Assembly: GCA_028288965.1 (NCBI GenBank)
Contig: JAQGHD010000008.1
Coordinates: 22,390 to 86,389 of the forward strand
Direction of reading: 5' to 3'
DNA length: 64,000 nt
From: Candidatus Saccharimonadota bacterium
GTDB lineage: Bacteria > Patescibacteriota > Saccharimonadia > Saccharimonadales > JAQGHD01
The translations under genes were made by a program, and so were the position numbers. The notes under the pieces are model-generated. The model searched no databases, had not been told where the DNA came from, and was given only the letters and a program-made list of their open reading frames with translations. Shown piece after piece: positions 1 through 64,000 of the stretch. Every line of letters begins with the position of its first letter. Positions within the stretch are counted from its first letter, which is position 1.

Positions 1-527
1 AAGTTTTGGGTGCGCCAGAGCTGGTACTAACGGATAAAGTTCCAAAACTGACGGTGGCTGAAATTCATGAAAAATACACCAAGGCTACCGGCACCGACAC
101 CACGGCGGAAAAAGACCTTATTCCAGACGAAGAAAAATGGATTTGTGAATACGCTAAAAAAGAGCTTGGATCAGACCTAGTGTATGCCACCAAGTTCCCG
201 GTGAGTGCTATGAAGTTTTATCATCAGGTAAACCCCGATGACCCCACCACTGTATTATGGGGAGATTTATTGTTCCGCGGCCTAGAGATTGCTACGGTTC
301 CCATGCGTGAATTCCATTACGACAAATTGGTTGAACAAATGAAAAAGGCTGGCCTGGATATTAATCACCCGGGCTATAAATATTACCTGCAAGCTTTTAA
401 ATATGGTTTACCACAGCATGGTGGCGCAGGCTATGGCATTGACCGCTTAGTAGAGAAAACGATTGGTCTGGGTAACGTCAAAGAAGCTACCTTGTTCCCG
501 CGCGACATCAACCGCCTGGCTCCATAA
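1..527 (+). CDS. aspS: aspartyl-tRNA synthetase, C-terminal part (5' end outside window)
   Basis: Class II aaRS motif-3 region GGAGYGIDRLVEKTIGLGNVKEATLFPRDINRLAP. The FPRD..RL.P ending is typical of archaeal/type-2 AspRS. Frame is open to the window edge. Confidence 0.75.
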   Translation, partial: VLGAPELVLTDKVPKLTVAEIHEKYTKATGTDTTAEKDLIPDEEKWICEYAKKELGSDLVYATKFPVSAMKFYHQVNPDDPTTVLWGDLLFRGLEIATVPMREFHYDKLVEQMKKAGLDINHPGYKYYLQAFKYGLPQHGGAGYGIDRLVEKTIGLGNVKEATLFPRDINRLAP

Positions 528-572
528 CGCTAACACTTGTCAATAAAATGTGTAGCTAGGTACAATGAACGT

Positions 573-1955
573 ATGTCAGAGCGAATCCTTACGGTGGGGA
601 ATATGGCTCGGGATGATATCATTGCCGAGCATCTAGGCGGCGCGGTTTTAAATGTTATGGCTGGACATTTGCATCCAGGCTTAGTGGAAAAAGTTAACAA
701 GACCGGTGGTCTATTTTATCAAACAACGAATATGAAAAATGGGGAGGTGGCCGCGGCCTTCGCCCAAGATGTTGATGCCACTCTGGCTATTGTGACTGGT
801 GATAATCAATTGGCGGCTAGGGTAGTTGATGCTCTCCAGGTAGCCAATCCTGGTCTGCTGATTGCGGCTCCCAATCGCGCCAGTTTTAAGCCAGAAGCCG
901 ATAAGTTAGAAACGCGCCTTATAAATGAAAAAATCTCTAAGCAACTAAACCACGACTTTAACCCTTTTTATATAGTAGCCAACAATCCCGCAGAAGTAGA
1001 AGAGGCCGCCGCCGAATTTGAGAGGCGGGGGTGGTCTATGGTGGTAAAACCTCGGGCACCAGCTGATGGCCGTGGCGTACAGGTGATGGGCAAGCAAGGA
1101 CATTTCCAAACCTACAGCGCTGGCGCAAAGTACGCCAAAGATGTATTGAAGCTGCCGGGGCAGCCCGGGGTTTTATTCGAAGAAGAATTACTTGGCCCAG
1201 AGTTTAACTTGCAGGGTTGGACCGATGGTCTCAATCTTTTGGCTCCCCCAGTGACGGTAGATTATCCGTATCGACTTGATGGTGATCAAGGTCCAGGCAC
1301 GGGTGGCATGGGCAGTTTTAATTTTGCGCCTGGTGAGCTGCCTGGTTTTCTAAAACCCGAAGATTATCAGCTGGCCATGCTGTATACACGGTGTTTCTTG
1401 CAAGAGATGCGCGACCGAGGTTTGGACTTTAAGGGCGTCATCTATCCCAATTTCAAATTGACCAAAGACGGCATTAAATCCATTGAGAACAACCTACGCC
1501 CTGGTGATCCAGAGTGGATGAATATTGTGACTAGCCTGGAGGCCCGATTGGATCACGTAGAACAGTACAAACGGATTGCTACGGGGCAGTTTCAACCGGA
1601 AAAGATCGGGTGGACTGGCCTAGCCTCAACGGTCATCTATGGGGTGGCTCCTACTTATGCCTTTGAGACCAGAAAGTTTAAACCCCACTACTTTATACTC
1701 AACCCCGATATTTTAACCTACTTCGGTGTTAAAGCTTATTTCTCGGCCGCTGAAAGGGTAACCGAAAACATGTTCGCTACAGTGAGCCAATCGCGGGCCG
1801 TAGCCTTAGTGGCTGCGGGGGATAAACCATGGGAAGCGCGAGCTCGAATCCTGGAGGCTATTATGGCTAGGGGAATGACTGGCGAGCTAGAGTATCGCCT
1901 GCAAATTGGCGAGGAGGCCTATATTGAATCGCTTCAAGACCCGCGCGCTGCCTAA
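573..1955 (+). CDS. divergent phosphoribosylamine-glycine ligase (PurD)-like ATP-grasp enzyme
   Basis: PurD-like blocks: VVKPRAPADGRGVQV, DYPYRLDGDQGPGTGGMGSF (cf. DHKR..DGD.GPNTGGMG), NLRPGDPEWMNI (cf. NxRFGDPE). ATG at 573 preferred over the TTG at 537. Confidence 0.6.
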   Translation: MSERILTVGNMARDDIIAEHLGGAVLNVMAGHLHPGLVEKVNKTGGLFYQTTNMKNGEVAAAFAQDVDATLAIVTGDNQLAARVVDALQVANPGLLIAAPNRASFKPEADKLETRLINEKISKQLNHDFNPFYIVANNPAEVEEAAAEFERRGWSMVVKPRAPADGRGVQVMGKQGHFQTYSAGAKYAKDVLKLPGQPGVLFEEELLGPEFNLQGWTDGLNLLAPPVTVDYPYRLDGDQGPGTGGMGSFNFAPGELPGFLKPEDYQLAMLYTRCFLQEMRDRGLDFKGVIYPNFKLTKDGIKSIENNLRPGDPEWMNIVTSLEARLDHVEQYKRIATGQFQPEKIGWTGLASTVIYGVAPTYAFETRKFKPHYFILNPDILTYFGVKAYFSAAERVTENMFATVSQSRAVALVAAGDKPWEARARILEAIMARGMTGELEYRLQIGEEAYIESLQDPRAA

Positions 1956-2004
1956 AAAACAATGAAGCTTGACGCGTTAAGTATCAAAGAGTACATTGAT
2001 TTGT

Positions 2005-2991
2005 ATGAGTCTAGCCTTTGAGGTCAAAAATCTAGCTAAACACTACGGCAATGTGAAAGCCCTAGACGGGGTGACGCTGGAGGCTAAAGAAGGCAGCATA
2101 TTTGGGCTGCTTGGCCCCAACGGTGCCGGTAAGACTACCCTAGTCCGAGCCCTCAGCACCTTGCTTGAACCAGATAAAGGCTCAGCCAAAGTGCTAGGCA
2201 TAGATGTTATCAAAAACCCGCAGCGAGTGCGTGAGGTCATTGGTTTGGCCGGACAATTTGCCGCAGTGGATGAGTATCTAACCGGTGAAGAAAATCTATA
2301 TATGGTGGGCCGGCTGTATCACCTGAGTGCGAAAGAAACCAAACAGCGCACCAAAGAATTGCTAGAGCGTTTGAACTTAGCTGACGCCGCCAAACGCCAG
2401 GTCCGCACCTATTCAGGCGGGATGCGCCGCCGCTTAGATCTCGGCGCTTGCCTGGTGGGCCGGCCCAAAATTTTATTTTTAGATGAGCCAACCACCGGCT
2501 TGGATCCGCGTACTCGCTTGGATTTATGGGAAATTATTCGTGATTTAGTGTCGCAGGGCACCAGCATTTTGCTCACCACTCAGTATCTGGAAGAAGCTGA
2601 CGTACTGGCCGATAAAATTGCTGTGATTGACCGGGGTAAGGTGATTGCCGAAGGTACATCGGCCAAACTAAAGGCGATGTTGGGTGGTGACGTTATTGAA
2701 ATCCAGCTGGAGAGCGAGCGCGATCGCCAAAAAGCCGAACAAGCCATAAAGGGCATCGCCAAAAAGGCTTCCAGCTACGATGAAGCCACCAAAACCCTAA
2801 CTATCCCTGTTGGTAGCGATGGCTCCAAGAGTTTAGCCGAAGTGGTGCGCAGCCTAGACAGAGCCAAGGTGCCAATTCATGCTCTGGCCTTGCACCAACC
2901 GTCCCTTGATGACGTGTTCTTAACGCTGACTGGTGCCAAAGCTTCCGAGGTAGCGACCGATGCCAAGCCTAAAAGAAAGCGAGCCGCCTGA
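2005..2991 (+). CDS. ABC transporter ATP-binding protein (DrrA/ABC-2 type)
   Basis: Walker A GPNGAGKTT, signature YSGGMRRRL, Walker B ILFLDEPTTGLD. Confidence 0.85.
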   Translation: MSLAFEVKNLAKHYGNVKALDGVTLEAKEGSIFGLLGPNGAGKTTLVRALSTLLEPDKGSAKVLGIDVIKNPQRVREVIGLAGQFAAVDEYLTGEENLYMVGRLYHLSAKETKQRTKELLERLNLADAAKRQVRTYSGGMRRRLDLGACLVGRPKILFLDEPTTGLDPRTRLDLWEIIRDLVSQGTSILLTTQYLEEADVLADKIAVIDRGKVIAEGTSAKLKAMLGGDVIEIQLESERDRQKAEQAIKGIAKKASSYDEATKTLTIPVGSDGSKSLAEVVRSLDRAKVPIHALALHQPSLDDVFLTLTGAKASEVATDAKPKRKRAA

Positions 2992-2992
2992 A

Positions 2993-3781
2993 ATGACTCT
3001 AACAAAAAAACTGAGCTATGAATTCAGCGACACCTGGGCAGTGGCCAAGCGTAATTTGCTGCGCTACACTCGCCTGCCGCAGCTGGTGTTTTTCTCAGCC
3101 ATTCAGCCGATTATTTTCTTAACACTGTTCAACTTTGTTTTTGGCGGGGCGCTGGGCAAATCCGGGGCGGCTCTGCATGGTAAGTACATCAATTACCTAC
3201 TGCCGGGCATTATGGTGCAGGTTACCCTGTTTGGCGGCCTGCAAACCGGCATAGGCTTGGCCCGTGATATTAACAGTGGCATACTGGACCGCTTCCGCAG
3301 CCTGCCGATGAGCCGCGCTGCCGTACTAGCCGGCCGCACTTTTGCCGATACGTTGCGCAATGTGGTGGTGATTGCCATTATGCTGGCCTATGGTTCAATC
3401 TTAGGTTTTCGCTTTACTAATGGCTTTTTCCCAGCCGTGGGCATGGTCTTAATCTTACTGTTGTTTGGCTACGCTTTTTCGTGGTTCTCGGCTTTTATTG
3501 GCATGGCTGTTAAGGATGAAGAAACGGCGCAGTTGGCGGGCTTTGTATTAGTCTTTCCACTGGTGTTTGCCAGTGCGGCTTTTGTACCGGTCCAAAGTAT
3601 GGCCACTTGGCTGCAGCACTTTGCTAATAATCAGCCGATTACGTTTGCTGCCAATGGAGCGCGTGAACTAGCTCTCGGTATTCCCAGTCATGGAGCGGTC
3701 TGGAAACTATTGGCCTGGGTGGTAGGCCTGCTGGTCGTGTTTGTGCCCCTGTCTATCTGGCGCTACAAAAAGAGCGTCTAA
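2993..3781 (+). CDS. ABC-2 type transporter permease
   Basis: Starts 2 nt after the ATPase stop. About 6 hydrophobic helices, DrrB-like layout. Confidence 0.75.
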   Translation: MTLTKKLSYEFSDTWAVAKRNLLRYTRLPQLVFFSAIQPIIFLTLFNFVFGGALGKSGAALHGKYINYLLPGIMVQVTLFGGLQTGIGLARDINSGILDRFRSLPMSRAAVLAGRTFADTLRNVVVIAIMLAYGSILGFRFTNGFFPAVGMVLILLLFGYAFSWFSAFIGMAVKDEETAQLAGFVLVFPLVFASAAFVPVQSMATWLQHFANNQPITFAANGARELALGIPSHGAVWKLLAWVVGLLVVFVPLSIWRYKKSV

Positions 3782-4026
3782 AGTTCTGGAAGTGTTTGGG
3801 TAGTCCGCGACTCGTGCATGGAAACACTGCCGATAGTTCTCGGGGTGTGGGTACGATGGCGACTTAATGGCGACTCGTTGCCAATAGGCATTCGGGACCC
3901 GACTTCAATGGGCGTCGGATCATCGTGTTTGGGTAGCGTTGACTCATAATTTTGGTAGGCTGCCAATGCCTCATCTATTGACCGTATAACATCTGTTTCT
4001 GTTGATTTCTCTCCTAACATGCCCAA
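3778..4026 (-). CDS. hypothetical protein (82 aa)
   Basis: ORF with AAGGAG 7 nt upstream of the ATG. No recognisable motif. Confidence 0.35.
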   Translation of the reverse strand: MGMLGEKSTETDVIRSIDEALAAYQNYESTLPKHDDPTPIEVGSRMPIGNESPLSRHRTHTPRTIGSVSMHESRTTQTLPEL

Positions 4027-4285
4027 TCTCCTTATATTTAAAAGCCTCCCCTTTGTGAGGTGGGGGAGGCGCTTTGCTTTTTTGCTTTTTGTCGCTATTT
4101 TTCTAGCAAACCTAAAGCATCCTCCCCTTTTTGCATGAGAGCAATGTGCACATTTGTTTTATTGTTTACCCGTGCATAGGTTGCCATGCATTTCAGGTTA
4201 CGCTTATCGGACTAGCGCGTCAACCCATTTATACACAAGCTGACCTAAATGTGATGTAATATAGCTATAAATTTAAGGTGGAACT

Positions 4286-4837
4286 ATGGATGAATCGCGA
4301 GAAGGTCTACCCTCACCCGAAATCGAATCGGAAAGCGAAAGCCTTCGCTGGGTAGAATTGACGCGCGAAAGGGCTCAATTGTATTTCTTGCTGGGCTATG
4401 TAAATAGGTCCAAGCTTGGCCAACATTACGAATCACTGGAGGGCGAATTTAGTAACTATACTGACTTCTGTAATGATCTAGATGAGCCGCGTGACCCAAA
4501 TAGGCGGCGATTTGTTATTATTGACGATAAGCGCAAAGGCGATGTCATTGGTGGCGGAAACATTCGGCTGACAGAGGAGGACTCGCAAACTGCATCAATT
4601 GATATCTGGTTAGCCGCCCATATTCCGTTTGTTAAGAAAGGCGTGCCAGTGCTAAGAGTAGCCTGCCAGTACGCCACCGAACAACTAGGCGTCACCAAGC
4701 TATACGCTGACATAAAAAGCATCAATAGACTTTACTGCAAAATTTATAAAGACGCTGGCTTTTCCCAAGATGAAGAAGCGGACTCTATTTATCAATTTGT
4801 GTTTATCCTGGATGCTCCTACTTTACCGCCTGGTTAG
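4286..4837 (+). CDS. GNAT-family N-acetyltransferase-like protein
   Basis: C-terminal half has GNAT-like topology (IDIWLAAH...FVKKGVPVLRVACQYATEQLGVTKLYADI...NRLYCKIYKDAGF). RBS AAGGTGG. Confidence 0.45.
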   Translation: MDESREGLPSPEIESESESLRWVELTRERAQLYFLLGYVNRSKLGQHYESLEGEFSNYTDFCNDLDEPRDPNRRRFVIIDDKRKGDVIGGGNIRLTEEDSQTASIDIWLAAHIPFVKKGVPVLRVACQYATEQLGVTKLYADIKSINRLYCKIYKDAGFSQDEEADSIYQFVFILDAPTLPPG

Positions 4838-4887
4838 GCCCTGAAAATCAGGCCTTTTTCTGCTACACTTAAGCGTAAGCAGGAATT

Positions 4888-6813
4888 ATGAAACATAAAG
4901 CTGAAGATAATGCTCACTTTGATAAAGAGGCCGAGCTGACCGAGAAGGTCGAAAAATTATTGGGCCCCACGCCAGAAAAAGCGCCGGCCAAAAGCATTGC
5001 CATCAATCATATTACCGACGGGGACTCTGCGCCCGGTGCACCGGCCGTTGGTACAGATAGCCCTGAGCCTGCTCCCGCAGCTCAGCCGGTTGAGGTGCCG
5101 CCAAAAGACCAGACCAAAACTGATGAAGATCAAGCTATTGATGACATAGCAGCCAAAGATGCCGATGAGCTGCTGGAGGCCGAGGATAAAGAAAAACAAG
5201 AAGTCGAAAAAGCTTTTGATGGTAAAAAGAAAGATTTCAAGACCAAGCTAAAGGATTTTTTCTCCAACTGGTGGAATAATCCCAAATATCGTTGGGCTAC
5301 CATTGCCGCCCTGGCCTTACTGATAATAACCGTCCTTGGCTTGCCGTGGAGCCGCTACTTTGTTTTGAATACCGCCGGTGTACGCAGTAGTGCGTCGATC
5401 ATAATCCTGGACGATTCAACCAAGCTGCCGCTTAAGAATGTCAGCGTCACCTTTGGCAAGCAAAGCGCTTTAACCGACAGTGATGGTAAGGCTACGCTCA
5501 CGCACCTACGGCTTGGAAGCCAACAAGGCACTATACAAAAGCGGGCCTTTGCTCCGATTAGTAAAAAAGTAATAGTTGGCTGGGGCAGCAATCCGCTGGG
5601 CAATCTGAGCTTGACTCCAGTTGGTGCCCAATACGCTTTTCTAGTAACTGATTGGCTGTCTGGCAAGCCGATTGAGGGAGCCGAGGCCAGCGCCAACGAA
5701 GCTAACGCCTTGTCTGACAAAAACGGCAAGATTCTGCTGACCCTGGATAAAAATGATGCTTCTGATGCAACGGTCAACATCAAAGCCGATACCTATCGAG
5801 ACGAACAGGCGCATATTTCTGCCAGCACTACCGGACAGCAAGCTGTCAAGATGGTGTCGGGTCACAAACACGCTTTTGTATCCAAGCGCTCCGGTAAATA
5901 CGATGTTTATAAAATTGATGCCGATGGTCAGCACGAAGAGGTAGCTTTAGCGGGTACCGGTTTAGAGCGTAATGACATTACTTTAATTGCTAACCCCAAT
6001 GCTAACGTTGCCGCCCTGGTCTCGACTCGTGACAATGTTCGCAACAAAGACGGCTACTTGTTAAGTACCCTAACCATGATCAATTTAGATGATAATCAAA
6101 CCACACGCGTGGTACAGTCCGAGCGCATTCAGTTGGTCAACTGGGTTGGCGATAAACTGGTCTATGCACAGATTGCTGCCAGTGCTAGTGCGGCTAACCC
6201 GCATCGGTACCGCTTGGTGGCCTACGACTACAAAAAGCCTGAGGCCAAGGAACTGGCGGCTAGCAATTACTTCAATGATGTCATGGTACTGGGCGGTAAT
6301 GTTTATTACGCTCCGTCTTCTTCGTACGGAAACATGCCGCACGAGAATTTCTACAAAATTAATACCGATGGCACGGGCAAACAAACAATTTTGGATCAAG
6401 AAGTCTGGAACATCTTTAGGGCTGACTACGACAAACTGGTGCTGTCTATGGATAATGCTTGGTACGAATACAAACTCAACGGCAAACCAACCAAATTAGC
6501 TGGCGAACCGGCCAGTACCCAAAACCGGGTCTACGTCGATAGTCCAGATGGTAAGTACAGTGTCTGGATAGATACTCGCGACGGCAAAGGTGTGCTAATT
6601 CTCTATGACACAAAAAGCAAAACCGAAAAAGTTATTCGCAGCCAAAGCGGTTTGCGTAATCCAATTCACTGGCTAAGTAATAACACCTTGGTTTACCGTA
6701 TTAATACTGATCAAGAAACAGCTGATTACGTCCTTAATATAGATGGCGGCGAGCCGCACAAGATTAAAGATGTGACCAATACCACTGGCATTGATCAGTG
6801 GTATTACTACTAA
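4888..6813 (+). CDS. membrane-anchored protein with CarboxypepD_reg-like and PD40/TolB-like beta-propeller repeats
   Basis: Acidic N-terminus, then one TM (WATIAALALLIITVLGL). Ig-like segment IIILDDSTKLPLKNVSVTFGKQSALTDSDGKATL. PD40-like SPDGKYSVWIDTRDGKGVLILYD. Confidence 0.5.
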   Translation: MKHKAEDNAHFDKEAELTEKVEKLLGPTPEKAPAKSIAINHITDGDSAPGAPAVGTDSPEPAPAAQPVEVPPKDQTKTDEDQAIDDIAAKDADELLEAEDKEKQEVEKAFDGKKKDFKTKLKDFFSNWWNNPKYRWATIAALALLIITVLGLPWSRYFVLNTAGVRSSASIIILDDSTKLPLKNVSVTFGKQSALTDSDGKATLTHLRLGSQQGTIQKRAFAPISKKVIVGWGSNPLGNLSLTPVGAQYAFLVTDWLSGKPIEGAEASANEANALSDKNGKILLTLDKNDASDATVNIKADTYRDEQAHISASTTGQQAVKMVSGHKHAFVSKRSGKYDVYKIDADGQHEEVALAGTGLERNDITLIANPNANVAALVSTRDNVRNKDGYLLSTLTMINLDDNQTTRVVQSERIQLVNWVGDKLVYAQIAASASAANPHRYRLVAYDYKKPEAKELAASNYFNDVMVLGGNVYYAPSSSYGNMPHENFYKINTDGTGKQTILDQEVWNIFRADYDKLVLSMDNAWYEYKLNGKPTKLAGEPASTQNRVYVDSPDGKYSVWIDTRDGKGVLILYDTKSKTEKVIRSQSGLRNPIHWLSNNTLVYRINTDQETADYVLNIDGGEPHKIKDVTNTTGIDQWYYY

Positions 6814-6967
6814 CTTTTGAGAGGTGAGTATCGCCTCTGCGGGCTACTGCAGACCTAAATCTTGCTCATGCTCGTAGCTTGAGTGGTTAGCCAGAAAAAG
6901 TCACTTTGCCGGCTCATAACTGAGGAGTCGGGGACTGTTTGCACAAACATGTCTTATACTAAATGCT

Positions 6968-7201
6968 ATGTGGCAAGAAAAAGATAAAGCGTTGGTGCGG
7001 GAATTTAAGTTTGCTGACTTTAAGTCGGCTCTTGGATTTGTAAACAAAGTAGGCGAGCTGGCTGAGGCCGCTAATCATCATCCTGATATTCAACTGGGTT
7101 GGGGTAAGGTAGTGATAACGCTGACAACGCATAGTGAGGGTGGGGTAACCGATAAAGACAGGCAATTAGCGGAGAAGATTGATGGCCTCTGGCAAGCATA
7201 A
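6968..7201 (+). CDS. phhB: pterin-4-alpha-carbinolamine dehydratase (PCD/DCoH)
   Basis: Signature AEAANHHPDIQLGWGKVVITLTTHSEGGVTDKD. Confidence 0.8.
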   Translation: MWQEKDKALVREFKFADFKSALGFVNKVGELAEAANHHPDIQLGWGKVVITLTTHSEGGVTDKDRQLAEKIDGLWQA

Positions 7202-7406
7202 ATGGTTTATGAAAGTTCGCGGATCGTACCTGCCTAGTAGCGCTGTTGGCTGGCTAACATATATTCCATACACGGCCTATCTTGTAGGTGTTTTGGTGTT
7301 TGTGCTGAACCAATCATATAGCTTCTGGCACGGCTTGTTTATTGTTTTGCCTAACTGGATTGCCGCCGTGGCGGTCATGAATTACCTAGCTGCTCGCAAA
7401 TCATAA
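7179..7406 (+). CDS. small membrane protein (75 aa, 2 TM)
   Basis: Hydrophobic ORF overlapping the phhB end. No motif recognised. Confidence 0.35.
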   Translation: MMASGKHKWFMKVRGSYLPSSAVGWLTYIPYTAYLVGVLVFVLNQSYSFWHGLFIVLPNWIAAVAVMNYLAARKS

Positions 7407-7409
7407 TCT

Positions 7410-8279
7410 ATGGTCAGTATGACTGCATTCCAAAAAACGGTTTGGGAATATTACGGCGCGCATGGTCGAGATTTGCCGTGGCGCCACCCCGAACCAGGGG
7501 GCAACTTTGAGGCATATAAAATAATAGTGAGCGAGATCATGCTCCAGCAAACGCAAGTCAGTAGGGTTGTCCCAAAATATCACCAATTCTTGGAGCGCTT
7601 TCCAAATGTCGGCACACTAGCTCGAGCCACGCTTGGCGATGTATTAAAAGTCTGGAGCGGCTTGGGCTACAACCGGCGAGCCAAGTTTTTGCACATGGCA
7701 GCTAAAAGTTTAGCCACCATGCCAGAGCCATGGCCCGCCGAAGAACTGATTAAATTGCCGGGTATTGGCAAAAACACTGCTGGCGCGGTCACGGTTTATG
7801 CCTACAATCAACCAGCGGTGTTTGTAGAAACAAACATCCGCACCGTGTTCATCCATCATTTTTTTAAGGACTATCCTCAAGTGAGTGATTCGCAAATACT
7901 TGAATATGTGCTCAAAACCTTGCCACTACAAGAAGAGCAGCCCGGGCAGCGGATTCATTCCGCTCTGGGCGCGATGAAAAACCCGCCCGGGGTTTCTGGC
8001 TACCGGGAGTGGTACTGGGCGCTGATGGACTACGGGGCTTACCTTAAGGCAACCGTTGGCACGTATAGCCAGGTGGCCAAAGCATTTACTAAGCAATCGA
8101 GTTTTGTTGGATCCAAGCGGCAACTACGCGGCCAAGTAATTAAACTATTAACCGAGCAAGCTATCGACACCACTCGTCTCGTAGAGCTATTACCAGACAC
8201 TCGTCTCCAACAAGTACTGGCCGAGCTGGAGGCCGAAGGGTTTGTCAGGCGCAAAAACCAGCAGTATAGCCTCACGTAG
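7410..8279 (+). CDS. HhH-GPD DNA glycosylase, MutY-like, lacking the Fe-S cluster cysteines
   Basis: SEIMLQQTQV, helix-hairpin-helix LPGIGKNTAGAV, VETNIRTV, catalytic-Asp block WALMDYGA. No Cys in the region where MutY/Nth carry C-x6-C-x2-C-x5-C. Confidence 0.7.
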   Translation: MVSMTAFQKTVWEYYGAHGRDLPWRHPEPGGNFEAYKIIVSEIMLQQTQVSRVVPKYHQFLERFPNVGTLARATLGDVLKVWSGLGYNRRAKFLHMAAKSLATMPEPWPAEELIKLPGIGKNTAGAVTVYAYNQPAVFVETNIRTVFIHHFFKDYPQVSDSQILEYVLKTLPLQEEQPGQRIHSALGAMKNPPGVSGYREWYWALMDYGAYLKATVGTYSQVAKAFTKQSSFVGSKRQLRGQVIKLLTEQAIDTTRLVELLPDTRLQQVLAELEAEGFVRRKNQQYSLT

Positions 8280-8317
8280 CTTATGCTAAAATATTTCTCA
8301 GAGGGAACTTTATTGTC

Positions 8318-8986
8318 ATGACACGAAATCGAATAAAAATGATACTGAGCGCCAGCCTACTGGCACCATTGCTGTTTATTGGCAGTGCGGCAGCGCTTGA
8401 ATCAAGTACTAATCCAAATACTGGCTCGTCTGATGCGAGCCATACCCCTGTGGTGCCCCCCACAACTGATAAGAAAACTCTAGATCAACGCATTGCCGAG
8501 CGGGAAACTCAGTTTAAAACCACGCTGCAAGTGACCGAAAAAGCTCGCATTGAACTTAAGTGTACCGGAGCGCAAACTTTCTTAAAGACTATTGATACTC
8601 GAGCTGGCGAGATTGAGACCAATCGTACCAAGGCCTATAGTGGGCTGCAATCTAAACTGACAGACCTCGTTGCTAAACTTAAGGCTCAAAACATCGATAC
8701 CACCAAACTGGAGTCCGAGCTGACTGCGCTCAAGATCAAGGTTACTACCTTTAACACTGATCTGGCGGCCTACAAACAAGCCCTGAATGATCTTTCAACT
8801 ATGAGCTGTAAAACTAATCCAACTGGCTTCAAGGCCTCGCTCGAGAGTGCCCGGGCCGCCCGAGTTAAGGTGGCTGACGACGCCGCTGCTATTCACGGCT
8901 ATGTAAAAGATACTATTAAGCCGACCCTGACTGATGTTCGTAAGGCCTTAGAGGACAAAAAGGCTGCAGAGGGGAGTAATCAATAA
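8318..8986 (+). CDS. secreted coiled-coil protein
   Basis: Signal-peptide-like N-terminus (ILSASLLAPLLFIGSAAALE), then a helical repeat-rich sequence. Confidence 0.5.
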   Translation: MTRNRIKMILSASLLAPLLFIGSAAALESSTNPNTGSSDASHTPVVPPTTDKKTLDQRIAERETQFKTTLQVTEKARIELKCTGAQTFLKTIDTRAGEIETNRTKAYSGLQSKLTDLVAKLKAQNIDTTKLESELTALKIKVTTFNTDLAAYKQALNDLSTMSCKTNPTGFKASLESARAARVKVADDAAAIHGYVKDTIKPTLTDVRKALEDKKAAEGSNQ

Positions 8987-9624
8987 TGGACCCCATGCTT
9001 CACAACTCAGCTACGCCTACTGACCAACCAGATGCTCAGGCACCCCTTGAACTGACACCTCCTGTGCCAACTCAAGCAGAAGTTTCCACAGCAGTTGAAC
9101 CCGCGGTTTCCGTTGAGCCTACAACTCCGGTTGAACCCCCAGCACCAGTTGCTGAACCCTCTGACGTAGGAGCGCCAGTTGAAAATACTTTATCCCCAGA
9201 GCCCCAAACACCGGCCGCCGAGCCATTAGCTCCACCACCGGATGCCGTTGTTCCGGCGCCGACAACCGACGTCTCAGCACTAGCTGATCAACCTGCGCAT
9301 GACGCTGATCACGCTGATACACCACCAGCCTTGCCAAAACACGGCGGTACGCCGGTAGCAGCGGTTGTGGTGGCTATCATCATCGCTCTAGTACTAGCAG
9401 CACTCACCATCTTTGCCTACCTAAAAAACAAGAGTACCACTACCACCAAAACCCCCAATGCACCATCTGCGGCCCAAAGTACTACTACCGCTCAAGCCAC
9501 GCCCAAAGCGACCACAGCCGACGTTGATCAAACCAGTAGCACGCTGGATAGCACCCTCAGCAGCTTAGATGACACCAAGGATTTTGCAGCCGCTAGCCTG
9601 ACCGACACCTCCCTCGGCTTGTAA
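8986..9624 (+). CDS. proline-rich single-pass membrane protein
   Basis: Start overlaps the upstream stop (ATAATG). P/A/E-rich N-terminus, TM VAAVVVAIIIALVLAALTIFAYL, S/T-rich tail. Confidence 0.45.
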   Translation: MDPMLHNSATPTDQPDAQAPLELTPPVPTQAEVSTAVEPAVSVEPTTPVEPPAPVAEPSDVGAPVENTLSPEPQTPAAEPLAPPPDAVVPAPTTDVSALADQPAHDADHADTPPALPKHGGTPVAAVVVAIIIALVLAALTIFAYLKNKSTTTTKTPNAPSAAQSTTTAQATPKATTADVDQTSSTLDSTLSSLDDTKDFAAASLTDTSLGL

Positions 9625-10482
9625 TTACAGATCTAGACTATGACTGGAGAGCTTGGCCTCAATTTTGTGGGTGGCTAAAGATTTGTTAAGTAATCTATAA
9701 AACTCGCTGCGCACTTTATATTGGTTGCTTGGCGAAGTTTGACCAATAATTTTGACCGTAATGCCATCATTGCTATACCCTTTGATACTGACTAGTTTAG
9801 GTGCCTGCTTAATTTTATGGGCCAGCTCTGGTTTGGCGGCTAACTCTTGGCCCACGTGATTAATAATGTGCTCTAGCTGCACAAGGTCGGTCTCGACCGG
9901 CACGGTCAGGTCTTCGTTTAGACTTGTGTAGCCGGAAGTTTTGTTGGTGGTGAGTTGGATAGTGCCATTCGGCACATGATGCACATACCCGTCCAGATCT
10001 CGGAGCACTGTGGTACGAATTGTAATAGACTCCACCACGCCACTGACGTTCCCAAGCTGGACAATGTCACCCACGCGGTATTGGTTCTCGGTAATTATAA
10101 AAATGCCGCTGACAAAATCTTTTATAAGACTCTGCGCGCCAAAACCTAGCGCCACTCCTAGAACGCCGGCACTGGCCAGCAGCGGGGCGGTGTTAATACC
10201 AAGTTCACCCACGATCATAATAGTAGCCACCAACCACACCACCACGCGTACCGTAGCGTTCACCAGACTACTCAGTGTCTTGATGCGTTTTTTGCGGTCC
10301 AGTTCGGTGGGGAACATGTCGCCCCGAATGGTTTGCCTGATAAGGCCATTAATAACCGTTGAGCCAAAGGTTCGCAGTACGTAGGCGCCCAGTACAATAA
10401 CGATCACATTAAATAAATGTTTATCGGCCCAATCGCTTAGTAAATGGCCTACATGTGTCAAGTTAGCGTCAAGCCCACCCAT
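9625..10482 (-). CDS. mscS: small-conductance mechanosensitive channel (MscS family)
   Basis: TM3/beta-domain block GALGFGAQSLIKDFVSGIFIITENQYRVGDIVQLGNVSGVVESITIRTTVLRDLDG..HHVPNG. Confidence 0.8.
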   Translation of the reverse strand: MGGLDANLTHVGHLLSDWADKHLFNVIVIVLGAYVLRTFGSTVINGLIRQTIRGDMFPTELDRKKRIKTLSSLVNATVRVVVWLVATIMIVGELGINTAPLLASAGVLGVALGFGAQSLIKDFVSGIFIITENQYRVGDIVQLGNVSGVVESITIRTTVLRDLDGYVHHVPNGTIQLTTNKTSGYTSLNEDLTVPVETDLVQLEHIINHVGQELAAKPELAHKIKQAPKLVSIKGYSNDGITVKIIGQTSPSNQYKVRSEFYRLLNKSLATHKIEAKLSSHSLDL

Positions 10483-10510
10483 AATTATTTTAAGTATACA
10501 GTACTGTGGC

Positions 10511-10975
10511 TTATTCGAACGGACGTGGTTTCACGATGGTTTCCAGAGGCCCCAGCGGTCGGTATTTCTGAGCAGACTTTTTGCCGTTTACGAAACTCCA
10601 TGGATGCGAATGGTAATTGGCTCTTTGCCGATCGTTGTAGTTTGCCGGGTCGCTGTAATCAATACCATATTTCTCGTCTGTCTTATGGCCAAAAGGGTAA
10701 AATTGCCTGGCTTGAGCTACGGCTTTATCAACTTCTGATTCCACTTCTTCTAGACGTTGTTTTTGTTCAGGTGTTAGCTCGCTGCCTAGGCCATGAAGCA
10801 GGTCGTCGTGCTGGCGCAAATACCGAATGACGCCATACACCCCTAAGCCACGTAGGTCACATACCTCATAGAGCGGATCTCCACCAAAGATATATTCATG
10901 AGTCGCGCCTTGGAGCTCCTCAATTTCAGCGTCGGTTTCAGTGTAAGTGTCGGCCATATAATCAGTATAAATCAA
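10511..10975 (-). CDS. hypothetical protein (154 aa)
   Basis: 4-nt overlap with the upstream phosphatase gene. No motif recognised. Confidence 0.45.
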   Translation of the reverse strand: MIYTDYMADTYTETDAEIEELQGATHEYIFGGDPLYEVCDLRGLGVYGVIRYLRQHDDLLHGLGSELTPEQKQRLEEVESEVDKAVAQARQFYPFGHKTDEKYGIDYSDPANYNDRQRANYHSHPWSFVNGKKSAQKYRPLGPLETIVKPRPFE

Positions 10976-11757
10976 TACAGCTTCTCGTTGTAGAGATCTA
11001 GAAGCAACTTACCTTCATTGTCACGACCGAGTTCTGGGTGACCACGGTAGATAGTCACACCACCGTTGATGGGTTTTTCTTCTTGGTCTAGTCTTTGGAA
11101 TTCGTCGGCACCCAATCGTTCAAGATTGGCACGGAGCGAGAGTTTGAGTAAGTGATGTGTCACCGCCAAAACATTTTGCTCGTGATAGTCGCGTGTGGTT
11201 GTTACTAGCCATGAACGATTTCGCTCACGCACATCAGGCACACTTTCTCCCTGTGGGTATCGGTACCAGTATGGTCCATTCTTGTCGTAGAGTTTTTCTT
11301 GTTCGGGATGTAGCACATGAAAAATGCGCCAGTCGTTGTAAAGGAGGGCCAGGCCGTGCTCTTGTTCGCGCAAGCGTTCTTCTTCCACGGTTTTAACAGC
11401 CCGCAACTCTGGCCATCCAATGGCCATGGCATCCAGTGTTTGGTTTGTTCTGTCATATGGTGAAACAAAAATCACATCTGGCAGCTTAATAAGCTTAGAC
11501 AAATTTTTGCCGGTCTTCCGTGATTGTTCTAGGCCACGCTCGGTTAAAGGCGTGTCATGGTCGCCACAGTTAAGTACCATGGTTTCATCATCTAAAAGGG
11601 CATGGGCTAAAGCTCTGGCTCGATCGGGATCTTGACGCCTATCTTCATAGGCTTCCAAGAACTCTTGATAGGTGGGGTTGGCTTGTTTGGCGGCTTTGAG
11701 TGCGTTATAGGCAGACTCGCCGTGTCTGACTACCGTGAGTGATTCCGGCCATTTCAT
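10972..11757 (-). CDS. histidine phosphatase superfamily protein (PGM-like)
   Basis: N-terminal catalytic motif LTVVRHGESAYN, later HG and VTHH. Confidence 0.7.
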   Translation of the reverse strand: MKWPESLTVVRHGESAYNALKAAKQANPTYQEFLEAYEDRRQDPDRARALAHALLDDETMVLNCGDHDTPLTERGLEQSRKTGKNLSKLIKLPDVIFVSPYDRTNQTLDAMAIGWPELRAVKTVEEERLREQEHGLALLYNDWRIFHVLHPEQEKLYDKNGPYWYRYPQGESVPDVRERNRSWLVTTTRDYHEQNVLAVTHHLLKLSLRANLERLGADEFQRLDQEEKPINGGVTIYRGHPELGRDNEGKLLLDLYNEKLY

Positions 11758-11841
11758 TGCAGCCTCCGCAATTAACTGTCCTTACTGTACAATAAGTGTA
11801 ATAAAAACACAAACATAAAATCTGCTACTATAGCAGAGTAT

Positions 11842-12432
11842 ATGAAGATGTATAAAAAACTAAGCGACCAAGCGCTTATAGCTCAAATAACAGATGGGGC
11901 AGTGGGCATCCTGCCAACCGATACGCTGTATGGTTTGGTGTGCCGTGCCCAAGTTCAAACGGCCGTCCAGCGTTTATACAGTATTAAAAAGCTCACTAAA
12001 CCTGGAACAATCATTGCCGCAAGCGTGGAGCAGCTAGTTGAGCTGGGCTTAAAAGCACGCTATGTAAAAGCCGTAGAGAATTTTTGGCCAAGTGCCTTAA
12101 GCGTGGTGCTGCCGTGTGGCCCGGAACTGGCGTATTTACATCTTGGCAGCTACTCTCTGGCGGTTCGTATTCCTAAACATGCTGAGCTGCAAAACTTATT
12201 ACAAGCCACCGGACCATTACTCACCACTAGTGCCAACCCCACGGGTCAGCGGCCGGCCAACACCGTGACCGAAGCCCAAAAATATTTTGGCCAGGCCGTT
12301 GATTTTTACGTGGATGGCGGCAACTTAAGTGGCCAAAAACCCTCAACTATTATTAGAATAGTAGACGACGCGATTGAGGTTCTACGCGAGGGAGCTGTTA
12401 CTATAAATGAAAACGGGAGGATTACATCATGA
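11842..12432 (+). CDS. tsaC: L-threonylcarbamoyladenylate synthase (TsaC/YrdC)
   Basis: GILPTDTLYGL, LTTSANPTG, STIIRI blocks typical of the YrdC/Sua5 domain. Confidence 0.8.
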   Translation: MKMYKKLSDQALIAQITDGAVGILPTDTLYGLVCRAQVQTAVQRLYSIKKLTKPGTIIAASVEQLVELGLKARYVKAVENFWPSALSVVLPCGPELAYLHLGSYSLAVRIPKHAELQNLLQATGPLLTTSANPTGQRPANTVTEAQKYFGQAVDFYVDGGNLSGQKPSTIIRIVDDAIEVLREGAVTINENGRITS

Positions 12433-12773
12433 CATTTCATGAATATCAGCAGCAGGCCATAACTACTGATGCTTACGGTGGTGTCCCCCAGCCAATTGAT
12501 TCTTTGGCCTTCATGAATAAACTACTGGGCCTGTGCGGCGAATCGGGCGAGGTGGCCGACAAATTTAAGAAGATCTATCGCAATAACGACGGCAAAATGA
12601 CAGAAACTGACAAGCAAGAAATCACCAAAGAATTAGGCGATGTGTTGTGGTATCTAAGCGCCATTGCCCACTACCTAGACATTCCCTTGAACCAGGTAGC
12701 CGAAGCCAATCTATTTAAATTATTCGACCGCAAAAAACGCGGTGTCATAAAAAGCACCGGCGACAACCGCTAA
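12429..12773 (+). CDS. MazG-like nucleotide pyrophosphohydrolase
   Basis: ATGA overlap with tsaC. All-alpha NTP-PPase motifs GESGEVADKFKK and ELGDVLWYL. Confidence 0.7.
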   Translation: MTFHEYQQQAITTDAYGGVPQPIDSLAFMNKLLGLCGESGEVADKFKKIYRNNDGKMTETDKQEITKELGDVLWYLSAIAHYLDIPLNQVAEANLFKLFDRKKRGVIKSTGDNR

Positions 12774-12774
12774 C

Positions 12775-14085
12775 CTAGTGATTGTCTTTTTTACTGCTAA
12801 AGTGATTGCGTATCCACTCGTCTAAACTGTCGCCACCACCACCGGCTATGGCCACCACCATATCGCCCTTGTCTAAATGCTGGTGAATGAGCTGGAGCAG
12901 GGCTTCATTGCGCTCACGGGGCTCGGCAATAGTTGGATCACTGAGGTGACTAATTAATTCCTCTGGTGGGATGATGCGGTCAGCCGGATCTTCGCGCGCC
13001 AGATAACTGGGGAGCCAGTAAACTTTGGCGGCACCAGCCAAGCAGTCTTGGTAGTCGTTCATCATGTGGTGTTGGCGACGGTTGGTCAATGGCTCGTACA
13101 CCACCACCACGTTTTTTTGTTGGCGAGCGGCCATTTCTAGCGCCACACTCATCGCCCCGCGAATTTTCTCAGGCGTGTGGGCATAATCGGTGTACAGGCC
13201 GGGCACAATTTCTTCCATTCTACGTTGCAAACCAGGAAATAGGTTCATATGCGCGGCCAGATCGTCAACTGGCTCACCAGTCAGCTTGTGAACCCCCTGG
13301 ATGGCTAGCCAGGCATCCAAACGGTTATACAGCCCAAACAGTGCTAATTTTTCTATCTCGTGCTCACTGGGGTCCAGCGTAGTTACACGGCTATCTTCTG
13401 GCAGGTGTAGGTAATCAAGATCATCTTGCCACAAAATGGCCGAAGAACTTTGCTTAATGAATTCCTTAAAAGCTTCTTGATAATCCTCTCTAGTGGGAAA
13501 AATCTCGTGATGATCCCAGCTTACCCCGCTAATCAGGCTCAGGTGTGGAGTAAACGCCAGAAAATTACGGTCAAATTCATCGCACTCGTACACAAAATAC
13601 TCAGAATCCTCTTGGTACTGGCCCATCTCGCCGTAAGAGATCTTGGCTCCCACCGAGTAGCTGATTGGCTGGCCAAGCTGCTTAAACAGCCAAACTACCA
13701 TGGCGGTGGTAGTAGTTTTTCCGTGTGTCCCGGCAATAGCCAACAATTTGAGTTTTTTATCACTCAAAATTTGATTCAATAATTCATCACGCTTGCTGGT
13801 TTTTATATCTTGATCATGGGCAAACACCAACTCTTCGTGATTGGGGTTCTCTAGGGGCAGAGCCGAGGAGTAGACCAGCCAATCAATTGGACGAATGTCG
13901 TGTAAGGCAGCGATTTGCTCCCTGGTCTGGCCAATATGAATATTGTTAATGCTGTGCTGACGAAGATATTGCACGTACTGCGAATCTTGCTTATCGGACC
14001 CGCTCACTTCATAGCCAGCTTGTTTGGCAATCAGCGCCAGCGGCCCAATAGCCGTTCCCCCAATGCCACTAAAGTAAATATGCAT
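12775..14085 (-). CDS. Mur ligase family protein (MurC/Mpl-like)
   Basis: N-terminal Rossmann IYFSGIGGTAIGPLALIAKQAGYEVSGSD, P-loop AGTHGKTTTTAM. Confidence 0.75.
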   Translation of the reverse strand: MHIYFSGIGGTAIGPLALIAKQAGYEVSGSDKQDSQYVQYLRQHSINNIHIGQTREQIAALHDIRPIDWLVYSSALPLENPNHEELVFAHDQDIKTSKRDELLNQILSDKKLKLLAIAGTHGKTTTTAMVVWLFKQLGQPISYSVGAKISYGEMGQYQEDSEYFVYECDEFDRNFLAFTPHLSLISGVSWDHHEIFPTREDYQEAFKEFIKQSSSAILWQDDLDYLHLPEDSRVTTLDPSEHEIEKLALFGLYNRLDAWLAIQGVHKLTGEPVDDLAAHMNLFPGLQRRMEEIVPGLYTDYAHTPEKIRGAMSVALEMAARQQKNVVVVYEPLTNRRQHHMMNDYQDCLAGAAKVYWLPSYLAREDPADRIIPPEELISHLSDPTIAEPRERNEALLQLIHQHLDKGDMVVAIAGGGGDSLDEWIRNHFSSKKDNH

Positions 14086-14227
14086 AACACCAGTATAAGG
14101 TGTAATCCATTCAGACTAAAGCATGAGCTGACCTTGGGTATTTTCACTCGAAAAATCTCAGGCGTGTAACGCACTTGAGAGGGAAAGTACCCAAGGTCTA
14201 CTGGCCTGCCGTATAATCAAAAGCAAG

Positions 14228-14845
14228 ATGAATAAAAAGTTGCATAATCTTTGGGCCGGGTTAAGGCATGTCAGCTATTGGTACTTCTTTGCCATTGCAG
14301 CGGTGAGTTTAATTGTAGCTATTGGGGCGCTGCGGCAAAACAACCTCACCGCGCTGCACTTGCGGGATCAAGTCAATAAAGTTGATCAGGCCAACGGCAA
14401 TGTAGAGGGCGCCCTAAGGACACTCCGAGGATACATTTATTCACACATGAACACCAATCTAGCCAGTGGCCCCAACGCCATCAAGCCGCCAGTCCAGTTA
14501 AAGTACACCTACGAACGCTTGGTAGAGGCTCAAAAACAAAGCGGCGACGCGGCCACGGCTAAGATTTACACCGAGGCCCAAAACTACTGCGAACAACAGT
14601 TCCCGCATGGCTTAAGCGGCAGTGGCCGGATTCCTTGTATTACTCAGTACATTACTTCTCACGGCGGCACTGCCCAGCAAACTATCCCAGAAGACCTCTA
14701 CAAATTTGACTTTGTGTCACCCAGTTGGTCACCAGATTTGGCTGGCTGGAGCTTGGTGATGTTTACGTTGTCGCTGCTCAGTGGCTTAGCACTTCTTGGA
14801 CTAGAGCTATGGGTTAAGGCTGATGTCAGAAAAGATTTAGCCTGA
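14228..14845 (+). CDS. membrane protein (N- and C-terminal TM)
   Basis: ORF with two hydrophobic helices. No motif recognised. Confidence 0.45.
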   Translation: MNKKLHNLWAGLRHVSYWYFFAIAAVSLIVAIGALRQNNLTALHLRDQVNKVDQANGNVEGALRTLRGYIYSHMNTNLASGPNAIKPPVQLKYTYERLVEAQKQSGDAATAKIYTEAQNYCEQQFPHGLSGSGRIPCITQYITSHGGTAQQTIPEDLYKFDFVSPSWSPDLAGWSLVMFTLSLLSGLALLGLELWVKADVRKDLA

Positions 14846-15454
14846 TTATTTCTTAGGTGTGGTGGTCGGAGTGGTTGTGGCACCACTGCTTGGAGCAGCC
14901 GCCGGGGTAGTACACAGCTGACCGTTTGGATTCTGTTGCTTGTAGGTGCTAATGGCTTTGGCAACTTGCCCATCATCTTTAAGGTTTTCCCAGTAAACAA
15001 CATCGTCACGACGGATAACCATTTGATCTTGTGGGCCGTGAATTTCACACCCAAGCTTTACTAGTGAAATATTTTGCTGCTGATTCGTATTGGAATCTGG
15101 CTGGACAGTTTGGTTGGCCTTGAAGTAATAGATGTCAACTAAGCGGACATACTTATCGTTGACTTCTTTAATTCGTCCAAAATAAGGTGCCTGTGATTGA
15201 CCAATAACTACCACCTGCCATTTTTTTCCATCTACCAAGCGGCTTTCGGGCTTACCTTTAGCTAGTGCCAAAGATAGCACCAAAGCGACTAATAATATGG
15301 TTCCTGAAAACAATAAAGTAATTGTGGCGATCTTAAAAAATAAAAACGTTTTTTGGCGCCGCGACGTAGGGTGATGGCCAGCTACAGCTGCCGAGCCATT
15401 TACTGCAGGACGAGGCTCCGCGTTTTGACGATGAGTGCGATCTGAAAAATCCAT
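14846..15454 (-). CDS. TM-anchored extracytoplasmic protein
   Basis: TM FFKIATITLLFSGTILLVALVLSLALA. Converges on the previous gene with no gap. Confidence 0.45.
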   Translation of the reverse strand: MDFSDRTHRQNAEPRPAVNGSAAVAGHHPTSRRQKTFLFFKIATITLLFSGTILLVALVLSLALAKGKPESRLVDGKKWQVVVIGQSQAPYFGRIKEVNDKYVRLVDIYYFKANQTVQPDSNTNQQQNISLVKLGCEIHGPQDQMVIRRDDVVYWENLKDDGQVAKAISTYKQQNPNGQLCTTPAAAPSSGATTTPTTTPKK

Positions 15455-15691
15455 TTATTTTCCACCTTTTGGTAATTAGCTTAACTGGTAACTAGTGTAA
15501 GGCATAAGCAGCATCAGATCAACTACTACCTTGACGATTGAGTAACAGAGGCGGCTAAAGTAACCATATAAAGGCTGTTGGTAGCAGCATTAACATAGCT
15601 AATTTTGGATAACAAGGGTTGACAAAAGAAAACAGTCCAGAGTATGTTAGGGGTACCATATAAGTCTTAAAGAGGGGAGAACTGTAGCACT

Positions 15692-15886
15692 ATGGCTTAC
15701 AAGCACACTAACTCTAAGGGTGTAACATATTACTTAAACTCAAAGGCAGTTACACTGCGGGGTGGTAAGGTTCAAACAATTTACTACTTCAGTAAAGACC
15801 AACGACCAGAAGCATCTGATTTGCCAGCAGATATGATGGTGAACGAAAACCCACGCAACGGGTTCCTGACCGTCAAGCGCAAGTAA
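15692..15886 (+). CDS. small conserved-looking basic protein (64 aa)
   Basis: RBS GAGGGGAG. Upstream TTGACA ... TATGTT promoter-like pair (~15621-15650). Followed by a terminator. Confidence 0.5.
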   Translation: MAYKHTNSKGVTYYLNSKAVTLRGGKVQTIYYFSKDQRPEASDLPADMMVNENPRNGFLTVKRK

Positions 15887-15907
15887 CGTATACGTTTAGA
15901 AGAATGA

Positions 15908-15938
15908 CCGCTCAGGCATCGCGCCTGGGCGGTTTTTT
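15908..15938 (+). terminator. rho-independent terminator
   Basis: CCGCTCAGGC-atcgcg-GCCTGGGCGG followed by TTTTTT. Confidence 0.65.
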
Positions 15939-16024
15939 AATACTCCATAATATATTTCAACACATTAGTTTTATTATAGCCGCAAGGGTTGCTCGTGATC
16001 AGATATCTGGGGTATATTGGATTG

Positions 16025-16780
16025 ATGACAAAAATAGTTGAGGTAAAAGATTTACGCAAAACTTATGGTGAAATGACGGCTGTAGATGGCATTAGCTTTG
16101 AGGTTCAGAAGGGCGAAGTCTTTGGCATTTTGGGGCCGAATGGCGCCGGCAAGACCACTACGCTGGAGATGATAGAGGCTATGCGGCCGATCGACGGCGG
16201 AGAAGTGACCCTCAGCGGCCTAAACGTGGCCCAAAACCCCTCGGCCATTAAGCGGATCATTGGTATTCAGCCCCAGTCTGTCTCTTTTCAGGACAAAACC
16301 CGGCTAACCGAGATCTTGGAACTGTTTGCAGCCGCCTACGGGGAAAAAGTTGATCCCATGAAACTGTTAGAAGAAGTGCAGCTATCTGAAAAAGCCAACA
16401 GTTATGTAGAAAATTTGTCCGGGGGTCAAAAACAACGCCTTAGCATTGCCGCTGCCCTGGTACATAATCCTAAGGTGTTCTTTTTGGACGAACCAACCAC
16501 CGGCCTGGACCCCCAAGCTCGGCGCAACCTGTGGGAGTTAGTTCAGCAAATCCAGAAAAAGGGCGTGACGGTGCTGATCACCACGCACTATATGGACGAG
16601 GCCGAGGTGCTGTGTGACCGCGTGGCCATTATGGACCAGGGCAAGATCATTGCGCTGGATAAGCCCAAGAATCTCATCAAGCAACTGCTGGGCCGGGGCT
16701 TTACCAAGCATCAAGAGGTAGAACAAGCCAACCTAGAAGATGTCTTTATTGATTTAACCGGCCGGGGGCTGCGCGACTAA
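16025..16780 (+). CDS. ABC transporter ATP-binding protein (ABC-2 type)
   Basis: Walker A GPNGAGKTT, signature LSGGQKQRL, Walker B VFFLDEPTTGLD. Confidence 0.85.
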   Translation: MTKIVEVKDLRKTYGEMTAVDGISFEVQKGEVFGILGPNGAGKTTTLEMIEAMRPIDGGEVTLSGLNVAQNPSAIKRIIGIQPQSVSFQDKTRLTEILELFAAAYGEKVDPMKLLEEVQLSEKANSYVENLSGGQKQRLSIAAALVHNPKVFFLDEPTTGLDPQARRNLWELVQQIQKKGVTVLITTHYMDEAEVLCDRVAIMDQGKIIALDKPKNLIKQLLGRGFTKHQEVEQANLEDVFIDLTGRGLRD

Positions 16781-17892
16781 TGAAACGAAAACTATTTACT
16801 GTTTGGGTGTTTGCCAAGCTCAACACCCGGCGCTTTTTCCGGGACCGTTTGGCGCTGTTTTTTGGCATTGCCTTTCCGGTGATCTTTTTATTCGTATTCG
16901 GCGGTATCTTTGGCAAAACCGGCAACACTGTCACCTTTCACGTTGCCCTTATTAACCAGTCCGACAGCCAGTTTGCCAAGCAGTTTACCCAGCGGCTTAC
17001 CGATAGCAAGACATTCAAAGTTGATAAAAATGTTCATAGCCTGGCTGAAGCTAACGACAAAATGAGCAAAAGCCAGGTAGACGCTACCATTGTGCTGCCC
17101 CAAGACTTTGGAACCATTAAGCAAGGTCAACCATACCCCTCCGGCCAGGCTCAAGTGCTCTATACCCAAAACAGCGAGCAAGGTGGCCAAACGCTGACCA
17201 CTGTTCTGCAATCCGAATTTAAGGATATAAATGCTCAGTTTGTGAAGAACCAAGAGCCGTTTACCGCTGTTGGTAAGCAGCTCAACCGTAAGAGTCTGAC
17301 CCAGTTTGATTATGTTTTTTCGGGCCTGCTCGGCTTTTCTATTATTGGTCTGGGCATTTTTGGGCCCATCAACGTCTTTCCGGAACTAAAAAAGCAAGGC
17401 ATTTTACGCCGGTTGCACACTACGCCCATCACCGTGTGGCAGTATTTTTTGTCGACCATGATTTCTCAAGCCGCCGTGGGGTTGGTATCACTAGCTGTCC
17501 TGTTTGCGGTAGCCATAGTGGTGTTTCACCTCAAGGTGGTCGGCAACTACCTAGAAATTATTCCGTTTTTGGTGCTGTCTATTGTTGCCATACTGGGTAT
17601 TGGCTTAGCCATTGGCGGCTGGGCCAAGAACGAACGGCAGGCCGCCCCCTTGGGCAACATGGTGGTTTTCCCGCTAATGTTTTTGAGCGGCACGTTCTTT
17701 CCACGCTTTTTAATGCCACAGTGGCTACAGACCGTCAGTGGCTACTTACCGCTGACTCCTGTTATTGACGGTGTTCGTCTGATAGCTACCGAGGGAAAGC
17801 ACCTCACTCAAATAGGTCCGCAGTTGGGGCTGATCGGCATTTGGATTATTATCATCTACATCATTGCTTTCCGCGTCTTCCGCTGGGAGTAG
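16780..17892 (+). CDS. ABC-2 type transporter permease
   Basis: Start overlaps the ATPase stop (TAATG). Large extracytoplasmic loop followed by 5 C-terminal TMs. Confidence 0.75.
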   Translation: MKRKLFTVWVFAKLNTRRFFRDRLALFFGIAFPVIFLFVFGGIFGKTGNTVTFHVALINQSDSQFAKQFTQRLTDSKTFKVDKNVHSLAEANDKMSKSQVDATIVLPQDFGTIKQGQPYPSGQAQVLYTQNSEQGGQTLTTVLQSEFKDINAQFVKNQEPFTAVGKQLNRKSLTQFDYVFSGLLGFSIIGLGIFGPINVFPELKKQGILRRLHTTPITVWQYFLSTMISQAAVGLVSLAVLFAVAIVVFHLKVVGNYLEIIPFLVLSIVAILGIGLAIGGWAKNERQAAPLGNMVVFPLMFLSGTFFPRFLMPQWLQTVSGYLPLTPVIDGVRLIATEGKHLTQIGPQLGLIGIWIIIIYIIAFRVFRWE

Positions 17893-17901
17893 AATAAAAG
17901 G

Positions 17902-18543
17902 GTGAAACTATCACCACGACAATTGCAAACATTTGCTTGGGCCCTGAGCGGTTTGGTAGCGTTACTGGCGGTTTTGGCCTGGGGGCAGGGCTACAGTTGG
18001 CAGGTCTCTAACAGCTACCAATTGTTTCCGCTGCTTGGTCTGCTGGCCTTTAGCCTGATGTGGTCACATTACATGGCCGCGGCTCTGCGCACCAGATTTA
18101 AATTAGACAAAGCGGTGCTGCACAGCTACTTTGAGGTCACCAGCTACGTGGTGTTGGTGGCTATATTACTGCACCCAGGACTACTGGCCTATCAGCTGTG
18201 GCGCGATGGCCTCGGCTTGCCGCCGGCCAGCGAACTGCATTATGTGCGGCAGTCGTGGCAGTGGGGTGTATTGCTGGGCATGACAGCGCTGGTGGTCTTT
18301 TTGGCCTACGAACTGCACCGTTGGTTCGATAACCGCGGCTGGTGGCGCTACGTCCAGTACGCCAGTGACGCCGCCATGGTGGCCATATTCATCCATGCGC
18401 TGCGTCTGGGCACACAGCTGCGCATGGGCTGGTTCAAATGGATCTGGTGGTTTTACGGCGTTAGCCTGTTGGCTACGCTGATTTACACCTATGCTCAAAA
18501 GCTCCAAGCCAATCGTCTCAAACAGGTTGCAAAACAGCCATAA
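17902..18543 (+). CDS. polytopic membrane protein with conserved-looking intramembrane His
   Basis: About 6 TM. His within helices (WSHYMAA, LLHPG, FIHALR) hints at heme or ferric-reductase-like binding. Speculative. Confidence 0.45.
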   Translation: MKLSPRQLQTFAWALSGLVALLAVLAWGQGYSWQVSNSYQLFPLLGLLAFSLMWSHYMAAALRTRFKLDKAVLHSYFEVTSYVVLVAILLHPGLLAYQLWRDGLGLPPASELHYVRQSWQWGVLLGMTALVVFLAYELHRWFDNRGWWRYVQYASDAAMVAIFIHALRLGTQLRMGWFKWIWWFYGVSLLATLIYTYAQKLQANRLKQVAKQP

Positions 18544-18561
18544 GCGTGATATAATAGCAAT

Positions 18562-18903
18562 ATGTCCAATGAACAATTACCTCTTTTTGGTACGCCAGAC
18601 CAACTCCAATCAACTCCGGTAGCAGACGAGCAAACTGATAGTATTCGAAATAGCGCACCAGTTGATCCGTACGCAGAGCAGCAACTAGAGGCTCCGGAGG
18701 CCGTACCACGGCCAGCCGCTAGACCACGCCAGCGACGACCAGTCTATGAATTGCCGCGGCCAGGAATGAGTAATAGCCCTAGGAGCTTGTCGCCATTAGA
18801 GGCTCAAGCAGGCCTAACTGACGCTGAAATCGATAGGCGGCATAAGACCATTCTAGCTGGTATAGCTGCTATGAGAGCGGCCAAAAAAGACCAAGACAAT
18901 TAA
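18562..18903 (+). CDS. hypothetical protein (113 aa)
   Basis: ORF only; Pro/Arg-rich. Confidence 0.4.
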   Translation: MSNEQLPLFGTPDQLQSTPVADEQTDSIRNSAPVDPYAEQQLEAPEAVPRPAARPRQRRPVYELPRPGMSNSPRSLSPLEAQAGLTDAEIDRRHKTILAGIAAMRAAKKDQDN

Positions 18904-18983
18904 ATACTCCAGTAAATTCTTACTCGACCAAAACTCCCAGAAGTTGTAAACTGTTATATCTCTAAACGAGTAGGAGTTTTTAT

Positions 18984-19853
18984 ATGGCAAAATCGTCTAC
19001 TAGACAGTCCCCACAACCTGAACACCTTCATTGGGAAGAACAGGCGTTATTAGAAGTATCTCCTGAGGCCAGAGCTGCCCGCCGAACTAAAAAGCTGGCT
19101 GAGCGTGTCTTAGCTACCGATCAGCGACTGCGCGGCCGCCGTCGACCTGAGTATGACAACTCCAATCAGCTGCCATTTCCAGCCCCAGAAGCCATAAGCA
19201 ATGTAACCGTCTATAAATTGGCCATAACCCTTAAGAACAAACAACCGATTTTTGATGACTTCAATGATCATCATCGAGTTGATCCAAACCCGGTCAGTGT
19301 GGAACTTTATTGTTCCGCAACTGCCAAAAAGCGAATAGTTCGTCGGTCTGATGACGTTGCGCTGAATGCTGTCATCAAGCAAGCCTCTATTCGCCAGCAG
19401 CACCACATTGCTGACGGGCTGGAGCAAGGGGTACACGATGACTTATATATTGCGCGCCTGCGACACGAGTCATTAAAAACCACGCAATATCTTTTGAGAA
19501 ATGATAAGCCACTAGACCCCCAAGCGGCTGTGGGCGCCACCGATGCTATTGAAGATTTTGGTTATGGCTTATCCGCCCAACGAGATATCCTTAAAGCAAT
19601 GAAAGATGAAGACCTGGGATTTAGGATTGCCACCATCGGTCGTCAAGCGGCCAAAGATCCCCAAGTGCTTGGCCAAAATCAAGATTTACTAAGGCTCGTC
19701 CAGCAAGAGCAAACTGCCAGAATAAACTATTGGGAACTTCGTGACACATTCCTTATGGGGTTTCTTGGCGATAGACTGACAAATCAAATTCGGCTGGATG
19801 CTGCCGCTACAGAACAAGAAATTGCCCGCATGGCTGCCTTGCGTGAACAATAA
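18984..19853 (+). CDS. hypothetical protein (289 aa)
   Basis: ORF with RBS AGGAG. No motif recognised. Confidence 0.45.
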   Translation: MAKSSTRQSPQPEHLHWEEQALLEVSPEARAARRTKKLAERVLATDQRLRGRRRPEYDNSNQLPFPAPEAISNVTVYKLAITLKNKQPIFDDFNDHHRVDPNPVSVELYCSATAKKRIVRRSDDVALNAVIKQASIRQQHHIADGLEQGVHDDLYIARLRHESLKTTQYLLRNDKPLDPQAAVGATDAIEDFGYGLSAQRDILKAMKDEDLGFRIATIGRQAAKDPQVLGQNQDLLRLVQQEQTARINYWELRDTFLMGFLGDRLTNQIRLDAAATEQEIARMAALREQ

Positions 19854-19855
19854 CC

Positions 19856-20818
19856 ATGATTTTTGACTCACTTCCCAGGCCTTTTTTTGTGCTGGCCCCC
19901 ATGGATGATGTGACCGATACGGTGTTTCGGCAAGTGGTGGGGAAGTGCGCACCGCCAGATTTGTACTTTACGGAGTTTGTGAACGTGGACGGCTTGCAAA
20001 GCCCGGGCAGGGAAAAGTTATTGCCTAAACTGCGCTTTAGTGAGCACGAGCGGCCGATTATTGCTCAGCTGTGGGGCAAGGTACCGGCTAATTTTGAAAA
20101 AACAGCTAGGGAAGTGGCCGAGATGGGCTTTGATGGTATTGACCTTAACTTTGGTTGTCCGGAAAAAACAGTTATCAAAAACGGTTGTTGCATTGCGCTG
20201 GTGGACAATAGGGGACTGGCAGGGGAGATTATAGAGGCTACGCGGCGTGGTGCCGGTTCCCTACCGCTCAGCATTAAAACCAGGCTGGGGCTCAAAACAG
20301 TTGATTACAGCTGGCATGAGTTTTTATTACAATTTAAACTTAACGCGTTAACTATTCATGGCCGGACGGCCAAGCAAATGAGTAAAGTTCCAGCTGATTG
20401 GAACGCCATTAGCCATATTGCTGGCTTGCGCACTTCCCTGTCCCCCGCCACTAAAATTATTGGTAACGGCGATGTTATGAATCGTCACCACGGCGAGGAA
20501 CTGGCGGCCAAGCACAAATTAGACGGCATTATGATTGGCCGCGGTCTGCTGGATGATCCATTTGCATTTGTCGACACCAGCCCGTGGAGCACCTGGACAA
20601 AAGAGCAAAAAATTGCCTTATACCGTAAGCACGTACAGCTGTTTGCCGCCACCTGGCGACATAACGAGCGCAAGATATATACGCTCAATAAGTTCTGCAA
20701 AATCTATGTCAGCGGCTTTGACGGTGCCAAAGAACTGCGGGAACAGCTTATGCGGGCTAACTCAGCTGAACAGTTATTGCAACTTCTGGATACTGCTGAT
20801 AGTCCGGTTGCAGTCTAA
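19856..20818 (+). CDS. dus: tRNA-dihydrouridine synthase
   Basis: FVLAPMDDVTDTVFRQ, IDLNFGCP, LTIHGRT. Confidence 0.85.
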   Translation: MIFDSLPRPFFVLAPMDDVTDTVFRQVVGKCAPPDLYFTEFVNVDGLQSPGREKLLPKLRFSEHERPIIAQLWGKVPANFEKTAREVAEMGFDGIDLNFGCPEKTVIKNGCCIALVDNRGLAGEIIEATRRGAGSLPLSIKTRLGLKTVDYSWHEFLLQFKLNALTIHGRTAKQMSKVPADWNAISHIAGLRTSLSPATKIIGNGDVMNRHHGEELAAKHKLDGIMIGRGLLDDPFAFVDTSPWSTWTKEQKIALYRKHVQLFAATWRHNERKIYTLNKFCKIYVSGFDGAKELREQLMRANSAEQLLQLLDTADSPVAV

Positions 20819-21135
20819 GCGCGGACAAAGCGCTCACCCCAAGCCGCCATCTTCTGCAAGATACCTTGCAGCTCTTGGCCATGAGACGTGAGATGGTATT
20901 TGTACCGAGGTGGATGTACGCAGTACATGTCGCGGGCTATAATCTGTTGCTGCTCTAATCGGGTTAAGCGTTGGCTGAGGGTTCGCGGGCTAATGCCCAC
21001 TAAGGAGATTTCCAGCTCACTAAAGGTGGCGGGCTGGTCAGTCAAATCGCGCAAAATCAGGGGAGTCCACTTGTCACCTAGCACGTCAAGTGTGGCCTGT
21101 AGGCAGCCCGGGCGTTTTTCAATTTGCGTACTCAT
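20815..21135 (-). CDS. HxlR-family transcriptional regulator
   Basis: LDVLGDKWTPLILRDL...FSELE..L.GISPRTLSQRL..LE...II.R..Y...PPRYKYHLT. Confidence 0.8.
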   Translation of the reverse strand: MSTQIEKRPGCLQATLDVLGDKWTPLILRDLTDQPATFSELEISLVGISPRTLSQRLTRLEQQQIIARDMYCVHPPRYKYHLTSHGQELQGILQKMAAWGERFVRA

Positions 21136-21241
21136 AGTTTAGTATTATAAATCAAAAAGCGACTTTACAAAATATAGCAAGTAACTATACTATGTAAAGT
21201 GACAACTTAAAGTCAACTTATAACATGCCAAGGAGTTACTC

Positions 21242-21814
21242 ATGCCTATTAAAATTGCCGTTATCACCAGCACCAACCGCCCTACCCGTGTGGGTCCCAA
21301 AATTGCCGATTGGCTGATGGCCCAGCTACCCAAGTCCAAGGAAGTTACTTACCAGCTGATCGATATTGCTAAAGAGGATTTGCCATGGCTCGATGAACCG
21401 AATTTGCCAGCTATGGGAAATTACCAAAATGAGCACACCAAAAAGTGGGGAGCTAAGGTTGCCGGCTATGATGGCTTTATTTGGGTGGTGGCCGAGTATA
21501 ACTACGGTTACCCAGCACCCCTCAAGAACGCTATAGATATGCTGTACCATGAATGGTCCAAAAAGCCGGTAGCTTTTGTTGGCTACGGCAGCCTGGGCGC
21601 CGCTCGCTCGGTAATGCAGCTGGTTACGGTAGCGGCGCAGTTACAGATGGTAGCCCTGGCTGCCAGCAGCAACTCCCTCCGTATCATTGATGCCCACGGG
21701 GCGCTAGAGGAAAACGGCCAGGTCAAAGAAGGCCACCTGCGTGGCAATATAGAGCACATGGCTACTGAGCTCATTTGGTGGGCCAAAGCCCTCAAGACCG
21801 CTCGCGAACAATAA
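21242..21814 (+). CDS. NADPH-dependent FMN reductase family protein
   Basis: IAVITSTNRPTRVGPKIADW and VVAEYNYGYPAPLKNAID blocks. Divergent from hxlR. Confidence 0.75.
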   Translation: MPIKIAVITSTNRPTRVGPKIADWLMAQLPKSKEVTYQLIDIAKEDLPWLDEPNLPAMGNYQNEHTKKWGAKVAGYDGFIWVVAEYNYGYPAPLKNAIDMLYHEWSKKPVAFVGYGSLGAARSVMQLVTVAAQLQMVALAASSNSLRIIDAHGALEENGQVKEGHLRGNIEHMATELIWWAKALKTAREQ

Positions 21815-21864
21815 AGCCCTGAGTGCACCTTTGCATAAGCACTTTTAGTGCTATGATAAATTAA

Positions 21865-23217
21865 ATGGAAAACTCAGACAAAAATCAGCCAATAGCTGAT
21901 AAAACAGAAGTCCACGTTCATGAACATCAGGCTCCAAAACAATTTTGGCGCAAACGAAACCTTATTATTGGCGCCGGTTGTTTAGTGGTAATCGTGCTGG
22001 GCCTGGCGTTTGTTCTCACAAATAAATCAAGCAAGCCAACTAACCAGCAATCCTACAATCAGAATACTCAACAAAGTACCCAGCCGCCGCCCCAAGTCAA
22101 TTCGGTTACCGATTGGGCTAGCCCAGATGTATATACGCAATTACCCGAGTGTAATGGCCAGCAACTGCTCAGTGCTATGCCGCTCGACGATGGTACGAAC
22201 TACGATTTTATTCCGCTGGGGCTTATAAATGCTACCGGCGGGCACGCCCAGCCCAGCGATCATCCCTATTTTGATTTTGTTGGTGTTGATAAAGTTATGA
22301 ATGTTCGCGCTCCTGGCAACGTGACCATCACCAAGATCCGCAGAATCTCTCGCGTAGTTAAGGGCGTGAGTAGTGAGGATACAAGCATCTACTTTATGCC
22401 GTGCAAGCAAGTTGGTTTTTACTTTAATCATGTGCACCTAGGCGATGTGCTTAATAAAGCCTTTCCAGCAAGTACCACGAGCGATCAATTGCATAACTGC
22501 CAGACGTCCACTCCTCCAGGCGAGACAGTTACTGATTGTTACGAACTAGCCGGTTCGACTGTTAAGGTAAAAACCGGGGACATTCTGGCAACGGTACACA
22601 TAAGCGCCCAGCAGCGCGGCTGGGATTTTGGTGGACTTGATGCCCGGGCCAAGCCTTTGGCGTTTGCTAATCCTAAGCGCTATTCAGGCGACAATTTTCA
22701 TGGCTTAACACCGTTGCAAGCTATTTGTCCAATAGATTATTTCCCGAGCGCCATTAAGGAGCAAGCCTTTAGCAAACCAGGTTTCAGCAAGCGCCCCAGC
22801 AGTTCACGTTGTGGTGAAATCAATCAAGATAAAGCTGGCAGCATACAGGGCAACTGGTATGCCGATAGTAGCGGTGGCTATGTTGGCGATTGGGCTAAGT
22901 TACTCAGCATCGTGCACTACAACTTAGATCCATCTGTTGCCTTGCTATCGGCTGGCGGGGGCTTGGGCCAAGGTGGCATTCTGGCGTGGGGCCCAACTAG
23001 CAGTACCATTGACCCGGAGCCTAGCCAAACGACTGTGGGGACCCTCTATTGCGTCATGACCAATGCCGGCGATGGTCGCAGATCTGATCATAACTATGCT
23101 ACTAACCATCACATTTTATTGCAGCTGACTGACGCCACCACCATGAAAGCCGAATACAAAACCGGCAGCTGCACCAGTAGCGAACAGTTTGTAAGCCCTA
23201 TTTTGTATTACCGTTAG
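21865..23217 (+). CDS. TM-anchored extracytoplasmic protein (450 aa)
   Basis: N-terminal TM LIIGAGCLVVIVLGLAFVL. No motif recognised. Confidence 0.5.
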   Translation: MENSDKNQPIADKTEVHVHEHQAPKQFWRKRNLIIGAGCLVVIVLGLAFVLTNKSSKPTNQQSYNQNTQQSTQPPPQVNSVTDWASPDVYTQLPECNGQQLLSAMPLDDGTNYDFIPLGLINATGGHAQPSDHPYFDFVGVDKVMNVRAPGNVTITKIRRISRVVKGVSSEDTSIYFMPCKQVGFYFNHVHLGDVLNKAFPASTTSDQLHNCQTSTPPGETVTDCYELAGSTVKVKTGDILATVHISAQQRGWDFGGLDARAKPLAFANPKRYSGDNFHGLTPLQAICPIDYFPSAIKEQAFSKPGFSKRPSSSRCGEINQDKAGSIQGNWYADSSGGYVGDWAKLLSIVHYNLDPSVALLSAGGGLGQGGILAWGPTSSTIDPEPSQTTVGTLYCVMTNAGDGRRSDHNYATNHHILLQLTDATTMKAEYKTGSCTSSEQFVSPILYYR

Positions 23218-23219
23218 CC

Positions 23220-23828
23220 CTAATCCCTGGTTTGGGGGTGGCGGATGCCGAAACGATTTCGAAGATAATCTAGCCGCTCAGTGAAGGCCTGGGCCAAATC
23301 AAAGTCATATTGATTTGACTGAAAATCAGCGCTTATAAGTAGCATGCCCGCGCACGCACCAATGTGCTCTTTTCGATCCAACCGTGCCTGCTCGTTGGTA
23401 CTAGCGTGACCAAATTCGTGTAAATTATGCGCTAAGTTTCGGGTGGCTTCTGCAAAGGCGGCGGTTGGCCATGGCAACGAACCCAGTCGAGTGGCAACGC
23501 CCCGTATCATTACTCTTGGTGCCACCTCATCTTTAAATGGTAGGTCGGCTGGCGCTAGACCTATCCAACGGCCCAGGCGTAGAGCGTACTGAACTGAATC
23601 TGGCGCAATGTCGGACCGTACAATATCGGCGTTATTAAAATCTTTACCTACTAAAGTTCTTACCAAATGGGTGAGCACGTGGTGGGCATTAGCCTCAAAA
23701 CCATTGGACTCTTGCTCCCAAGCACCTTGCACCACGTCAAAGGTATTTAATTGTTGATTACAAATTTCTAATTGTGCAGACGTAAACATAGGTACATAGT
23801 AATGCGGCCTCAGTATACTCGCAAGCAT
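23220..23828 (-). CDS. hypothetical protein (start possibly 23789)
   Basis: ORF only. His-rich helices (AHHVLTHLV, HNLHEFGH) may indicate an all-alpha NTP-PPase or HD-like fold. Speculative. Confidence 0.4.
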   Translation of the reverse strand: MLASILRPHYYVPMFTSAQLEICNQQLNTFDVVQGAWEQESNGFEANAHHVLTHLVRTLVGKDFNNADIVRSDIAPDSVQYALRLGRWIGLAPADLPFKDEVAPRVMIRGVATRLGSLPWPTAAFAEATRNLAHNLHEFGHASTNEQARLDRKEHIGACAGMLLISADFQSNQYDFDLAQAFTERLDYLRNRFGIRHPQTRD

Positions 23829-23877
23829 GAGCGGGTAACTTATGCTTTACCCAATGCTATAATAGCCATTAGCCAAC

Positions 23878-24651
23878 ATGAATCCTCAAAATCAAACAAA
23901 TGATCAACCGGCAGTGGTTGCCGATTTTTCGGCGGACAGTGGTGTGCCGGCTGGGAATACCGGTCCGCAACTTTTTGTTTCCTCCTCGCAAGCCTCTGAA
24001 AGCAAAGGCAATAAAGGCAAGCGATTATTCATCATCGGCCTAGTTGTGCTAATTGTTGCTGGAATTGGCGGTGGATTTTGGCTGACCCATAAGAAAGCTC
24101 CGACAAAAAGTGCCACCAAAACCACGCCAACCAGCAAGGCGAGTACGCCTCCAGTTACTGCCCAAGCTGCACCCGCAGTGGATCCATATGCCAGCTGGAA
24201 AAGTTACAGTAACGCGCTAGGAAAATTTTCATTAAAGTATCCAAGCAGTTGGCTAATCGTTGGGTGTTTTGGCGAGCCACCGGAATCATCTATAAAAATT
24301 TCACTCGCAGATTCCAAAGATTATCTCGGTGTTTGCCCAGACTTTAAAAATAAACCAGAGCAAATCTCTATTGGCTATGGCACTGTAAATAATCCAGCAA
24401 GCGACACACCAATTCCTGGTATTGAAGTGTCCACGGCAACCGTCGGCGGCAAAACAGCCAAAAAATTGGTTTCAACCTATACCACATCGCAGGCTAACAG
24501 GGCGGTTAAAAACATTAATTATCTGGTCAGAATAAATACTACCAACTACACATTTAGCTACACTGTCTACAAAGATTCTGCTGGCAAGTTGCTCGATGCC
24601 AATTTCAACGATTTTACGGCCATGGTAGAAAAAACCGTCAAGTTTCAGTAA
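23878..24651 (+). CDS. TM-anchored secreted-domain protein
   Basis: TM LFIIGLVVLIVAGIGGGFWL. The C-terminal domain starting AVDPYASWKSYSNALGKFSLKYPSSW is paralogous to the C-domain of pilin 31057-31743. Confidence 0.5.
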   Translation: MNPQNQTNDQPAVVADFSADSGVPAGNTGPQLFVSSSQASESKGNKGKRLFIIGLVVLIVAGIGGGFWLTHKKAPTKSATKTTPTSKASTPPVTAQAAPAVDPYASWKSYSNALGKFSLKYPSSWLIVGCFGEPPESSIKISLADSKDYLGVCPDFKNKPEQISIGYGTVNNPASDTPIPGIEVSTATVGGKTAKKLVSTYTTSQANRAVKNINYLVRINTTNYTFSYTVYKDSAGKLLDANFNDFTAMVEKTVKFQ

Positions 24652-24659
24652 GCGCGTTG

Positions 24660-26312
24660 TTATTTAGCGATAGCTTCTGGTTCGGGGGCAGCGCCCTGCT
24701 CGGCGGTTTCGAAATTGCCTTCCTCAGGAATGACAATGACATCGGCCGCTTGGTCTGGTAAACCGATGTAGGCCACGATTGCAGCCATGGCAACTATGAC
24801 TGCGCCAATGATGACCGAGCGGTGGAAGCCGCTCATCCAGGCGTCTTTGGCAGCAGCAACCAGGCTGTTGCCAACATCACCACCAACTTGTTGGCCAACA
24901 GCCATAGCTCCGGCCAGTGACGAGGCGGCAGTTTGTTTGGCAGCCGCTGGCAAGTTGGCAATGGCACTGGCTATTTTGGAACTGTATTGAGAAGCGAGCA
25001 AGCTCCCCAGCACAGCAATGCCCAAGGCGCCGCCTAGCTCACGGGTGGTATCGTTCATGGCTGAACCCATGCCAGCCCGGTTTTTGGGCACGGCTGACAT
25101 CAGCAGGTCAGTCGTTGGTGACATAGCCAGGCCAATGCCCAGCGCCATGACTACAATTCCAAAGACTAAGTGCAAGTAGGAAGAAGCTATACCAACCGTT
25201 GAGATAATTAAGATACCCAGGGCAATGGTTAACATACCAGCCGAGACTACCCGTCGCTTGCCAAAGCGGTTAGCCAGGGGCGTGGAGAGAGGTGCCGCTA
25301 CGGTCAAGGTGGCTGCCACCGGCAATAAACGGACTGACGAAGACAGCGGTGAATAGCCATGAATAAGTTGCAGAAATAGTGAAAAGCTAAAGAACATGCC
25401 TTGCAGGGCAAAGAACACCAGTGTTAAAGATAGGGCGCTAACGCCAAAGGCTGGCCGCTTAAACAGACGGACATCGAGCATGGGGTGCTTGTTGCGTAGT
25501 TCCCACCAAATAAACAGAGCCAAGATTGCCAAGCCCCCTAGGCCAATGCTCAGCGTATTGCCCGACAGCCAGCCATGTGACGGTGCCTCAATAATGGCAT
25601 AGACCAGCGCCACCAGCCCGGCCGTAGACAGCAATCCACCGAGAGGATCGAGGCTGGAGTGTTCTGGATCAGCCGTACGGGGTATCAACCAGCCACCTAC
25701 TAGTAAGGCAAAGATAATAATTGGAATGTTGGTGGTAAAAGTAGCGTGCCATGAAAAATGCTCCAAAATGAGTCCTGTTAATATTGGCCCAACGGCTACG
25801 CCAATACCGGTGACTCCGGCCCAAATACCGACGGCCTTGGCCCGTTCTTTTGGCGGAAAAACATTAGTCAATATAGATAGCGTAGCTGGCATAATCATGG
25901 CCCCGGCTATGCCCATAACGGCTCTGGCGGCCACCACAGCTCCGGCGCTGGTGGCCATAAAAGCCGCGTAGGCAGATGCCGCGCCAAACAAAAACAGTCC
26001 AGCTTGTAATATGCCCTTGCGCCCAAAGCGGTCGCCAAACGCTCCGGCTGTAAAAAGTAACCCAGCAAATATTAGCGAATAGGCATCCACCATCCACTGC
26101 AGCTGTGAATTTGTGGCATGGAGATCACGGCTTAGTACCGGCAAGGCAACGTTCAGCGAGGTGTTGCCGATCATTACAATTAAAAGGGATAAACAAAGCA
26201 CTGCCAAAATCCACCACCGGCGGCGATGAACCTGCTCGGGTACATAATCTTGCTTTTTAACAACCGTGATCTTGGCTAGTAATCCCATAGAACTCCTTTG
26301 CAAAATGTACAA
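24660..26312 (-). CDS. MFS transporter, DHA2 (EmrB/QacA-like, 14-TM) family
   Basis: About 14 TM. MFS motif A-like GAFGDRFGRKG, motif C-like region, charged C-terminal tail. Confidence 0.85.
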   Translation of the reverse strand: MYILQRSSMGLLAKITVVKKQDYVPEQVHRRRWWILAVLCLSLLIVMIGNTSLNVALPVLSRDLHATNSQLQWMVDAYSLIFAGLLFTAGAFGDRFGRKGILQAGLFLFGAASAYAAFMATSAGAVVAARAVMGIAGAMIMPATLSILTNVFPPKERAKAVGIWAGVTGIGVAVGPILTGLILEHFSWHATFTTNIPIIIFALLVGGWLIPRTADPEHSSLDPLGGLLSTAGLVALVYAIIEAPSHGWLSGNTLSIGLGGLAILALFIWWELRNKHPMLDVRLFKRPAFGVSALSLTLVFFALQGMFFSFSLFLQLIHGYSPLSSSVRLLPVAATLTVAAPLSTPLANRFGKRRVVSAGMLTIALGILIISTVGIASSYLHLVFGIVVMALGIGLAMSPTTDLLMSAVPKNRAGMGSAMNDTTRELGGALGIAVLGSLLASQYSSKIASAIANLPAAAKQTAASSLAGAMAVGQQVGGDVGNSLVAAAKDAWMSGFHRSVIIGAVIVAMAAIVAYIGLPDQAADVIVIPEEGNFETAEQGAAPEPEAIAK

Positions 26313-26323
26313 ATAATAGGCTT

Positions 26324-26388
26324 GATGCTATACTTTAGATAGTTACATGGATATACTATATACACGCTACTATCGAAAGTAAAGCATC
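26324..26388. promoter_or_regulatory. 20-bp imperfect inverted repeat in the MFS/hxlR divergent region (candidate operator)
   Basis: GATGCTATACTTTAGATAGT (26324-26343) versus ACTATCGAAAGTAAAGCATC (26369-26388). 18/20 complementary; ends 2 nt before the hxlR ATG. Confidence 0.4.
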
Positions 26389-26390
26389 GT

Positions 26391-26756
26391 ATGAAAGTTA
26401 TACACAGCCCACAGAAATCAGAGAAAGAAATCCAGGAAATCAAGCTGGCACTGCATATTCTTGGCGATCATTGGTCCGGCCTGATTCTGTTTTGTTTGCT
26501 AGATAATCCACACCGCTTTAGCGACATTGAGGCGTTTGCTACCGGCATTAGCCCACGCACGCTGACCAAGCGGCTGCAGGCGCTGGAGGAATTCGGCCTC
26601 ATTACCAAGCGCCAATATAAAGAGTTTCCGCCACGAACCGAATACCAGGTTACTCCCAAAGCCATTGAGCTAAAAGAATCCCTAATGAGCCTCAAAAAAT
26701 GGGCCAAAAAATATTGCCACGTAGACCAAAGCGACTCTAGCCTACAAGCCCACTAG
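26391..26756 (+). CDS. HxlR-family transcriptional regulator
   Basis: LHILGDHWSGLILFCL...FSDIE....GISPRTLTKRLQALEEFGLITKRQYKEFPPRTEYQVT. Confidence 0.8.
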   Translation: MKVIHSPQKSEKEIQEIKLALHILGDHWSGLILFCLLDNPHRFSDIEAFATGISPRTLTKRLQALEEFGLITKRQYKEFPPRTEYQVTPKAIELKESLMSLKKWAKKYCHVDQSDSSLQAH

Positions 26757-26761
26757 TTAGA

Positions 26762-27256
26762 GTGAATATGCCAAACAAGCTTAACCCTAGTACGCCAATT
26801 ACGGATGATGCCTTTAAGCTCAGTCTGTACCTTAAAGCGGCAGATGGAGTTTTGGAGTGCATTGGCGGGCTTTTACTGCTGTTCATAAAACCCCAGCAAC
26901 TGAATAGCCTGGCCCGGTTGCTGACCGAGCATGAACTATCCACCGACCCCAAAGACTTTATCGCTAATCACATTCTTAAGTCTGCCCACAACCTCACCTC
27001 GGCCTCGCTTATCTTTGGCGCGCTGTATCTGCTTTCGCACGGCGTGCTCAAAATAATCCTGGTGGTTGAGGTGTTACGCCAACGCCTCTGGGCCTATATT
27101 GGTCTGATTGTGACCACCGCGGGATTTATTGTGTATCAACTGTACAGGTTAACCTACAAGCCGACGCTTGGTCTGGTTCTGCTTACCTTATTTGACGGTG
27201 TGGTGATTTATCTAACTCAAAAAGAATACAAAAAACAAAAAAGCCTCCAGCCATAA
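26762..27256 (+). CDS. DUF2127-like membrane protein
   Basis: LKAADGVLECIGGLLLLFI and a following 4-TM pattern typical of this family. Confidence 0.5.
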   Translation: MNMPNKLNPSTPITDDAFKLSLYLKAADGVLECIGGLLLLFIKPQQLNSLARLLTEHELSTDPKDFIANHILKSAHNLTSASLIFGALYLLSHGVLKIILVVEVLRQRLWAYIGLIVTTAGFIVYQLYRLTYKPTLGLVLLTLFDGVVIYLTQKEYKKQKSLQP

Positions 27257-27330
27257 TTGCTGCAAAAAATCTAATAGTTAAACGCTTCTCACCACCTTAT
27301 TATGTTCTTGTAAATTAAGGAGGAGGCATT

Positions 27331-27717
27331 ATGGCACAAGTTGTAAGGGAAGTCCGAGAACGCTCCATCCGAGATGACGATTTAGCAGATGATCCACCGC
27401 CCAGCGCGCGCAGTGAATACACCATGACCGTAGCGGAACGGATAATTTACTACATCGGCGGGGTGATTATGGCGGTTATTGCCTTGCGCATTCTGCTGTC
27501 GCTGATGGGGGCTAATAGGGGTAATGCTTTTGCCAGTTTTATCTATAACGTCAGTTACCCGTTTGTGGCACCGTTCTTTGGGCTATTTAACTACCGTATG
27601 CAGTATGGCGTCAGCCGATTTGAGTTTGAATCTGTCGTGGCCCTGATTGTGTGGGGACTGATCACGGCAGGCGTAGCTCGGCTAGTCACGCTTGGCAGCC
27701 GACGCGGCACGGTGTAA
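27331..27717 (+). CDS. YggT-family-like membrane protein
   Basis: RBS AAGGAGGAGG. ALRILLSLMGANRGNAFASFIYNVSYPFVAPFFGLF...FEFESVVALIVWG resembles the YggT family. Confidence 0.45.
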   Translation: MAQVVREVRERSIRDDDLADDPPPSARSEYTMTVAERIIYYIGGVIMAVIALRILLSLMGANRGNAFASFIYNVSYPFVAPFFGLFNYRMQYGVSRFEFESVVALIVWGLITAGVARLVTLGSRRGTV

Positions 27718-27735
27718 ACACAATCGGAGATAAGT

Positions 27736-28515
27736 TTATATAGCAGTCTCTGCTTCAGCCCTATGGCTTGGTACGTATCCAAAATGAAATTGAATGTTGC
27801 CTATAGGTACCCATGTTCGTTCACGGATAGTCTGAGAGCTATTTGGATATTCCTTGTTTAGCCTTTCACCCTCTTGTTTAACGTGTTCAACTGGTGAGTC
27901 ACGAAGCGGATCTACGACCATACATACAAAATAATTACCATCTTCCTCACCAGGATATTTTACGGCCTCTATGCCTACTACACACGCATTAAACGGGAAA
28001 TTGGCAAAAAGATTGCGGTGTGCTTTTTCCGGCTCTCCCTCTCTGCCAGTAAAATAAAAACAGGCGTGTCTTCCCCCAGAAACTGGCCGACCCGCCAAGA
28101 CTTTACTGAGCAAATTGAGACGTCCGATTAGATTTGTCATTGCTTCTGAAATTGAAGCTATTTCTTCGGGCGGCATATCTTCCGTTAGACTATACCCAAG
28201 TTCCTGTAACTCGTAAAAACCGTCTTGGAATGTTTGTTCAAATTTCCTGATCTTTTTTGAGTCTAGCAGCCCAAGTCTCGTTTCTGTTAAAAAGCTTATC
28301 TCTCCGTTCTCACTCTGTTGCGACGGTGGTATTTCTTGTTCTAGACCAGCCAATTCAAAATCTGCAATATCAAAAATTATGTTCGTTTGTTGCACAATTT
28401 CATCAACGTAAGGCCGGGCTGCTCTACCAACTTCCTCGCCAACATCGTTCACGAATCGTTCAATAGCTTCCTGGTTTTCTGGGCCAACTACCATCATCCA
28501 CTCCTTTAGCAACAT
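27736..28515 (-). CDS. hypothetical protein (259 aa), low-GC island
   Basis: ORF only; acidic. No motif recognised. Confidence 0.5.
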   Translation of the reverse strand: MLLKEWMMVVGPENQEAIERFVNDVGEEVGRAARPYVDEIVQQTNIIFDIADFELAGLEQEIPPSQQSENGEISFLTETRLGLLDSKKIRKFEQTFQDGFYELQELGYSLTEDMPPEEIASISEAMTNLIGRLNLLSKVLAGRPVSGGRHACFYFTGREGEPEKAHRNLFANFPFNACVVGIEAVKYPGEEDGNYFVCMVVDPLRDSPVEHVKQEGERLNKEYPNSSQTIRERTWVPIGNIQFHFGYVPSHRAEAETAI

Positions 28516-28558
28516 AAAAGTAACATCAAATTATTATTACTGCAAGAATTGGCAAAAT

Positions 28559-28584
28559 AAAAAAGACCTCCTTGTACAGAGGTC
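28559..28584 (-). terminator. intrinsic terminator following repeat copy E1
   Basis: Minus-strand GACCTC-tgtacaag-GAGGTC followed by TTTTTT. Confidence 0.55.
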
Positions 28585-28595
28585 AAACATCATGG

Positions 28596-28620
28596 TAGCC
28601 CAAATGCATTCGAGCTGGGA
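28596..28620 (-). repeat. island repeat copy E1 (core)
   Basis: Plus-strand tagcccaaatgcattcgagctggga. Matches the core consensus TAGCCCAARTACATTCGARYTGGAAC. Confidence 0.7.
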
Positions 28621-28811
28621 TCTAATCGGTACTGATTTAATTCGTCGCCAAAGAAAAAAGGCCCAAAACGATGAGAGCCATACTGTTAAAGTTTTTAGAA
28701 ACTTTCTTTTCAGAAGAACGACGAGCTACAAGCATTAACAATGCTAATAGGGATAGAGGGAACCACATTACGTCAATTATATACTCTTTGGGACCTAGTC
28801 TAATGGGTAGT

Positions 28812-28840
28812 AAAAAAAGAGCCGTCCCGATCGACGACTC
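28812..28840 (-). terminator. intrinsic terminator of gene 28893-29372
   Basis: Minus-strand GAGTCGTC-gatcgg-GACGGCTC followed by TTTTTTT. Confidence 0.6.
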
Positions 28841-28892
28841 TTTTGACCTCACTGTCTCTTACCTATTGCCAGTCTGGGGCAGAGTGCTCTAG

Positions 28893-29372
28893 TTAGTTCC
28901 CCTGTCTGTGGCCGGAACCACCAGAGACGTAACGCAGGTAGTCAGTGGGTATATTATTGTCCTTGGCCCACGTTGCCAATTCGGTTTGCCTGGTCTGCAT
29001 GGCGGCCTGGCGTTCGGCAGCTGACTTAGTCTGCGCGGCACCACGGTTAGCTGCACGTTGCGTCTTTAGCTCAGCTCGCTTGGCCAGAATCTTTGACTTC
29101 TGGTCGGCCGTTAGTTTGCCGTCTGTCACAGCTTTACTCAGATCGGTTTCGGCCTGGGCATCCATAGCGGCTTGGTGATCGGTTCGGTTCTGATCAAAGA
29201 CGGCTTTGACGTCGTTCTTATTCAGGTTGAACTTGGCAGCAATCTTATCGACTAAACTGCTTGATCCGCCAGTAGTGCTGCTGGCAGCCGAGACGCTGGC
29301 GGCTCCCGCCAGTGATGCCAGGGCGACGGCGGAAGTTACTCCGACAATAAGTAATGGTTTTCTAATCTTCAT
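28893..29372 (-). CDS. secreted helical protein (159 aa)
   Basis: Signal peptide LLIVGVTSAVALASLAGAASVSAAS. RBS AAGGAGAA. Confidence 0.5.
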   Translation of the reverse strand: MKIRKPLLIVGVTSAVALASLAGAASVSAASSTTGGSSSLVDKIAAKFNLNKNDVKAVFDQNRTDHQAAMDAQAETDLSKAVTDGKLTADQKSKILAKRAELKTQRAANRGAAQTKSAAERQAAMQTRQTELATWAKDNNIPTDYLRYVSGGSGHRQGN

Positions 29373-29508
29373 AATTTCTCCTTGTTTAACGTAAATATTA
29401 GTTGCGCGCTGGTAGCTACCTATAGCAACCGATCTACCTTAACCCACTGATATGAGAATTATCTGAAGACACCAAAACAAATGTTTGCAATGGGGGTTAG
29501 TGCTAGAA

Positions 29509-29529
29509 AGCCCAAGTACATTCGAACTG
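29509..29529 (-). repeat. island repeat copy E2 (core, most degenerate)
   Basis: agcccaagtacattcgaactg, immediately after the stop of gene 29542-30210. Confidence 0.6.
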
Positions 29530-29541
29530 CAGTCTCATCAG

Positions 29542-30210
29542 TTAAGACTGTAGTGCCGCATATGAATCAACCCACTTCTTATCGTGTGTAGGGTTTGAGT
29601 CATATACAGCAAACTCAACAGTAGGATACTTTACTTCTATCTGTTCAGCTAAAGCTGCATGAAACTTTTCGATAGTTTGGCAAAACTCATCTGAAGTGGA
29701 TTCATAATGTCGTAAGGTGGCAAAGAGTAGACCCTCACGTCTCTTATTATCAGTAGTTGAAATTAATAATGGGTTACCTCGCCACTTTAATATCTTCCAG
29801 CCGTGGGTTGTTGGTAGGTCGGGTAGCGTAAAGTGGCTTTCAAAGTAACTTCCCGGCCTTCGTGCATCACTGGCTGATTTTGGTGCTAGTGGATGCCATG
29901 GGGTTGTTTCAATCTTTTCCCGCACTACTTCTATGCCGGCAGATCTCAGACCTGAGGCGATTCGTCCTAGCTCGACCAGCGATTCGGCGCTTGTACATTC
30001 ATAATCCGAGCCAGTTAAGTAGTCAGGCACACTTTCGCTCTGGGGTGTTTCGTTATAAATAATGTGAGCCTTTACACCTAGCTGACCACACACTTCACGA
30101 AACAGCTGCGGATCAGTTGTGATAGGGTCAGCCGTTACATGTAGTTCGTGTGGGCCAAAAAAATCTCTAACACCTGCTTCTAATATAAAACTTCCATTTT
30201 GCTCACTCAT
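29542..30210 (-). CDS. hypothetical protein, possible 2H phosphoesterase fold
   Basis: Two H-x-T-x motifs (HELHVTAD and ESHFTLPD) about 110 aa apart. Start taken at MSEQNG (30210), because the extension to 30288 would run into a repeat/terminator. Confidence 0.4.
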   Translation of the reverse strand: MSEQNGSFILEAGVRDFFGPHELHVTADPITTDPQLFREVCGQLGVKAHIIYNETPQSESVPDYLTGSDYECTSAESLVELGRIASGLRSAGIEVVREKIETTPWHPLAPKSASDARRPGSYFESHFTLPDLPTTHGWKILKWRGNPLLISTTDNKRREGLLFATLRHYESTSDEFCQTIEKFHAALAEQIEVKYPTVEFAVYDSNPTHDKKWVDSYAALQS

Positions 30211-30303
30211 AATATTTATTATAGACGTGCCTAAAATAAGCGTGCAAGCATGAGCAAAATAAAAATGACCTCCAACTACGAAGGCCATAGTACTTATGCT
30301 TGA

Positions 30304-30362
30304 TAGCCCAAGTACATTCGGATTGGAACTCTATCTTTGCTGAATCAAGTAGATGGAGAGCT
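30304..30362 (-). repeat. island repeat copy E3 (core plus 5' extension)
   Basis: tagcccaagtacattcggattggaac plus ...agatggagagct. Begins 1 nt after the pilin stop at 30364. Confidence 0.7.
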
Positions 30363-30363
30363 A

Positions 30364-30981
30364 TTATTGTTTAATGTTATTGAGTACAGTCCTAATGTTT
30401 GCAAGGGTTTGTGTCTCTTGAGCGTCACCATTAGATTTTGCTGAACAGCTTGCTCCTGGTTCGGCTGGAGCAATGTAATAGTAATCACCTATTAGTGCGG
30501 GTTTGATATTATGAACCGTTTTATCACTAGACGTCATTACCGAGTCATATATTTCTTTGAATGTGGATGTTTCAGTGCCGGGCGCAGGATAAGTATCGGT
30601 AGCTTTGCCTCTTGCCACTTGTACTGAATTCGTTGTGCATGATGGCAAGAGGGTATCTAACTGCTTTGTTCTAAAAGAGGCAACGCTATTATTTAGAGTG
30701 TAGTAGAGGTCTGTCGTATTAGCATCCAAGGGTACTTGAACACCCCATTCTTTAACTGTCAGTGATTTTTGAGTAGTGGTCATAGATTGAGGGGAAGAGG
30801 ATGTCGGCGTTTTAGTGACTTTTTGAGGGGTACTTGCTCCTTGAGAAGTGTTATTGAGGGTTTTGTTGGTATCTTTCTGAGATTTATAGACATACCACCC
30901 AACAAAACCAATCACCCCAACGATTATTAGAATGAGTAAGGCTTCGACTGCCGAAAAGCCTTTACTATTTAACTTTTTCAT
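30364..30981 (-). CDS. type IV pilin-like protein (prepilin N-terminus)
   Basis: MKKLNSKG|FSAVEALLILIIVGVIGFVGWYVY: class III signal with G|F cleavage site and Glu+5. Confidence 0.75.
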   Translation of the reverse strand: MKKLNSKGFSAVEALLILIIVGVIGFVGWYVYKSQKDTNKTLNNTSQGASTPQKVTKTPTSSSPQSMTTTQKSLTVKEWGVQVPLDANTTDLYYTLNNSVASFRTKQLDTLLPSCTTNSVQVARGKATDTYPAPGTETSTFKEIYDSVMTSSDKTVHNIKPALIGDYYYIAPAEPGASCSAKSNGDAQETQTLANIRTVLNNIKQ

Positions 30982-31005
30982 AAAGATTCCTTGATTATTA
31001 GCTTA

Positions 31006-31034
31006 AGCATAATTGAAGCCTGATAACTTTGCAA
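31006..31034 (-). promoter_or_regulatory. pilin promoter (TTGCAA-N17-TATGCT)
   Basis: Minus-strand TTGCAA (31034-31029), 17-nt spacer, TATGCT (31011-31006), followed by the conserved TAAGC. Confidence 0.55.
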
Positions 31035-31056
31035 TTTGACCAAGTGATAGTGGAAC

Positions 31057-31743
31057 CTAGTTGATTGTTAGTGAGTCAAAAGCTTTAGTAAATGTTGTCC
31101 AATAATCTGCAGCGGCCTTAACATTTAGTTCTTCATTTACACTCCCGAATGAATAGGTTTTGTTGCCAATGGCAAATAGATACAGCTTTGAGTCTATGCC
31201 AGAGTTGGTGACAGCATACTGGGTTGATGATTTGCCCTTCAGTTTATTAGTTGTTTTGGTGACCTTATTCAGAGAAGATTGAGCATAATAACCATCATAA
31301 AACGATGTTGCTGTGGCCAGCTTTTCATCCAGGACCTCCACAACCACTGTATTGCTATATTTAGCACCACCTACAAGTTTCAGGCCTGTGCCAAATTGTT
31401 GCCTTGTTGCGCTACCGTTAGTCTCTGCTGCACTGCTTGAGACTTCGTCACTGGTTGTCCAGGTCGTTGGATATTTATAACTAAAGCCATACGTAGAGTT
31501 TGTGTACGTTTTCCAGCCGGCATACACGTCGACAGCTGGTGTTGTGGCTGCTGGTTTAGTAGCGGCACTTGGCTTGGTTGTTGTCGCATTTTGGTTATTT
31601 GCGACATTGTTGTATGAAGTATTGGTTTTGTTTCTTGATTGATATACATACCAGCCCACAAAACCAATGACCCCAACAGTTGTCGCGATTAATAAGCCTT
31701 CGACAGCACTAAAACCCGTTTGATTTTTGTTTAATTTGTCCAT
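31057..31743 (-). CDS. type IV pilin-like protein
   Basis: MDKLNKNQTG|FSAVEGLLIATTVGVIGFVGWYVY. The C-domain is paralogous to 23878-24651. Confidence 0.75.
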   Translation of the reverse strand: MDKLNKNQTGFSAVEGLLIATTVGVIGFVGWYVYQSRNKTNTSYNNVANNQNATTTKPSAATKPAATTPAVDVYAGWKTYTNSTYGFSYKYPTTWTTSDEVSSSAAETNGSATRQQFGTGLKLVGGAKYSNTVVVEVLDEKLATATSFYDGYYAQSSLNKVTKTTNKLKGKSSTQYAVTNSGIDSKLYLFAIGNKTYSFGSVNEELNVKAAADYWTTFTKAFDSLTIN

Positions 31744-31777
31744 TCTGAACGATTCCTTAGATTAAGTAATTATTTTA

Positions 31778-31806
31778 AGCATAAGCGTGGCTAGAGTAAA
31801 TTGCAA
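31778..31806 (-). promoter_or_regulatory. pilin promoter (TTGCAA-N17-TATGCT)
   Basis: Minus-strand TTGCAA (31806-31801), 17-nt spacer, TATGCT (31783-31778). Confidence 0.55.
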
Positions 31807-31833
31807 TAAAAATGACCTCCGGTGAAGGAGGTC
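31807..31833 (-). terminator. intrinsic terminator following repeat copy E4
   Basis: Minus-strand GACCTCC-ttcacc-GGAGGTC followed by ATTTTTA, abutting the -35 of the next promoter. Confidence 0.65.
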
Positions 31834-31845
31834 AAATATGCTTGA

Positions 31846-31918
31846 TAGCCCTGGTACATTCGAACTGGAACGTACTTCCTGGGGAGCTATCTCGTTGGCT
31901 AGAAATATCTAGAGGCAA
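31846..31918 (-). repeat. island repeat copy E4 (core plus 5' extension)
   Basis: tagccctggtacattcgaactggaac ... tctagaggcaa. The extension contains hairpin CTAGA-tatt-TCTAG (minus sense). Confidence 0.7.
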
Positions 31919-31955
31919 GTCAAAAGTAAGCTACTCTACCGGGCGGTAGTGGAAC

Positions 31956-32648
31956 CTAAATTACCTTAACTGTCTTAACAACTTGCTCGATTGTATCACT
32001 GACATTTTCTGCGCCAGACTGTACGGTGTAGCCAAATGTTAGTCTTGAGGCGCCTAATTGCACGCAGTACCCGTAAAACTTATCTCCCTTGACAAGACTT
32101 TGAGCGCCTGTATTAGTAGCAACATCACCGGATTCGACATCTGTATACACATCATTTCCACTGTCAGTTTTAAGAGCTAGTTTGTAGGCTGGTAACTCTG
32201 AACATTTGCCTGTATTTGATGAAGCGGCACCGTAGTCCATAAAGAAGCCGTATGTAAATTCACCCGGACCCGAATACGTTGAGTATTCTTTAACAACTGC
32301 CTTCTGACCAGCTTTGTACTTTATGTCGTCATTCTTGGCAAAAAAGCTATCATTGCTTTCCTGCTTTTTAGTAATCGTCCAGCCGTCAGCAAATCGAATT
32401 GAATAGTGAGGGGCCTTGTATTCCAGCCAACTATCAGACACTTTCTTTTCTGGTGCAGCCGTTTTGGTCTCGCTCTTTTTTGTCGATGTTTGAGAACTGA
32501 TTGTTGATTGTGATGCGTTGCTAAGGCTTTTGTTTGCGTCCTTATTTGATTTATATACATACCAGCCCACAAAACCAATTATGCCCACTATGACTAGGAT
32601 TAATAGCCCCTCAACTGCCGAGAAGCCCCTAGAATTTAACTTTTTCAT
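31956..32648 (-). CDS. type IV pilin-like protein
   Basis: MKKLNSRG|FSAVEGLLILVIVGIIGFVGWYVY. Confidence 0.75.
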   Translation of the reverse strand: MKKLNSRGFSAVEGLLILVIVGIIGFVGWYVYKSNKDANKSLSNASQSTISSQTSTKKSETKTAAPEKKVSDSWLEYKAPHYSIRFADGWTITKKQESNDSFFAKNDDIKYKAGQKAVVKEYSTYSGPGEFTYGFFMDYGAASSNTGKCSELPAYKLALKTDSGNDVYTDVESGDVATNTGAQSLVKGDKFYGYCVQLGASRLTFGYTVQSGAENVSDTIEQVVKTVKVI

Positions 32649-32671
32649 TTAAGTTCCTTTAAGTTAGCTTA

Positions 32672-32700
32672 AGCATAAGCGAAAAATAATCCCAAAGCAA
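32672..32700 (-). promoter_or_regulatory. pilin promoter (TTGCTT-N17-TATGCT)
   Basis: Minus-strand TTGCTT (32700-32695), 17-nt spacer, TATGCT (32677-32672). Confidence 0.5.
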
Positions 32701-32701
32701 T

Positions 32702-32727
32702 AAAAAAGACCCCTTGCAAAAGAGGTT
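32702..32727 (-). terminator. intrinsic terminator following repeat copy E5
   Basis: Minus-strand ACCTCTT-ttgc-AAGGGGT followed by CTTTTTTA. Confidence 0.6.
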
Positions 32728-32739
32728 GAATAGACTTGG

Positions 32740-32817
32740 TAGCCCAAATACATTCGAATTGGAACTTAATGCTTGCGGAGTTAAGCCGCTGGATGCAATC
32801 ATCTGGAGAGGCAACAG
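32740..32817 (-). repeat. island repeat copy E5 (full length, ~78 nt)
   Basis: Aligns over its full length with E6. Contains hairpin GATG-attg-CATC (minus sense) and the core ending GGGCTACCAAG. Confidence 0.75.
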
Positions 32818-32970
32818 TGTAGTCTTTATTCTTCCAATGTAATCGGTATGGCACTACTTTTTTCTTGTTGACACTGTAGTACATGACCACCGGTACTTCT
32901 TTGTTGATTTTCTCTCGTATAAAATTACTCCTTGTTGACTAACTTACAAACTTAGAATTTAATATGCCTT

Positions 32971-33309
32971 ATGGATATATTGAAACCTATGCAAGAACTT
33001 GAGGCACATTCTGCTCACATTGGAGCCATAGCTGATGCTGTTATTGCTGAAATAAATGCTGCTAGCAAAGATGAGCTACAAGCTCAAGTCGATGCGGTAC
33101 CTAATATAGGCAATGCGGCAAGTCACTTGGTTGATTACTACGCAGACGGTCTAGAGCCATTAAGCGATGAAGAACAGGGGCTCTGGAAAGATGCATTTAT
33201 GATTGGTTTACTTACTCGGCATTTATTATCTACAGAAGAAGTTCCAGTTCCCCCACCTGTACTAGGTTCGCCCCCTGAGCTACCTGACTTTTACGGTGAA
33301 GTCAACTAG
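32971..33309 (+). CDS. hypothetical acidic protein (112 aa)
   Basis: The only plus-strand ORF in the island; bracketed by repeat copies E5 and E6. Confidence 0.4.
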   Translation: MDILKPMQELEAHSAHIGAIADAVIAEINAASKDELQAQVDAVPNIGNAASHLVDYYADGLEPLSDEEQGLWKDAFMIGLLTRHLLSTEEVPVPPPVLGSPPELPDFYGEVN

Positions 33310-33374
33310 TATTCAGCCCACTTTACAGATTGATGTACATTGAAAAAGACTCCGAAGAGCCCTCTAAATCTTTG

Positions 33375-33451
33375 TAGCCCAAGTACATTCGAGTTGGAAC
33401 CTACTCTCGGCGGAGTTAAATCGCTGGATGCAATCATCTAGAGAGGCAACA
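33375..33451 (-). repeat. island repeat copy E6 (full length, ~77 nt)
   Basis: tagcccaagtacattcgagttggaac...ggatgcaatcatctagagaggcaaca. Lies ~45 nt after the stop of pilin 33494-34138. Confidence 0.75.
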
Positions 33452-33493
33452 GCGCTTTATTGCATGTGTTTCGCAGGACGTAATATTAATTAT

Positions 33494-34138
33494 CTATAAA
33501 GCCACAAAGCTGCTTGTGAGTGCTCCTACTGCATCCTTAGTTTGTTTCACAAGTGCCGACGAAGAACAATCAGATTGACCACTCCAGTAAATGTAATAGT
33601 AGTTGCCAACCTTTGAGTAGCTAGGGGGTGTGCTATTGCCAGCTTTGAAGTCCTGGCTAAGAAAAGCTTGAGCTGTTACTTCACCTCCTTCAGCAGGGAT
33701 TTTATCTGTTGGCAAGTAGCGTCCAATGTAGCCCCCACCAGCGTTTTGGGTATCTGACGCACCACTTCTCCCGATTCCGCAATAAGGGTCACTTACCGCT
33801 GTAAGCTGCGTTGAGGTAAAGTACGCATTGTTGGTTGGGTATGGTTTTGTGCCAATGGCATATCGAAGTGTCAAAGTTCCATCATATGGTGCTTTTACTC
33901 CCCATTCTTTTACCTCAAAATACTTAGTTGTTGGTTTTGCGGCAGTCTCAGATGCTGCCGAAGTTGATTTCTTTGTGGTACTTGCAGCTTGGTTTGTCGC
34001 AGCTGCGTTGTTGTAGCTGGTTGTTGTCTTTTTATTACTATTCCAAACATACCAGCCGATAAAACCAATGACGCTGACAATAACCAAAATTAATAAGCCT
34101 TCAACTGCGCTGAAGCCTTTTTGATTTATTTTTTTCAT
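33494..34138 (-). CDS. type IV pilin-like protein
   Basis: MKKINQKG|FSAVEGLLILVIVSVIGFIGWYVW. Start at 34138, because the predicted -10 (34169-34164) lies inside the longer ORF. Confidence 0.75.
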   Translation of the reverse strand: MKKINQKGFSAVEGLLILVIVSVIGFIGWYVWNSNKKTTTSYNNAAATNQAASTTKKSTSAASETAAKPTTKYFEVKEWGVKAPYDGTLTLRYAIGTKPYPTNNAYFTSTQLTAVSDPYCGIGRSGASDTQNAGGGYIGRYLPTDKIPAEGGEVTAQAFLSQDFKAGNSTPPSYSKVGNYYYIYWSGQSDCSSSALVKQTKDAVGALTSSFVAL

Positions 34139-34163
34139 AGAATCCTTGCTTAAATTTAGCTTA

Positions 34164-34192
34164 AGCATAATAGATGTTTAGTCGGGTTGCAA
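34164..34192 (-). promoter_or_regulatory. pilin promoter (TTGCAA-N17-TATGCT)
   Basis: Minus-strand TTGCAA (34192-34187), 17-nt spacer, TATGCT (34169-34164). Confidence 0.55.
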
Positions 34193-34292
34193 TTCGACCA
34201 AGAAAGTCCAGAACCTAATTAACAAAGGTGGTTGGCTTAAGGAAATAAATAGAGACTGGTTTTGGAACCAATCTCTATCTGTCATTCATTCT

Positions 34293-34367
34293 TGGTAGCG
34301 GGGGCGGGACTCGAACCCGCGACCTTGTGGTTATGAGCCACACGAGCTGCCACTGCTCTACCCCGCG
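34293..34367 (-). tRNA. tRNA-Met (CAU), initiator type
   Basis: 75 nt: CGCGGGG-TA-GAGC..GCTC-G-TGTGG-CTCATAA-CCACA-AGGTC-GCGGG-TTCGAGT-CCCGC-CCCCGCT-A-CCA. Position 1:72 is unpaired (C1/U72), as in bacterial initiators. Closely resembles E. coli tRNA-fMet as I recall it. CCA is encoded. Confidence 0.8.
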
Positions 34368-34446
34368 ATAACGCACTATGAAAAGACAAGTGAGTGCAAC
34401 ATATAGTACCAAACAGAGGTGGATTTGTCAATTCACGCGCCTAAGC

Positions 34447-34899
34447 TTAGGGAGTGCTGCTTTGGCGATGCAAGAAGAAATTCATCCAGGCGCGGAAGTT
34501 CTTTTCGTGGGCTGACTCTGGTGAAGCAGCCGCAAGGACCTTAGCTTTGCTGGCAGTATCAACGGTATGTGAGTAGGCCACGGTTTTGGGCACCAATATT
34601 TCTGTTTCTCCAGGTGCAGCTTTGCCAAATTGCCTTCTGGCCGAAAGTTCTAGGTATTGATCGGTATTGTAATACTGGTTTTTGAGGCGGACGTTATCGT
34701 TCTCTAACTTTTGCACGCTGTTTTGCTGCTCCAGGGCGCTTATTTGGCGCTGCAGTTCATAGTTACTTTGAATGACTTTCACGCCGCTCCAGCTAACCAT
34801 CAGCACCAGTATTGCAAAGACGGCTTGGCTAAAAACGCGAATGTCTTTAAGCTGTGAAACGCGAGCAGTTTGTAGGATGGTTTTTATTTTATTAAGCAT
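34447..34899 (-). CDS. septum formation initiator (FtsB/DivIC-like)
   Basis: N-terminal TM followed by a coiled coil (YELQRQISALEQQNSVQKLENDNVRLKNQ) and YLELSARRQFG. Confidence 0.6.
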   Translation of the reverse strand: MLNKIKTILQTARVSQLKDIRVFSQAVFAILVLMVSWSGVKVIQSNYELQRQISALEQQNSVQKLENDNVRLKNQYYNTDQYLELSARRQFGKAAPGETEILVPKTVAYSHTVDTASKAKVLAAASPESAHEKNFRAWMNFFLHRQSSTP

Positions 34900-34978
34900 A
34901 CTGGTTTACATTATATAATCTAATCCTAAATCTGCTATACTGGCCTCTGTTATCTGCTATCAAGCAGCTAAGCCAGCT

Positions 34979-35054
34979 GGGGGCGTAGCTCATCGGTTAG
35001 AGCAGGCGGCTCATAACCGCTTGGTAGATGGTTAGATTCCATCCTCCCCCACCA
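34979..35054 (+). tRNA. tRNA with CAU anticodon, probably tRNA-Ile2 (lysidine-modified)
   Basis: 76-nt cloverleaf GGGGGCG..GGCGG-CTCATAA-CCGCT-TGGTA-GATGG-TTAGATT-CCATC-CTCCCCC-A-CCA. The GAGCAGGCGGCTCATAACCGCTTGGT segment resembles E. coli ileX as I recall it. Identity (Ile2 versus Met) is tentative. Confidence 0.7.
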
Positions 35055-35101
35055 TTTTGGATTTCAGTGGCTTTTACCAACATCGCGAACGGTTCAATAT
35101 A

Positions 35102-35293
35102 TTATGGGGCTTGTTTTTGAGTTTCGGACAGGCTTTGGTTGAGCTGAGTTTGCTTAGGTGATTTAGCATTTATAGATCGTAATAATAATATGCCGTAGAT
35201 CAGGGTAAAGATAAGTACCATTAGCAGGATGACCGTTTGAGGTCGCAAAACAGAAACCCTTGGACTAATGCGTATCATGCAAATCAGTATCAT
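35102..35293 (-). CDS. small membrane protein (63 aa), doubtful
   Basis: ORF only; one TM. Confidence 0.25.
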   Translation of the reverse strand: MILICMIRISPRVSVLRPQTVILLMVLIFTLIYGILLLRSINAKSPKQTQLNQSLSETQKQAP

Positions 35294-35375
35294 CTAGTGC
35301 GATCTTAAACACAAGCGTTATGAGTTGCCTGGTTTGAGCTGTTACTTGCAACTCTCTTATGGTAAAACTAGAGCA

Positions 35376-36074
35376 ATGTTACGCCGGACTTGTCCCGTTT
35401 GCCACCATAAGCCACTAACGGTTACCAAAGATTATTTGGTTTGTTATCATTGCCACACCTTTAACAAGCGGCTTAACTTCTTACAGCGGCCATTGGCTTG
35501 GGCTACACAGCGGGGCTGGTGGCTGAGGCTTCCGATTTTGATCTACGTTATCTGGGTATTGCTGCAACTGTTGCCGCATATGCGTGATTTGTATATTGGC
35601 TTACAAAACCGTCGTGATGTACTTTGGCTGCTAGATTTTGGCATTCATGAACTGGGTCACATATTGTTTAAGCCGTTTGGTGAGTTTATGTACATTGCTG
35701 GGGGCAGCCTTTTTCAGTGCTTGTTTCCCCTTATGGGCGTGGTGGCCTTTTGGCAAATTCGCTGGTATTTTGCCAGCGCCATGTGTTGGCCCTGGTTGGG
35801 CATGAACTTGTTCCAGGTGGCCGATTACGCTGCTGATGCTCGTGCCCGCTTACTGCCACTAGCCAGCTTGGGCGGTGATTATGATAAAGCGCACGATTGG
35901 TATCAAATACTTAGCCGCCTAAACAGATTAGATCAAGATCAGATCATTGCCTATCATCTTCGCCAGGCGGGAGTCGCGACCATGGTAATTGGTATTGTGC
36001 TGGGCTCGATTCTGGTGTGGTATATGGGGTTATATGGCTTCTATCGTGTTTTAGACCGCCATCGCAAGGCCTAG
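35376..36074 (+). CDS. membrane protein with N-terminal Zn-ribbon and HExxH motif (putative intramembrane metalloprotease)
   Basis: CPVCHH..x..CYHCH ribbon. HELGH lies at the edge of a TM segment (LLDFGIHELGHILFKPFG). Polytopic. Confidence 0.45.
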   Translation: MLRRTCPVCHHKPLTVTKDYLVCYHCHTFNKRLNFLQRPLAWATQRGWWLRLPILIYVIWVLLQLLPHMRDLYIGLQNRRDVLWLLDFGIHELGHILFKPFGEFMYIAGGSLFQCLFPLMGVVAFWQIRWYFASAMCWPWLGMNLFQVADYAADARARLLPLASLGGDYDKAHDWYQILSRLNRLDQDQIIAYHLRQAGVATMVIGIVLGSILVWYMGLYGFYRVLDRHRKA

Positions 36075-36094
36075 AAGCAGTACAATATATAGGT

Positions 36095-36760
36095 ATGAGA
36101 TTTATTAAGGTAACTGATAGTGAGCCAGTAGCCAAGGCTATAGCCCAAAAGCTCTTGGCGGCTTTGGCGGACGATCAGCACGTGCTTTGGTTAGTACCGG
36201 GCGGGTCAGCTATTGCCGTGGCGGCCCGAGTGAGCCAGCTGCTGAGCGGTGTCAATCTCCAGTGCTTGAGTATGACTTTAACGGATGAGCGTTATGGGCC
36301 GGTTGGCCACGCTGATTCTAACTGGCAACAGCTCAAAGCCGCTGGTTTTGCTTTGCCGGGCGCTCACCTGGTGCCGGTGCTGATCGGTAAAGACCTACCC
36401 AGCACCACCGAAGCTTTTGCGCAGCAGTTGGCAGCGCTGCTGCACAACGCCAGCTACAGCTTAGGCTTGTTTGGCATTGGCCCGGATGGGCATACGGCCG
36501 GCATTTTGCCGGGCAGCCTGGCTGTCACTAGCTCGGCGCTGGCCGCCAGTTATGACGCCGGCAATTTTCAGCGCATTTCCATGACGCCGCTGGCCATAGC
36601 CAAACTGGATGCGGCAGTGGTCTACGCCACGGGGGAGGCCAAGCAGCCGGTACTAGACGCCCTGGAGCAGTCACTGTCCCTAGACAAACAACCGGCCCAA
36701 AGCCTCAAAACAATTTCCGAACTTAACATATATAATGATTACAAAGGAGTACGCAAATGA
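36095..36760 (+). CDS. pgl: 6-phosphogluconolactonase
   Basis: LFGIGPDGHTAGILPGS signature. ATG 36095 preferred over the upstream TTG-type extension. Confidence 0.8.
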   Translation: MRFIKVTDSEPVAKAIAQKLLAALADDQHVLWLVPGGSAIAVAARVSQLLSGVNLQCLSMTLTDERYGPVGHADSNWQQLKAAGFALPGAHLVPVLIGKDLPSTTEAFAQQLAALLHNASYSLGLFGIGPDGHTAGILPGSLAVTSSALAASYDAGNFQRISMTPLAIAKLDAAVVYATGEAKQPVLDALEQSLSLDKQPAQSLKTISELNIYNDYKGVRK

Positions 36761-37659
36761 AGATTGCTGTAGCTGGACTAGGGCGCATGGGCATGCAGAT
36801 TGCCCGCAAGTTAGCCGAAAACGGGCACGAGGTAATTGCCCATAACCGCAGCCGGGATCCCATTGATGTGGCGGTAACCTACGGCGTGACGGCTGCTTAC
36901 ACCAAAGCCGATGTGGCCAAAGCTTTTGACGGGAAACAGTTTGTACTGTGGATTATGATTCCCACCGCCGTGCTTGATGAGGAACTGGCGGCCTGGCTCA
37001 AAATTATGCCCAAAGGCAGCACCATCATTGATGGCGGCAATTCCGATTACCGGCACACACTAGTGCGGGCCAAGAAAGTGGCGGACGCTGGCTTGCATCT
37101 GTTGGACGTTGGTACCAGCGGCGGTGTGTGGGGCTACCAAAATGGTTTTTCGATGATGGCCGGTGGACCACAGCCCGCGTTTGAAGCAATTGAGCCAGTG
37201 CTCAAGACCTTGGCTCAGCCCACCGGGGCCTACCATTATTTTGGCCCCAGCGGCTCCGGCCACTACGTCAAAATGGTCCATAACGCTATTGAATACGGCA
37301 TGATGGAATCTCTGGCCGAAGGCTACCGGATGCTTCACGACGGGCCGTTTAAAGAGCTCGATTTGGCCGCCGCCGGGGAAGTCTGGCAGCACGGCAGCGT
37401 GGTGACGTCTTGGTTGAATGAACTGTCGCGCCACGCGCTCAGTGAGAGTCCAGATCTAAAGGGCGTTGATGGCTACGTGGCCGAGACTGGCGAAGCCCGC
37501 TGGACGCTAGAGACCGCCAAGGATTTAGGCATTCCGTTGCCCTCTATTCAGGCGGCTTTTGATGTGCGTCTGGCCTCGCAAAAGGGTGACGTTAACTTTG
37601 CTACCAAACTAGTGGCGGCGATGCGCAATAAATTTGGCGGACATAGTATAAACAAGTGA
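36757..37659 (+). CDS. gnd: 6-phosphogluconate dehydrogenase (decarboxylating), short form
   Basis: ATGA overlap with pgl. MKIAVAGLGRMGMQIARKL Rossmann, GHYVKMVHNAIEYGMM block. Confidence 0.85.
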   Translation: MKIAVAGLGRMGMQIARKLAENGHEVIAHNRSRDPIDVAVTYGVTAAYTKADVAKAFDGKQFVLWIMIPTAVLDEELAAWLKIMPKGSTIIDGGNSDYRHTLVRAKKVADAGLHLLDVGTSGGVWGYQNGFSMMAGGPQPAFEAIEPVLKTLAQPTGAYHYFGPSGSGHYVKMVHNAIEYGMMESLAEGYRMLHDGPFKELDLAAAGEVWQHGSVVTSWLNELSRHALSESPDLKGVDGYVAETGEARWTLETAKDLGIPLPSIQAAFDVRLASQKGDVNFATKLVAAMRNKFGGHSINK

Positions 37660-38996
37660 CCGCCAAGACCAAACCCACCATTTTAATTGTTGTTGGCATC
37701 ACCGGTGATCTCAGTCACCGGAAATTGCTGCCTGCTATTGAGCAAATTGTAAAAGCCCAGGCCGCGCCAGAAAAGTTTGAGGTGGTGGGCATTTCTCGCC
37801 GGGATGTCACGGCGGCCGAAGTTTTAAAAGGCTCGATGGCCGAGGTTCAAAAGGGCTTTTTGAGTAAGCACCTCAACATGTTTCAGATGGACCTATCCAA
37901 TCCGGCCGATTACAACCGGCTAAAGGACTACCTCAAAGAACTAGAAGTCCAGATGGGAGCCCCAGCCCAGCGTTTATTTTACCTGTCAGTTCCGCCCCAG
38001 ATTTCCGAACCAATTATCCGCTGTTTGGGCGAGGTGGGCTTGGCCGAGTCTAGTGACACCAAGCTGCTGCTAGAAAAACCGTTTGGCACAGATCTCACCT
38101 CGGCTCAGGAGCTTATTACCCAAACCCGCAAGTATTTTAAAGAAGAGCAGATTTACCGGATTGATCACTACCTGGCCAAAGATATGGCTCAAAATCTGGT
38201 GGTCTTTCGCGGCGGCAACTCCCTATTTAAGCGCACCTGGAACAAGGACTTTATTGAGCGTATCCAGGTGGTGGCCAGTGAGGCGATAGATATTGAGGGG
38301 CGGACGACTTTTTATGAGCAAACCGGTGCCCTGCGCGATGTGGTCCAAAGCCACCTGTTGCAGCTGGCCGCCCTGACTCTCATGCAGTCGCCGGAAGTCG
38401 GTCAAGTTTCCGAAGTTCCAAAGCACCGGCTAGCGGCCCTTAAGCAGCTGCAGCTACCAGCTGGACAACCTATTACCAACAGCGTCAAGCGGGCCCAGTA
38501 CAAGGGGTACCAGCGTGATGTCAATAACCCCGATAGCCGAACAGAAACCTTTGTGAGCCTGACCCTAGAGTCTCAAGATCCGGCGTGGGCGGGTGTACCA
38601 ATTCAGCTAATTACCGGTAAGAGCCTCAAAGAAAAACTGACGGAAATCCGGATAACCTACAAAAAAGAACAGCAGTTTGAAGCTAACGAGCTGGTGATTA
38701 AGTTCCAGCCACACGAGGAGATTGAGCTGTGTCTGTGGATCAAGGTGCCTGGCTACGAGTGGCGGGTAGAACGCCATTTTCTGCAGCTAGAGTTTAATGA
38801 GCAATTTGGCGAGATCAGGGAAGCCTATGAGCAGGTATTACTGGATGCCATTGTCGGCAACCACACCTTTTTTACCTCTAGCGAAGAGGTGCTGGAAACC
38901 TGGCGCATCCTGCAGCCCATACTGTCCGCCTGGAGCATGCAAGACCAAGACCTCCAGCTGTACCCGCCGGGAACGGATTACCAAGAACTGATGTAG
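37656..38996 (+). CDS. zwf: glucose-6-phosphate 1-dehydrogenase
   Basis: GITGDLSHRKLLPA NADP site and active-site RIDHYLAK. 4-nt overlap with gnd. Confidence 0.9.
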   Translation: MTAKTKPTILIVVGITGDLSHRKLLPAIEQIVKAQAAPEKFEVVGISRRDVTAAEVLKGSMAEVQKGFLSKHLNMFQMDLSNPADYNRLKDYLKELEVQMGAPAQRLFYLSVPPQISEPIIRCLGEVGLAESSDTKLLLEKPFGTDLTSAQELITQTRKYFKEEQIYRIDHYLAKDMAQNLVVFRGGNSLFKRTWNKDFIERIQVVASEAIDIEGRTTFYEQTGALRDVVQSHLLQLAALTLMQSPEVGQVSEVPKHRLAALKQLQLPAGQPITNSVKRAQYKGYQRDVNNPDSRTETFVSLTLESQDPAWAGVPIQLITGKSLKEKLTEIRITYKKEQQFEANELVIKFQPHEEIELCLWIKVPGYEWRVERHFLQLEFNEQFGEIREAYEQVLLDAIVGNHTFFTSSEEVLETWRILQPILSAWSMQDQDLQLYPPGTDYQELM

Positions 38997-39932
38997 TTAG
39001 TTTACTTTAATGACCACTTTGCCACGGTGTTTGCCCTCTTGAATATAGGCCAACGCTTGGCTGGCTTCTTCCAGCGGAAAAACTTTATCTATTTGGGGTT
39101 TGATGGCGCCTTGGTCCACTAACTCGGCCAGTTTGGTCAGGCGCTCGGTAGTAGTCCGCGTTTGTTGGGCAATGGCCGTGACCTGGTGCTGGGCAGCCAG
39201 TTCTTCATTGGGTTGCTCGGTCATAGAAATCAGTATGCCGCCAGGTTTTAGCACTTGGTAGGATTTGGTATAGGTGTCGCCGCCAACGGTGTCATAGACC
39301 ACGTCGTAATCTTGCAGCAGAGTGGAGAAATCTTGTGATGTGTAGTCAATAACTTCATCGGCGCCCAAGTTTTTTACAAAATCGGCATCATCGGCCGCTG
39401 CGGTCGTGGCCACGTAGGCCTTGAGGTGTTTAGCCAACTGAATTGCATAAGAACCAATCCCGCCGGCCCCACCGTGAATCAGGACTTTCTGGCCAGCCTG
39501 CAAGTTGGCTTCTTCTACCAGTGCTTGATAGGTACTGACTCCGGCCAATGGCAGAGCCGCGGCTGTCACAAAATCCAGTTTTTTAGGCTTAGGAGCTACC
39601 GATTCGGCCTTAACCGGTACAAACTCAGCAAATGAACCCTCGCCGCCCAGAGCGTTGGCCTGGCCGTAGACCTCCATGCCGACGCTTAAGCCATTCACGC
39701 CCTCGCCAAGCTCTTCAATCACGCCGGCAAAGTCACTACCAAGCGTGGCCGGAAACTTCAAAGGAACATAAGCCTGCGCCTGGCCTTCGCGCACTTTCCA
39801 GTCAAAAGGATTAACGGCTGCCGCATGGACTGCCACCAAAACTTGGCCGGCCGCCGCTTTTGGCTTAGGGGCGTCCACGACAGTCTTTAAAACACTTTTA
39901 TCACCATATTCAGTTATTTGGGCCGCTTTCAT
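38997..39932 (-). CDS. NADPH:quinone oxidoreductase / zinc-type alcohol dehydrogenase superfamily (MDR)
   Basis: VNPFDWKVREG and GGAGGIGSYAIQLAK Rossmann motif. RBS AAGGAG before the ATG at 39932. Confidence 0.8.
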   Translation of the reverse strand: MKAAQITEYGDKSVLKTVVDAPKPKAAAGQVLVAVHAAAVNPFDWKVREGQAQAYVPLKFPATLGSDFAGVIEELGEGVNGLSVGMEVYGQANALGGEGSFAEFVPVKAESVAPKPKKLDFVTAAALPLAGVSTYQALVEEANLQAGQKVLIHGGAGGIGSYAIQLAKHLKAYVATTAAADDADFVKNLGADEVIDYTSQDFSTLLQDYDVVYDTVGGDTYTKSYQVLKPGGILISMTEQPNEELAAQHQVTAIAQQTRTTTERLTKLAELVDQGAIKPQIDKVFPLEEASQALAYIQEGKHRGKVVIKVN

Positions 39933-40095
39933 ATGTCTCCTTACTTTTACTATCACTATACCAACATTATTTAAGTACGGGCTGTGAGATTACTGGTTGC
40001 TAAGATCAACGCTGTTGCGAATCATGGAATTTCTAAGGCATAAAAAAACGACTCCTCTTGCGAAGAGCCGTTTGATTACTCCGTTAAGAGTCGAC

Positions 40096-40377
40096 TTATC
40101 GTCCGCCACCAAAGTCGCGGCGAGGTCGATCCTCACGAGGACGTGCTTCGTTAACCGTAATAGTACGGCCACCAAGATCACTGTTGTTTAGAGCTTGTTC
40201 AGCTGCCTTGCCTTCGTCATCGCTTTCGAATTCGACAAAGCCAAAACCTTTGCTGCGACCGCTGTCGCGGTCCTTGATAACCGTAGCGCTAGCTACAGTA
40301 CCGTGTTGAGCAAAGAGCTGCTGGAGCTCATCGTCGGTGGTGCTAAAGGGCAAGCCACCTACAAATAACTTGTACAT
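40096..40377 (-). CDS. RRM-type RNA-binding protein with RGG-like tail
   Basis: RNP2 KLFVGGL, RNP1 KGFGFVEF. Start at ATG 40377 (AAGGAA upstream) rather than TTG 40434. Confidence 0.85.
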   Translation of the reverse strand: MYKLFVGGLPFSTTDDELQQLFAQHGTVASATVIKDRDSGRSKGFGFVEFESDDEGKAAEQALNNSDLGGRTITVNEARPREDRPRRDFGGGR

Positions 40378-40567
40378 GTATGTAATTTCCTTGATTACTT
40401 GTCTCAGGTACGACCTACTTACTGGCTTGGACAAAGACTCGAACTGACCCGAAAACCTTGAATCAAGGGGTGTCTATCGAACTTTCTCGTGTTAAGAACA
40501 GTGAAGATTCCTGCCGCGGTATTTAACTATAAAACGCTCACGAAAGCAAGCTATTTATATATACTTA

Positions 40568-40595
40568 TTGACAAAAAAGCAAAACTGTGTATAAT
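40568..40595 (+). promoter_or_regulatory. near-consensus sigma70-type promoter
   Basis: TTGACA (40568-40573), 16-nt spacer, TATAAT (40590-40595). Confidence 0.65.
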
Positions 40596-40717
40596 AGTAG
40601 ATGTTGTCATGACAAAACAAACACTACAAATTAACATTTCGTTTCCAGTCTTAAAGGCTTCTTAGGGGTTTACTAACCACTTTGAAACGTTAGGGACTTG
40701 GGCACTTGGAGGGATCA

Positions 40718-40810
40718 GTGTCACGTAATAACGGCAGTTTGAGCTACGAGCTTGAACCCACAACCAATAAAGAAATTCTTGACGTCGACTCAATCATAGC
40801 TCGGCTGTAA
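40718..40810 (+). CDS. candidate 30-aa small protein (alternative: the unit is a non-coding RNA)
   Basis: GGAGG (40708-40712) lies 5 nt before a GTG. Encodes MSRNNGSLSYELEPTTNKEILDVDSIIARL, with its stop ~10 nt before the terminator. Below the ORF-track cutoff. Confidence 0.3.
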   Translation: MSRNNGSLSYELEPTTNKEILDVDSIIARL

Positions 40811-40820
40811 GAATTCCAAA

Positions 40821-40847
40821 AACCCGCTTTAACCGGCGGGTTTTTTT
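40821..40847 (+). terminator. rho-independent terminator
   Basis: ACCCGC-tttaaccg-GCGGGT followed by TTTTTTT. Confidence 0.7.
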
Positions 40848-40957
40848 AATGGCTCAGCGCTTTAGGGACAAAATGCTCATGGTCGGTGTAACGACACTAG
40901 GCAACAGATACGAATCGTGGTATATTTCACCATGCCTTCACATGATATAGTTTGTTC

Positions 40958-41010
40958 CAGTTTTCCAAACCAAGGAGTCGACTTGTTCGACTCGACTGTT
41001 TGGAAAACTG
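40958..41010 (+). other. long bipartite hairpin upstream of tRNA-Met
   Basis: Perfect 13-bp outer stem CAGTTTTCCAAAC / GTTTGGAAAACTG enclosing a 7-bp inner stem GAGTCGA-cttgt-TCGACTC. Confidence 0.4.
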
Positions 41011-41080
41011 AGAGGAAGGGCCGACTAGAGCGTGTAGTTCGCCGTCTAGGTGAACGAAAGGCGACCGTCGGTTCTGACGC

Positions 41081-41157
41081 GGCAGGGTAGCTCAGTTGGT
41101 TAGAGCACAGGACTCATAAGCCTGGGGTCGCGAGTTCAAATCTCGCCCCTGCTACCA
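41081..41157 (+). tRNA. tRNA-Met (CAU), elongator type
   Basis: 77 nt: GGCAGGG-TA-GCTCAGTTGGTTAGAGC-A-CAGGA-CTCATAA-GCCTG-GGGTC-GCGAG-TTCAAAT-CTCGC-CCCTGCT-A-CCA. The D-arm and variable loop match E. coli elongator tRNA-Met as I recall it. Confidence 0.8.
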
Positions 41158-41172
41158 AGTTTAGGAATTATG

Positions 41173-41195
41173 GCTTCCAGAAACGGAGGCTTTTT
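41173..41195 (+). terminator. terminator after tRNA-Met
   Basis: GCTTCC-agaaac-GGAGGC followed by TTTTT. Confidence 0.5.
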
Positions 41196-41314
41196 ATTAT
41201 GCTGGTGCTTGCGGTGTACAGCTACTCATTCACGCGGACGCTGTCCGGTGGTCATCTAGCATGTCAAGGTGCAGGCCTTGCTGCTGCCTATATTTAGCAA
41301 CAAGTTGCGCAGAG

Positions 41315-41896
41315 TTAGCCGCAGACGAAGTTGATGATGCCTTTTATTTGACCGAGCATATTAGAGCGGGGACAGTTGGAGTACACGCCAAAATCGGCCT
41401 GCTGCATAATTCGTAAGTCGTGGTAGCCACAAGGATTTGGGCTATCGTAATCGGGATACTCAGCTTCAAGAAATTCGGCTTGAGACATGGGGACTACACC
41501 CGGCATATCTTTTTCTACCGTTCGTTTGTACCTAACTTCTGCTGGGCACCAAATAGCTACCACACAGGTTTTAATAAGAGGGCTAGCAGCCTTGTAGCGT
41601 AAATAGTCGGCGTAATTATGGATGCCACCTTGTAAAAGAGTTGGGCTGCGCTCTACGCTTTGCAAGACTAATTGGGCCAAGGCATCGGTGCCGTTGCGGT
41701 GCCTAAGCTCGCGCTCGTACGACCGGTAGTCGGCGGGGGTGGTAAGCTGTTTATTTGTCTTGGCAGCGTCGTCACGCAACATGTCGCTTGGATTAAGTGC
41801 GTAGCAATCTGAGTAAAACGCATCGCGGCTGGCTGTGCTTTCACCGCCTTTTGGATTGGCCGCAAACACAATTAATACTTTTTCGTTCATACCCAA
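41315..41896 (-). CDS. hypothetical protein (193 aa)
   Basis: ORF only. No motif confidently recognised. Confidence 0.45.
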   Translation of the reverse strand: MGMNEKVLIVFAANPKGGESTASRDAFYSDCYALNPSDMLRDDAAKTNKQLTTPADYRSYERELRHRNGTDALAQLVLQSVERSPTLLQGGIHNYADYLRYKAASPLIKTCVVAIWCPAEVRYKRTVEKDMPGVVPMSQAEFLEAEYPDYDSPNPCGYHDLRIMQQADFGVYSNCPRSNMLGQIKGIINFVCG

Positions 41897-41999
41897 ACGT
41901 ACAAATATACAGGCAGCCCATTGCTATAGAAGTGAGATTTTCGCTTTACGCCTGTGCATGCCCCTCACATTCTAGGGAGCTAACTGATAAGATTAAAGC

Positions 42000-42887
42000 A
42001 TGATCGATACGCTTGACCCAGGTACGTACGTGGTAGCCGTTTCTGGTGGAGTGGATTCCGTAAGTTTGCTGCATGTGTTGGCCCAGCAGCCTCATCTCTC
42101 CCTGATTGTGGCCCATTTTGATCATGGTATTCGCCCGGATTCTCGGGCTGATCGAGAGCATGTGCAATTGCTAGCCAGTAACTGGGGCCTGCCATTTGTT
42201 TACGACGAGGTGCATCTGGGTCCAGCTACCAGTGAAGAAGCAGCCCGCAAAGCTCGCTACACGTTTTTGGAGCGAGTCCGCCAGGCTAGTCGCGCCCAAG
42301 CTATTATTACGGCGCATCATCAAGATGATGTGCTGGAAACAGCCATTCATAATATGCGGCGCGGTACTGGTCGGCGCGGTCTTACTTCACTAGCCAGTCA
42401 CGGCCCACTACATCGGCCGCTGTTGCAGGTTCCCAAATGGAAAATTATCGATTACGCCCTGGAGCATAAACTGGATTGGCATGAAGATAGCACCAATGCT
42501 GATACTCGCTACGCCCGCAACTATATTCGTCATAATATTGTTAAAAAATTAAACTACGAGCAACGTGCTCAATTGCTTAAACTAATTCAGGCCACCCTGC
42601 AACTGAACACAGAGATTGAGCAATTACTCATCAATCAACTGCACGTCCAACCGGCGCCCAATAGGCTGGCACGACACTGGTTTATCATGCTGCCGCACGC
42701 TGTGGCCAAAGAAGCTTTGGCGCAATGGCTCAGACAAAACGGGATACGCAGCTACGATAAACCAACGCTTGAGCGGCTAGTTATTGCCGGTAAAACAGCG
42801 TTACCTGGTAAAATAGTAGACGTTAACGGTGAGTATCAACTGCTTGTAGAAAAGAGTATATTAGCACTCAAGCACCGAGACCGCTAG
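42000..42887 (+). CDS. tilS: tRNA(Ile)-lysidine synthase
   Basis: PP-loop VAVSGGVDSVSLL, AHHQDD block. Conserved position upstream of ftsH. Confidence 0.85.
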   Translation: MIDTLDPGTYVVAVSGGVDSVSLLHVLAQQPHLSLIVAHFDHGIRPDSRADREHVQLLASNWGLPFVYDEVHLGPATSEEAARKARYTFLERVRQASRAQAIITAHHQDDVLETAIHNMRRGTGRRGLTSLASHGPLHRPLLQVPKWKIIDYALEHKLDWHEDSTNADTRYARNYIRHNIVKKLNYEQRAQLLKLIQATLQLNTEIEQLLINQLHVQPAPNRLARHWFIMLPHAVAKEALAQWLRQNGIRSYDKPTLERLVIAGKTALPGKIVDVNGEYQLLVEKSILALKHRDR

Positions 42888-42924
42888 AATTTGTGCGCCA
42901 GACTTTGTATAATAAGAGGTACAT

Positions 42925-44793
42925 ATGGATAGGAAACCATTTCGAGGTAAAGCACCAAAGAGTGATAAAGGGCGTAGAGGCTTTAAAAACATTGGCTTCG
43001 TAGCGCTGCTTATATTAATTGGACTGATTGTTTTTGCGTCCTTGAGTCAGCCCAGTAATTTAAAAGACATTCCGTTTTCTCAGGTTATCGAACGCGCCAA
43101 TAGCGGCACCATAAAAGAGATTGATATTTCTGGCAATGATTTGACGGTTACTGAAAAAGGCCAAGATAAACCCACTGAAAAATCCCATAAAGAACCTGGC
43201 TCCAGTATCTATGAGCAGGGGCTTAAGAATCGTGACGTGGTGGTCAATGTAAAACCAGGATCAAGTGCTGGCAGCACCTGGGCCAATATAGGGATTTCTA
43301 TTTTGCCGGTGCTGGTCATTAGCCTAGTACTGTTCTTTATGCTGAGGAGCGCCCAAGGTCAGGGTAACCAAGCCCTGAGTTTTGGTAAGAGCCGAGCCCG
43401 ACTCTACGGCAACGAACGCGAGAAAGTCACTTTTGCTGAAGTTGCTGGGAGTGATGAAGCTAAGCAGGACCTCCAAGAAGTTGTCGAGTTTTTGAAGTAC
43501 CCCAAAAAGTTTGAATCGGTCGGGGCCAAAATTCCTAAAGGTGTATTGCTAGTAGGCCCGCCAGGTACCGGTAAAACTATGTTAGCCCGCGCTGTGGCTG
43601 GCGAAGCCAATGCGCCGTTCTTTAGTATTTCTGGTAGTGAGTTTGTGGAAATGTTTGTCGGTGTGGGGGCCAGCCGGGTTCGTGATTTATTTGCCAAAGC
43701 CAAAAAGAATGCCCCGTGCATTATCTTTATAGATGAAATTGATGCTGTGGGACGCCGCCGTGGTAGTGGTATGGGTGGTGGCCACGACGAGCGTGAGCAA
43801 ACCCTGAACCAAATTTTGGTAGAAATGGACGGTTTTGAGCAAGGCACCAATGTCATAGTACTAGCGGCCACCAACCGCGCCGATGTGCTAGATCCGGCTC
43901 TGCTGCGCCCAGGCCGTTTTGACCGCCGGGTAAACATCGACCTGCCAGACCGCAAGGACCGTGAAGCTATACTTAAGGTGCACTTTGCCAAGAAGCCGCT
44001 GGCCAAGAACGTAGACCTTGATGCCTTAGCGGCCAAGAGCGCCGGTTCGGCCGGTGCCGATCTGGCTAACATCGCCAACGAGGCCGCTATTATTGCCGCT
44101 CGCCACAACCGCCGCGAAATCTCCCAAGAAGATGTCACTCAAGCGTTTGAAAAAGTGGCCATTGGACCAGAGCGCCGCAGCAAAATTATGAGTGACAAAG
44201 AAAAAGAAATCACCGCTTATCACGAAGCTGGGCACGCCCTGGTGGGACACGTTTTGCCGGACAGTGATGTGGTGCACAAGGTGACAATTATTCCGCGTGG
44301 TGGCACCGGCGGCGTTACCTGGTTTATTCCCCCAGAAGATAAAAGTTACCACAGCGTCATTGAGTACAAGGACGTACTAGCCCGTATGCTGGGTGGCCGT
44401 ATTGCCGAGGAAGTAATGTTCGGTGCAGACCGAGTGACCACTGGTGCTGGCAATGACTTGCAAAAAGCTGCTGAGCTGGCTCGCGATATGGTTATGAACC
44501 AAGGCATGGGCCAAAAGCTACGTGACCAAGTTTTCCAAGTAGATGAGGGCATGATGCTCGAGCGCCTGGTGCACGAGCGCACCTACAGTGACGAAACAGC
44601 CAAGATCATTGATGACGAAGTCGAGAATCTAATTACCGAAGCTGCCAAACGCGCCAAGTTGGTCATCAGGTCAAACCTGGATAAATTAGAAGCGCTTAAG
44701 AAACGCTTGTTAGAGAAAGAAACCATCGAAGCTGCCGAGGCCAATGAGCTACTCAAAGGCTCAATCATGCCCAAAGCCGCAGCATTATACTAA
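42925..44793 (+). CDS. ftsH: ATP-dependent zinc metalloprotease FtsH
   Basis: Two N-terminal TMs, Walker A GPPGTGKT, Walker [18 protein letters not shown] zinc site. Confidence 0.95.
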
Positions 44794-44828
44794 CCAGCAA
44801 AATATGGTGCCACGCCGTCTACCTAAGT

Positions 44829-45025
44829 AATTGCCCGGCAATTCAGATAGATGCCATGAAAACACTATGGCTCCCTAGGCTGGTCTTTACCGCGCCGGCA
44901 GAACGCAAGCGGTTTCGCTCCAAAAATTAAAGGAGGAGCGAAACACACTGCCGCCTTTATTCGGTAAATCCCAGCCTGAGTCGCCTCGGTTTTCCTGAGT
45001 CTATCTGAATTGCCGGGCAATTTTT
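44829..45025 (+). ncRNA. ~197-nt rod-like structured element (6S-RNA-like candidate; alternative: MITE)
   Basis: Perfect 23-bp terminal inverted repeat (44829-44851 / 45000-45022). Internal pairings 44877-83/44971-77, 44886-92/44962-68, 44896-901/44948-53, 44912-21/44935-44. Unpaired 25-nt and 22-nt segments face each other like a central bubble. T-run after the 3' arm. No ORF. Confidence 0.4.
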
Positions 45026-45088
45026 AAGTAGTAAAGATGGGTGATTTAAAGGGCGGTTTTGCAGCCGGTAGTTTATAATTACTGCTTA

Positions 45089-46681
45089 ATGGATCGCTTC
45101 ATAAAACGCGCTAATACTCGAATTTCACTTGGTGGCGCGGCAGCTCTACTTATATCAACCTCTATGTTCGGGCAGATCCTGGGGTTTTTACGTATCAAGT
45201 TGGTGAATGCTAACTTTTCAGCCCTGGGGCCACAGAGCACCGACGCTTATTTTGCGGCCTTTAAAATTCCTGATTTCTTTTTCTTTACTCTAGCAGCCGG
45301 AGCCTTAGGTGTGGCCTTTATGCCGATTTTGTCGGATCACATTCATAGAGGTGATAGAAAAGGCGTCTGGGATCTGACCTCTAGCCTGATGAATCTCTTG
45401 ACTATTATTATGGCGGGCGTAGCCGTCATTATTTTGATTTTTGCGCCGCAACTGCTGCACTACATTGTGGCCCCAAAATTGACTCCCGAGCAATTGCATA
45501 ACGCCGCCAGCATTATGCGGCTGATTGCTCTTAATCCTTTGCTCTTTACGCTATCGGGCATTTTAGTCAGTGTGCAACAAACATACGGGCGGTTCTTTTT
45601 TTATGCCATAGCCCCACTGTTTTATAACGCTTCAATCATTATGAGCATCTTTGTCTTCAAAAATAACTGGGGACTGATTGGTCTTGGGCTGGGTGCCTTG
45701 ATTGGTGCCCTGCTGCAACTGACAATTGCATTCTTAGGCATTGCCGGCATGGGCTTTAAATATTGGCCAAAAATTAATTGGCGTAGTAGTGACTTCCGAC
45801 TGATATTAAAGCAACTACCGCCTCGATCAGTGGATCAAGGAATTGATTCTATTAACAGTATTGTGGAGACCAACTTTGCCCGTCGGCTGGGGGAGGGAAA
45901 TATCAGTTTTTACGAAAATGCCTATATGCTGCACACAGCGCCAATTCTGCTTATTGGTACCAGTGTGTCCACGGCAGCCTTTCCGCGCCTAACGGCCAGA
46001 TTGTCCCAAAACAGGCCGGACTTATTTCGTAAAGAATTCTTACAGGTGCTGCGGGCTATGGTTTGGATCATTATGCCGGTGGTGGTCATCAGCTACTTTG
46101 CCCGTGGTTATTTGGCGCGTTTGATTTTTGCTAAAGATGCACCAGAAATTGCTCTGATTTTTGGCTACCTCACAGGTGCCATATTTTTTAGGACCATTTA
46201 CGCCATTATCTCGCGTTATTTTTATGCCCATAAAGATACCAAAACGCCATTGTTTGTATCACTGTTTGCAATTGGACTGAATATTCTACTGGCTTGGCGA
46301 TTGTCCCGTTCCACCTCGTACGGGGTGGCGGGCTTGGCGCTAGCGGAATCCTTCGTGGCTTTAGGCGAAGTGGTTATACTATCGCTCGTAATGGTCGTCC
46401 GCGATCCCAAGCTACTGGATAAAACCTTTTGGGGTGGCATTGTCAGGATCTTATCGGTCACCGGCTTTAGCGTCCTGGCCGCCTTTATTATGGTTTCTAT
46501 CTTGCCGCTCAATATTGCTGATCGCGGCTTTGTAACACTTGGTACTAAGCTGACGCTCATAGCGGGGGTTACTATTTTGGTTCATGTAAGTATCTCGTAC
46601 TTATTTGATCTAGAAGAGGCTCGGCCAATCATTGATAAACTCAAGCGAATTATTCTTCGGCCTATTAAGGTTCAGTTGTAA
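45089..46681 (+). CDS. murJ: lipid II flippase MurJ (MviN)
   Basis: About 14 TM. N-terminal FGQILGFLRIKLVNANFSALGPQSTDAYFAAFKIPDFFF is typical of MurJ. Confidence 0.85.
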   Translation: MDRFIKRANTRISLGGAAALLISTSMFGQILGFLRIKLVNANFSALGPQSTDAYFAAFKIPDFFFFTLAAGALGVAFMPILSDHIHRGDRKGVWDLTSSLMNLLTIIMAGVAVIILIFAPQLLHYIVAPKLTPEQLHNAASIMRLIALNPLLFTLSGILVSVQQTYGRFFFYAIAPLFYNASIIMSIFVFKNNWGLIGLGLGALIGALLQLTIAFLGIAGMGFKYWPKINWRSSDFRLILKQLPPRSVDQGIDSINSIVETNFARRLGEGNISFYENAYMLHTAPILLIGTSVSTAAFPRLTARLSQNRPDLFRKEFLQVLRAMVWIIMPVVVISYFARGYLARLIFAKDAPEIALIFGYLTGAIFFRTIYAIISRYFYAHKDTKTPLFVSLFAIGLNILLAWRLSRSTSYGVAGLALAESFVALGEVVILSLVMVVRDPKLLDKTFWGGIVRILSVTGFSVLAAFIMVSILPLNIADRGFVTLGTKLTLIAGVTILVHVSISYLFDLEEARPIIDKLKRIILRPIKVQL

Positions 46682-46740
46682 CCGTTGTTTTAGTAGGTGT
46701 TTTGCCCTATGCTGAATAAAAGCATAAGCAAGGAAAACAT

Positions 46741-47052
46741 ATGAGGAAAAACCAAGCCGGGTTCAGTGTTGTAGAAGGACTACTGGTGCTGATTATTATT
46801 GCCATTATTGGGTTTATTGGTTGGTATGTACTTAAGGCCAAAAACAAAACCACCACGAGTTATAACAATACCAATTCCAGCACATCTGCCGTAGCCTCTA
46901 AAGCTACCTCGTCGAGCGCTACAGATAACACAAGTTTGGATAAAGATTTATCAGATGCCAACGGCAGCCTAACCCAGGGCAACCAGAACCTGAGTTCGGC
47001 AGATGCGTCCCTAAACGATCAGAGCCGTCAAGTAACGGTACCAACGGAGTAA
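46741..47052 (+). CDS. short type IV pilin-like protein
   Basis: MRKNQAG|FSVVEGLLVLIIIAIIGFIGWYV followed by an S/T/N-rich tail. Confidence 0.7.
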   Translation: MRKNQAGFSVVEGLLVLIIIAIIGFIGWYVLKAKNKTTTSYNNTNSSTSAVASKATSSSATDNTSLDKDLSDANGSLTQGNQNLSSADASLNDQSRQVTVPTE

Positions 47053-47056
47053 TGCC

Positions 47057-47782
47057 ATGAAAAAGAAGTTCTCCTCCAAAATCATATATATCAGCGCCGT
47101 GTTAGTTGGTTCAAGTTTGTTGGCCGCTCCAGCTTTAGCCGCAAGAGCAGCTACAGCCTCGAGCGATGCCGCTCTGACCACCGCTCAGCAGCAACGACTG
47201 GACAACATTAAAACTCGCGGCGCCAACGAAATTAATCGCCGGCTTACGGCACTCAATAATGTACTTGGCCGAATAAGCTCCGCTTCTAAATTATCTGCGG
47301 AGAATAAAGCCACGCTCACCACCGCCGTAAAAGATGAAGTGACCGGACTCACTACGCTTAAATCTAAATTAGCAGCCGACACCGCACTGGATGCAGCCAA
47401 AGCCGATGCCCAAAGCGTCATTAATGATTACCGAGTATATGCCTTGCTGCTTCCAAAAGTTTGGCTCCTACGAGCTGTAGATGCCGAGCAGGTCAGTGAG
47501 GACAAGTTGACAGCCCTAGCCACCAAGCTAAAAACTCGGATTGATGCCGCTAAGCCCCCAGTGCCTGATGCCCAAACTAAACTTGATGATATGAATGCTA
47601 AAATTGCCGCCGCCAAAACCATTACCACTAATCTAGAGGCAAAACTTTTGCCCTTGCAACCCACCGACTACAATAGCGATCACACGGTATTAAGTGGCTC
47701 GCTAGCCCAAATTAAGCAAGCTCACACTGACAACAAAGCTGCTTATGATGATGCCAAGGCTATTCGGGCGGCCTTAAAATAA
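47057..47782 (+). CDS. secreted coiled-coil protein
   Basis: Signal peptide ISAVLVGSSLLAAPALAARA. Helical repeats similar in style to 8318-8986. Confidence 0.5.
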   Translation: MKKKFSSKIIYISAVLVGSSLLAAPALAARAATASSDAALTTAQQQRLDNIKTRGANEINRRLTALNNVLGRISSASKLSAENKATLTTAVKDEVTGLTTLKSKLAADTALDAAKADAQSVINDYRVYALLLPKVWLLRAVDAEQVSEDKLTALATKLKTRIDAAKPPVPDAQTKLDDMNAKIAAAKTITTNLEAKLLPLQPTDYNSDHTVLSGSLAQIKQAHTDNKAAYDDAKAIRAALK

Positions 47783-47786
47783 GCGC

Positions 47787-48365
47787 TTAGATAATTCGCT
47801 GGTGAAGCAACAGTAAAATTTGCGGATAGTGACTGGTAAACAGCCAAATGTCTACGACTGCCAGTGCGGGCAAAACCAACCAGTTTTCGGCAAACTTACC
47901 AGTTGTTACCCGTAAGGCTTTTAGTGGCGGAAAACCGAATTTTATGGGGATGGGCAGCAGCCACGGCACACCTTCTTTAGTAAATGAATCCATAACCAGG
48001 TGCGATGTCATGCCAATCATAAAAGCCCACCATATGTAGCCGATGTTGGTATGCGGCATCAGCGGGTGCACAAAGCTCAACAGCATTTTAGACAAAAACC
48101 CAAACAGCGCCAGTCCTAGAACAGAGTGAGTTAAAAAGCGGTGGCCGCCCATAAGGTTATCAAAAAACTTGCCAAATAAACGGGTAATTGGTAAGTTGCG
48201 CCAAAACGGTGCCGTTGGCTGGTCGATATCTGGCGTAATGCCGCCAATTTGATTAGCCAGGATAGCAATAATAGCTGTGCTGGGGGAAATGGTCCCAAAG
48301 GGATGCAGCAGCACCACGACACCAAGCGCGGTAATGGCGGCTAAATCGTGAGTACGGGCGGTCAT
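47787..48365 (-). CDS. membrane-bound metal-dependent hydrolase (YdjM/DUF457-like)
   Basis: N-terminal THDLAAITALG, HRFLTHS and SHLVMDSFT His/Asp motifs in a polytopic protein. Confidence 0.55.
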   Translation of the reverse strand: MTARTHDLAAITALGVVVLLHPFGTISPSTAIIAILANQIGGITPDIDQPTAPFWRNLPITRLFGKFFDNLMGGHRFLTHSVLGLALFGFLSKMLLSFVHPLMPHTNIGYIWWAFMIGMTSHLVMDSFTKEGVPWLLPIPIKFGFPPLKALRVTTGKFAENWLVLPALAVVDIWLFTSHYPQILLLLHQRII

Positions 48366-48386
48366 CCACCCTATTATACGCGGTGC

Positions 48387-48653
48387 TTATGGTTCGTGCT
48401 GGCGAAGTCGTCGACGCTGTCTTATAATTCGGCGGCGTTCCCGCTCGCTGGCACCGCCCCAGACGCCATGTTCAATGCGATTTTCTAAGGCGTATTCCAA
48501 GCACTGTTCTTGCACTGGGCAGGCTTGACAGGTTGCCTTCACAGCTTCCACGCCCAAGCCGTCAGATGGGAAATAGTCGTTCGGACCATCACCTCGACAT
48601 TTGGCTTTTTCCATCCATAATTCATCATCTGGGAAAATAGGTTCTGGTTCCAT
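48387..48653 (-). CDS. whiB: WhiB-like (Wbl) Fe-S transcription factor
   Basis: Cys pattern C-x22-C-x2-C-x5-C (KCRG...TCQACPVQEQC), G[VI]WGG turn (HGVWGG), basic C-terminal tail RRRIIRQRRRLRQ. Confidence 0.85.
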   Translation of the reverse strand: MEPEPIFPDDELWMEKAKCRGDGPNDYFPSDGLGVEAVKATCQACPVQEQCLEYALENRIEHGVWGGASERERRRIIRQRRRLRQHEP

Positions 48654-48748
48654 AGTAAATGTACACTACGCGTTTTCTATAATAATTGCAAGAAAAAGCA
48701 AACTAGCCCTTATCTTTACGTGTGTACCCCTGTATACTGTCAGATGAC

Positions 48749-50542
48749 ATGAACCAAAGTTTTATTCGAAATTTTTGTATTATTGCTCATATTGACCACG
48801 GCAAATCAACCCTGGCTGATAGGCTACTGGAGCTGACTGGCACCATCGAAAAGCGCAACATGCGGGCGCAGCTGCTGGACCGTATGGATTTGGAGCGCGA
48901 GAAGGGCATTACCATAAAGCTGGCACCAGTGCGCATGGATTACACCCAAGATGGTCAAACGTATCAGCTCAATCTTATTGACACGCCTGGACATGTGGAT
49001 TTTAGTTATGAAGTGTCGCGCAGCCTAGAGGCTTGCGAAGGCGCCGTCTTGGTGGTGGATGCCACCCAGGGCATTCAAGCTCAAACCCTGGCTAATGTGT
49101 ATTTGGCTATGGATGCCGACCTAAAAATCATACCGGTTATGAACAAAATTGATTTGCCGGCCGCCGACCCTGTAAAAGTTTCGGCCGAAATAGTCGGACT
49201 GTTGGGTTGCAAACCAGAAGACATCTTGCATATCTCGGCCAAGACCGGTCAAGGCGTTGAAGCCGTCTTGCAAGCCGTGATTGAGCAGGTGCCGGCGCCG
49301 AATGGTCACGCTGATCAGCCAGCCAGAGCGCTGATATTTGATAGTTATTACGATGATTACCGGGGCGTTATTTTGTACGTGCGCGCCAAAGATGGTCAGA
49401 TAGCTAAAAATGCTGGCATAACCATGCTGGCTACCAGCGCCCAAGGTATTGCTCTGGAAACCGGAGCGCTTAAGCCGGATATGAAAGCGCTGCCGGCCAT
49501 TCACACAGGCGAGATTGGCTACATTGTGACCAACCTAAAAAGCACTCGTCAGGCTCGGGTTGGCGATACCGTCACGCTCACCAGCCAGCCAGCCAAGCAA
49601 GCCCTGCCGGGGTATAAAGACATTCATCCGTTTGTCTATGCTGGCTTTTTCCCAGATAGCAACGAAAACTATCAATTGCTAAAAGACGCCATAGAAAAAC
49701 TTTCTCTAAGTGATTCGGCGCTACAGTATTCGCTAGAAAATTCTCCAGTCCTGGGCTTTGGTGTGCGGGTTGGTTTTTTGGGGCTGCTGCACATGGACAT
49801 TGTCCGCGAACGGCTAGAGCGGGAGTATGATCTTGAGCTGGTGGTGACCAATCCCTCTACGGATTACCAGATTACCCTACTCAATAACGAAGAAGTAGAC
49901 ATAAAAAGTGCTGCCGACTTGCCCGATCCTGCCAATATTAAAGAAATTCGTGAGCCATGGATAAAGGGCGAGGTAGTAGTCCCAAAGGATTACGTCGGCA
50001 ACGTCATTCAGCTTATCTCCGCTAAGCGTGGCTTGCAAAAGAACCTCAGCTACGTGGATGCCCAATTGGCAGTGTTGACTTTTGAAGCGCCGTTGGCCAA
50101 CCTGCTAACTGATTTTTATGATCAACTCAAGAGCGTCACCAGTGGCTACGGATCGTTTAATTACGAACTGGCCGGCTACCAGGCCGAGGATTTAGTAAAG
50201 CTAGATTTTTATGTGGCTGGTGAGCGCGTCGATGCCCTGAGCATTATGGTCCACCGCAGTGAATCGCAGCGCTTGGGTCGCGAAGTGGTAGAGAAACTCA
50301 AAGAAGTTATTCCACGCCAACAGTTCCAGGTAAGCTTGCAGGCAGCCATTGGTGGTAAGTTCATTGCCCGTGAAGACATTAGCGCTTTTAGAAAAGACGT
50401 TACCACTGGATTATATGGTGGTGATGTATCGCGTAAGAAAAAAGTGCTCGCCAAACAAGCCAAGGGTAAAAAACGGATGAAGCGCTTTGGCAAGGTAGAC
50501 ATTCCGGCCGACGCCTTTACGGTTATGCTCAAACGTGACTAG
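48749..50542 (+). CDS. lepA: elongation factor 4 (LepA)
   Basis: FCIIAHIDHGKSTLADRLL, DTPGHVDF, NKIDL, and the LepA-specific C-terminal domain. Confidence 0.95.
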   Translation: MNQSFIRNFCIIAHIDHGKSTLADRLLELTGTIEKRNMRAQLLDRMDLEREKGITIKLAPVRMDYTQDGQTYQLNLIDTPGHVDFSYEVSRSLEACEGAVLVVDATQGIQAQTLANVYLAMDADLKIIPVMNKIDLPAADPVKVSAEIVGLLGCKPEDILHISAKTGQGVEAVLQAVIEQVPAPNGHADQPARALIFDSYYDDYRGVILYVRAKDGQIAKNAGITMLATSAQGIALETGALKPDMKALPAIHTGEIGYIVTNLKSTRQARVGDTVTLTSQPAKQALPGYKDIHPFVYAGFFPDSNENYQLLKDAIEKLSLSDSALQYSLENSPVLGFGVRVGFLGLLHMDIVRERLEREYDLELVVTNPSTDYQITLLNNEEVDIKSAADLPDPANIKEIREPWIKGEVVVPKDYVGNVIQLISAKRGLQKNLSYVDAQLAVLTFEAPLANLLTDFYDQLKSVTSGYGSFNYELAGYQAEDLVKLDFYVAGERVDALSIMVHRSESQRLGREVVEKLKEVIPRQQFQVSLQAAIGGKFIAREDISAFRKDVTTGLYGGDVSRKKKVLAKQAKGKKRMKRFGKVDIPADAFTVMLKRD

Positions 50543-50599
50543 TCGCTGACAAAAGCCTGATATCTACTCAATATGTTTTGTTTCTGCTATATATGTATT

Positions 50600-51343
50600 A
50601 TGGGTACACTCGTTCATTTAGATGAGTTTAAGACTTTATTGCAGAATTACTCCGTTTCGGAAGCCACCAAGCAGGCACTTAAACGGATAGATTTTGTGGC
50701 GCTGGTGGCGCCTACTTCTTCCGGGCGCAACACTATTATTCGCGAACTGCTCAAGACGGGGAACTATCGCTTTGTGGTTTCTGATACCACTCGGGCGCCG
50801 CGTGAAAACGATGGGATCATGGAGCGAGATGGCGTGGAATATTGGTTTAGGTCAGAAGAAGAAGTCTTGATTGAACTACGTGCCGGCGAGATGCTAGAGG
50901 CGGCAGTTATACATAACCAACAAATTTCGGGCATAAGTTTGCGTGAGCTTAAGACGGCCATTACCGAAGATAAAATTGCCATTACCGATATGGAGATTAT
51001 GGGCGTGGCAACTATAAAGCGGTTAAAACCAGATGCCAAAGTGATTTATGTTTTACCACCAGGGTTTGAGGAGTGGCAGCGCCGTCTCATGCACCGCGGC
51101 AAGATGACAAAACCTGAACTGCAGCGCCGTATGGAAAGCGCCAGTCAAGAACTGGCTGCCGCCCTGCAACACGATTACTACCTGTTTGTCGTTAATGACG
51201 ATGTAGATCGCGCCGCCGAAGTCATCAACAGTATTGCTCGCTTTGATAGTGTCAATAACGTGGAACAAACTCGTGGCCGTCAGATTGCCGAGCAGCTATA
51301 TATAGAAACTCGTACTTTCCTCGGCGCTAAACAAACCAGCTAG
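50600..51343 (+). CDS. guanylate kinase-like protein with degenerate P-loop
   Basis: GMP-binding block SDTTRAPRENDG...GVEYWF...MLEAA is present. The P-loop position reads APTSSGRNT instead of GPSGxGK[ST]. Confidence 0.6.
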   Translation: MGTLVHLDEFKTLLQNYSVSEATKQALKRIDFVALVAPTSSGRNTIIRELLKTGNYRFVVSDTTRAPRENDGIMERDGVEYWFRSEEEVLIELRAGEMLEAAVIHNQQISGISLRELKTAITEDKIAITDMEIMGVATIKRLKPDAKVIYVLPPGFEEWQRRLMHRGKMTKPELQRRMESASQELAAALQHDYYLFVVNDDVDRAAEVINSIARFDSVNNVEQTRGRQIAEQLYIETRTFLGAKQTS

Positions 51344-51370
51344 CTAGCACTCTTGACTCGTGAGTGCTAA
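51344..51370 (+). promoter_or_regulatory. CIRCE operator 1 (HrcA binding site)
   Basis: cTAGCACTC-N9-GAGTGCTAA versus consensus TTAGCACTC-N9-GAGTGCTAA. Its spacer contains TTGACT (51353-58), which lies 18 nt from TAAAAT (51377-82). Confidence 0.85.
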
Positions 51371-51390
51371 TTGCACTAAAATGTGAGGTA

Positions 51391-51417
51391 CTAGCACTGT
51401 AGGAGTGTGAGTGCAAA
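51391..51417 (+). promoter_or_regulatory. CIRCE operator 2 (degenerate)
   Basis: CTAGCACTg-N9-GAGTGCaAA, overlapping the hrcA SD region and ending 2 nt before ATG 51420. Confidence 0.6.
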
Positions 51418-51419
51418 AT

Positions 51420-52124
51420 ATGACTGACCGACAGAGTAAAATTCTAGCCGCCATCGTCGAGCAATACGCCGAAGTTGCCAGCCCAGTAGGTTCTAGCTTA
51501 TTGGCCAAGGCTTTTAGCGTCAGTTCGGCGACTGTTCGGGCCGAAATGGCCCAGCTAGAAGAGCACGGCTTCATTATGCAACCTCATACCAGTGCCGGAC
51601 GGGTGCCAACAGATAAAGGCTACCGTTATTACGTTAACAATTTACACGCCCAAAAGCCGTCCATGGCTGATCGTCGTGGCGAGCGTGCCCTGACTGCTCG
51701 GCTAGCTGAAGGAAATGTTCCGGAGCGAACTATTCGTAACGCTGTAGACACCCTTGTGGAGCTGACGCATAACTTAGGCCTAGCAACCATTGGTGACCAA
51801 TTGTACATGAGCGGGCTCAGCAACTTGTTTGGCCAGCCGGAATTCATGAATCGCAACCAGGTCCAAGAGGTTGCTAGGTTGCTAGACAACTTAGAGCCCT
51901 GGATCCGCGAAGCTGCTCCCAACGAACCGCTCAGCGTATTTATCGGTCGAGAAAACCCAATTGGCCGTGGTGCCGGTTGCTCACTGATCATTAGCCGCTT
52001 TCGCAGTCCGTATAGTGATCGCAGCTACATTGGCATGCTGGGCCCAACTCGCCAAAGCTACCGAGATGTCATGACCCTGGTCCAGCACGCCGGCGAAGCT
52101 TTAGAGGAAGTTTTGTATGGATAA
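51420..52124 (+). CDS. hrcA: heat-inducible transcription repressor HrcA (short form, 234 aa)
   Basis: N-terminal wHTH RQSKILAAIVEQYAEVASPVGSSLLA...SSATVRAEMAQLEEHGFIMQPHTSAGRVPTDKGYRYYV. CIRCE sites lie upstream. Confidence 0.85.
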   Translation: MTDRQSKILAAIVEQYAEVASPVGSSLLAKAFSVSSATVRAEMAQLEEHGFIMQPHTSAGRVPTDKGYRYYVNNLHAQKPSMADRRGERALTARLAEGNVPERTIRNAVDTLVELTHNLGLATIGDQLYMSGLSNLFGQPEFMNRNQVQEVARLLDNLEPWIREAAPNEPLSVFIGRENPIGRGAGCSLIISRFRSPYSDRSYIGMLGPTRQSYRDVMTLVQHAGEALEEVLYG

Positions 52125-52401
52125 TGCTGATTACGAGATGTCGCCGGATAAATTCATGAGTGAGTTGGATATTCTGGCTGCTTATGCCCAAGCTATCCAG
52201 CAAGACGATGCGTATTACCGAGAGTTTGATAGCTGGTTAATGCGGGGTCGGCAGGGTGAACCGCCTGTTGACGTAAACGCAGTAGGTGAACTAAACAATG
52301 TTCTCACTGGACAAGGAGTTCCAACGCCAGTCATTGTTGTTCAAAGAGAAAAAGCTTATCAGCTCATTGAGTCACTTGGCCAGGAGGCAAAGAATGATTA
52401 A
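52117..52401 (+). CDS. hypothetical acidic protein (94 aa) between hrcA and grpE
   Basis: Its ATG overlaps the hrcA stop (ATGGATAA) and its stop overlaps the grpE ATG (ATGATTAA). GAGGAAG upstream. Confidence 0.5.
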   Translation: MDNADYEMSPDKFMSELDILAAYAQAIQQDDAYYREFDSWLMRGRQGEPPVDVNAVGELNNVLTGQGVPTPVIVVQREKAYQLIESLGQEAKND

Positions 52402-52879
52402 GAAGCAACAGCAACCGCCTATGGAAGACCAGCTGTTGGAAATGCAGCAGCAAATCGGCGAACTAACTGAGGCCCTGCAGCGCGAGCGGGCTGATGCTGC
52501 CAACTTGCGCCGCCGCCATGATGAGCAAATTAGCGGACTCAAAACAATGGTCAAGGCCAACGTGGTCCGTGAGTTGTTACCAGCTCTAGATAACCTGGAG
52601 CGTTCCCTCAAGCATGTGCCCAAAGGTCTAGAGAAGAACGACTACGTCAAAGGTGTGCACGCGACCGCTAAACAGTTTGAGAAAACTCTCAACGACATGG
52701 GCGTACACCGCATCCCCACCGTGGGCCAAGTGTTTAACCCGCGTCTACATGAAGCAGTGGCCATGGAAGAAGGAGCCGGCACGGTTGAAGTCGTAGCGCA
52801 GGAACTTCAACCCGGTTACACCTTGGGCAACGAAGTTATCCGCCACGCCATGGTGCGAGTAAAGATGGAGGAAAAGTAA
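52394..52879 (+). CDS. grpE: nucleotide exchange factor GrpE
   Basis: Coiled-coil N-terminus plus LLPALDNLERSL and FNPRLHEAV..E...G.V.....GY blocks. AGGAGG 7 nt upstream of ATG 52394. Confidence 0.85.
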   Translation: MIKKQQQPPMEDQLLEMQQQIGELTEALQRERADAANLRRRHDEQISGLKTMVKANVVRELLPALDNLERSLKHVPKGLEKNDYVKGVHATAKQFEKTLNDMGVHRIPTVGQVFNPRLHEAVAMEEGAGTVEVVAQELQPGYTLGNEVIRHAMVRVKMEEK

Positions 52880-53259
52880 TGGCATCACCAAATCTATCAC
52901 GAACATGTAACGAAAACTGTGTAATTGATAATCCGGATATGACATATTCAGGATCCCCAATAGTCTTGGGACCTGAGGGTCAAAATGCAACCAGAGAAGA
53001 AGCTTTTTTCAGTGCAAGAATGGTGCTCGCAAGAATTTTAGTCGTATACGGTACTGATAAAATTTCGACAGGTGAACATGATACAGAAGGACAGGAAGTA
53101 TTTACGTTAGCTCGAGAATGTCTACAAAGGATTAAAAATGGAGACTGCGGAACATACATTCTAAATACAGAACAGTATCCAGGATACCCCGAAGCATTAA
53201 TCAGTTATGAAGATGCAAAAAATAGATTAGGAATTAAAGAAGGAGAAAACGATGGGTAA
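52879..53259 (+). CDS. hypothetical protein (126 aa), chaperone-operon cassette gene 1
   Basis: TAATG overlap with grpE; GGAGG upstream. Low-GC segment. No motif recognised. Confidence 0.55.
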   Translation: MASPNLSRTCNENCVIDNPDMTYSGSPIVLGPEGQNATREEAFFSARMVLARILVVYGTDKISTGEHDTEGQEVFTLARECLQRIKNGDCGTYILNTEQYPGYPEALISYEDAKNRLGIKEGENDG

Positions 53260-53413
53260 CGAATCATTTCCATCAGAAAACGTTCGAGGATTAGACTTTC
53301 AGCCTAAAGTTGGCGATTTGTTTGATGATGGCCGAGCTATTTGCACAACCGACAATGGCGCTAACAATCCCCCAGGAATATTGAGGCATCCTAACCACGG
53401 GGAAACCAAATGA
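53252..53413 (+). CDS. hypothetical small protein (53 aa), cassette gene 2 (not in ORF track)
   Basis: AAGGAG 7 nt upstream. ATGGGTAA overlap with gene 1 and ATGA overlap with gene 3. Encodes MGNESFPSENVRGLDFQPKVGDLFDDGRAICTTDNGANNPPGILRHPNHGETK. Confidence 0.45.
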   Translation: MGNESFPSENVRGLDFQPKVGDLFDDGRAICTTDNGANNPPGILRHPNHGETK

Positions 53414-53628
53414 GTGAACGATTGAGTCTATGGCCACCAAAACGGAGGCGTCAACAAGTAGAAGCTTTGGTAACTCGGCAAATTGTTGAACCAGCGTTAG
53501 AGCGAGAAGCAAACTTTACGAGAAAGGCTGATGAGGTGACCGCGTCGTTGGCATGGTTTGAAGCTTCAGTCAATCTGTTGGACGGGATAGTAAAAGGAGA
53601 AATAATAATTGATCCAGAAGGAGAATAA
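53410..53628 (+). CDS. hypothetical protein (72 aa), cassette gene 3
   Basis: ATGA coupling to the upstream ORF. No motif recognised. Confidence 0.5.
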   Translation: MSERLSLWPPKRRRQQVEALVTRQIVEPALEREANFTRKADEVTASLAWFEASVNLLDGIVKGEIIIDPEGE

Positions 53629-53631
53629 ATT

Positions 53632-53898
53632 ATGGGAAAAATGAAAGAATTGTTCACTAGAGACAAGCAGGAACTAACTGCTTCGAGAACTTTTACAGAG
53701 TCTATGGAACAGCGTGCCAAGGAATGTGCCGGGGTGCTCATTGATGCTTATTTTCAAGGAACTGACCCTATGACTGGAGTCAAGCTTTCACCAGAGTTAC
53801 ATGCAGCAATCGCGCCCTTTGCTTTGGAACAATTTATGAAACAAGTTCACGAATTAGCAGAGATAGAAATGAACGCACTAGGAGGCAATCATGAGTAA
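53632..53898 (+). CDS. hypothetical protein (88 aa), cassette gene 4
   Basis: GAAGGAG upstream. Its stop overlaps the dnaK start (ATGAGTAA). Confidence 0.55.
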
Positions 53899-55816
53899 AA
53901 TTATAGGAATTGATTTAGGAACAACAAACTCGGCAATGGCGGTCATGCAGTCCGGTAAGCCGGAGATTATCGCCAACAGCGAGGGTGCACGTACCACGCC
54001 CAGTGTGGTGGCTATGAGTAAAAACGGTGAGCGTTTGGTGGGCCAAGTGGCCCGTCGCCAACAGGTCACTAACCCCAAGAACACGATTTATGAGGTCAAA
54101 CGCCTGATTGGCCGACGTTGGGAAGACAAAGAAGTCCAACGCGACCTTAAGCTGATGGGCTACGAAATGGTCAAGAGCGGCACTGGCGTAAAAGTAAAAA
54201 TGGACGGCAAAGAATACAGCCCAGAGGAAATCTCTGGCATGATCCTGGGCAAACTCAAGGCCGATGCCGAAAGTTTCCTTGGCGAACCAGTGACAGAGGC
54301 TGTCATTACCGTGCCAGCTTACTTTGATGATAGCCAGCGCCAAGCTACCAAGGACGCCGGTAAAATTGCCGGGCTAGAAGTAAAGCGCATTATTAACGAA
54401 CCAACCGCTGCCGCTTTGGCGTACGGACTCGATCAGAAAAAAGAAGAAAAGATTGCCGTCTTTGACCTAGGTGGCGGTACTTTTGATGTTTCTATTTTGG
54501 AACTAGGCGACGGCGTCTTTGAAGTAAAGAGTACCAATGGTGATACGCACCTGGGCGGGGCCGACTTTGACCGGGCCATTGTGAACTACCTGCGTGATGA
54601 GTTCAAAAAAGAGCACGGCGTGGACGTCAGCGACGATAACGCTGCCATGCAGCGCCTGCGTGACGAGGCCGAAAAAGCCAAGATTGAGCTATCTACCACC
54701 AGCGAGATTAACATTAACTTGCCGTTTCTGACCGCAGATGCCAGCGGGCCCAAGCACTTTGAGCACAAGCTGACCCGCGCTAAGTTGGAACAACTGGTGG
54801 GTGAGTTAGTAGAAAAGACCGCTGTACCGTGTGAAAAAGCTTTAAAGGACGCCGGCCTCAAGGCCAGTGACATCAATGAAGTGGTGCTGGTAGGTGGGAT
54901 GACCCGCATGCCGGCTGTGCAAGAAAAGGTTAAGAAAATCTTTGGCAAAGAACCGCTCAAGGGCGTCAACCCGGATGAAGTCGTGGCCATTGGTGCCGCC
55001 ATTCAAGGTGGTGTATTGCAGGGTGACGTCAAAGACGTGCTGCTGCTAGACGTGACGCCGCTAAGTTTGGGCATTGAAACCCTCGGTGGGGTGGCTACCA
55101 AGCTAATTGAGCGCAACACTACTATTCCAACTAGCAAGAGCGAAGTTTTTAGTACCGCTGCCGATAGCCAACCACAGGTAGAAATCCATGTGGTGCAGGG
55201 TGAGCGCGAAATGGTCGGGGACAACAAAACCCTGGGCCGATTCATCCTAGACGGTATTCCTAGTGCGCCGCGCGGTGTGCCGCAGATAGAAGTGACCTTT
55301 AATATCGATGCCAATGGTATCTTAAATGTGACGGCTAAGGACAAAGGTTCTGGCAAAGAACAGAGCATTACCATTCAAAACAGTGGTAACCTGGACAAAG
55401 CCGAGGTAGAAAAAGCGGCCAAAGAAGCCGAAACTCACGCCGAAGAAGACAAGAAAAAGCGTGAAGCGGTAGATGCCAAGAACATTCTGGACACATCCAT
55501 TTACCAAGCCGAAAAGATGAAGCTAGAGCACAAAGACAAGCTAGCTGAGGAAGACGTCAAGACCATAGACGAAGCCGTGGCTGAAGCCAAAAAGAAGTTG
55601 GAAAGTACTGATAAGGACGAACTAGAAGCAGCCGGCAAAGCGCTAAATGATAAGATTATGCCGATTGGCGCTAAAATGTACGAGCAAGCCGCTAAGGACG
55701 AAAAGCCAGCCGAAGACGTTGCCGCGGACCAAGCCGAGTCTGGCGACAAAAAGGACAGCAAAGACGACAAAGACGTCCAAGAAGGCGAAGTGGTAGACTC
55801 AGAAAAGGATAAATAA
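53891..55816 (+). CDS. dnaK: molecular chaperone DnaK (Hsp70)
   Basis: [29 protein letters not shown] signatures. AGGAGG upstream. Confidence 0.97.
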
Positions 55817-55826
55817 GGAGTTGAGC

Positions 55827-56285
55827 ATGGAACCACGAATCGGACAAGAAACCAACTTTACCCAGCTAAAAGAAGAAGCATTCCGGAATCGGGCTACGGT
55901 TGAAACCGAAAGCGGCACATATCTAATTGTTGAAATACCAGATGAAGATGGCGCCATAGGGTGGATGGAGGAGCTGCATGGACTTGGCGTGGCACAAATA
56001 GGTCAAAGGTTAATCATTGAAGCAGACTTCAGGCATCACACAAGACGGAATCGCTTGCACGATGTGCTAAGTGCAGATTTAACAACCCAAGCAGTAAGCC
56101 ATACCCGCTATATTGATGGCCAAGTAAGCTCAGAGCCTTCAGATCCTAGAACTGCCAAGAGGTTAGTCGCAGATTACTTAGTAGAAGCCAGCACAGGTTC
56201 ACGACTTGGACTCATGACGCAGCTGTCCTACGAGTTCTTCACTCCCGAGCTTCAGCAGGCGGCTGCCATCAACCATGAGGAATAG
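55827..56285 (+). CDS. hypothetical protein (152 aa) between dnaK and dnaJ
   Basis: AAGGAG 6 nt upstream of ATG 55827. No motif recognised. Confidence 0.55.
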   Translation: MEPRIGQETNFTQLKEEAFRNRATVETESGTYLIVEIPDEDGAIGWMEELHGLGVAQIGQRLIIEADFRHHTRRNRLHDVLSADLTTQAVSHTRYIDGQVSSEPSDPRTAKRLVADYLVEASTGSRLGLMTQLSYEFFTPELQQAAAINHEE

Positions 56286-56287
56286 AC

Positions 56288-56839
56288 ATGCTCCAAAATA
56301 GTTCACCACCTCCATTCCAAGAACGACTGGATGAAAATATACAAAGGTTATCGACGTATTTGCCCGAACGCTCCGCTGAGATTCAGCCTGCTGGCTCTTT
56401 CCGCACCCTAGAGGGCAGCATTGACCAGCACTGGGCCAGGCTAGAAGATGGAATTGACCACGAAAAAGAGACGCCAGTCGTGATTTTGGAAGTGCCGGCT
56501 ATAGATCTGGACTATTTGACCCGTCGGCGATATAGATACTATCCTCACCAGCAAAAACTGGAGGCGTATGTCTTGATCAGCCCATCAGTTAACGAAGACG
56601 GGCCACGAATAAAGGGGGCCGATCCGCAGGAGGTAAGAAGCCGAGATTGGCGAGTTCTCATGGGAGAGTGGGAGGCTCTTAAGGATGAGCAAGCTACAGG
56701 CATAAATGTGGCGACAATAGTCGATTGGGAAACTTTTACTGGGTTACTTGAAAAGTTTAAGCCGCAGAGGAAGAGTTGGCTGACGAGTATTCGGGATCAT
56801 CATATACGTATACGTAAAACTCGCAGCACTGACCTATAA
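56288..56839 (+). CDS. hypothetical protein (183 aa) between dnaK and dnaJ
   Basis: 2-nt gap after the upstream stop; GAGGAA upstream. No motif recognised. Confidence 0.55.
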   Translation: MLQNSSPPPFQERLDENIQRLSTYLPERSAEIQPAGSFRTLEGSIDQHWARLEDGIDHEKETPVVILEVPAIDLDYLTRRRYRYYPHQQKLEAYVLISPSVNEDGPRIKGADPQEVRSRDWRVLMGEWEALKDEQATGINVATIVDWETFTGLLEKFKPQRKSWLTSIRDHHIRIRKTRSTDL

Positions 56840-56902
56840 TGAGCGAACACACCAGACAGGCGCGACGCGAGGCTTTTATGAAATATTCACAAAAGGAAAT
56901 AG

Positions 56903-58033
56903 ATGGCTAAACGAGATTATTACGACGTACTAGGTGTAGGCAAGTCTGCCAGTGCGGATGAGATTAAAAAATCTTTCCGCCGTTTGGCTGTGCAGTACCA
57001 TCCTGACAAAGAGGGTGGCAACGAAGATAAATTCAAAGAGATAAACGAAGCCTACGAAGTGCTCAAGGATGAAAGCAAGCGTAAACGCTATGATCAATTT
57101 GGCCACGCCGGTGTTGGCAGTAGTGCGGCCAGTGATGGTGGCAATCCGTATGCCGGGTTTGGTGGTTTTGGTGGCGCTGGCGGCCAAGGCCAGCGAGTCA
57201 ATTTTGATTTTGGCGATTTAGGCTTAGGTGATATTTTTGAAAGCTTTTTTAGTGGCGGCATGGGCGGTCAAGCTAATGGACAGCAAAGACAGGCTCGCGG
57301 GCGTGATGTAGAAACGGCCATTGAACTCACCTTTGAACAAGCCGTGTTCGGTACCAAAATAGACCTGCGACTTAACTTAGAAGATACCTGCGAGCACTGC
57401 AAGGGTACAACTGTAGAACCAGGCTATGAGCTTAAAACCTGCCCCAACTGTAAAGGCAGTGGCCAGGTGGTAAACGTTATGCGCACCGTATTTGGTAACA
57501 TCCAGCAAGCGGCCGTCTGTCCTGTTTGTAAGGGCCGCGGCAAAGTGCCAGAAAAAGTCTGCACTGTTTGTAAGGGCAAAGGCACGCAGCGTAAGGAGCA
57601 AGACATTACGCTAAAAGTACCAGCCGGTATAGACGATGGTGCTACTATCCGTTTACGAGAACATGGCGAGGCCGTGGCCAATGGCCCCAAAGGTGATTTG
57701 TACGTGAATGTGCGCGTCAAACCGCACAAAAAATTCACCCGTGAGGGTGATCTGATCTTGAGTGACGATACGGTGGGAATGGTAGAAGCGGCCCTAGGCG
57801 CCGAAATAGAAGTTGAGACCGTAGATGGCCCAGTAAAAATGAAAGTGCCGGCCGGTACTCAAAGCGGCACCGACTTTAAGCTATCGGGCCACGGCGTGCC
57901 GCACCTGCGCGGTAACACGCGCGGTGCCCACATTGTGACTATTAATGTAGAGACACCCACAAAACTGACTAAGCACCAACAACAGCTATTGCAAGACTTT
58001 CAGAACCAGCCAAAAAAGCACGGGCTGTTTTAA
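56903..58033 (+). CDS. dnaJ: molecular chaperone DnaJ (type I Hsp40)
   Basis: J-domain DYYDVLGV...YHPDK, G/F region, four CxxCxGxG zinc-finger repeats. Confidence 0.95.
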   Translation: MAKRDYYDVLGVGKSASADEIKKSFRRLAVQYHPDKEGGNEDKFKEINEAYEVLKDESKRKRYDQFGHAGVGSSAASDGGNPYAGFGGFGGAGGQGQRVNFDFGDLGLGDIFESFFSGGMGGQANGQQRQARGRDVETAIELTFEQAVFGTKIDLRLNLEDTCEHCKGTTVEPGYELKTCPNCKGSGQVVNVMRTVFGNIQQAAVCPVCKGRGKVPEKVCTVCKGKGTQRKEQDITLKVPAGIDDGATIRLREHGEAVANGPKGDLYVNVRVKPHKKFTREGDLILSDDTVGMVEAALGAEIEVETVDGPVKMKVPAGTQSGTDFKLSGHGVPHLRGNTRGAHIVTINVETPTKLTKHQQQLLQDFQNQPKKHGLF

Positions 58034-58818
58034 GTTTGGCTATTGTGAAGTCGCAAGTATTTAGCAAAGTCACGCAAACGGATACCCTCACTTTTTAAGA
58101 TAAATTCGGCCATCTTGAGTGATCGCAGTTGTTTCTCGGTTAGCTCCGGCAGCTTTTCTAGCTTATCGCGGTACATGTCTTCATCAGCTACTCGCAACAG
58201 ATCACCGGCAGTTTTAATCGTGTCACGGGTGGCGTCATCTAATACACCCACTCCAATAGAGGCGTCTAAGCCAAGTTCACGTAATGCTTCATTGCCTGGA
58301 AGATTCACGTATTCACGAATAGCTTCACGTAAGCGTCCAACAACTATCTTGGCGCCTTCGGCATCGGTGTTGGGCAGCAAAACAGCAAATTCATCGCCAC
58401 CAATATGACCGCCTTCGGCCTCGATCATTTCATGCTTTTGGCTGATGGTTTGGTTGGTTGGCTCCAAGGAACCAACCGCCACAACATCAAGCGGTCGTGA
58501 CGCAGTTTCGTGGTGGCTTGGATTATTAAGAGTGCGCAAGCTAGAAACTATTACTCCAATAAGGCCACGGGTATCGTTAATAACGGCATCACCAACATCG
58601 TGACCAAGGACGTCGTTAACATCTTTAAAGTGATCGGCATCAATAAATAATACGGCCAGGGGCTTACCAGATGCCTGGGCCTCAACAAACTCTCGTTCCA
58701 CTCTAGTGTGGAAGACCTTTTTATCAAGGAGTTCACGTTCATCAGGGGTTGGCGCCAATGCGTCCGCGGTGGCTGCTGATTGAATGTGCGTTGGATCTAT
58801 GTTTTGTATTGCTGACAT
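58030..58818 (-). CDS. diguanylate cyclase (GGDEF domain), no recognisable sensor domain
   Basis: FIDADHFKDVNDVLGHDVGD and GGHIGGDEFAVLLP. No RxxD I-site 5 residues upstream of GGDEF. Its stop overlaps the dnaJ stop (convergent). Confidence 0.8.
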   Translation of the reverse strand: MSAIQNIDPTHIQSAATADALAPTPDERELLDKKVFHTRVEREFVEAQASGKPLAVLFIDADHFKDVNDVLGHDVGDAVINDTRGLIGVIVSSLRTLNNPSHHETASRPLDVVAVGSLEPTNQTISQKHEMIEAEGGHIGGDEFAVLLPNTDAEGAKIVVGRLREAIREYVNLPGNEALRELGLDASIGVGVLDDATRDTIKTAGDLLRVADEDMYRDKLEKLPELTEKQLRSLKMAEFILKSEGIRLRDFAKYLRLHNSQT

Positions 58819-58904
58819 GAGCTTATTATAGCATAATATAGTCTATATTGTCAATCATAAGCGTATTGTGTTCGGCTAGAGAAGAATCTACAATTAAGGG
58901 TAAG

Positions 58905-59021
58905 ATGAGAAAGCTATCCCAAAGCGAACAGGGCTTTATCCCTTTAATCGTGGTTTTACTGGCCATTTTAATAGCTTTTATTGTGCTGGTATACCTGCGG
59001 GTTATCCATCCTAACAGATAG
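58905..59021 (+). CDS. candidate 38-aa single-TM peptide (not in ORF track)
   Basis: AAGGG upstream. Encodes MRKLSQSEQGFIPLIVVLLAILIAFIVLVYLRVIHPNR, with a pilin-like G|F motif but no Glu+5. Confidence 0.3.
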   Translation: MRKLSQSEQGFIPLIVVLLAILIAFIVLVYLRVIHPNR

Positions 59022-59057
59022 TATTGTAAAAATATAAAAATATGTTAGAATAAGTGT

Positions 59058-60065
59058 ATGACAGTATTGCCTGATACGCTCAAGCGATTAAAGGTTAGCT
59101 CAAGATTAGTAGTTAACCGGGCGCTGGCCCGTGGATGGGTGGTTGAGCCGTATGAATCTAACCCTTCAATTATGAAGCTTACCCTGCCAAGTCGTGCGCA
59201 GCCAATTCATATTTTTAGCGCCGCGCCGCCACATGCCAGTTATGTAGCCAGCAAAATTGCTCAAGACAAATTTATAACCAACAAGATTCTGGCGGATCGC
59301 GGTGTCCCAGTACCAGCAGAGCTATTACTTCACGCTGGCCACGACCTGCCCCAAGATGCCATAGACGCATTTTTAGCCGAACATAAGCGAATTATCGTTA
59401 AGCCCCTTGATGCCTCACACGGGAAGGGCATTACCACTGATATTACCGCTAAGGCCGCCCTCCGTAAGGCTATTAGTGTGGCTCAAAAACAAGCCAAGAC
59501 TGGTCGCGTTTTATTGCAGAATCATTTAGAGGGCCTTGATTTGCGCGTGTTATGCGTGGGCTACAAGTTTATCAGTGCGATTCACCGTACACCGGCACGA
59601 GTAATTGGTGATGGCCGGCACACGGTAGCCGAGCTTATTGACGTCACTAATGAAGATCGCGGCGAAAATTACAGCAAACGGCTCAACAAAATTCCCAGCA
59701 ATGAGGCCGAAGGTTACTTGGGCAAAAAGCGCTATAACTCAGTGCCCGCCAAGCAAGAAATAGTGCAAGTCTTAGGTGTGGCCAATGTAGGCAAGGGTGG
59801 TGAGCTGCAAAACGTTACCACCGAGGTGCCACAGTTCTTAATTGAACTATCTGAAGCTATTGCCAGAACACTCTTCTTGCCGGTCTGTGGAATTGACTTT
59901 TTAATTGCCAAACTTCCAACCAAGGACGTTACCAAGCAGCAATTACACCCGGTTGTTATAGAGGTGAACGAGACACCAATGCTCATGATGTATGAAGATA
60001 CAGAATCAGCCCTCCAAGATAGGGTGATCGACGCCTACCTTGATTTTATCGAAACCAGCGAATAG
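59058..60065 (+). CDS. ATP-grasp ligase resembling the N-terminal ATP-grasp module of cyanophycin synthetase
   Basis: IIVKPLDASHGKGI, DLRVLCVGYKFISAIHRTPARVIGDGRHTVAELID, GIDFL...VIEVNETP. No Mur-ligase-like second half. Confidence 0.7.
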   Translation: MTVLPDTLKRLKVSSRLVVNRALARGWVVEPYESNPSIMKLTLPSRAQPIHIFSAAPPHASYVASKIAQDKFITNKILADRGVPVPAELLLHAGHDLPQDAIDAFLAEHKRIIVKPLDASHGKGITTDITAKAALRKAISVAQKQAKTGRVLLQNHLEGLDLRVLCVGYKFISAIHRTPARVIGDGRHTVAELIDVTNEDRGENYSKRLNKIPSNEAEGYLGKKRYNSVPAKQEIVQVLGVANVGKGGELQNVTTEVPQFLIELSEAIARTLFLPVCGIDFLIAKLPTKDVTKQQLHPVVIEVNETPMLMMYEDTESALQDRVIDAYLDFIETSE

Positions 60066-60072
60066 TAAAGCT

Positions 60073-61479
60073 ATGACTATGGCAGAAGCTCTCGATACAA
60101 TTAACGCTACTGACCAATTGCCATTTGCTATGGCGGCCGAGGGCTTTACTCGTATTCCCGAGGCCAGACTCCAGGTATATGAATTCTTTGCCGGTGACCC
60201 CGTTCATCGTTACAAAGAACAAATTAGGGTGCTGCAAGATGCCTCACACGACTCCAACCCCATACTTGATTTATCCCCTCAAGTCGTAGGCGAGCTACAC
60301 AACAGCAGGCGTCGTTTAGCAAAGATTTTGGGCATAGTCGAGCAGAATGTTGAGGCTACTCCCCTTGAAGAATCAGCCATGTATGAATTATCGGCTCGCC
60401 GAGCTGCCGAAAATTATTACGTACTGCAGGCATACCGCGTGACAGATATGCCGGCTGAACATCCACGGCGAATACAGCACGCGGAACGCTTACATGCCAT
60501 GGGCGTAGAGTTATTTGGAGAACCAGATAAAACAGTGTTTGATTCGCTTATTTCCATGGAACGCCAAAAAGCTACCAATCTGCTAACCCATGGCGATCCA
60601 GCGGTTCGACAGTTAGCCCAAGAGTATGTTGATCTGTTGCCGGATGTTACTTCGCCCAATACGCCATATCTTCCAGAGCAGGCCACTGTAGATCATTATC
60701 ACAATTTAATTCTAGAAGTGTATGGAGGTATGCTCGAAGCAGCAATAGAACCAGATAAAGAAAACTACAAACCAGCACAAATGGTCCAGGCATTTAATAA
60801 GGCCCTAGATTATATAGGTGCCAGTGGGTGGTGTGCCGAACTGCGGCCAGGTGCCAATATAGTCAACGTCAATCATGAAGATAAAAAAGTGTATGTGGGT
60901 GCTGATCGCATCCCTGCTTCTGCTATGAGGATGAAAAAACTACTGTTACACGAGGTGGGGATACACGTCATGCGCCGAATTTTAGGCGAGCAGACAGCCA
61001 ATCCCTTACTTGGTGGTGTTGGTTTGAGCGGCAATGAAGCAACCGAAGAAGGTTTGGGCGTGGTAGTCGAGCAAATGCTGGACAGTAAAGCCCTGGTTAA
61101 AGGGGAGCAGCACTATATGAATATTGGGCTGTCACTTGGCCTTGATGGCCATCCCAGAGATTTTCGTGAGGTTTTTGAAATTGAATGGCGTAGAAAAGTG
61201 CTCGAGAAAGTCGAAGGTAATTCAAATCTAGATATTCAAGTAGTTATGAAAGCCTACCGAATTGCCTATAGTAATGTGGTTCGGGTCCGCCGTGGAACAC
61301 CTGCCGATGTCTCGGGCATTGCCTTTACTAAAGATCTTGCCTACTACAACGGCAATGGAGCAATCTGGAAGTTCTTAGAGCAAAAGCTGTTAACTAAGGA
61401 TGAATTTAAAAAGATTTTGACTGGCAAGCACAATTTTTTGCGCGCGGATCATCGAGACCTTGTTGACACGGCAGCTTAA
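60073..61479 (+). CDS. DUF1704 / MATCAP-like metallocarboxypeptidase (QEGLA-motif family)
   Basis: HExxxH zinc motif LLLHEVGIHVMRR and TEEGLGVVVEQ (cf. QEGLA). ATG 60073 preferred. Confidence 0.65.
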   Translation: MTMAEALDTINATDQLPFAMAAEGFTRIPEARLQVYEFFAGDPVHRYKEQIRVLQDASHDSNPILDLSPQVVGELHNSRRRLAKILGIVEQNVEATPLEESAMYELSARRAAENYYVLQAYRVTDMPAEHPRRIQHAERLHAMGVELFGEPDKTVFDSLISMERQKATNLLTHGDPAVRQLAQEYVDLLPDVTSPNTPYLPEQATVDHYHNLILEVYGGMLEAAIEPDKENYKPAQMVQAFNKALDYIGASGWCAELRPGANIVNVNHEDKKVYVGADRIPASAMRMKKLLLHEVGIHVMRRILGEQTANPLLGGVGLSGNEATEEGLGVVVEQMLDSKALVKGEQHYMNIGLSLGLDGHPRDFREVFEIEWRRKVLEKVEGNSNLDIQVVMKAYRIAYSNVVRVRRGTPADVSGIAFTKDLAYYNGNGAIWKFLEQKLLTKDEFKKILTGKHNFLRADHRDLVDTAA

Positions 61480-62705
61480 GCAGGCCTAGCCCCAGTAAGT
61501 ACTTTGGCATGGGTTTGCACAAAAGTAAGATCCTTTTGTAGTTGACGGGGATCTGTATGTATCAACATGGCAATAGCAGCAGCCTTATAGCCGGAGCTGG
61601 CTGGGCCAACTAGCCGGCCGGGTTTAACACGAACTTTTATGTAGTTAAAACTAGGCAACTGCTGCAAGGCGGCTAAGTTGGATATTTGCTGAAAAACCCC
61701 TTCCGACTCTGGAAAGAGTTCTATCACTGAGCAATTATTTTGATGGGTGGCAGCTAGGTTAAGCTTACGGTTGTAGGCTGTATCTATCATGGCTTGCTCC
61801 AGGTTAATACCGTGGGCCACTTCATACATGTGTGTGCGATAGCCGCCAATTCGGGCGCCAATTTCAATAATTTTTGGACCACTTGGAGTTAGGAACAATT
61901 CTATGTGCAGTGGCGTGCTGGTAAGACCTAGGGCTTTGCCGCCTTTTGCCGCCACTGTCAATATGGCTTTTTGGTCACTAGCCTTTAGGCGCGAGGGTAG
62001 GCTACGAGTAAAAAGGTAATTATCATTACGGCCTATATCTTGAGCCGTTACCAGATCGACTATCTTTGGGATAAGCTGTGGCCGCCCTTGGCTATCCGCA
62101 AATCCAGCCACGGTATGCAGGCTGCCTACCAGGCATTCCTCAATTAAGAGTTTAGGCTCCCGGGGAACATGAAACTTGCTATACAGCTGTTTTACACTGC
62201 TCTTGGCGTGTTGGAAATTAGCCTGTAGCTGCTCTATAGAATCGCTCTTGCTGACCAGTAAACTCTTTACCAAATTAGCCGGTTTTAAGATAACAGGGAA
62301 GCTATGCGCCTGCATAAAGTCTAAAATGTCTTGCCAATTGTCTACCTGCTTAAACTCTGGAGTAATACTGGGGTCATATGCCAAAAACTTCTGACGCATT
62401 AAGACTTTATCGGTGCTGCTTAGGGCGGCATCAGGGGTTATACCAGGTACGGAAAAATATCGCGACAACTGTGCTGCTGGCCAAACATAATTTTCATATG
62501 TCCAGACAATTGCCTCAACCGGCTGGGTAAAGTTTTTTAAGCTGGACTGTATCGTGGTTTCGTCGGTAAAATCTACCAACCTGGTAGGCGCTTGGGGGGC
62601 CTTTTTGGTGGGACGCTGGGCATCTAAAAATATGCCAAAGGCTTCGTCATTTTGGCGCAAATACTCATAAAAACTAGAGTGTGCTTTGCCAACTATCCAC
62701 AGCAT
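61476..62705 (-). CDS. ATP-grasp domain protein (carboxylate-amine ligase of unknown specificity)
   Basis: FPVILKPANLVKSLLVSK, LLIEECLVGSLHTV, PLHIELFLTPSGPKIIEIGARIGG. Convergent with the previous gene; both stops share the CTTAAG palindrome. Confidence 0.65.
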   Translation of the reverse strand: MLWIVGKAHSSFYEYLRQNDEAFGIFLDAQRPTKKAPQAPTRLVDFTDETTIQSSLKNFTQPVEAIVWTYENYVWPAAQLSRYFSVPGITPDAALSSTDKVLMRQKFLAYDPSITPEFKQVDNWQDILDFMQAHSFPVILKPANLVKSLLVSKSDSIEQLQANFQHAKSSVKQLYSKFHVPREPKLLIEECLVGSLHTVAGFADSQGRPQLIPKIVDLVTAQDIGRNDNYLFTRSLPSRLKASDQKAILTVAAKGGKALGLTSTPLHIELFLTPSGPKIIEIGARIGGYRTHMYEVAHGINLEQAMIDTAYNRKLNLAATHQNNCSVIELFPESEGVFQQISNLAALQQLPSFNYIKVRVKPGRLVGPASSGYKAAAIAMLIHTDPRQLQKDLTFVQTHAKVLTGARPA

Positions 62706-62836
62706 GTCCTTATTTATAAAGAAGATGACTGTAAAAAACAATCAGGCGCCTATAATGCAAGGTGTGATAGGTAATATTTCCATTGCAAATAAATATAAAA
62801 AATGTTATAATTTACGTTTAACAAAGTGATATTTTT

Positions 62837-63274
62837 ATGAAATCTGATGCAAAAATTATCGGTGCCTTTGAGGTTGTCAGCTTCCCACTTCTAGGGATGC
62901 ATGACCTCGTGGCCAAAATTGATACCGGTGCCGACACTGGCGCCTTGCACGTGACCCATCTTGAGGAAGTAAAACCTACCAAAGGCCAACAGGGTGTGCT
63001 AAGCTTTCGGCTGCTCAATAAAAAAGTTATGACTCACGAATACTTTCATAAAAACCTTGTCCGCAGTTCTAGCGGCCACGTAGAAGACCGTTATTTTATC
63101 AAAACCGAGATTGCCATTAGCGGTGTTACTTACCCTATAACCATCGGTCTCACCGATCGTAGCTCCATGAAGCGAGCGGTTTTAATCGGCAAACGCTTTT
63201 TAAGCGAGCAAAAATTTTTAGTTGACGTACGCTTGCACGATACGTATCGTTACGCAGGAAGGCAACAAGTATGA
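62837..63274 (+). CDS. RimB-like retropepsin-type protease (family annotated as putative ATP-dependent zinc protease)
   Basis: IGAFEVVSFPLLGMHDLVAKIDTGADTGALHV matches the rimK-linked family, with a D-T-G aspartyl signature. Confidence 0.7.
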   Translation: MKSDAKIIGAFEVVSFPLLGMHDLVAKIDTGADTGALHVTHLEEVKPTKGQQGVLSFRLLNKKVMTHEYFHKNLVRSSSGHVEDRYFIKTEIAISGVTYPITIGLTDRSSMKRAVLIGKRFLSEQKFLVDVRLHDTYRYAGRQQV

Positions 63275-64000
63275 ATATAGCTATATTATCCAAGGGTTCA
63301 GGTAACTACTCCACCAAGCGATTAAAGGAGGAGGCTCTTAAGCGCGGCCATAACGTGAAGATTATTAACTATGCTAAGTGCTACGTAACTATGGAACGCG
63401 GTATCCCGATTGTGCGCTACGGTGGTAAGGAAGTTAAAGATATAGATGCGATTATCCCTCGCATTGCGACTAATTTGACCAAATACGGCAGCTCTATAGT
63501 GCGCCAGTTTGAAATGCAAGGCGTGTTTTCGGCCTCTAGTTCACTGGCCATTAATCGCACGCGTGACAAGTTGCGGGCCACACAAATTCTTGCCCGGGCG
63601 GGAGTAGGCATTCCAAAAACGGTATTTGCCCGTGAAACTGCCGACCTTGATGACGTTATCGAACAAGCTGGCGGCGTGCCGCTGATTATTAAGGTGGCTC
63701 GAGGCACGCACGGCAATGGGGTGGTGCTAGCCGAAACCAAATCGGCTGCCAAGGCCGTAATGCAGGCCTTTTATGTAGAGGGTGTGAATTTCTTAGTCCA
63801 AGAATATATTGCTGAGGCAGCTGGATCCGACATTCGAGCCTTTGTGGTTGGCGGACGAGTAGTTGCCAGCATGAAACGCCAGAGCTTAGACGATGATTTT
63901 CGATCTAACTTACACCAAGGTGGTGAGGGTACGGCTATTAAATTGACTGACGAAGAGCGCAAGATGGCCCAAAAAGCTGCCAAAGCCATGGGGCTACCCA
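63271..64000 (+). CDS. rimK: ribosomal protein bS6--L-glutamate ligase RimK (3' end outside window; not in ORF track)
   Basis: ATGA overlap with the upstream gene. MNIAILSKGSGNYSTKRLKEEALKRGH..., RTRDKLRATQILARAGVGIPKT, LIIKVARGTHGNGVVLAE, DIRAFVVGGRVVASMKR, FRSNLHQGG. Confidence 0.85.
   Translation, partial: MNIAILSKGSGNYSTKRLKEEALKRGHNVKIINYAKCYVTMERGIPIVRYGGKEVKDIDAIIPRIATNLTKYGSSIVRQFEMQGVFSASSSLAINRTRDKLRATQILARAGVGIPKTVFARETADLDDVIEQAGGVPLIIKVARGTHGNGVVLAETKSAAKAVMQAFYVEGVNFLVQEYIAEAAGSDIRAFVVGGRVVASMKRQSLDDDFRSNLHQGGEGTAIKLTDEERKMAQKAAKAMGLP

Follow-up and report, generated by a model that had tools for sequence, protein, structure and literature searches.

Six copies of a short repeat downstream of an initiator-type methionine tRNA gene are, in all likelihood, DNA recombination sites and not RNA elements, serving as docking half-sites for a family of large serine recombinases (LSRs). 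It is equally probable that gene cassettes, here mostly carrying pilin-like genes, have been inserted beside this tRNA gene in Saccharibacteria, generating a variable gene array. The window, by which we mean the whole stretch of 64,000 nucleotides analyzed, appears to hold about six cassettes, four pilin-like genes and the remnant of a dead LSR gene. We count as observations the distribution of the repeat, its association with recombinases, its covariation with tRNA base 72, a motif offset of 5 bp, the points at which cassettes break and the lack of any conserved RNA structure; the assignment to LSR sites derives from sequence comparison, and recombination itself is predicted. The features of the array, from the tRNA gene outwards, are as follows.

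34293..34367, minus strand: initiator-type tRNA-Met(CAT), 75 nt (ARAGORN; Rfam tRNA match, 64 bits)
34247..34292, minus strand: 'type B' trailer directly behind the tRNA, with an intrinsic terminator (stem 34280-34247; terminator scan)
34185..34217, minus strand: core-less '5' module' (TAGGTTCTGGAC..TTGGTCGAATTGCAA) before the first pilin-like gene (sequence)
33494..34168, minus strand: pilin-like gene 1, N-terminal KGFSAVEGLLILVIV (ORF list, prepilin-type motif scan)
33372..33462, minus strand: E6, core 33372-33400 (GTTCCAACTCGAATGTACTTGGGCTACAA) plus 5' extension (pattern searches)
33310..33371, minus strand: 'type D' trailer (putative element-side right half-site, P') and the terminal ~30 nt of the LSR frame (alignment)
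32971..33309, plus strand: 112-aa ORF inside the second cassette (ORF list)
32737..32827, minus strand: E5, core 32737-32765 plus 5' extension (pattern searches, sequence)
32709..32726, minus strand: terminator hairpin in the trailer behind E5 (terminator scan)
31956..32648, minus strand: pilin-like gene 2 (ORF list, prepilin-type motif scan)
31843..31958, minus strand: E4, long form, 5' module (TAGGTTCCACTACCGCCCGGTAGAGTAGC) from the TAG stop of the gene, core 31843-31871 at the end (sequence)
31813..31834, minus strand: terminator hairpin in the type A trailer behind E4 (terminator scan)
31057..31743, minus strand: pilin-like gene 3 (ORF list, prepilin-type motif scan)
31025..31059, minus strand: core-less 5' module (TAGGTTCCACTATCACTTGGTCAAATTGCAA) separating pilin-like genes 3 and 4 (sequence)
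30364..30981, minus strand: pilin-like gene 4 (ORF list, prepilin-type motif scan)
30301..30363, minus strand: E3, short form, core 30301-30329 (pattern searches)
30265..30288, minus strand: terminator hairpin in the type A trailer behind E3 (terminator scan)
29542..30288, minus strand: cargo ORF of up to 248 aa without assigned function (ORF list, Pfam search)
29506..29534, minus strand: E2, truncated and decayed core (..CAGTTCGAATGTACTTGGGCTTTCT) without trailer hairpin (sequence, pattern search)
28893..29372, minus strand: cargo ORF of 159 aa, secreted-looking, with its own terminator (ORF list, sequence)
28593..28621, minus strand: E1 (GATCCCAGCTCGAATGCATTTGGGCTACCA), the copy farthest from the tRNA (pattern searches)
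28565..28584, minus strand: terminator hairpin in the type A trailer behind E1, at the array end (terminator scan)

The initial annotation had proposed six copies on one strand, and all six are present on the minus strand where it had placed them. The 29-nt core has the consensus GTTCCAATTCGAATGTACnnGGGCTACCA. The degenerate 26-mer of that annotation occurs at five sites with 0-3 mismatches (E5 and E6, 0; E3, 1; E4, 2; E1, 3), compared with 0 expected from 100 shuffles, and the shorter pattern YCGAATGYAYYWGGGCT matches exactly in 6/6 copies, compared with 0.31 expected; E2 (29509) corresponds to the 3' part of the element only. The 5' extension described for the longer copies, TTGCCTCT, is found in E4-E6. 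Of the terminators said to follow the copies, a hairpin with a T-run lies behind E1, E3, E4 and E5, while the hairpin behind E6 is weaker and was not flagged by the scan, and E2 has none. For the pilin promoter -35 said to come right behind the terminators, the scan gave only a single promoter-like match (31800-31772). No gene lies directly upstream of E5 on the minus strand.

The copies are co-oriented with the genes upstream of them, are located 5-15 nt ahead of intrinsic terminators, contain UUCGAAU within the core and ACCA at its end, and have trailers that are interchangeable with that of the tRNA itself, as RNAs matured like tRNAs might show. These features fit an RNA-level element ending in ..GCUACCA, that is, a tRNA-like 3'-UTR or sRNA motif mimicking a T-arm plus acceptor and stabilizing or processing the upstream mRNAs. 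This possibility, one of three raised initially, is largely refuted by the structural comparisons, and we regard it as very improbable. Firstly, RNAalifold analysis of 110 copies from about 80 loci yielded virtually no consensus fold (-0.44 kcal/mol, 4 pairs, 0 compensatory), whereas the same method gave 14/28 compensatory pairs in a neighbouring RNA-like unit. Secondly, the proposed TCCAA/TTGGG stem varies on its 3' side only, positions 19-20 being free and their proposed partners fixed; 51 broken cells fall in the two inner pairs (55 in all five), there is only one double change, and the stem does not rise above shuffles. Thirdly, the 5' hairpin is paired in just 46% of cells, and the hairpins held to be equivalent between copies occupy different alignment registers (columns 26-29/34-37 in E5/E6, columns 23-27/32-36 in E4). 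Furthermore, Rfam returned no family even at E<=10, and ARAGORN left the core uncalled. An RNA role also leaves unexplained why there is one tRNA-linked locus per genome, the association with recombinases and the match with tRNA base 72.

The core is almost confined to Saccharibacteria. It was found in 18 species genomes, at a single locus in each, of which 16 are titled Saccharibacteria, Saccharimonas or Saccharimonadales and the other two 'Candidatus Paceibacterota bacterium' and 'bacterium', as well as in 54 metagenome contigs. Thus, the absence of copies outside this island, which would have pointed to simple duplication scars, is the opposite of what was found: copies occur in many species, always in the same tRNA-linked island. 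The only tRNA in any locus is tRNA-Met, and in each of the roughly 24 loci that contain the 75-nt initiator-type gene, the cores are on its strand and downstream. Across the 110 copies from many species, 23 of the 29 core positions are conserved in at least 90%, the main exceptions being positions 19-20, and the adjacent sequence is unrelated. It should be noted that core invariance and T/T concordance (see below) are partly built in for loci L001-L072, because these were picked by the core pattern itself.

Proteins with Resolvase and Recombinase domains are encoded in L013 and L066, and partially in L044. Their catalytic domain matches TP901-1 integrase, and 298 relatives of the family fall at E<1e-20, among them some named Saccharibacteria recombinases. 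A complete LSR gene of ~525 aa is present in nine loci (L013, L066, L073-L079), in all of which it abuts, and converges on, the tRNA 3' end; in seven of these the inserted segment extends over 3-10 kb to end in at least one core on the tRNA strand. Most core loci, this window included, have no intact recombinase within the DNA available. What is left here is a remnant behind E6, on the plus strand and ending in ..FSPLYR, the remainder of the LSR gene being deleted. The E6 core and its type D trailer form an attP-like junction; this trailer aligns with tRNA-following trailers beside intact LSR genes (L013, L073, L076-L079), the homology ending after ..GTGGGCTGAAT.

The tRNA-Met at 34293..34367 has a non-standard 1-72 pair, according to its Rfam match. 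In every locus, tRNA base 72 (T, A or G) is identical to the equivalent core base, with 34 T/T, 5 A/A and 1 G/G pairs and no discordant ones; loci identified from the protein, a set with no bias for the core, contribute T/T (L073), G/G (L075) and A/A (L076, L077 and L079). In addition, the distance from GGTTC to C-N is 19 nt in the tRNA and 24 nt in the core. A 5-bp offset of the outer DNA-binding-domain motif between attB and attP has been described for large serine recombinases (PMC11722253), so that the position of GGTTC, 5 bp farther from the predicted crossover in the core, matches what is expected of attP versus attB half-sites. In the reconstructed attP, dyad symmetry is best at C-N among centres within the shared sequence (9.7 of 24 positions, typically 4-7 elsewhere), with TACTTGG-GCNA-CCAAGTA as the inner inverted repeat. 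This symmetry is modest, and a second centre, GG, scores nearly as high (9.3) and was set aside only because the tRNA differs there. On the basis of the base-72 match, the GGTTC offset and the cassette breaks at CTACCA described below, the cores would be element-side left half-sites (attP-type 'P arm'). The tRNA 3' end, GGTTCGAGTCCCGCCCCCG-CT-ACCAAG, is very probably the host-side (attB-type) left half-site and the anchor of the array. Against the LSR reading stands the extent of conservation, which reaches about 60-120 nt upstream of the crossover and exceeds a normal half-site.

A second initial proposal saw att-type scars that serial integration had left at the tRNA. It came closest in invoking such integration, but the tRNA 3' end is not duplicated in the repeats: core and tRNA overlap in GCTACCA(AG) only, the remainder of the core very probably being the element-side half-site. 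The 9-mer GCTACCAAG on which that resemblance had drawn is indeed common to E5 and the tRNA end but is weak alone, having three further sites in the window, at 41151 (another tRNA-Met), 54344 and 55094 (both coding). One might still suppose that the repeats arose by duplication of the tRNA-Met gene, or of its 3' end, and have since decayed, being functionless now and alike through recent common descent. In loose colinearity with the tRNA, the long form has GGTAGAG, TAACCAC, TTCGA and GCTACCA in the same order, the most degraded copies of the six, E1 and E2, are the outermost, and a loose search finds numerous degraded copies inside the islands. However, identity to the tRNA extends over only 7-9 nt, and the conservation of the core argues for selection or very frequent renewal by a sequence-specific process. 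Individual copies in the window are compatible with dead relics; for the family as a whole, inert scars are a highly unlikely explanation.

The cassettes are 0.6-1.9 kb in size and usually consist of a single gene, equipped with a promoter-like region and a terminator of its own. Cargo at the repeats is not restricted to pilins. In Pfam searches, pilin-like gene 1 gave nothing above threshold and the 112-aa ORF had no family. The same genes reappear beside different neighbours in different arrays, and where loci share cassettes at 88-99% identity, these break exactly at CTACCA. The right ends of shared cassettes lie +1/+2 past the ACCA of their own core, and the left ends at -6 from the ACCA of the left neighbour, whatever its kind: in the pair L002/L051 it is a core and the tRNA itself, respectively, and in the pair L010/L071 a core and another tRNA-like end. 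The third initial proposal, a scaffold for cassette exchange, therefore holds in that the repeat marks both the bounds of cassettes and the place of their exchange, but the process indicated is site-specific and not Neisseria-type gene conversion. On the one hand, cores and tRNA might act as portable homology, short arms for RecA-dependent cassette swaps via natural transformation without any site-specific recombinase. Cassettes are shuffled among related genomes, most arrays have no intact recombinase nearby, about 60 nt is conserved upstream of the crossover, which exceeds a half-site, Saccharibacteria are reportedly naturally competent, and L079 encodes a Competence-family protein. On the other hand, the breakpoints fall within the same 6-8 nt (CTACCA..) instead of being scattered over 29-90 nt of homology; the tRNA end, with only 7-9 nt in common with the core, can serve as left partner (L002 versus L051); the base-72 match and the 5-bp GGTTC offset are specific to serine-recombinase sites; and an intact recombinase lies exactly at the junction in nine loci. 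We consequently judge RecA-mediated swapping to be improbable.

Under the LSR reading, the core, GTTCCAATTCGAATGTACnnGGG-CT-ACCA, would be the left half of the attachment site for the ~525-aa LSR family, whose members would have the initiator-type tRNA-Met gene of Saccharibacteria as their target and insert DNA at its 3' end. Strands would be exchanged within G-CT-ACCA(AG), the short sequence common to tRNA end and core, most likely at the dinucleotide C-N, N being tRNA base 72. The inserted segment would start just past ...ACCA and end in its own core, which would then be joined to the trailer formerly behind the tRNA or another core. The swapped trailers carry intrinsic terminators, which would explain why each core lies just upstream of one. 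Through serial events, cassettes of one or two genes would accumulate downstream of the tRNA as an array. Which dinucleotide is the exact crossover, in what order the events occurred and whether cassettes without recombinase move in trans are matters of inference. In canonical systems, insertion turns attB into an inert attL, and repeated entry beside the tRNA is therefore unexplained by the textbook mechanism. No excised circular form was found, and the viral contigs contained neither core nor recombinase.

The predicted sites resemble those of large serine integrases (Bxb1, phiC31, TP901-1, SPbeta, Listeria LI/A118) in several respects: a ~525-aa Resolvase plus Recombinase (plus zinc-ribbon) protein beside one junction, short half-sites of about 24 bp, a host gene that stays intact, imperfect dyad symmetry around a central dinucleotide matching between partners, and an outer motif shifted by 5 bp between attB-type and attP-type half-sites. 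They differ in that the target is a tRNA gene 3' end, partners share 7-9 bp and not only 2, many recombinase-less copies stand in tandem, and all four left/right half-site combinations occur in genomes, the products not looking inert; no directionality factor was identified.

By analogy, the closest counterparts would be staphylococcal SCC arrays and tRNA-linked islands. In SCC, the CcrAB/CcrC serine recombinases target the 3' end of rlmH/orfX for insertion; cassettes may be composite or lack ccr, many of those without recombinase are presumably moved in trans, and the accessory cargo includes surface and resistance genes. Both systems involve a large serine recombinase, insertion at the 3' end of a conserved housekeeping gene, and tandem, often recombinase-less cassettes with accessory cargo and short direct repeats of the integration sequence between them. 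Here, however, the host phylum is different, the target is a tRNA and not a protein gene, the cassettes are much smaller (0.6-1.9 kb), and there is a single recombinase gene instead of a ccrA/ccrB pair. Tycheposon-type islands are likewise seeded at a tRNA gene, with newcomers displacing older arrivals outward and with degenerate recombinases and repeated att remnants throughout the island. In Prochlorococcus tycheposons, LSRs are in the minority, most recombinases being tyrosine recombinases, and the repeats are partial tRNA copies of about 40 nt (10.1101/2020.12.28.424599), whereas the repeat described here would be an element-side half-site with only GCTACCA in common with the tRNA. Integrons (IntI/attI/attC) offer a functional analogy: one anchor site, mostly single-gene cassettes in one orientation, each ended by a recombination site just past the stop codon, and a cassette order that differs among genomes. 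Unlike integrons, which use a tyrosine recombinase, a folded single-stranded attC conserved in structure and not in sequence, and usually promoterless cassettes, the present arrays have a sequence-conserved, fold-less site, a serine recombinase, and cassettes with terminators and promoter-like sequences. Finally, the Neisseria Sma/Cla repeat (pilE/pilS) is also a conserved repeat 3' of pilin genes, with several pilin copies per locus, but gene conversion there is RecA-dependent and draws on silent, truncated copies, whereas the pilin-like genes here are complete, other genomes have the repeat behind many genes of unrelated kinds, and the evidence points to a site-specific mechanism.

Homologues of the type B trailer are found behind cores in other genomes (L007, L010, L011, L023, L026 and others). 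Motifs related to the core-less 5' module at 34185..34217, CCTCTGTTAnnTAGGTTCGAGTCC, occur behind trailers in L001, L003, L007, L008, L010, L011 and L016, and the module itself looks like part of a tRNA.

The six co-oriented repeat copies on the minus strand of the window (E1 to E6, with E6 nearest a tRNA-Met gene and E1 farthest from it) are very probably half-sites of a serine recombinase that targets this tRNA gene, bounding an array of gene cassettes. The copies themselves were confirmed: the 26-mer proposed in the initial annotation gives five minus-strand sites with 0-3 mismatches where none is expected by chance, and a shorter pattern is exact in all six. E5 and E6 match this degenerate 26-mer without mismatch, E3 and E4 diverge slightly and E1 clearly, and E2 consists of the 3' part of the repeat only. 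Below, "core" denotes the 29-nt repeat ending in CT-ACCA, and "trailer" (types A, B, C and D) the terminator-bearing sequence that follows a tRNA gene or a core. Four pilin-like ORFs (N-termini KGFSAVEGLLI..) and three ORFs of unknown function lie among the copies, and the array is read from the tRNA gene as follows.

34293-34367, minus strand: tRNA-Met gene, carrying a type B trailer
Cassette 1: pilin-like gene 1 and E6
Behind E6: decayed type D trailer and the final ~30 nt of a recombinase reading frame, where homology ends
Next, after the recombinase remnant: ORF112 and E5
After E5: pilin-like gene 2 and E4, a long-form copy
After E4: pilin-like genes 3 and 4, and E3
After E3: ORF248 and the truncated E2
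Array end: ORF159, E1 and the last trailer

Judged from its sequence, the E6 junction is attP-like, with a dead recombinase, and this 3' remnant is all that the window holds of the recombinase gene. The most degraded copies are the two farthest from the tRNA gene; their decay fits growth of the array from the tRNA end but does not prove it. Semi-conserved sequence lies 30-60 nt upstream of the crossover. A 5' module (TAGGTTC[T/C/G].., TAGGTTCKAGTCC..GGTAGAGTAAG) occurs on the minus strand at 31930-31958, 34185-34217 and 31025-31059, has stop codons in three frames, and is found at the stop codons of cargo genes; copies that lack a core also occur between genes and behind trailers. It resembles a partial tRNA: a stretch like the tRNA T-loop (GGTTCGAGTCC) comes first, then GGTAGAG, as in the 5' part of the tRNA.

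When one genome of each species was scanned with an exact pattern, the core turned up in 18, at a single locus in each. Sixteen of these carry a Saccharibacteria title (Saccharibacteria, Saccharimonas or Saccharimonadales), one is entered as 'Candidatus Paceibacterota bacterium' and one simply as 'bacterium'. A looser pattern added hits on 54 metagenome contigs, and a loose search detected many degraded copies. The loci compared here, from other genomes and metagenomes, were fetched by the core (L001-L072) or by the recombinase protein (L073-L079); since the former were selected on the core itself, the apparent invariance of the core is partly built in. Diverged cores are known only from loci already fetched. 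The only kind of tRNA gene in any core locus is tRNA-Met. On every contig that includes a 75-nt initiator-type tRNA-Met gene (about 24 loci and the window), the cores are found 0.3-6.5 kb downstream of this gene and on its strand; the linked gene is the one with the non-standard 1-72 pair. Searches of viral contigs found neither the core nor the recombinase.

Only one recombinase occurs among the recurrent island proteins, a protein of about 525 aa with Resolvase and Recombinase domains, present in L013 and L066 and partially in L044. Its domains are supported by Pfam matches in L013 and L066 and by precomputed assignments (PF00239, PF07508, PF13408) for its relatives, of which there are 298 at E<1e-20, and its catalytic domain matches that of the TP901-1 integrase. 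Pfam scans of about 165 island proteins revealed no recurrent tyrosine integrase. Large serine recombinases have their gene (Resolvase plus Recombinase/zinc-ribbon domains) at one end of the inserted segment, and this arrangement is observed here: in nine of nine loci (L013, L066 and L073-L079) the complete gene adjoins, and converges on, the 3' end of tRNA-Met. At its opposite end, the segment has at least one core on the strand of the tRNA in L013 (at 6.5 kb), L066 (3.3 kb), L073 (10 kb), L075, L076, L077 and L079; L074 and L078 have no core within 10 kb. The two junctions can therefore be read as attL and attR: the tRNA with a type D trailer and the recombinase gene would be attL, a core with another trailer would be attR, and the core would be the left half-site on the element side. 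The recombinase frame reads through the trailer hairpin and past the crossover, enters the tRNA gene in the antisense direction and ends in ..LVAGAGLEPATLWL* (L013:628-2220, minus strand; L066:1981-3561, plus strand; L073-L079, around 10001-11600), so that insertion or excision would change the C-terminus of the protein. Small conserved ORFs lie directly upstream of the gene (L073:9515-10004; L074:9514-9964; L076:9513-9963; L077:9071-9963); L073, L074 and L076 have one of about 100 aa and one of 51-66 aa, and L077 adds a 127-aa ORF between them. They may encode regulators or a directionality factor.

Several other features agree with a serine-integrase site. Firstly, such enzymes leave hybrid junctions at a fixed host target that is unoccupied or differently occupied in relatives, and this is what the loci contain: behind the tRNA gene, L013, L066 and L073-L079 have the recombinase-side trailer, and other loci have different trailers. 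Secondly, serine integrases need identity at the central dinucleotide only. Base 72 of the tRNA, unpaired in the initiator type, is T, A or G depending on the species, and it equals the corresponding base of the core at the same locus in every pair (T/T in 34, A/A in five, G/G in one, with no discordant case; inspection by eye adds A/A in L079). The loci fetched by the protein, in whose selection the core had no part, gave T/T, G/G and three A/A pairs. Because base 72 matches and identity is needed only at the centre, the crossover probably lies at or next to C-N in G-CN-ACCA, where N is base 72; the central dinucleotides of target and element would then be the same, with C-N as their putative exact position. 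Thirdly, the outer motif, bound by DBD2 and the zinc ribbon, lies about 5 bp nearer the centre in attB than in attP, and this shift is accepted as what allows attB and attP to be told apart (PMC11722253). GGTTC, common to the tRNA half-site and the core, is 19 nt from C-N in the tRNA versus 24 nt in the core, which would reproduce this offset if GGTTC is taken as the bound motif. Serine-integrase sites also consist of imperfect inverted-repeat half-sites of about 20-25 bp around a centre. In seven attP sites reconstructed from a core and a type D trailer, dyad symmetry at C-N reaches 9.7 of 24 positions, versus typical values of 4-7 at other centres, with a second peak of 9.3 only 2 nt away. 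Among the centres at which tRNA and core agree, C-N is the best, and the inner repeat is TACTTGG-GCNA-CCAAGTA. This symmetry is modest and hence supportive only. By these defining features, the repeat fits a putative serine-integrase attachment half-site.

The limits of the exchanged segments were obtained from pairwise BLAST between loci. In maps of multi-copy loci there are one or two genes per core, and the same gene families (short-chain dehydrogenase, serine hydrolase, aldo-keto reductase, PsbP-like and pilin-like) recur with different neighbours. Among loci from lake metagenomes, L020, L040, L050, L056 and L068 contain near-identical cassettes whose neighbours differ. Shared cassettes end 1 or 2 nt past the ACCA of their own core, as in L050/L056 (98.9% over 1097 nt), L040/L050 (98.3% over 1090 nt), L035/L040 and L010/L071, and they start at -6 from the ACCA of the left neighbour, whatever that is. 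One cassette (93% over 895 nt) is preceded by a core in L002 and directly by the tRNA in L051; the cassette common to L010 and L071 has a core to its left in the former and a tRNA-like 3' end in the latter. All these boundaries thus lie inside the 6-8 nt that the partners have in common, which is what site-specific exchange should produce. The trailers belong to few types, each with a hairpin terminator, and types A and D resemble each other at a 2-nt shift. The terminators noted after the copies are in place behind E1, E3, E4 and E5, as T-run hairpins, and the tRNA gene has one too; as trailers follow the tRNA, the cores and a structured ~170-nt unit of other loci alike, each core lies just upstream of a terminator.

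The initial annotation also considered that the copies are tRNA-like RNA 3' ends, a reading that we reject, as it finds no support in folding, covariation, Rfam or ARAGORN. A tRNA mimic would be expected to have an acceptor helix and a conserved stem that closes a T-loop of 7 nt, both preserved through covariation. RNAalifold, given 110 distinct copies, returned -0.44 kcal/mol and four pairs with zero compensatory changes. The same procedure applied to the neighbouring ~170-nt unit of related loci, as a positive control, gave -28.3 kcal/mol with 14 of 28 pairs compensatory. In the proposed core stem, 51 cells are broken in the two inner pairs and 55 in all five, with one double change, and the stem does not exceed shuffles: CCAA is constant, and the two bases set against it (GTAC-nn-GGGCT) vary among TT, TA, AT, AA, CT, GT, CA and GA. 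The proposed 5' hairpin is paired in 46% of cells, again not exceeding shuffles, and its E4 version is in another register. A helix search by eye in the variable 5' part and a mutual-information scan recovered only the split between long and short forms. The element has zero Rfam matches, at gathering thresholds or at E<=10, and ARAGORN calls neither a tRNA nor a tmRNA in it; if it is aligned as a canonical tRNA 3' end by counting back from CCA, the T-stem positions are unpaired. The core is thus not a tRNA-like RNA, the defining structure having been tested for and found absent. Conservation as coding sequence was rejected because the core lacks synonymous-type variation, though the recombinase frame reads across the site on the other strand.

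The copies had also been regarded as att scars or as a scaffold for pilin-cassette recombination. What stands of these proposals is that the repeats are very probably recombination half-sites bounding cassettes; they are neither partial-tRNA copies nor a pilin repeat of the Neisseria type. The att repeats of tyrosine-integrase islands are copies of tens of nt of the 3' part of a tRNA. Here the identity with the tRNA is just GCTACCA(AG), 7-9 nt, and the recurrent island proteins include no tyrosine integrase. The 9-mer reported as common to E5 and the tRNA is indeed shared, but it occurs three more times in the window and by itself proves little. The Sma/Cla repeat of Neisseria is specific to pilE and the silent pilS loci, with truncated donor cassettes, whereas the pilin-like genes of the window are full length with N-terminal signal motifs, and the genes upstream of the core in other genomes are unrelated to pilins (enzymes, transporters and others). 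Integron attC sites are imperfect palindromes (R''-L''/L'-R') whose structure, not sequence, is conserved; their core sites read GTTRRRY, and their enzyme, IntI, is a tyrosine recombinase. The core, on the other hand, is highly conserved in sequence, has no fold and starts with GTTCCAA, and its enzyme is a serine recombinase. Readings as dif/Xer sites, DNA uptake sequences, targets of diversity-generating retroelements or IS200/IS605 ends were dropped because of the single locus per genome and the association with a serine recombinase. The array works most like the SCC elements, which sit at rlmH in staphylococci; it resembles tycheposon-built islands in being seeded at a tRNA gene, and integrons in its cassette layout.

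In canonical systems attL is inert, and repeated entry beside the tRNA gene by the proposed serine recombinase therefore needs explanation. All right-hand half-sites may be equivalent, a possibility with which the similarity of trailer types A and D agrees. Alternatively, cassettes without a recombinase may be mobilized in trans, or homologous recombination may play a part. We found no excised form of a cassette. We would suggest only tentatively that these loci reflect integron-like, serine-recombinase-driven gene capture throughout the Saccharibacteria. The 3' end of the initiator tRNA gene would serve as docking site, at which small self-contained cassettes (trailer with terminator, promoter, one gene and the 29-nt core) would be inserted, excised and reshuffled; those without a recombinase would move in trans, and the product sites, unlike canonical attL and attR, would stay recombination-competent. 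Such a system would be the main route by which these epibionts exchange surface genes, for example those for type IV pilin-like proteins.

Saccharibacteria are ultra-small epibionts with reduced genomes; to our knowledge, little has been published on how they exchange genes or on the mobile elements they carry, and our literature searches turned up no description of this locus in Saccharibacteria. A conserved insertion hotspot next to the gene for an initiator-type tRNA, with a defined 29-nt site and its own recombinase family, would account for differences between strains in accessory genes, among them the pilin-like ones, that bear on attachment to the host. The site would provide a simple marker for accessory cargo in metagenomes, and the recombinase with its natural tRNA target a ready-made tool for site-specific integration in bacteria whose genetic manipulation is difficult. 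If the product sites are active, they would represent an unusual case of directionality control in serine integrases.

The ~170-nt unit lies outside the window, measures about 150-190 nt, and is found at L001:4596-4771(+), L033:2503-2646(+), L032:1669-1843(-), L050:2385-2556 and 2917-3089(+) and L056:183-351(+), as well as in L045, L068, L003, L035, L048 and others. It is preceded by a long covarying hairpin (ACCAAGAAAAA..TTTTTCTTGGT) that directly follows tRNA-Met or a core. Its end copies the last ~20 nt of the resident tRNA, including the T-stem base of the same locus, and its G-T pairs point to the tRNA strand. Rfam gave no match for it, and neither a permuted or two-piece tmRNA nor a group I intron was supported by ARAGORN or Rfam; it is a candidate for a new RNA or for a second kind of insertion. 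A hybrid site at L076:2869-2899(-) joins the left part of a core to tRNA-type inner sequence (GTTCCAATTCGAATGTAC-CCCCGCAACCA); the long hairpin and the unit come next, and the site may be the product of an exchange at a different position. In L053:5017-5800(+), and in the same sequence on the minus strand of L067, an initiator-type tRNA-Met gene, not called by ARAGORN, is split by an intron-like insertion of ~700 nt in the anticodon loop (GGCTCA, insertion, ATAACCACG). Three tRNA-Met(CAT) genes lie within one 7-kb stretch inside the window, at 34293-34367(-), 34979-35054(+) and 41081-41157(+), and this trio recurs around the island in other loci. One more short pilin-like ORF is located outside the island, at 46741-47052(+) of the window (MRKNQAGFSVVEGLLVLIII..).

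Follow-up and report, generated by a model that had tools for sequence, protein, structure and literature searches.

The ftsH-murJ spacer of the 64-kb window (the whole stretch of DNA that was analysed) harbours a 194-nt imperfect palindrome, which on balance probably represents an orphan, lineage-specific foldback insertion of the REPIN/MITE-like kind, possibly serving also as a terminator after ftsH. The element is new in sequence, no relative being present in the collections searched, and it is ordinary in kind.

Structure of the element

The features of the region, in coordinates of the window, are as follows.

ftsH: 42925..44793, plus strand, 622 aa, Pfam Peptidase_M41, AAA and FtsH_ext
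Left flank: 44819..44828, contains CTACCTAA (44819-26), whose pairing partner is the right flank
Left terminal arm: 44829..44851, no strand, 23 nt, perfect inverted repeat
Nested 15-nt palindrome of the left arm: 44829..44843, AATTGCCCGGCAATT
Degenerate 5' internal segment: 44852..44876, 25 nt, with a local hairpin GCCAT..ATGGC and partial pairing with 44978-44999
Inner rod: 44877..44977, helices 44877-92/44962-77, ~44896-901/44948-53 and 44912-21/44935-44
Degenerate 3' internal segment: 44978..44999, 22 nt, holds a small terminator-like hairpin, CTGAGTCGCCTCGG, then TTTTCC
Right terminal arm: 45000..45022, no strand, 23 nt, perfect inverted repeat
Nested 15-nt palindrome of the right arm: 45008..45022, AATTGCCGGGCAATT
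Right flank: 45023..45031, end of the T5 run (45021-25), then TTAAGTAG (45024-31)
TATAAT box: 45074..45079, plus strand, 9 nt ahead of the murJ ATG
murJ: 45089..46681, plus strand, 530 aa from ATG 45089, assigned by Pfam, identical to MDB5163634.1

The Pfam assignments agree with the flanking genes, ftsH and murJ, named in the first-pass annotation, and the structural core of that annotation was reproduced as well. The arms AATTGCCCGGCAATTCAGATAGA (44829-44851) and TCTATCTGAATTGCCGGGCAATT (45000-45022) are 100% complementary over 23 bp and close the 194-nt palindrome; a 23-nt arm match was never obtained from the shuffled window (expected by chance, 0), and a scan of the 64 kb allowing up to three mismatches returned the two arms as the sole matches. 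The palindrome reported within each arm was likewise found in both: AATTGCCSGGCAATT is present once per arm, with a centre-to-centre distance of 179 bp. In the window as a whole it has five matches against 2.2 expected and is not over-represented beyond chance, nor is its 11-nt core.

Inside the arms, the segment 44877-44892 (AGGCTGG..TTTACCG) pairs with 44962-44977, followed by the helix CGGCAG/CTGCCG (~44896-901/44948-53) and by a 10-bp helix of GTTTCGCTCC (44912-21) with GGAGCGAAAC (44935-44), which carries an A-rich apical loop of 13 nt, AAAAATTAAAGGA (44922-34). These inner helices and the loop, described earlier, were recovered in both the inverted-repeat and the fold results. The facing stretches of 25 and 22 nt, which had been regarded as the unpaired sides of an open bubble, turned out to be degenerate complements, partly paired in the MFE as well as in the centroid structure. 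The two halves of the element align end to end, with indels, and the interior beside the perfect 23-bp end block is ~70% paired, also with indels. As CTACCTAA and TTAAGTAG pair at 7 of 8 bp, the pairing runs on into the flanks and the palindrome therefore extends over approximately 44819-45031.

The RNA MFE of the plus strand is -99.0 kcal/mol (z -10.8) and that of the minus strand -110.4 kcal/mol (z -11.9), while the folding z of the element as ssDNA is -9.4. Among 2552 sliding 200-nt windows covering the 64 kb, the element is the top structure outlier (z -6.2); the runner-up (57051-57250, z -3.75) lies inside the dnaJ ORF (56903-58033). A DNA-level palindrome is favoured over an RNA gene: both strands fold, G·U pairs are distributed symmetrically (3 versus 4, no strand bias) and the arms align over the full length. 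The earlier statement that neither strand carries an ORF has to be corrected, for a mechanical 51-aa ORF starting with TTG exists on the minus strand (44865-45020); it has no Pfam match, and the element is non-coding.

The second-strongest local inverted repeat of the window is a hairpin at 40958-41010, with 24-nt arms (83% complementary) and a 5-nt loop. Its neighbours are the gene of an RRM-domain protein (40096-40434, minus strand) on one side and a tRNA (41081-41154) on the other, and it may be a bidirectional terminator.

The ftsH-murJ spacer in related lineages

Comparative analysis was performed on 1.34 Mb of DNA, comprising the murJ neighbourhoods of the closest relatives in public assemblies and of 80 GTDB species representatives. 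In 67 non-redundant Saccharimonadales lineages the genes stand in the order tilS-ftsH-murJ; the ftsH-murJ spacer has a median of 82 nt and measures at most 130 nt in 48 of them. The window spacer measures 295 nt and consists of ~98 nt plus the element, with 35 nt from the ftsH stop to the element and 52 nt from the element to the conserved TATAAT box of murJ. At this orthologous site the element is found only here: it is absent from all 66 other lineages with the ftsH-murJ order, both from the spacer and from the surrounding 1.34 Mb, and no similar sequence is present in the closest relatives (MurJ identity of 84%, 77% and 74%). Since the element is absent from these 66 lineages and the spacer is 295 nt long against a median of 82 nt, it is an insertion relative to every sampled relative, the comparison being one between lineages (next-best MurJ 84% identical) rather than with a strain-level empty site.

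Of 47 short spacers, ~36 have a TATAAT/TATACT box 7-9 nt upstream of the murJ start codon. The conserved position of this box indicates that murJ has its own promoter, from which a leaderless or near-leaderless mRNA appears to be made. The arrangement of the TATAAT at 45074-79 and the ATG at 45089 is kept; hence TTG 45059, the start of murJ in the ORF list, was rejected and ATG 45089 taken as the true start. The element leaves both the conserved box and the start codon of murJ intact. It sits in the sole dispensable stretch of an ancestrally short spacer, the one place that can take up an insertion without damage.

The length and content of the ftsH-murJ spacer vary among lineages, the spacer reaching 0.6-6 kb at some loci and exceeding 1 kb in five lineages. 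The closest relative (84% MurJ identity) carries an 874-nt insert in it (L002:3222-4095, also in L001 and L003) with two small ORFs of 125 aa (plus strand) and 121 aa (minus strand), neither of which belongs to a Pfam family, and another relative has an insert of 426 nt (L009:9575-10000). As for the wider surroundings of murJ in the window, the gene is followed closely by a small pilin-like ORF (46741-47052) in which an N_methyl motif is present, and four paralogous ORFs of 205-230 aa on the minus strand (30364-34168) have a common prepilin-like N-terminus, KGFSAVEGLLILVIVG, and give no match in Pfam at E<=1e-6.

Search for further copies and for mobility functions

The element is short and non-coding, with terminal inverted repeats that are perfect over 23 bp on 194 nt, as is expected of a MITE. 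Further copies, the search for which had been proposed as a check of this interpretation, were found neither in the window nor in the public collections searched. Nhmmer and blastn detected none in the 64 kb, which make up ~6% of the ~1-Mb genome; the exact 22-nt arm is unmatched in the GTDB species representatives, the JGI metagenomes and IMG/VR; phage and plasmid collections, queried by blastn at low stringency, gave no match, and nothing similar to the element occurs in the 1.34 Mb of relatives' DNA. A parent transposon with matching ends was found neither in the window nor in the GTDB representatives, the JGI metagenomes or IMG/VR. Among the ~63 ORFs of the window, Pfam recognised no transposase, recombinase or Y1 domain, and the neighbours of the element are housekeeping genes. 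The literature search on MITEs or RAYTs in Saccharibacteria/Patescibacteria likewise yielded nothing relevant.

A looser pattern, two 13-nt palindromes at the right spacing, retrieved a single contig from the metagenomes, L088 (JGI Ga0105047_10440707). It was rejected as unrelated, having 60% GC and only the 13-nt palindrome in common with the element. This contig contains three copies of CATTGCCSGGCAATG followed by GGGTGTTTACATGC-like sequence (L088:443-640), as well as a fragment of an IS-type helix-turn-helix transposase.

The element is bordered by a direct repeat, TAAGT(A), at 44824-44829 on the left, one base into the element, and at 45025-30 on the right. As a candidate duplication it reaches p ~0.015-0.05, is offset by 2-3 nt on the right and lies in flanks that are mutually complementary. 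Because the flanks are palindromic themselves, they can yield such a repeat without transposition; TAAGT(A), statistically weak and confounded in this way, was not accepted as a target-site duplication.

Rods in related genomes

Elements of the same build, some of them multi-copy, exist in related genomes. A scan of all fetched DNA for long-stemmed palindromes (hereafter rods) revealed ~16 distinct ones, each unique in sequence. Relatives have rods of 108-176 nt with terminal repeats of 15-26 bp, unrelated in sequence to the window element. Rods occupy the ftsH-murJ spacer in four lineages: the window itself, L025, L041 and L089/L017. The last of these has three tandem rods in the spacer, one of which separates the murJ promoter box from the start codon. 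The located rods are listed below.

L025: 9746-9863, rod of 118 nt with 23-bp arms, ftsH-murJ spacer
L041: 4898-5063, rod of 166 nt, ftsH-murJ spacer
L089: 4584-4956, 7946-8474, 13418-14140 and 16002-16177, rod regions, same sequence as L017/L090/L091

L089 is a 163-kb JGI contig (3300021976, Ga0193742_1000006), the MurJ of which is 68% identical to that of the window; within 20 kb it bears at least eight rods (108-176 nt, terminal repeats of 16-26 bp). Three of its copies form a family, designated S1, with the ends CTTAGAACCCATCCAGGATC: 7946-8115, which adjoins the ftsH stop codon, 13418-13479, which is short, and 13967-14140. The full copies have in common ~21-nt ends, lengths of 170 and 174 nt and their geometry, and differ in their interiors; two-sided changes preserve 16 of the 47 base pairs of the consensus fold. 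The combination of conserved ends with interiors that diverge and yet pair through compensatory change is the signature of a REPIN/MITE.

Six of the ~16 rods lie in the ftsH-murJ spacer, which makes up 1.9% of the sampled DNA, the sampling being centred on murJ; compared with intergenic DNA only, the enrichment is marginal at best and no strong claim is made of it. The occurrence of exactly 23-bp perfect arms in four rods was dismissed as a coincidence, as the arms range from 15 to 27 once a single mismatch is allowed. Three contigs with identical MurJ, considered as a source of population variation in L017/L089, are the same in sequence and differ in gene calls only, and L041 and L046, at 75-80% DNA identity, are uninformative as a close pair.

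Several other repeats were encountered in the same DNA. L018:9708-10032 resembles a rod within a rod (the nested one at 9747-9913), and a 34-nt internal stretch is common to an L018 rod and an L089 rod (E ~7e-6). In L041, a 15-nt inverted motif, TATAGCCCCCGCAAA, forms a short hairpin at the borders of hrcA-grpE-dnaK (10126-10145 / 13856-13872) and is similar to the L018 rod's terminal repeat; the occurrence of this repeat in inverted orientation 3.7 kb apart was considered as a possible parent transposon and rejected, the interval being the hrcA-grpE-dnaK operon. CIRCE-like repeats (TGGCACTC...GCTAA) are situated upstream of hrcA and dnaK in L089 (14772-14805, 16754-16787). L039:8689-9034 is another, unrelated long-stem palindrome. 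The two arms of a 16-nt inverted repeat at L051:5162-5265 belong to a tRNA-Met gene (5238-5314) and to an incomplete, inverted copy of it further upstream; the repeat may be a remnant of integration or rearrangement.

Comparison with known repeat families

REPINs are hairpin-forming REP doublets mobilised by RAYT Y1 transposases (Bertels & Rainey 2011, PMC3116915). They are imperfect palindromes with conserved inverted ends, each with a nested palindrome, and with a spacer constrained in length and in hairpin capacity (PMC3116915); the nested architecture, in which each conserved end has its own palindrome, is also described in the RAREFAN preprint (bioRxiv 10.1101/2022.05.22.493013). The window element matches this architecture: it is extragenic, its interior is less conserved yet hairpin-forming, and an alternative 'clover' fold is possible for it. 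The S1 family of L089 likewise combines conserved ends with compensatory changes. However, the element is ~194 nt long, compared with ~100 nt for a REPIN, and a single copy is seen in the 64 kb and the public collections, compared with tens to hundreds; a RAYT gene is absent from the 64 kb. In the literature searched, no report of a REPIN/RAYT system was found for Saccharibacteria or any other CPR group.

A stretch of 64 kb should contain several copies if their density were that of REPs, and REP hairpins have a conserved 5' GTAG head adjacent to them. In the window only the two arms match, even at 2-3 mismatches. Symmetrically placed on either side of the element are CTAC (44819-22) and GTAG (45028-31), 5-6 nt off the nested palindromes instead of abutting them.

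Bacterial MITEs and long palindromic intergenic repeats include ERIC/IRU, Correia/NEMIS, RUP, Bacillus bcr1 and Rickettsia RPE. With these the element shares a size of 100-400 bp, non-coding and intergenic character, terminal inverted repeats and a rod fold; like them, it is missing from the corresponding position in relatives, and it could provide a neighbouring gene with a terminator or processing site. Unlike in the case of typical MITEs, other copies, an unambiguous target-site duplication, an insertion sequence with the same ends and database similarity were all not found. The MITE interpretation offered by the first-pass annotation thus stands as regards the insertion, the terminal inverted repeats, the lack of coding capacity and the multi-copy analogues in relatives, whereas a second copy, a clean target-site duplication and a parent transposase were not found. 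Taken together, the insertion, the terminal repeats, the non-coding nature and the analogous multi-copy rods support an element of the mobile kind, and a MITE is the best-supported, albeit unproven, kind.

Alternative explanations

The likeliest of the alternatives, though itself unlikely, is a lineage-specific structured RNA that is selected for its fold and is not mobile, either a giant cis-acting terminator of tilS-ftsH, a 3'-UTR stabiliser, an RNase III site or a 3'-UTR-derived small RNA. The extreme fold of the plus strand, which makes the element the top outlier of the 64 kb, would suit such an RNA, as would the T5 that, read in the direction of ftsH, follows the 3' arm. Canonical terminators are mostly lacking behind ftsH in relatives, this spacer has gained different large hairpins in separate lineages, and the pairing of the S1 family has been kept through compensatory changes. 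However, the 48 lineages with short spacers do without such a hairpin, the antisense strand folds better with no G·U strand bias, and a promoter of its own is not predicted. T-runs do not regularly follow the rods of relatives, one of which lies within the murJ leader. A perfect 23-bp block beside a degraded interior, moreover, better fits recognition ends than a uniformly selected stem.

Rather unlikely, too, is a palindrome that arose at its present site without ever having moved, for instance through template-switch replication or inverted duplication followed by expansion of a small hairpin. This origin would agree with the single copy in everything searched, with pairing that continues into the flanks with no sharp boundary, and with the failure to find a clear target-site duplication or a transposase. 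On the other hand, the arms resemble no neighbouring or orthologous sequence, a perfect 23-bp end with a nested palindrome beside a ~70%-paired, indel-bearing interior is not what such a process predicts, and genuine multi-copy families built in this way occur in relatives.

A device acting at the DNA level, either a pair of operators through which a dimeric protein loops the DNA upstream of murJ, or a segment invertible by a recombinase whose sites would be the 23-bp inverted repeats, seems very improbable. Each arm does offer a 15-bp dyad-symmetric site typical of dimeric helix-turn-helix proteins, the element is located just upstream of the murJ promoter, and the arms are perfectly conserved against a decayed interior. 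Nevertheless, the occurrence of the palindrome elsewhere in the window does not go beyond chance, a promoter inside the segment is not predicted, that of murJ lies outside the repeats, neither a recombinase nor an adjacent regulator gene is encoded in the window, and relatives miss the element altogether. A pair of terminators or protein-binding sites had been the third interpretation of the first-pass annotation; the nested palindromes on which it relied are real, yet neither operators nor an inverton account for the self-complementarity of the whole 194 nt.

The 6S RNA interpretation, also 6S-like in the sense of an RNA that sequesters RNA polymerase, is to be abandoned as hardly credible: the element is not 6S RNA, decisively because it is not conserved among the 66 related lineages, the lack of conservation of the spacer having been named in the first-pass annotation itself as a result that would count against its proposal. 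The likeness to 6S RNA (RF00013 and related models) consists in the length of ~197 nt and in the scheme of long closing stem, internal loops and apical stem. The Rfam check proposed along with it matched no family in 44700-45150, 6S models included, neither at the gathering threshold nor at E<=10 with relaxed filters; over the window, only three tRNAs were matched, all of them elsewhere, and the element, as far as these models tell, resembles no described RNA family. There is no robust open bubble, its two sides partly pairing, no strand asymmetry, the minus strand folding even slightly better, and no predicted sigma-70-like promoter on either strand. Nor are closing duplexes of 23 perfect base pairs typical of 6S RNA. 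Nothing relevant on 6S RNA in Saccharibacteria/Patescibacteria was found in the literature.

Proposed origin and function

According to the favoured explanation, a foldback insertion of the MITE/REPIN-like type, a non-autonomous hairpin-shaped element would have arrived in the ftsH-murJ spacer by transposition. A transposase of the DDE or Y1/RAYT type, either encoded elsewhere and acting in trans or since lost, would have recognised the element by its 23-nt ends with the dyad-symmetric core, while the decayed interior would be constrained mainly to remain hairpin-forming.

Once in place, the element would presumably form the 3' end of the tilS-ftsH transcript, where a hairpin of about -99 kcal/mol with U5 might act as a terminator, insulator or 3'-end stabiliser, ending or pausing read-through into murJ and shielding the 3' end of ftsH. 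Such an effect on read-through and on the ftsH 3' end would be the probable outcome, because the element would be transcribed together with ftsH, and the perfect 23-bp duplex makes it a plausible target of RNase III. A canonical hairpin with a T-run follows ftsH in only 3 of 47 short spacers; since terminators are so rare at this position, the hairpin and T5 of the element would add a function and not duplicate an existing one. The TTTTT noted earlier behind the 3' arm is indeed present on the plus strand (45021-45025). Two of these T's belong to the stem, whose base is rich in A/U, and pairing can continue into the flanks. Because of the short T-run and the A/U-rich stem base, terminator activity of the element is no more than plausible; the consensus terminator scanner called only the small internal hairpin at 44976-89.

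Implications

The analysis removes a 6S RNA annotation and explains an oversized spacer as an insertion. Genomes of CPR bacteria, Saccharibacteria among them, are usually seen as streamlined and poor in mobile DNA. At least eight hairpins in 20 kb of one relative, with a family of REPIN-like compensatory evolution among them, together with rods that four lineages bear independently behind ftsH, suggest an overlooked class of small replicators. Such rods could mislead screens for ncRNA, act as strain markers and change the transcriptional coupling of the essential genes ftsH and murJ.

A wider and still doubtful interpretation, for which less than an even chance is to be claimed by far, is that Saccharimonadales, a CPR lineage whose genomes measure ~1 Mb, may harbour populations of REPIN-like foldback rods, conserved at the ends and divergent inside, that recurrently colonise safe intergenic slots such as the ftsH-murJ spacer, their hairpins being kept by compensatory change. 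Literature on REPIN-like rods in Saccharimonadales, including a compensatory multi-copy family, was not found. If rod populations of this sort do exist, the window element would be the orphan or the founder of a previously undescribed family, and the rods would be units of selection at the level of ssDNA or RNA and not simple junk.

What the first reader, a model, noticed from the sequence alone, without database searches (positions are those of the whole stretch)
48387..48653. Canonical WhiB-like (Wbl) regulator in a CPR-like genome
Seen: an 88-aa protein has the full Wbl signature. It has four Cys in C-x22-C-x2-C-x5-C, the GVWGG turn and an Arg-rich C-terminal tail. Established: Wbl proteins are regarded as a hallmark of Actinobacteria and their phages, where they bind the sigma-A region 4. 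Inference: if the lineage assignment (Saccharibacteria-like) is right, this may be a horizontal acquisition from an actinobacterial host. Cultivated Saccharibacteria are epibionts of Actinomyces/Schaalia and relatives. Alternatively it is evidence that Wbl is older and broader than assumed. Local G+C does not look obviously foreign by eye.
Basis: partly seen in the sequence, partly recalled or inferred. Interest (0 to 1): 0.55.

Follow-up and report, generated by a model that had tools for sequence, protein, structure and literature searches.

The report
WhiB-like regulator in a Saccharibacteria chromosome
A small iron-sulfur transcription regulator that textbooks call exclusive to Actinobacteria and their phages sits, intact and long-resident, in the chromosome of an ultra-small Saccharibacteria (CPR) bacterium; it was almost certainly picked up from Actinobacteria, and the sigma factor it would normally dock on has lost the usual docking residues in this lineage.

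Summary
ORF 48387-48653 (-) encodes an 88-aa protein with C19-x22-C42-x2-C45-x5-C51, GVWGG and a nine-Arg tail. It scores 80.3 bits on Pfam WhiB (cut-off 23.6). Its best solved relative is Streptomyces WhiB (8DY7).

The lineage call is also correct. The flanking tilS-ftsH-murJ / lepA-hrcA-grpE-dnaK-dnaJ genes are 54-86% identical and syntenic to long Saccharibacteria contigs.

The gene lies in a 2-kb accessory block between murJ and lepA. These two genes abut in two close relatives, and none of five relatives' loci has any of the block's four genes.

The protein belongs to a large 'RIEHGVWGG' Wbl subfamily whose other members are high-G+C Actinomycetota (up to 73% core identity). At least three other Saccharibacteria contigs carry members, two of them just upstream of polA. 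The four never group together (0/100 bootstraps). All four have host-like GC3 (0.38-0.46 against 0.855 in Actinomycetota).

My reading is old horizontal acquisition from Actinomycetota, more than once, kept under purifying selection.

One complication: all 120 Saccharibacteria primary sigmas examined have K-H where Mtb SigA has the essential H516-P517 docking pair. Canonical sigma docking is therefore unproven. NCBI already names the protein WhiB-family, but I found no paper that discusses it.

The parts
48387..48653 (-). whiB-like (Wbl) gene, 88 aa. Cluster ligands are C19, C42, C45 and C51. The aromatic patch is W13, Y27, F28 and W65. The GVWGG turn is at 63-67 and the Arg-rich tail at 71-84.
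   Evidence: ORF and translation. Pfam Whib 80.3 bits. Ungapped alignment to Streptomyces WhiB 8dy7_H, 68.9 bits. All 33 invariant subfamily columns are kept. The predicted four helices are 9-16, 35-41, 49-57 and 70-86.
47787..48365 (-). ydjM-family inner-membrane protein gene, 21 nt downstream of whiB on the same strand. It is a probable operon partner (inferred from spacing only).
   Evidence: Pfam YdjM 79.7 bits. Gap sequence. No homolog in any of the 100 comparison loci.
48654..48748 (.). 95-bp divergent intergenic region between whiB (-) and lepA (+), presumed to hold both promoters. No element was identified.
   Evidence: Sequence. The consensus promoter scan was at chance level and found nothing for the minus strand. 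The lepA start at 48749 is inferred from the 597-aa NCBI product.
46741..47052 (+). Pilin-like gene (prepilin N-methylation motif), the first gene of the accessory block. It is a paralog of four genes at 30364-34168.
   Evidence: Pfam N_methyl, 19.6 bits, below the 21.2 cut-off. 43-53% identity to the window's own paralogs.
47057..47782 (+). 241-aa predicted secreted protein with no family match, the second gene of the accessory block.
   Evidence: ORF. No Pfam hit. No homolog in the comparison loci.
45059..46681 (+). murJ, the left edge of the conserved frame. In relatives L081, L082 and L083 it abuts lepA.
   Evidence: 59-70% identity to MurJ-family genes of L081-L084 and L095, which carry Pfam MurJ.
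48749..50542 (+). lepA, the right edge of the conserved frame and the taxonomic anchor.
   Evidence: Pfam GTP_EFTU, LepA_C and EFG_C. 81-84% identity to Saccharimonadales and Patescibacteria LepA. 83-84% to L081-L084 and L095.

Best explanation
This is a genuine, functional Wbl gene on a genuine Saccharibacteria (Saccharimonadales-type) chromosome. It belongs to a distinct Wbl subfamily (signature FFPSDG-GV...CLEYAL-x-RIEHGVWGG-x-SERERRRI). The closest characterised protein is Streptomyces WhiB / Mtb WhiB2.

Its ancestor was acquired horizontally from an Actinomycetota donor. That happened long enough ago for synonymous sites to reach the recipient's composition. The gene landed in a variable slot between murJ and lepA. 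Other Saccharibacteria acquired related copies separately: at least one other insertion lies upstream of polA, and a different WhiB2-like gene occurs in a further genome.

Likely mechanism (inferred, not shown): C19, C42, C45 and C51 hold an O2/NO-sensitive [4Fe-4S] cluster. The holo-protein presents the aromatic patch W13/Y27/F28/W65 to region 4 of the primary sigma factor in RNA polymerase. The Arg-rich C-terminal helix touches DNA just upstream of the -35 element, so transcription of a regulon responds to redox or cluster state. Because Saccharibacteria sigma has K-H instead of H-P at the docking site, this docking step must be adapted or replaced.
For: Family:
- Pfam Whib 80.3 bits against a cut-off of 23.6.
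- PDB ranking is WhiB 8dy7 68.9 bits, then WhiB4 57, WhiB1 52.5, WhiB3 and WhiB7 about 36, with identical Cys spacing to WhiB.
- Only Wbl structures match the model, probability 0.87-0.99.

Lineage:
- LepA 81-84% to proteins named Saccharimonadales or Patescibacteria.
- tilS, ftsH, murJ, lepA, hrcA, grpE, dnaK and dnaJ are syntenic and 54-86% identical to L081-L084 and L095.
- Window GC is 0.48, like Saccharibacteria loci (0.43-0.50) and unlike the 77 Actinomycetota loci (median 0.68, minimum 0.60).

Accessory status:
- murJ abuts lepA in L081, L082 and L083, and none of the four block genes occurs in the relatives' loci.

Actinomycetota origin:
- The nearest relatives reach 73% core identity and are Actinomycetes or Acidimicrobiia on contigs up to 5.9 Mb, including cultured Aquihabitans.
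- Saccharibacteria copies are 54-59% identical to each other but 69-77% to Actinomycetota. Monophyly was found in 0/100 replicates and there are no shared derived residues.
- All phage and plasmid Wbls in the reference collections come from actinobacterial hosts.

Residence and selection:
- GC3 is 0.45 (0.38-0.46 in all four Saccharibacteria copies) against a median of 0.855 and a minimum of 0.63 in 77 Actinomycetota homologs.
- Despite that, all 33 invariant subfamily positions are retained.
- The aromatic patch is kept. It is invariant in the subfamily: WM 120/120, FF or YF 120/120, W 120/120. PMC13013590 shows it is required for sigma binding and cluster stability.
Against: - No Fe-S binding, sigma binding or DNA binding has been shown for this protein.
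- The sigma docking pair H516-P517, whose H516A mutation abolishes binding of all Mtb and tested phage Wbls, is K-H in all 120 Saccharibacteria primary sigmas. This includes the sigma encoded 0.6 kb from the L007 Wbl.
- The window organism's own rpoD could not be retrieved.
- No WhiA, suf/isc or sigma genes were found among the 52 window ORFs scanned against Pfam.
- The tree rests on 70 columns and neighbour-joining. The window protein's exact sister group is unresolved, and fast evolution in Saccharibacteria could mimic polyphyly.
- L007 and L064 share the polA-upstream position, so not every copy is an independent gain.
- The structure model is only moderate (pLDDT 64, TM about 0.44).
Confidence: 0.72

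Rival explanations
1. One ancient acquisition (or vertical descent from a common ancestor with Actinomycetota), followed by relocation, divergence and frequent loss within Saccharibacteria.
For: - All four copies are fully ameliorated.
- L007 and L064 share the same position immediately upstream of polA, so at least some inheritance within Saccharibacteria is vertical.
- If Saccharibacteria branches are long, copy-to-copy identity (54-59%) can fall below copy-to-Actinomycetota identity (69-77%) even under monophyly.
- Only 70 alignment columns were available.
Against: - Monophyly was found in 0/100 bootstraps and no two copies were ever sisters.
- There are no Saccharibacteria-specific shared residues.
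- L007 shares a run of derived states with Aquihabitans (sisters in 61/100), while the window shares different ones with the P0002-P0005 Actinomycetes group.
- The copies occupy three different genomic contexts.
- The slots are empty in two of five lepA-region relatives, with no Wbl in any of the five, and in five of five further rpoD-polA regions.
- The subfamily is nested inside the much larger actinobacterial Wbl radiation and excludes WhiB, WhiB4 and WhiB1 in 97/100 replicates.
Confidence: 0.15
2. The Wbl fold and cluster are retained, but the protein does not work through the organism's primary sigma factor. It might act as a stand-alone redox or NO sensor or thiol-disulfide protein, bind another RNA polymerase surface or an alternative sigma, or bind DNA through its Arg tail alone.
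For: - All 120 Saccharibacteria primary sigmas have K-H at the positions of H516-P517, in an ungapped register. H516A abolishes Wbl binding in every case tested in PMC13013590.
- Conservation of the aromatic patch can be explained by its role in cluster stability alone.
- The gene is probably co-transcribed with a membrane protein, ydjM, rather than with transcription genes.
Against: - A His is still present one residue later and could be accommodated.
- Every Wbl tested so far, including divergent phage ones, binds sigma region 4.
- The L007 copy lies 0.6 kb from rpoD.
- All 33 invariant subfamily positions are retained, not only the Cys residues and the patch.
Confidence: 0.2
3. Artefact: an actinobacterial fragment misassembled or mis-binned into a Saccharibacteria contig.
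For: The source is a MAG.
Against: - The gene is flanked on both sides, within one 64-kb window, by Saccharibacteria backbone genes.
- Its GC3 of 0.45 matches the host and is far below the lowest Actinomycetota homolog at 0.63.
- No sequence among 5.8 billion clusters exceeds about 73% core identity, so there is no candidate contaminant.
- Three other Saccharibacteria contigs, up to 289 kb, show the same thing, and one of them carries an 83%-identical lepA.
Confidence: 0.02
4. The Wbl is aimed at the host. Like the Wbls of actinophages, it would mimic a host regulator and dock on the actinobacterial host's sigma-A (which does have H-P) after transfer from the epibiont.
For: - The protein keeps the full actinobacterial-type sigma-docking surface while its own sigma lacks the H-P pair.
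- Cultivated Saccharibacteria parasitise Actinobacteria (abstracts).
- Phage Wbls that bind host sigma-A are documented.
Against: - There is no signal peptide or recognisable secretion signal, and no secretion genes are adjacent.
- An oxygen-labile Fe-S protein is a poor candidate for export.
- No protein transfer from Saccharibacteria into hosts is established in anything examined here.
- The host of this organism is unknown.
Confidence: 0.03

Closest known systems
Streptomyces WhiB / Mycobacterium tuberculosis WhiB2 (structure 8DY7/8DY9: S. venezuelae RNAP-sigmaHrdB-WhiA-WhiB open complex)
   Same: It is the best solved-structure match (68.9 bits, E 3.7e-18). The alignment over residues 9-78 has one 1-residue gap, ahead of the first Cys. 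The C-x22-C-x2-C-x5-C spacing is identical, as are CLEYAL, the G[VI]WGG turn and the SERERRR tail. The protein is monomeric, about 87 aa, with four helices.
   Different: It does not group with WhiB in the tree: the RIEH clade excludes it in 97/100 replicates. The loop before the turn is NRIEHGVWGG, not NDERFGIWGG, and the motif after Cys1 is FPSDGxGV, not FPEKGGST. No WhiA partner was found in the window. The organism is Saccharibacteria and its sigma lacks H-P.
'RIEHGVWGG' Wbl subfamily of Actinomycetes and Acidimicrobiia (unnamed; e.g. MCU1430581.1, Aquihabitans daechungensis chromosome NZ_CP172265.1 near 3.906 Mb)
   Same: It is a true subfamily member. It shows 58-65% full-length and up to 73% core identity, and all 33 invariant positions are shared, including W13, M14, R20, G21, F28, P29 and the whole E70-R75 run.
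   Different: The Actinomycetota copies sit in 60-72% G+C genomes with GC3 about 0.86, often beside a second, WhiB2-type gene or an ECF sigma/anti-sigma pair. The window copy has GC3 0.45, Y instead of F at aromatic-patch position 2, and a Saccharibacteria context.
Mtb WhiB1:sigmaA region 4 complex (6ONO) and the aromatic-patch model of Wbl-sigma docking (PMC13013590)
   Same: The four aromatic-patch positions align as W13, Y27, F28 and W65 to W3, F17, F18 and W60 of WhiB1. 6ONO is the top Foldseek hit.
   Different: WhiB1 has a 5-residue longer loop (C-x27-C). The docking pair H516-P517 of sigmaA corresponds to K-H in Saccharibacteria sigma.
Actinophage and actinobacterial plasmid Wbls
   Same: They are the same family, and they are the known case of Wbl genes moving horizontally and acting on a sigma factor.
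   Different: They are at most 41-49% identical, so none is a near relative or plausible recent vector. No phage or plasmid genes lie next to the window gene.

Membership tests
Wbl / WhiB-like (Pfam PF02467) | Profile match above the curated threshold | tested here: met
   80.3 bits against a cut-off of 23.6, E 1.5e-22, profile positions 1-64 of 65. NCBIfam has no model that hits.
Wbl / WhiB-like (Pfam PF02467) | Four invariant Cys in C-Xn-C-X2-C-X5-C | tested here: met
   C19, C42, C45 and C51. They align to the cluster ligands of WhiB, WhiB1 and WhiB4.
Wbl / WhiB-like (Pfam PF02467) | G[V/I]WGG beta-turn followed by a basic C-terminal segment | tested here: met
   GVWGG at 63-67 and nine Arg in residues 71-84. 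The predicted turn lies between helices 49-57 and 70-86.
Wbl / WhiB-like (Pfam PF02467) | Aromatic patch AP1-4 for sigma region 4 binding (PMC13013590) | tested here: met
   W13, Y27, F28 and W65 by alignment to WhiB1 W3, F17, F18 and W60. The patch is invariant in the subfamily.
Wbl / WhiB-like (Pfam PF02467) | Four-helix fold around the cluster pocket | tested here: inconclusive
   The AF2 model has four helices in the right order but a mean pLDDT of 64. Foldseek finds only Wbl structures (probability 0.87-0.99), with TM about 0.44 and E of 7e-3 or worse.
Wbl / WhiB-like (Pfam PF02467) | Binds a [4Fe-4S] cluster | not testable with these tools
   This needs anaerobic purification with UV-vis, EPR or native mass spectrometry.
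Wbl / WhiB-like (Pfam PF02467) | Partner: primary sigma region 4 with the H516-P517 docking pair | tested here: not met
   This was tested on relatives, not on the window organism. All 120 Saccharibacteria primary sigmas end KLRKHKDAKKLYEYLS. The alignment to Mtb SigA 466-527 is ungapped, which puts K at 516 and H at 517. The window's own rpoD is not in the window.
Wbl / WhiB-like (Pfam PF02467) | Confined to Actinobacteria and actinophages (a descriptive rule in the literature, not a structural criterion) | tested here: not met
   The backbone is Saccharibacteria. Further Saccharibacteria copies are L005, L007, L064 and L081.
WhiB / WhiB2 subclass | Clusters with Streptomyces WhiB / Mtb WhiB2 in phylogeny | tested here: not met
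   The clade that holds the window protein excludes the WhiB reference in 97/100 NJ bootstraps. True WhiB2-type paralogs (GEKFGIWGG) coexist with RIEH-type genes in Acidimicrobiia loci.
WhiB / WhiB2 subclass | Works with the partner WhiA | tested here: inconclusive
   No WhiA domains were found in the 52 window ORFs scanned. Only 64 kb of the genome was available.

The most novel reading that the evidence does not exclude
Saccharibacteria have repeatedly captured Wbl regulators from Actinomycetota and kept them under selection, even though their own primary sigma has lost the near-universal H-P docking pair. This implies one of two things. Either there is a re-engineered Wbl-sigma interface, which would be a natural experiment in rewiring an Fe-S transcription factor to a new sigma surface. 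Or the Wbl is used against the actinobacterial host's sigma-A in the way actinophage Wbls are. On either reading, Wbl genes would be molecular fossils that record which Actinomycetota lineages particular Saccharibacteria have lived on.
Probability: 0.12. Interest if true: 0.75.

Novelty: new member of a known kind. Interest (0 to 1): 0.45.

Why it matters
- Reviews and a 2026 structural paper still state that Wbl proteins occur exclusively in Actinobacteria and their phages (PMC6282962, PMC13013590). Metagenomic studies use whiB as a marker to call phages 'actinophages' (10.1101/2023.05.30.542503). Chromosomal, ameliorated and conserved Wbl genes in Saccharibacteria show the rule is not absolute, and the marker is not fully specific.
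- The genes are candidate traces of past gene flow from Actinomycetota into epibiotic CPR bacteria. Here the likely donors are Acidimicrobiia and environmental Actinomycetes, which may help predict hosts for uncultured Saccharibacteria.
- An intact aromatic patch combined with a sigma that lacks H-P gives a sharp, cheap biochemical test of how plastic the Wbl-sigma interface is.

Tried and rejected
- **Source contig.** I tried to fetch it through the exact WhiB protein, to reach the 23 kb outside the window and the organism's own rpoD. It is not on record.
- **Conserved whiB-lepA or whiB-ydjM synteny.** None was found in 80 GTDB loci.
- **Mobile-element scars.** Only short chance repeats occur around the block. 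There is no integrase, tRNA or phage gene nearby.
- **Promoter and terminator scan.** Hits were at the shuffled-sequence expectation and none served whiB. A by-eye TTGCAA-17-TAGTGT candidate fails the scan's criteria, so I dropped it.
- **Phage or plasmid vector.** IMG/VR hits are 41-46% identical, and INPHARED and PLSDB hits are below 50%.
- **My own first inference** of four independent acquisitions was weakened. L007 and L064 both proved to sit directly upstream of polA. I now claim at least two to three insertion events.
- **One foreign island.** I rejected the idea that the 2-kb block is a single foreign island, because its pilin-like gene is a paralog of the window's own family.
- **Second sigma in the polA slot (L093).** I checked whether it keeps H-P as a possible alternative partner. 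It does not.
- **NCBIfam** gave no hit.
- **AF2** gave only a moderate model.

Full report
**Observation.** The minus-strand ORF 48387..48653 encodes 88 aa. Its Cys residues are at 19, 42, 45 and 51 (C-x22-C-x2-C-x5-C). GVWGG lies at 63-67 and nine Arg lie between 71 and 84. It matches Pfam PF02467 (Whib) at 80.3 bits against a curated cut-off of 23.6, covering 64 of 65 profile positions. NCBIfam has no matching model. The identical protein is already in NCBI nr as 'MAG: putative WhiB family transcriptional regulator [Candidatus Saccharibacteria bacterium]' on an 87,474-bp contig. The description is accurate and not a chance pattern.

**Which Wbl.** Against solved structures, the best match is Streptomyces venezuelae WhiB in the RNAP-WhiA-WhiB complexes 8DY7 and 8DY9 (68.9 bits). 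The Cys spacing is identical, and the only gap in the alignment is one residue ahead of the first Cys. WhiB4 (57), WhiB1 (52.5), WhiB3 and WhiB7 (about 36) follow. All 120 best database hits share a signature, W-M-x4-C-R-G...FFPSDGxGV...CLEYALxxRIEHGVWGGASERERRRILRRRR. The window protein keeps all 33 invariant columns of a 42-sequence alignment of this group. In a neighbour-joining tree of 82 representatives over 70 columns, the clade that holds it excludes the WhiB, WhiB4 and WhiB1 references in 97/100 bootstraps. It therefore belongs to a distinct, unnamed 'RIEH' subfamily whose closest characterised protein is WhiB/WhiB2. An AlphaFold2 model is only moderate (mean pLDDT 64). It has four helices at 9-16, 35-41, 49-57 and 70-86, with the GVWGG turn between the third and fourth, as in Wbl structures. 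Foldseek against the PDB returns only Wbl proteins (WhiB1, WhiB, WhiB3) at probability 0.87-0.99, with TM about 0.44.

**Whose genome.** The adjacent LepA is 81-84% identical to more than 100 proteins. Nearly all of those that carry a name are called Saccharimonadales, Saccharibacteria or Patescibacteria; two carry other labels that look wrong. On long Saccharibacteria contigs (435 kb, 150 kb, 289 kb) the order tilS-ftsH-murJ-lepA-...-hrcA-grpE-dnaK-dnaJ is conserved. The window has the same genes in the same order at 54-86% identity. Window G+C is 0.48, as in Saccharibacteria loci (0.43-0.50). The 77 Actinomycetota loci that carry RIEH-type Wbls have a median of 0.68 and a minimum of 0.60. 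Gene content also fits a reduced, epibiotic-type genome. It includes five pilin-like paralogs, a zwf-pgl-gnd cluster and many ORFs with no family match. The lineage call is therefore right on the evidence of the contig itself.

**Where the gene sits.** In L081, L082 and L083, murJ abuts lepA with a gap of about 40 bp. In the window, about 2 kb lies between them with four extra genes:
- a pilin-like gene (46741-47052);
- a 241-aa secreted protein (47057-47782);
- ydjM (47787-48365, minus strand);
- whiB, 21 nt upstream of ydjM on the same strand, so probably an operon by spacing only.

None of the four has a homolog in the relatives' loci. The pilin-like gene is a paralog of four genes at 30-34 kb in the same window. 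The block is therefore a native variable region rather than one imported island. No flanking repeats or mobile-element genes are present. The promoter scan was at chance level.

**Origin.** A scan of one genome per GTDB species returned 400 relatives. Of the best 80, 77 are Actinomycetota by composition; four of these carry other titles (Bifidobacterium, Acidobacteriota) that look mislabelled. Most are Acidimicrobiia and uncultured Actinomycetes on contigs up to 5.9 Mb, and they include cultured Aquihabitans daechungensis. The other 3 are Saccharibacteria: L005, L007 and L064.

L064's contig also carries a LepA 83% identical to the window's. L007's neighbouring primary sigma is 82-100% identical to 119 database sigmas; those that carry a name are mostly Saccharimonadales or Patescibacteria. 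A 435-kb Saccharibacteria contig carries a different, WhiB2-like 220-aa Wbl.

The four RIEH-type Saccharibacteria proteins are 54-59% identical to one another, but each is 69-77% identical to some Actinomycetota protein. They were never monophyletic, and no two were ever sisters, in 100 bootstraps. They share no derived residues. L007 pairs with Aquihabitans in 61/100 replicates and shares YPP, GVVAAR, ICEEC and ILK with it. The window instead shares CRG, GLGVEA and GGASER with the P0002-P0005 Actinomycetes group.

Context tempers a claim of four independent gains. L007 and L064 both have the gene directly upstream of polA, inside the frame dnaG-rpoD-kinase-[slot]-polA, so they may be orthologs. 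That slot holds no Wbl in five other Saccharibacteria contigs. The window and L005 are in other contexts. I conclude there were at least two to three insertion events, plus the separate WhiB2-like gene.

Known phage and plasmid Wbls are all from actinobacterial hosts and are below 50% identical. No vector can be named.

**Age and selection.** The window gene has GC3 of 0.45, about 1 sd below the window's own genes (0.52 +/- 0.063). The four Saccharibacteria copies have GC3 of 0.38-0.46, while 77 Actinomycetota homologs have a median of 0.855 and a minimum of 0.63. If the donors resembled today's carriers, synonymous sites have fully re-equilibrated, yet every invariant residue is kept. That is the signature of an old, functional resident gene. 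It also excludes contamination or chimerism.

**Mechanism.** By homology, C19, C42, C45 and C51 should hold a [4Fe-4S] cluster. PMC13013590 shows that all seven Mtb Wbls and three phage Wbls dock on sigma-A region 4 at the H516-P517 pair. They do so through an aromatic patch (W3, F17, F18 and W60 of WhiB1), and H516A abolishes binding. The window protein has W13, Y27, F28 and W65 at these positions, and the patch is invariant in the subfamily.

There is no rpoD in the window, and the rest of the contig could not be fetched. However, all 120 Saccharibacteria primary sigmas retrieved end in KLRKHKDAKKLYEYLS, with single-residue variants in 24 of them, none at the K-H pair. This includes the sigma encoded 0.6 kb from the L007 Wbl. 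HMMER aligns this tail without gaps to Mtb SigA 466-527 and to sigmas of Firmicutes and others that read KLRHPSRS. H516 is therefore K, and P517 is H.

The canonical docking pair is thus absent in register across the lineage, whether or not a Wbl is present. Three outcomes are possible:
- the displaced His is accommodated;
- the interface has been rebuilt;
- the protein works through another partner.

This is the main unknown, and it can be tested directly. No WhiA, Fe-S assembly or sigma genes were found among the 52 window ORFs scanned against Pfam.

**Literature and novelty.** Full-text searches combining WhiB with Saccharibacteria, Patescibacteria, candidate phyla radiation or TM7 found no paper that reports a Wbl in these bacteria. 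The hits concern the host Schaalia's own whiB or actinophages. Reviews and a 2026 paper state that the family is exclusive to Actinobacteria and actinophages. One study uses whiB to label phages as actinophages. The protein is nevertheless already named WhiB-family in NCBI, and it is a textbook member by sequence. I rate it a new member of a known kind, in an unexpected phylum, with a mechanistic twist at the sigma interface. Interest is moderate.

**Limits.**
- The tree uses 70 columns and neighbour-joining.
- The placement of the window protein within the subfamily is unresolved.
- The survey of Saccharibacteria is a lower bound: 3 of the best 80 among 400 relatives.
- The sigma result is inferred for the window organism from relatives.
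- There are no expression or biochemical data.

Noticed in passing
L007:2618-3781 and proteins P0241-P0360: All 120 Saccharibacteria primary sigma factors examined end in a nearly invariant KLRKHKDAKKLYEYLS. The sigmas of Actinobacteria, Firmicutes and others shown in the alignments read KLRHPSRS. Many activators touch this C-terminal patch of region 4, so the change may matter well beyond Wbl.
   Followed up: partly
window 27736-34168 (-) and 46741-47052 (+): A low-G+C stretch (0.41-0.45) holds seven consecutive minus-strand ORFs without Pfam matches. Four of them (30364, 31057, 31956, 33494) are paralogous pilin-like proteins with prepilin-type N-termini. A fifth paralog sits in the murJ-lepA slot next to the Wbl operon.
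   Followed up: partly
window 34293-34367 (-), 34979-35054 (+), 41081-41157 (+); tilS 42000-42887: Three tRNA genes with a CAT anticodon lie within 7 kb, and they are the only tRNAs in the window. A tilS (PP-loop) gene is nearby, so one of them is probably tRNA-Ile2 rather than tRNA-Met.
   Followed up: no
L081:1-500 (-): A different Wbl lies about 5.5 kb from lepA on a 435-kb Saccharibacteria contig. It is 220 aa, with a long N-terminal extension and a WhiB2-like core (…CHKVDPAVFFPARGESEKPAKKICA…). Saccharibacteria therefore hold more than one Wbl subfamily. The locus end cuts the gene.
   Followed up: partly
L007:4343-4612, L064 about 9983-10240, and L093, L094, L098, L099, L100: The interval between the rpoD-linked kinase and polA is a variable slot in Saccharibacteria. 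It holds whiB in L007 and mgtE plus whiB in L064. In L093 it holds a P-type ATPase plus a 274-aa second sigma, and in L094 a SpoIIE phosphatase. In L098 and L099 it holds a small unknown gene.
   Followed up: yes
L002, L025, L032, L034, L049, L052, L074: Acidimicrobiia (Ilumatobacteraceae-type) loci carry an RIEH-type Wbl and a WhiB2-type Wbl (…GEKFGIWGGLSERERRRL) about 0.8 kb apart on opposite strands. This is a conserved divergent Wbl pair.
   Followed up: no
L032, L071, L043, L053; proteins P0186, P0235, P0256, P0324: Several MAG labels look wrong. Contigs titled 'uncultured Bifidobacterium' and 'Acidobacteriota' have about 0.69-0.70 G+C and Ilumatobacteraceae-type Wbls. Saccharimonadales-like LepA and RpoD proteins are named Verrucomicrobiae, Nevskiaceae or Nomurabacteria.
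   Followed up: no
window 59058-62741: A cluster of two ATP-grasp ligase-like genes (59058-60065; 61476-62741, minus strand) flanks a protein with a MATCAP-type carboxypeptidase domain (60040-61479). This could be a peptide-ligation or modification module.
   Followed up: no
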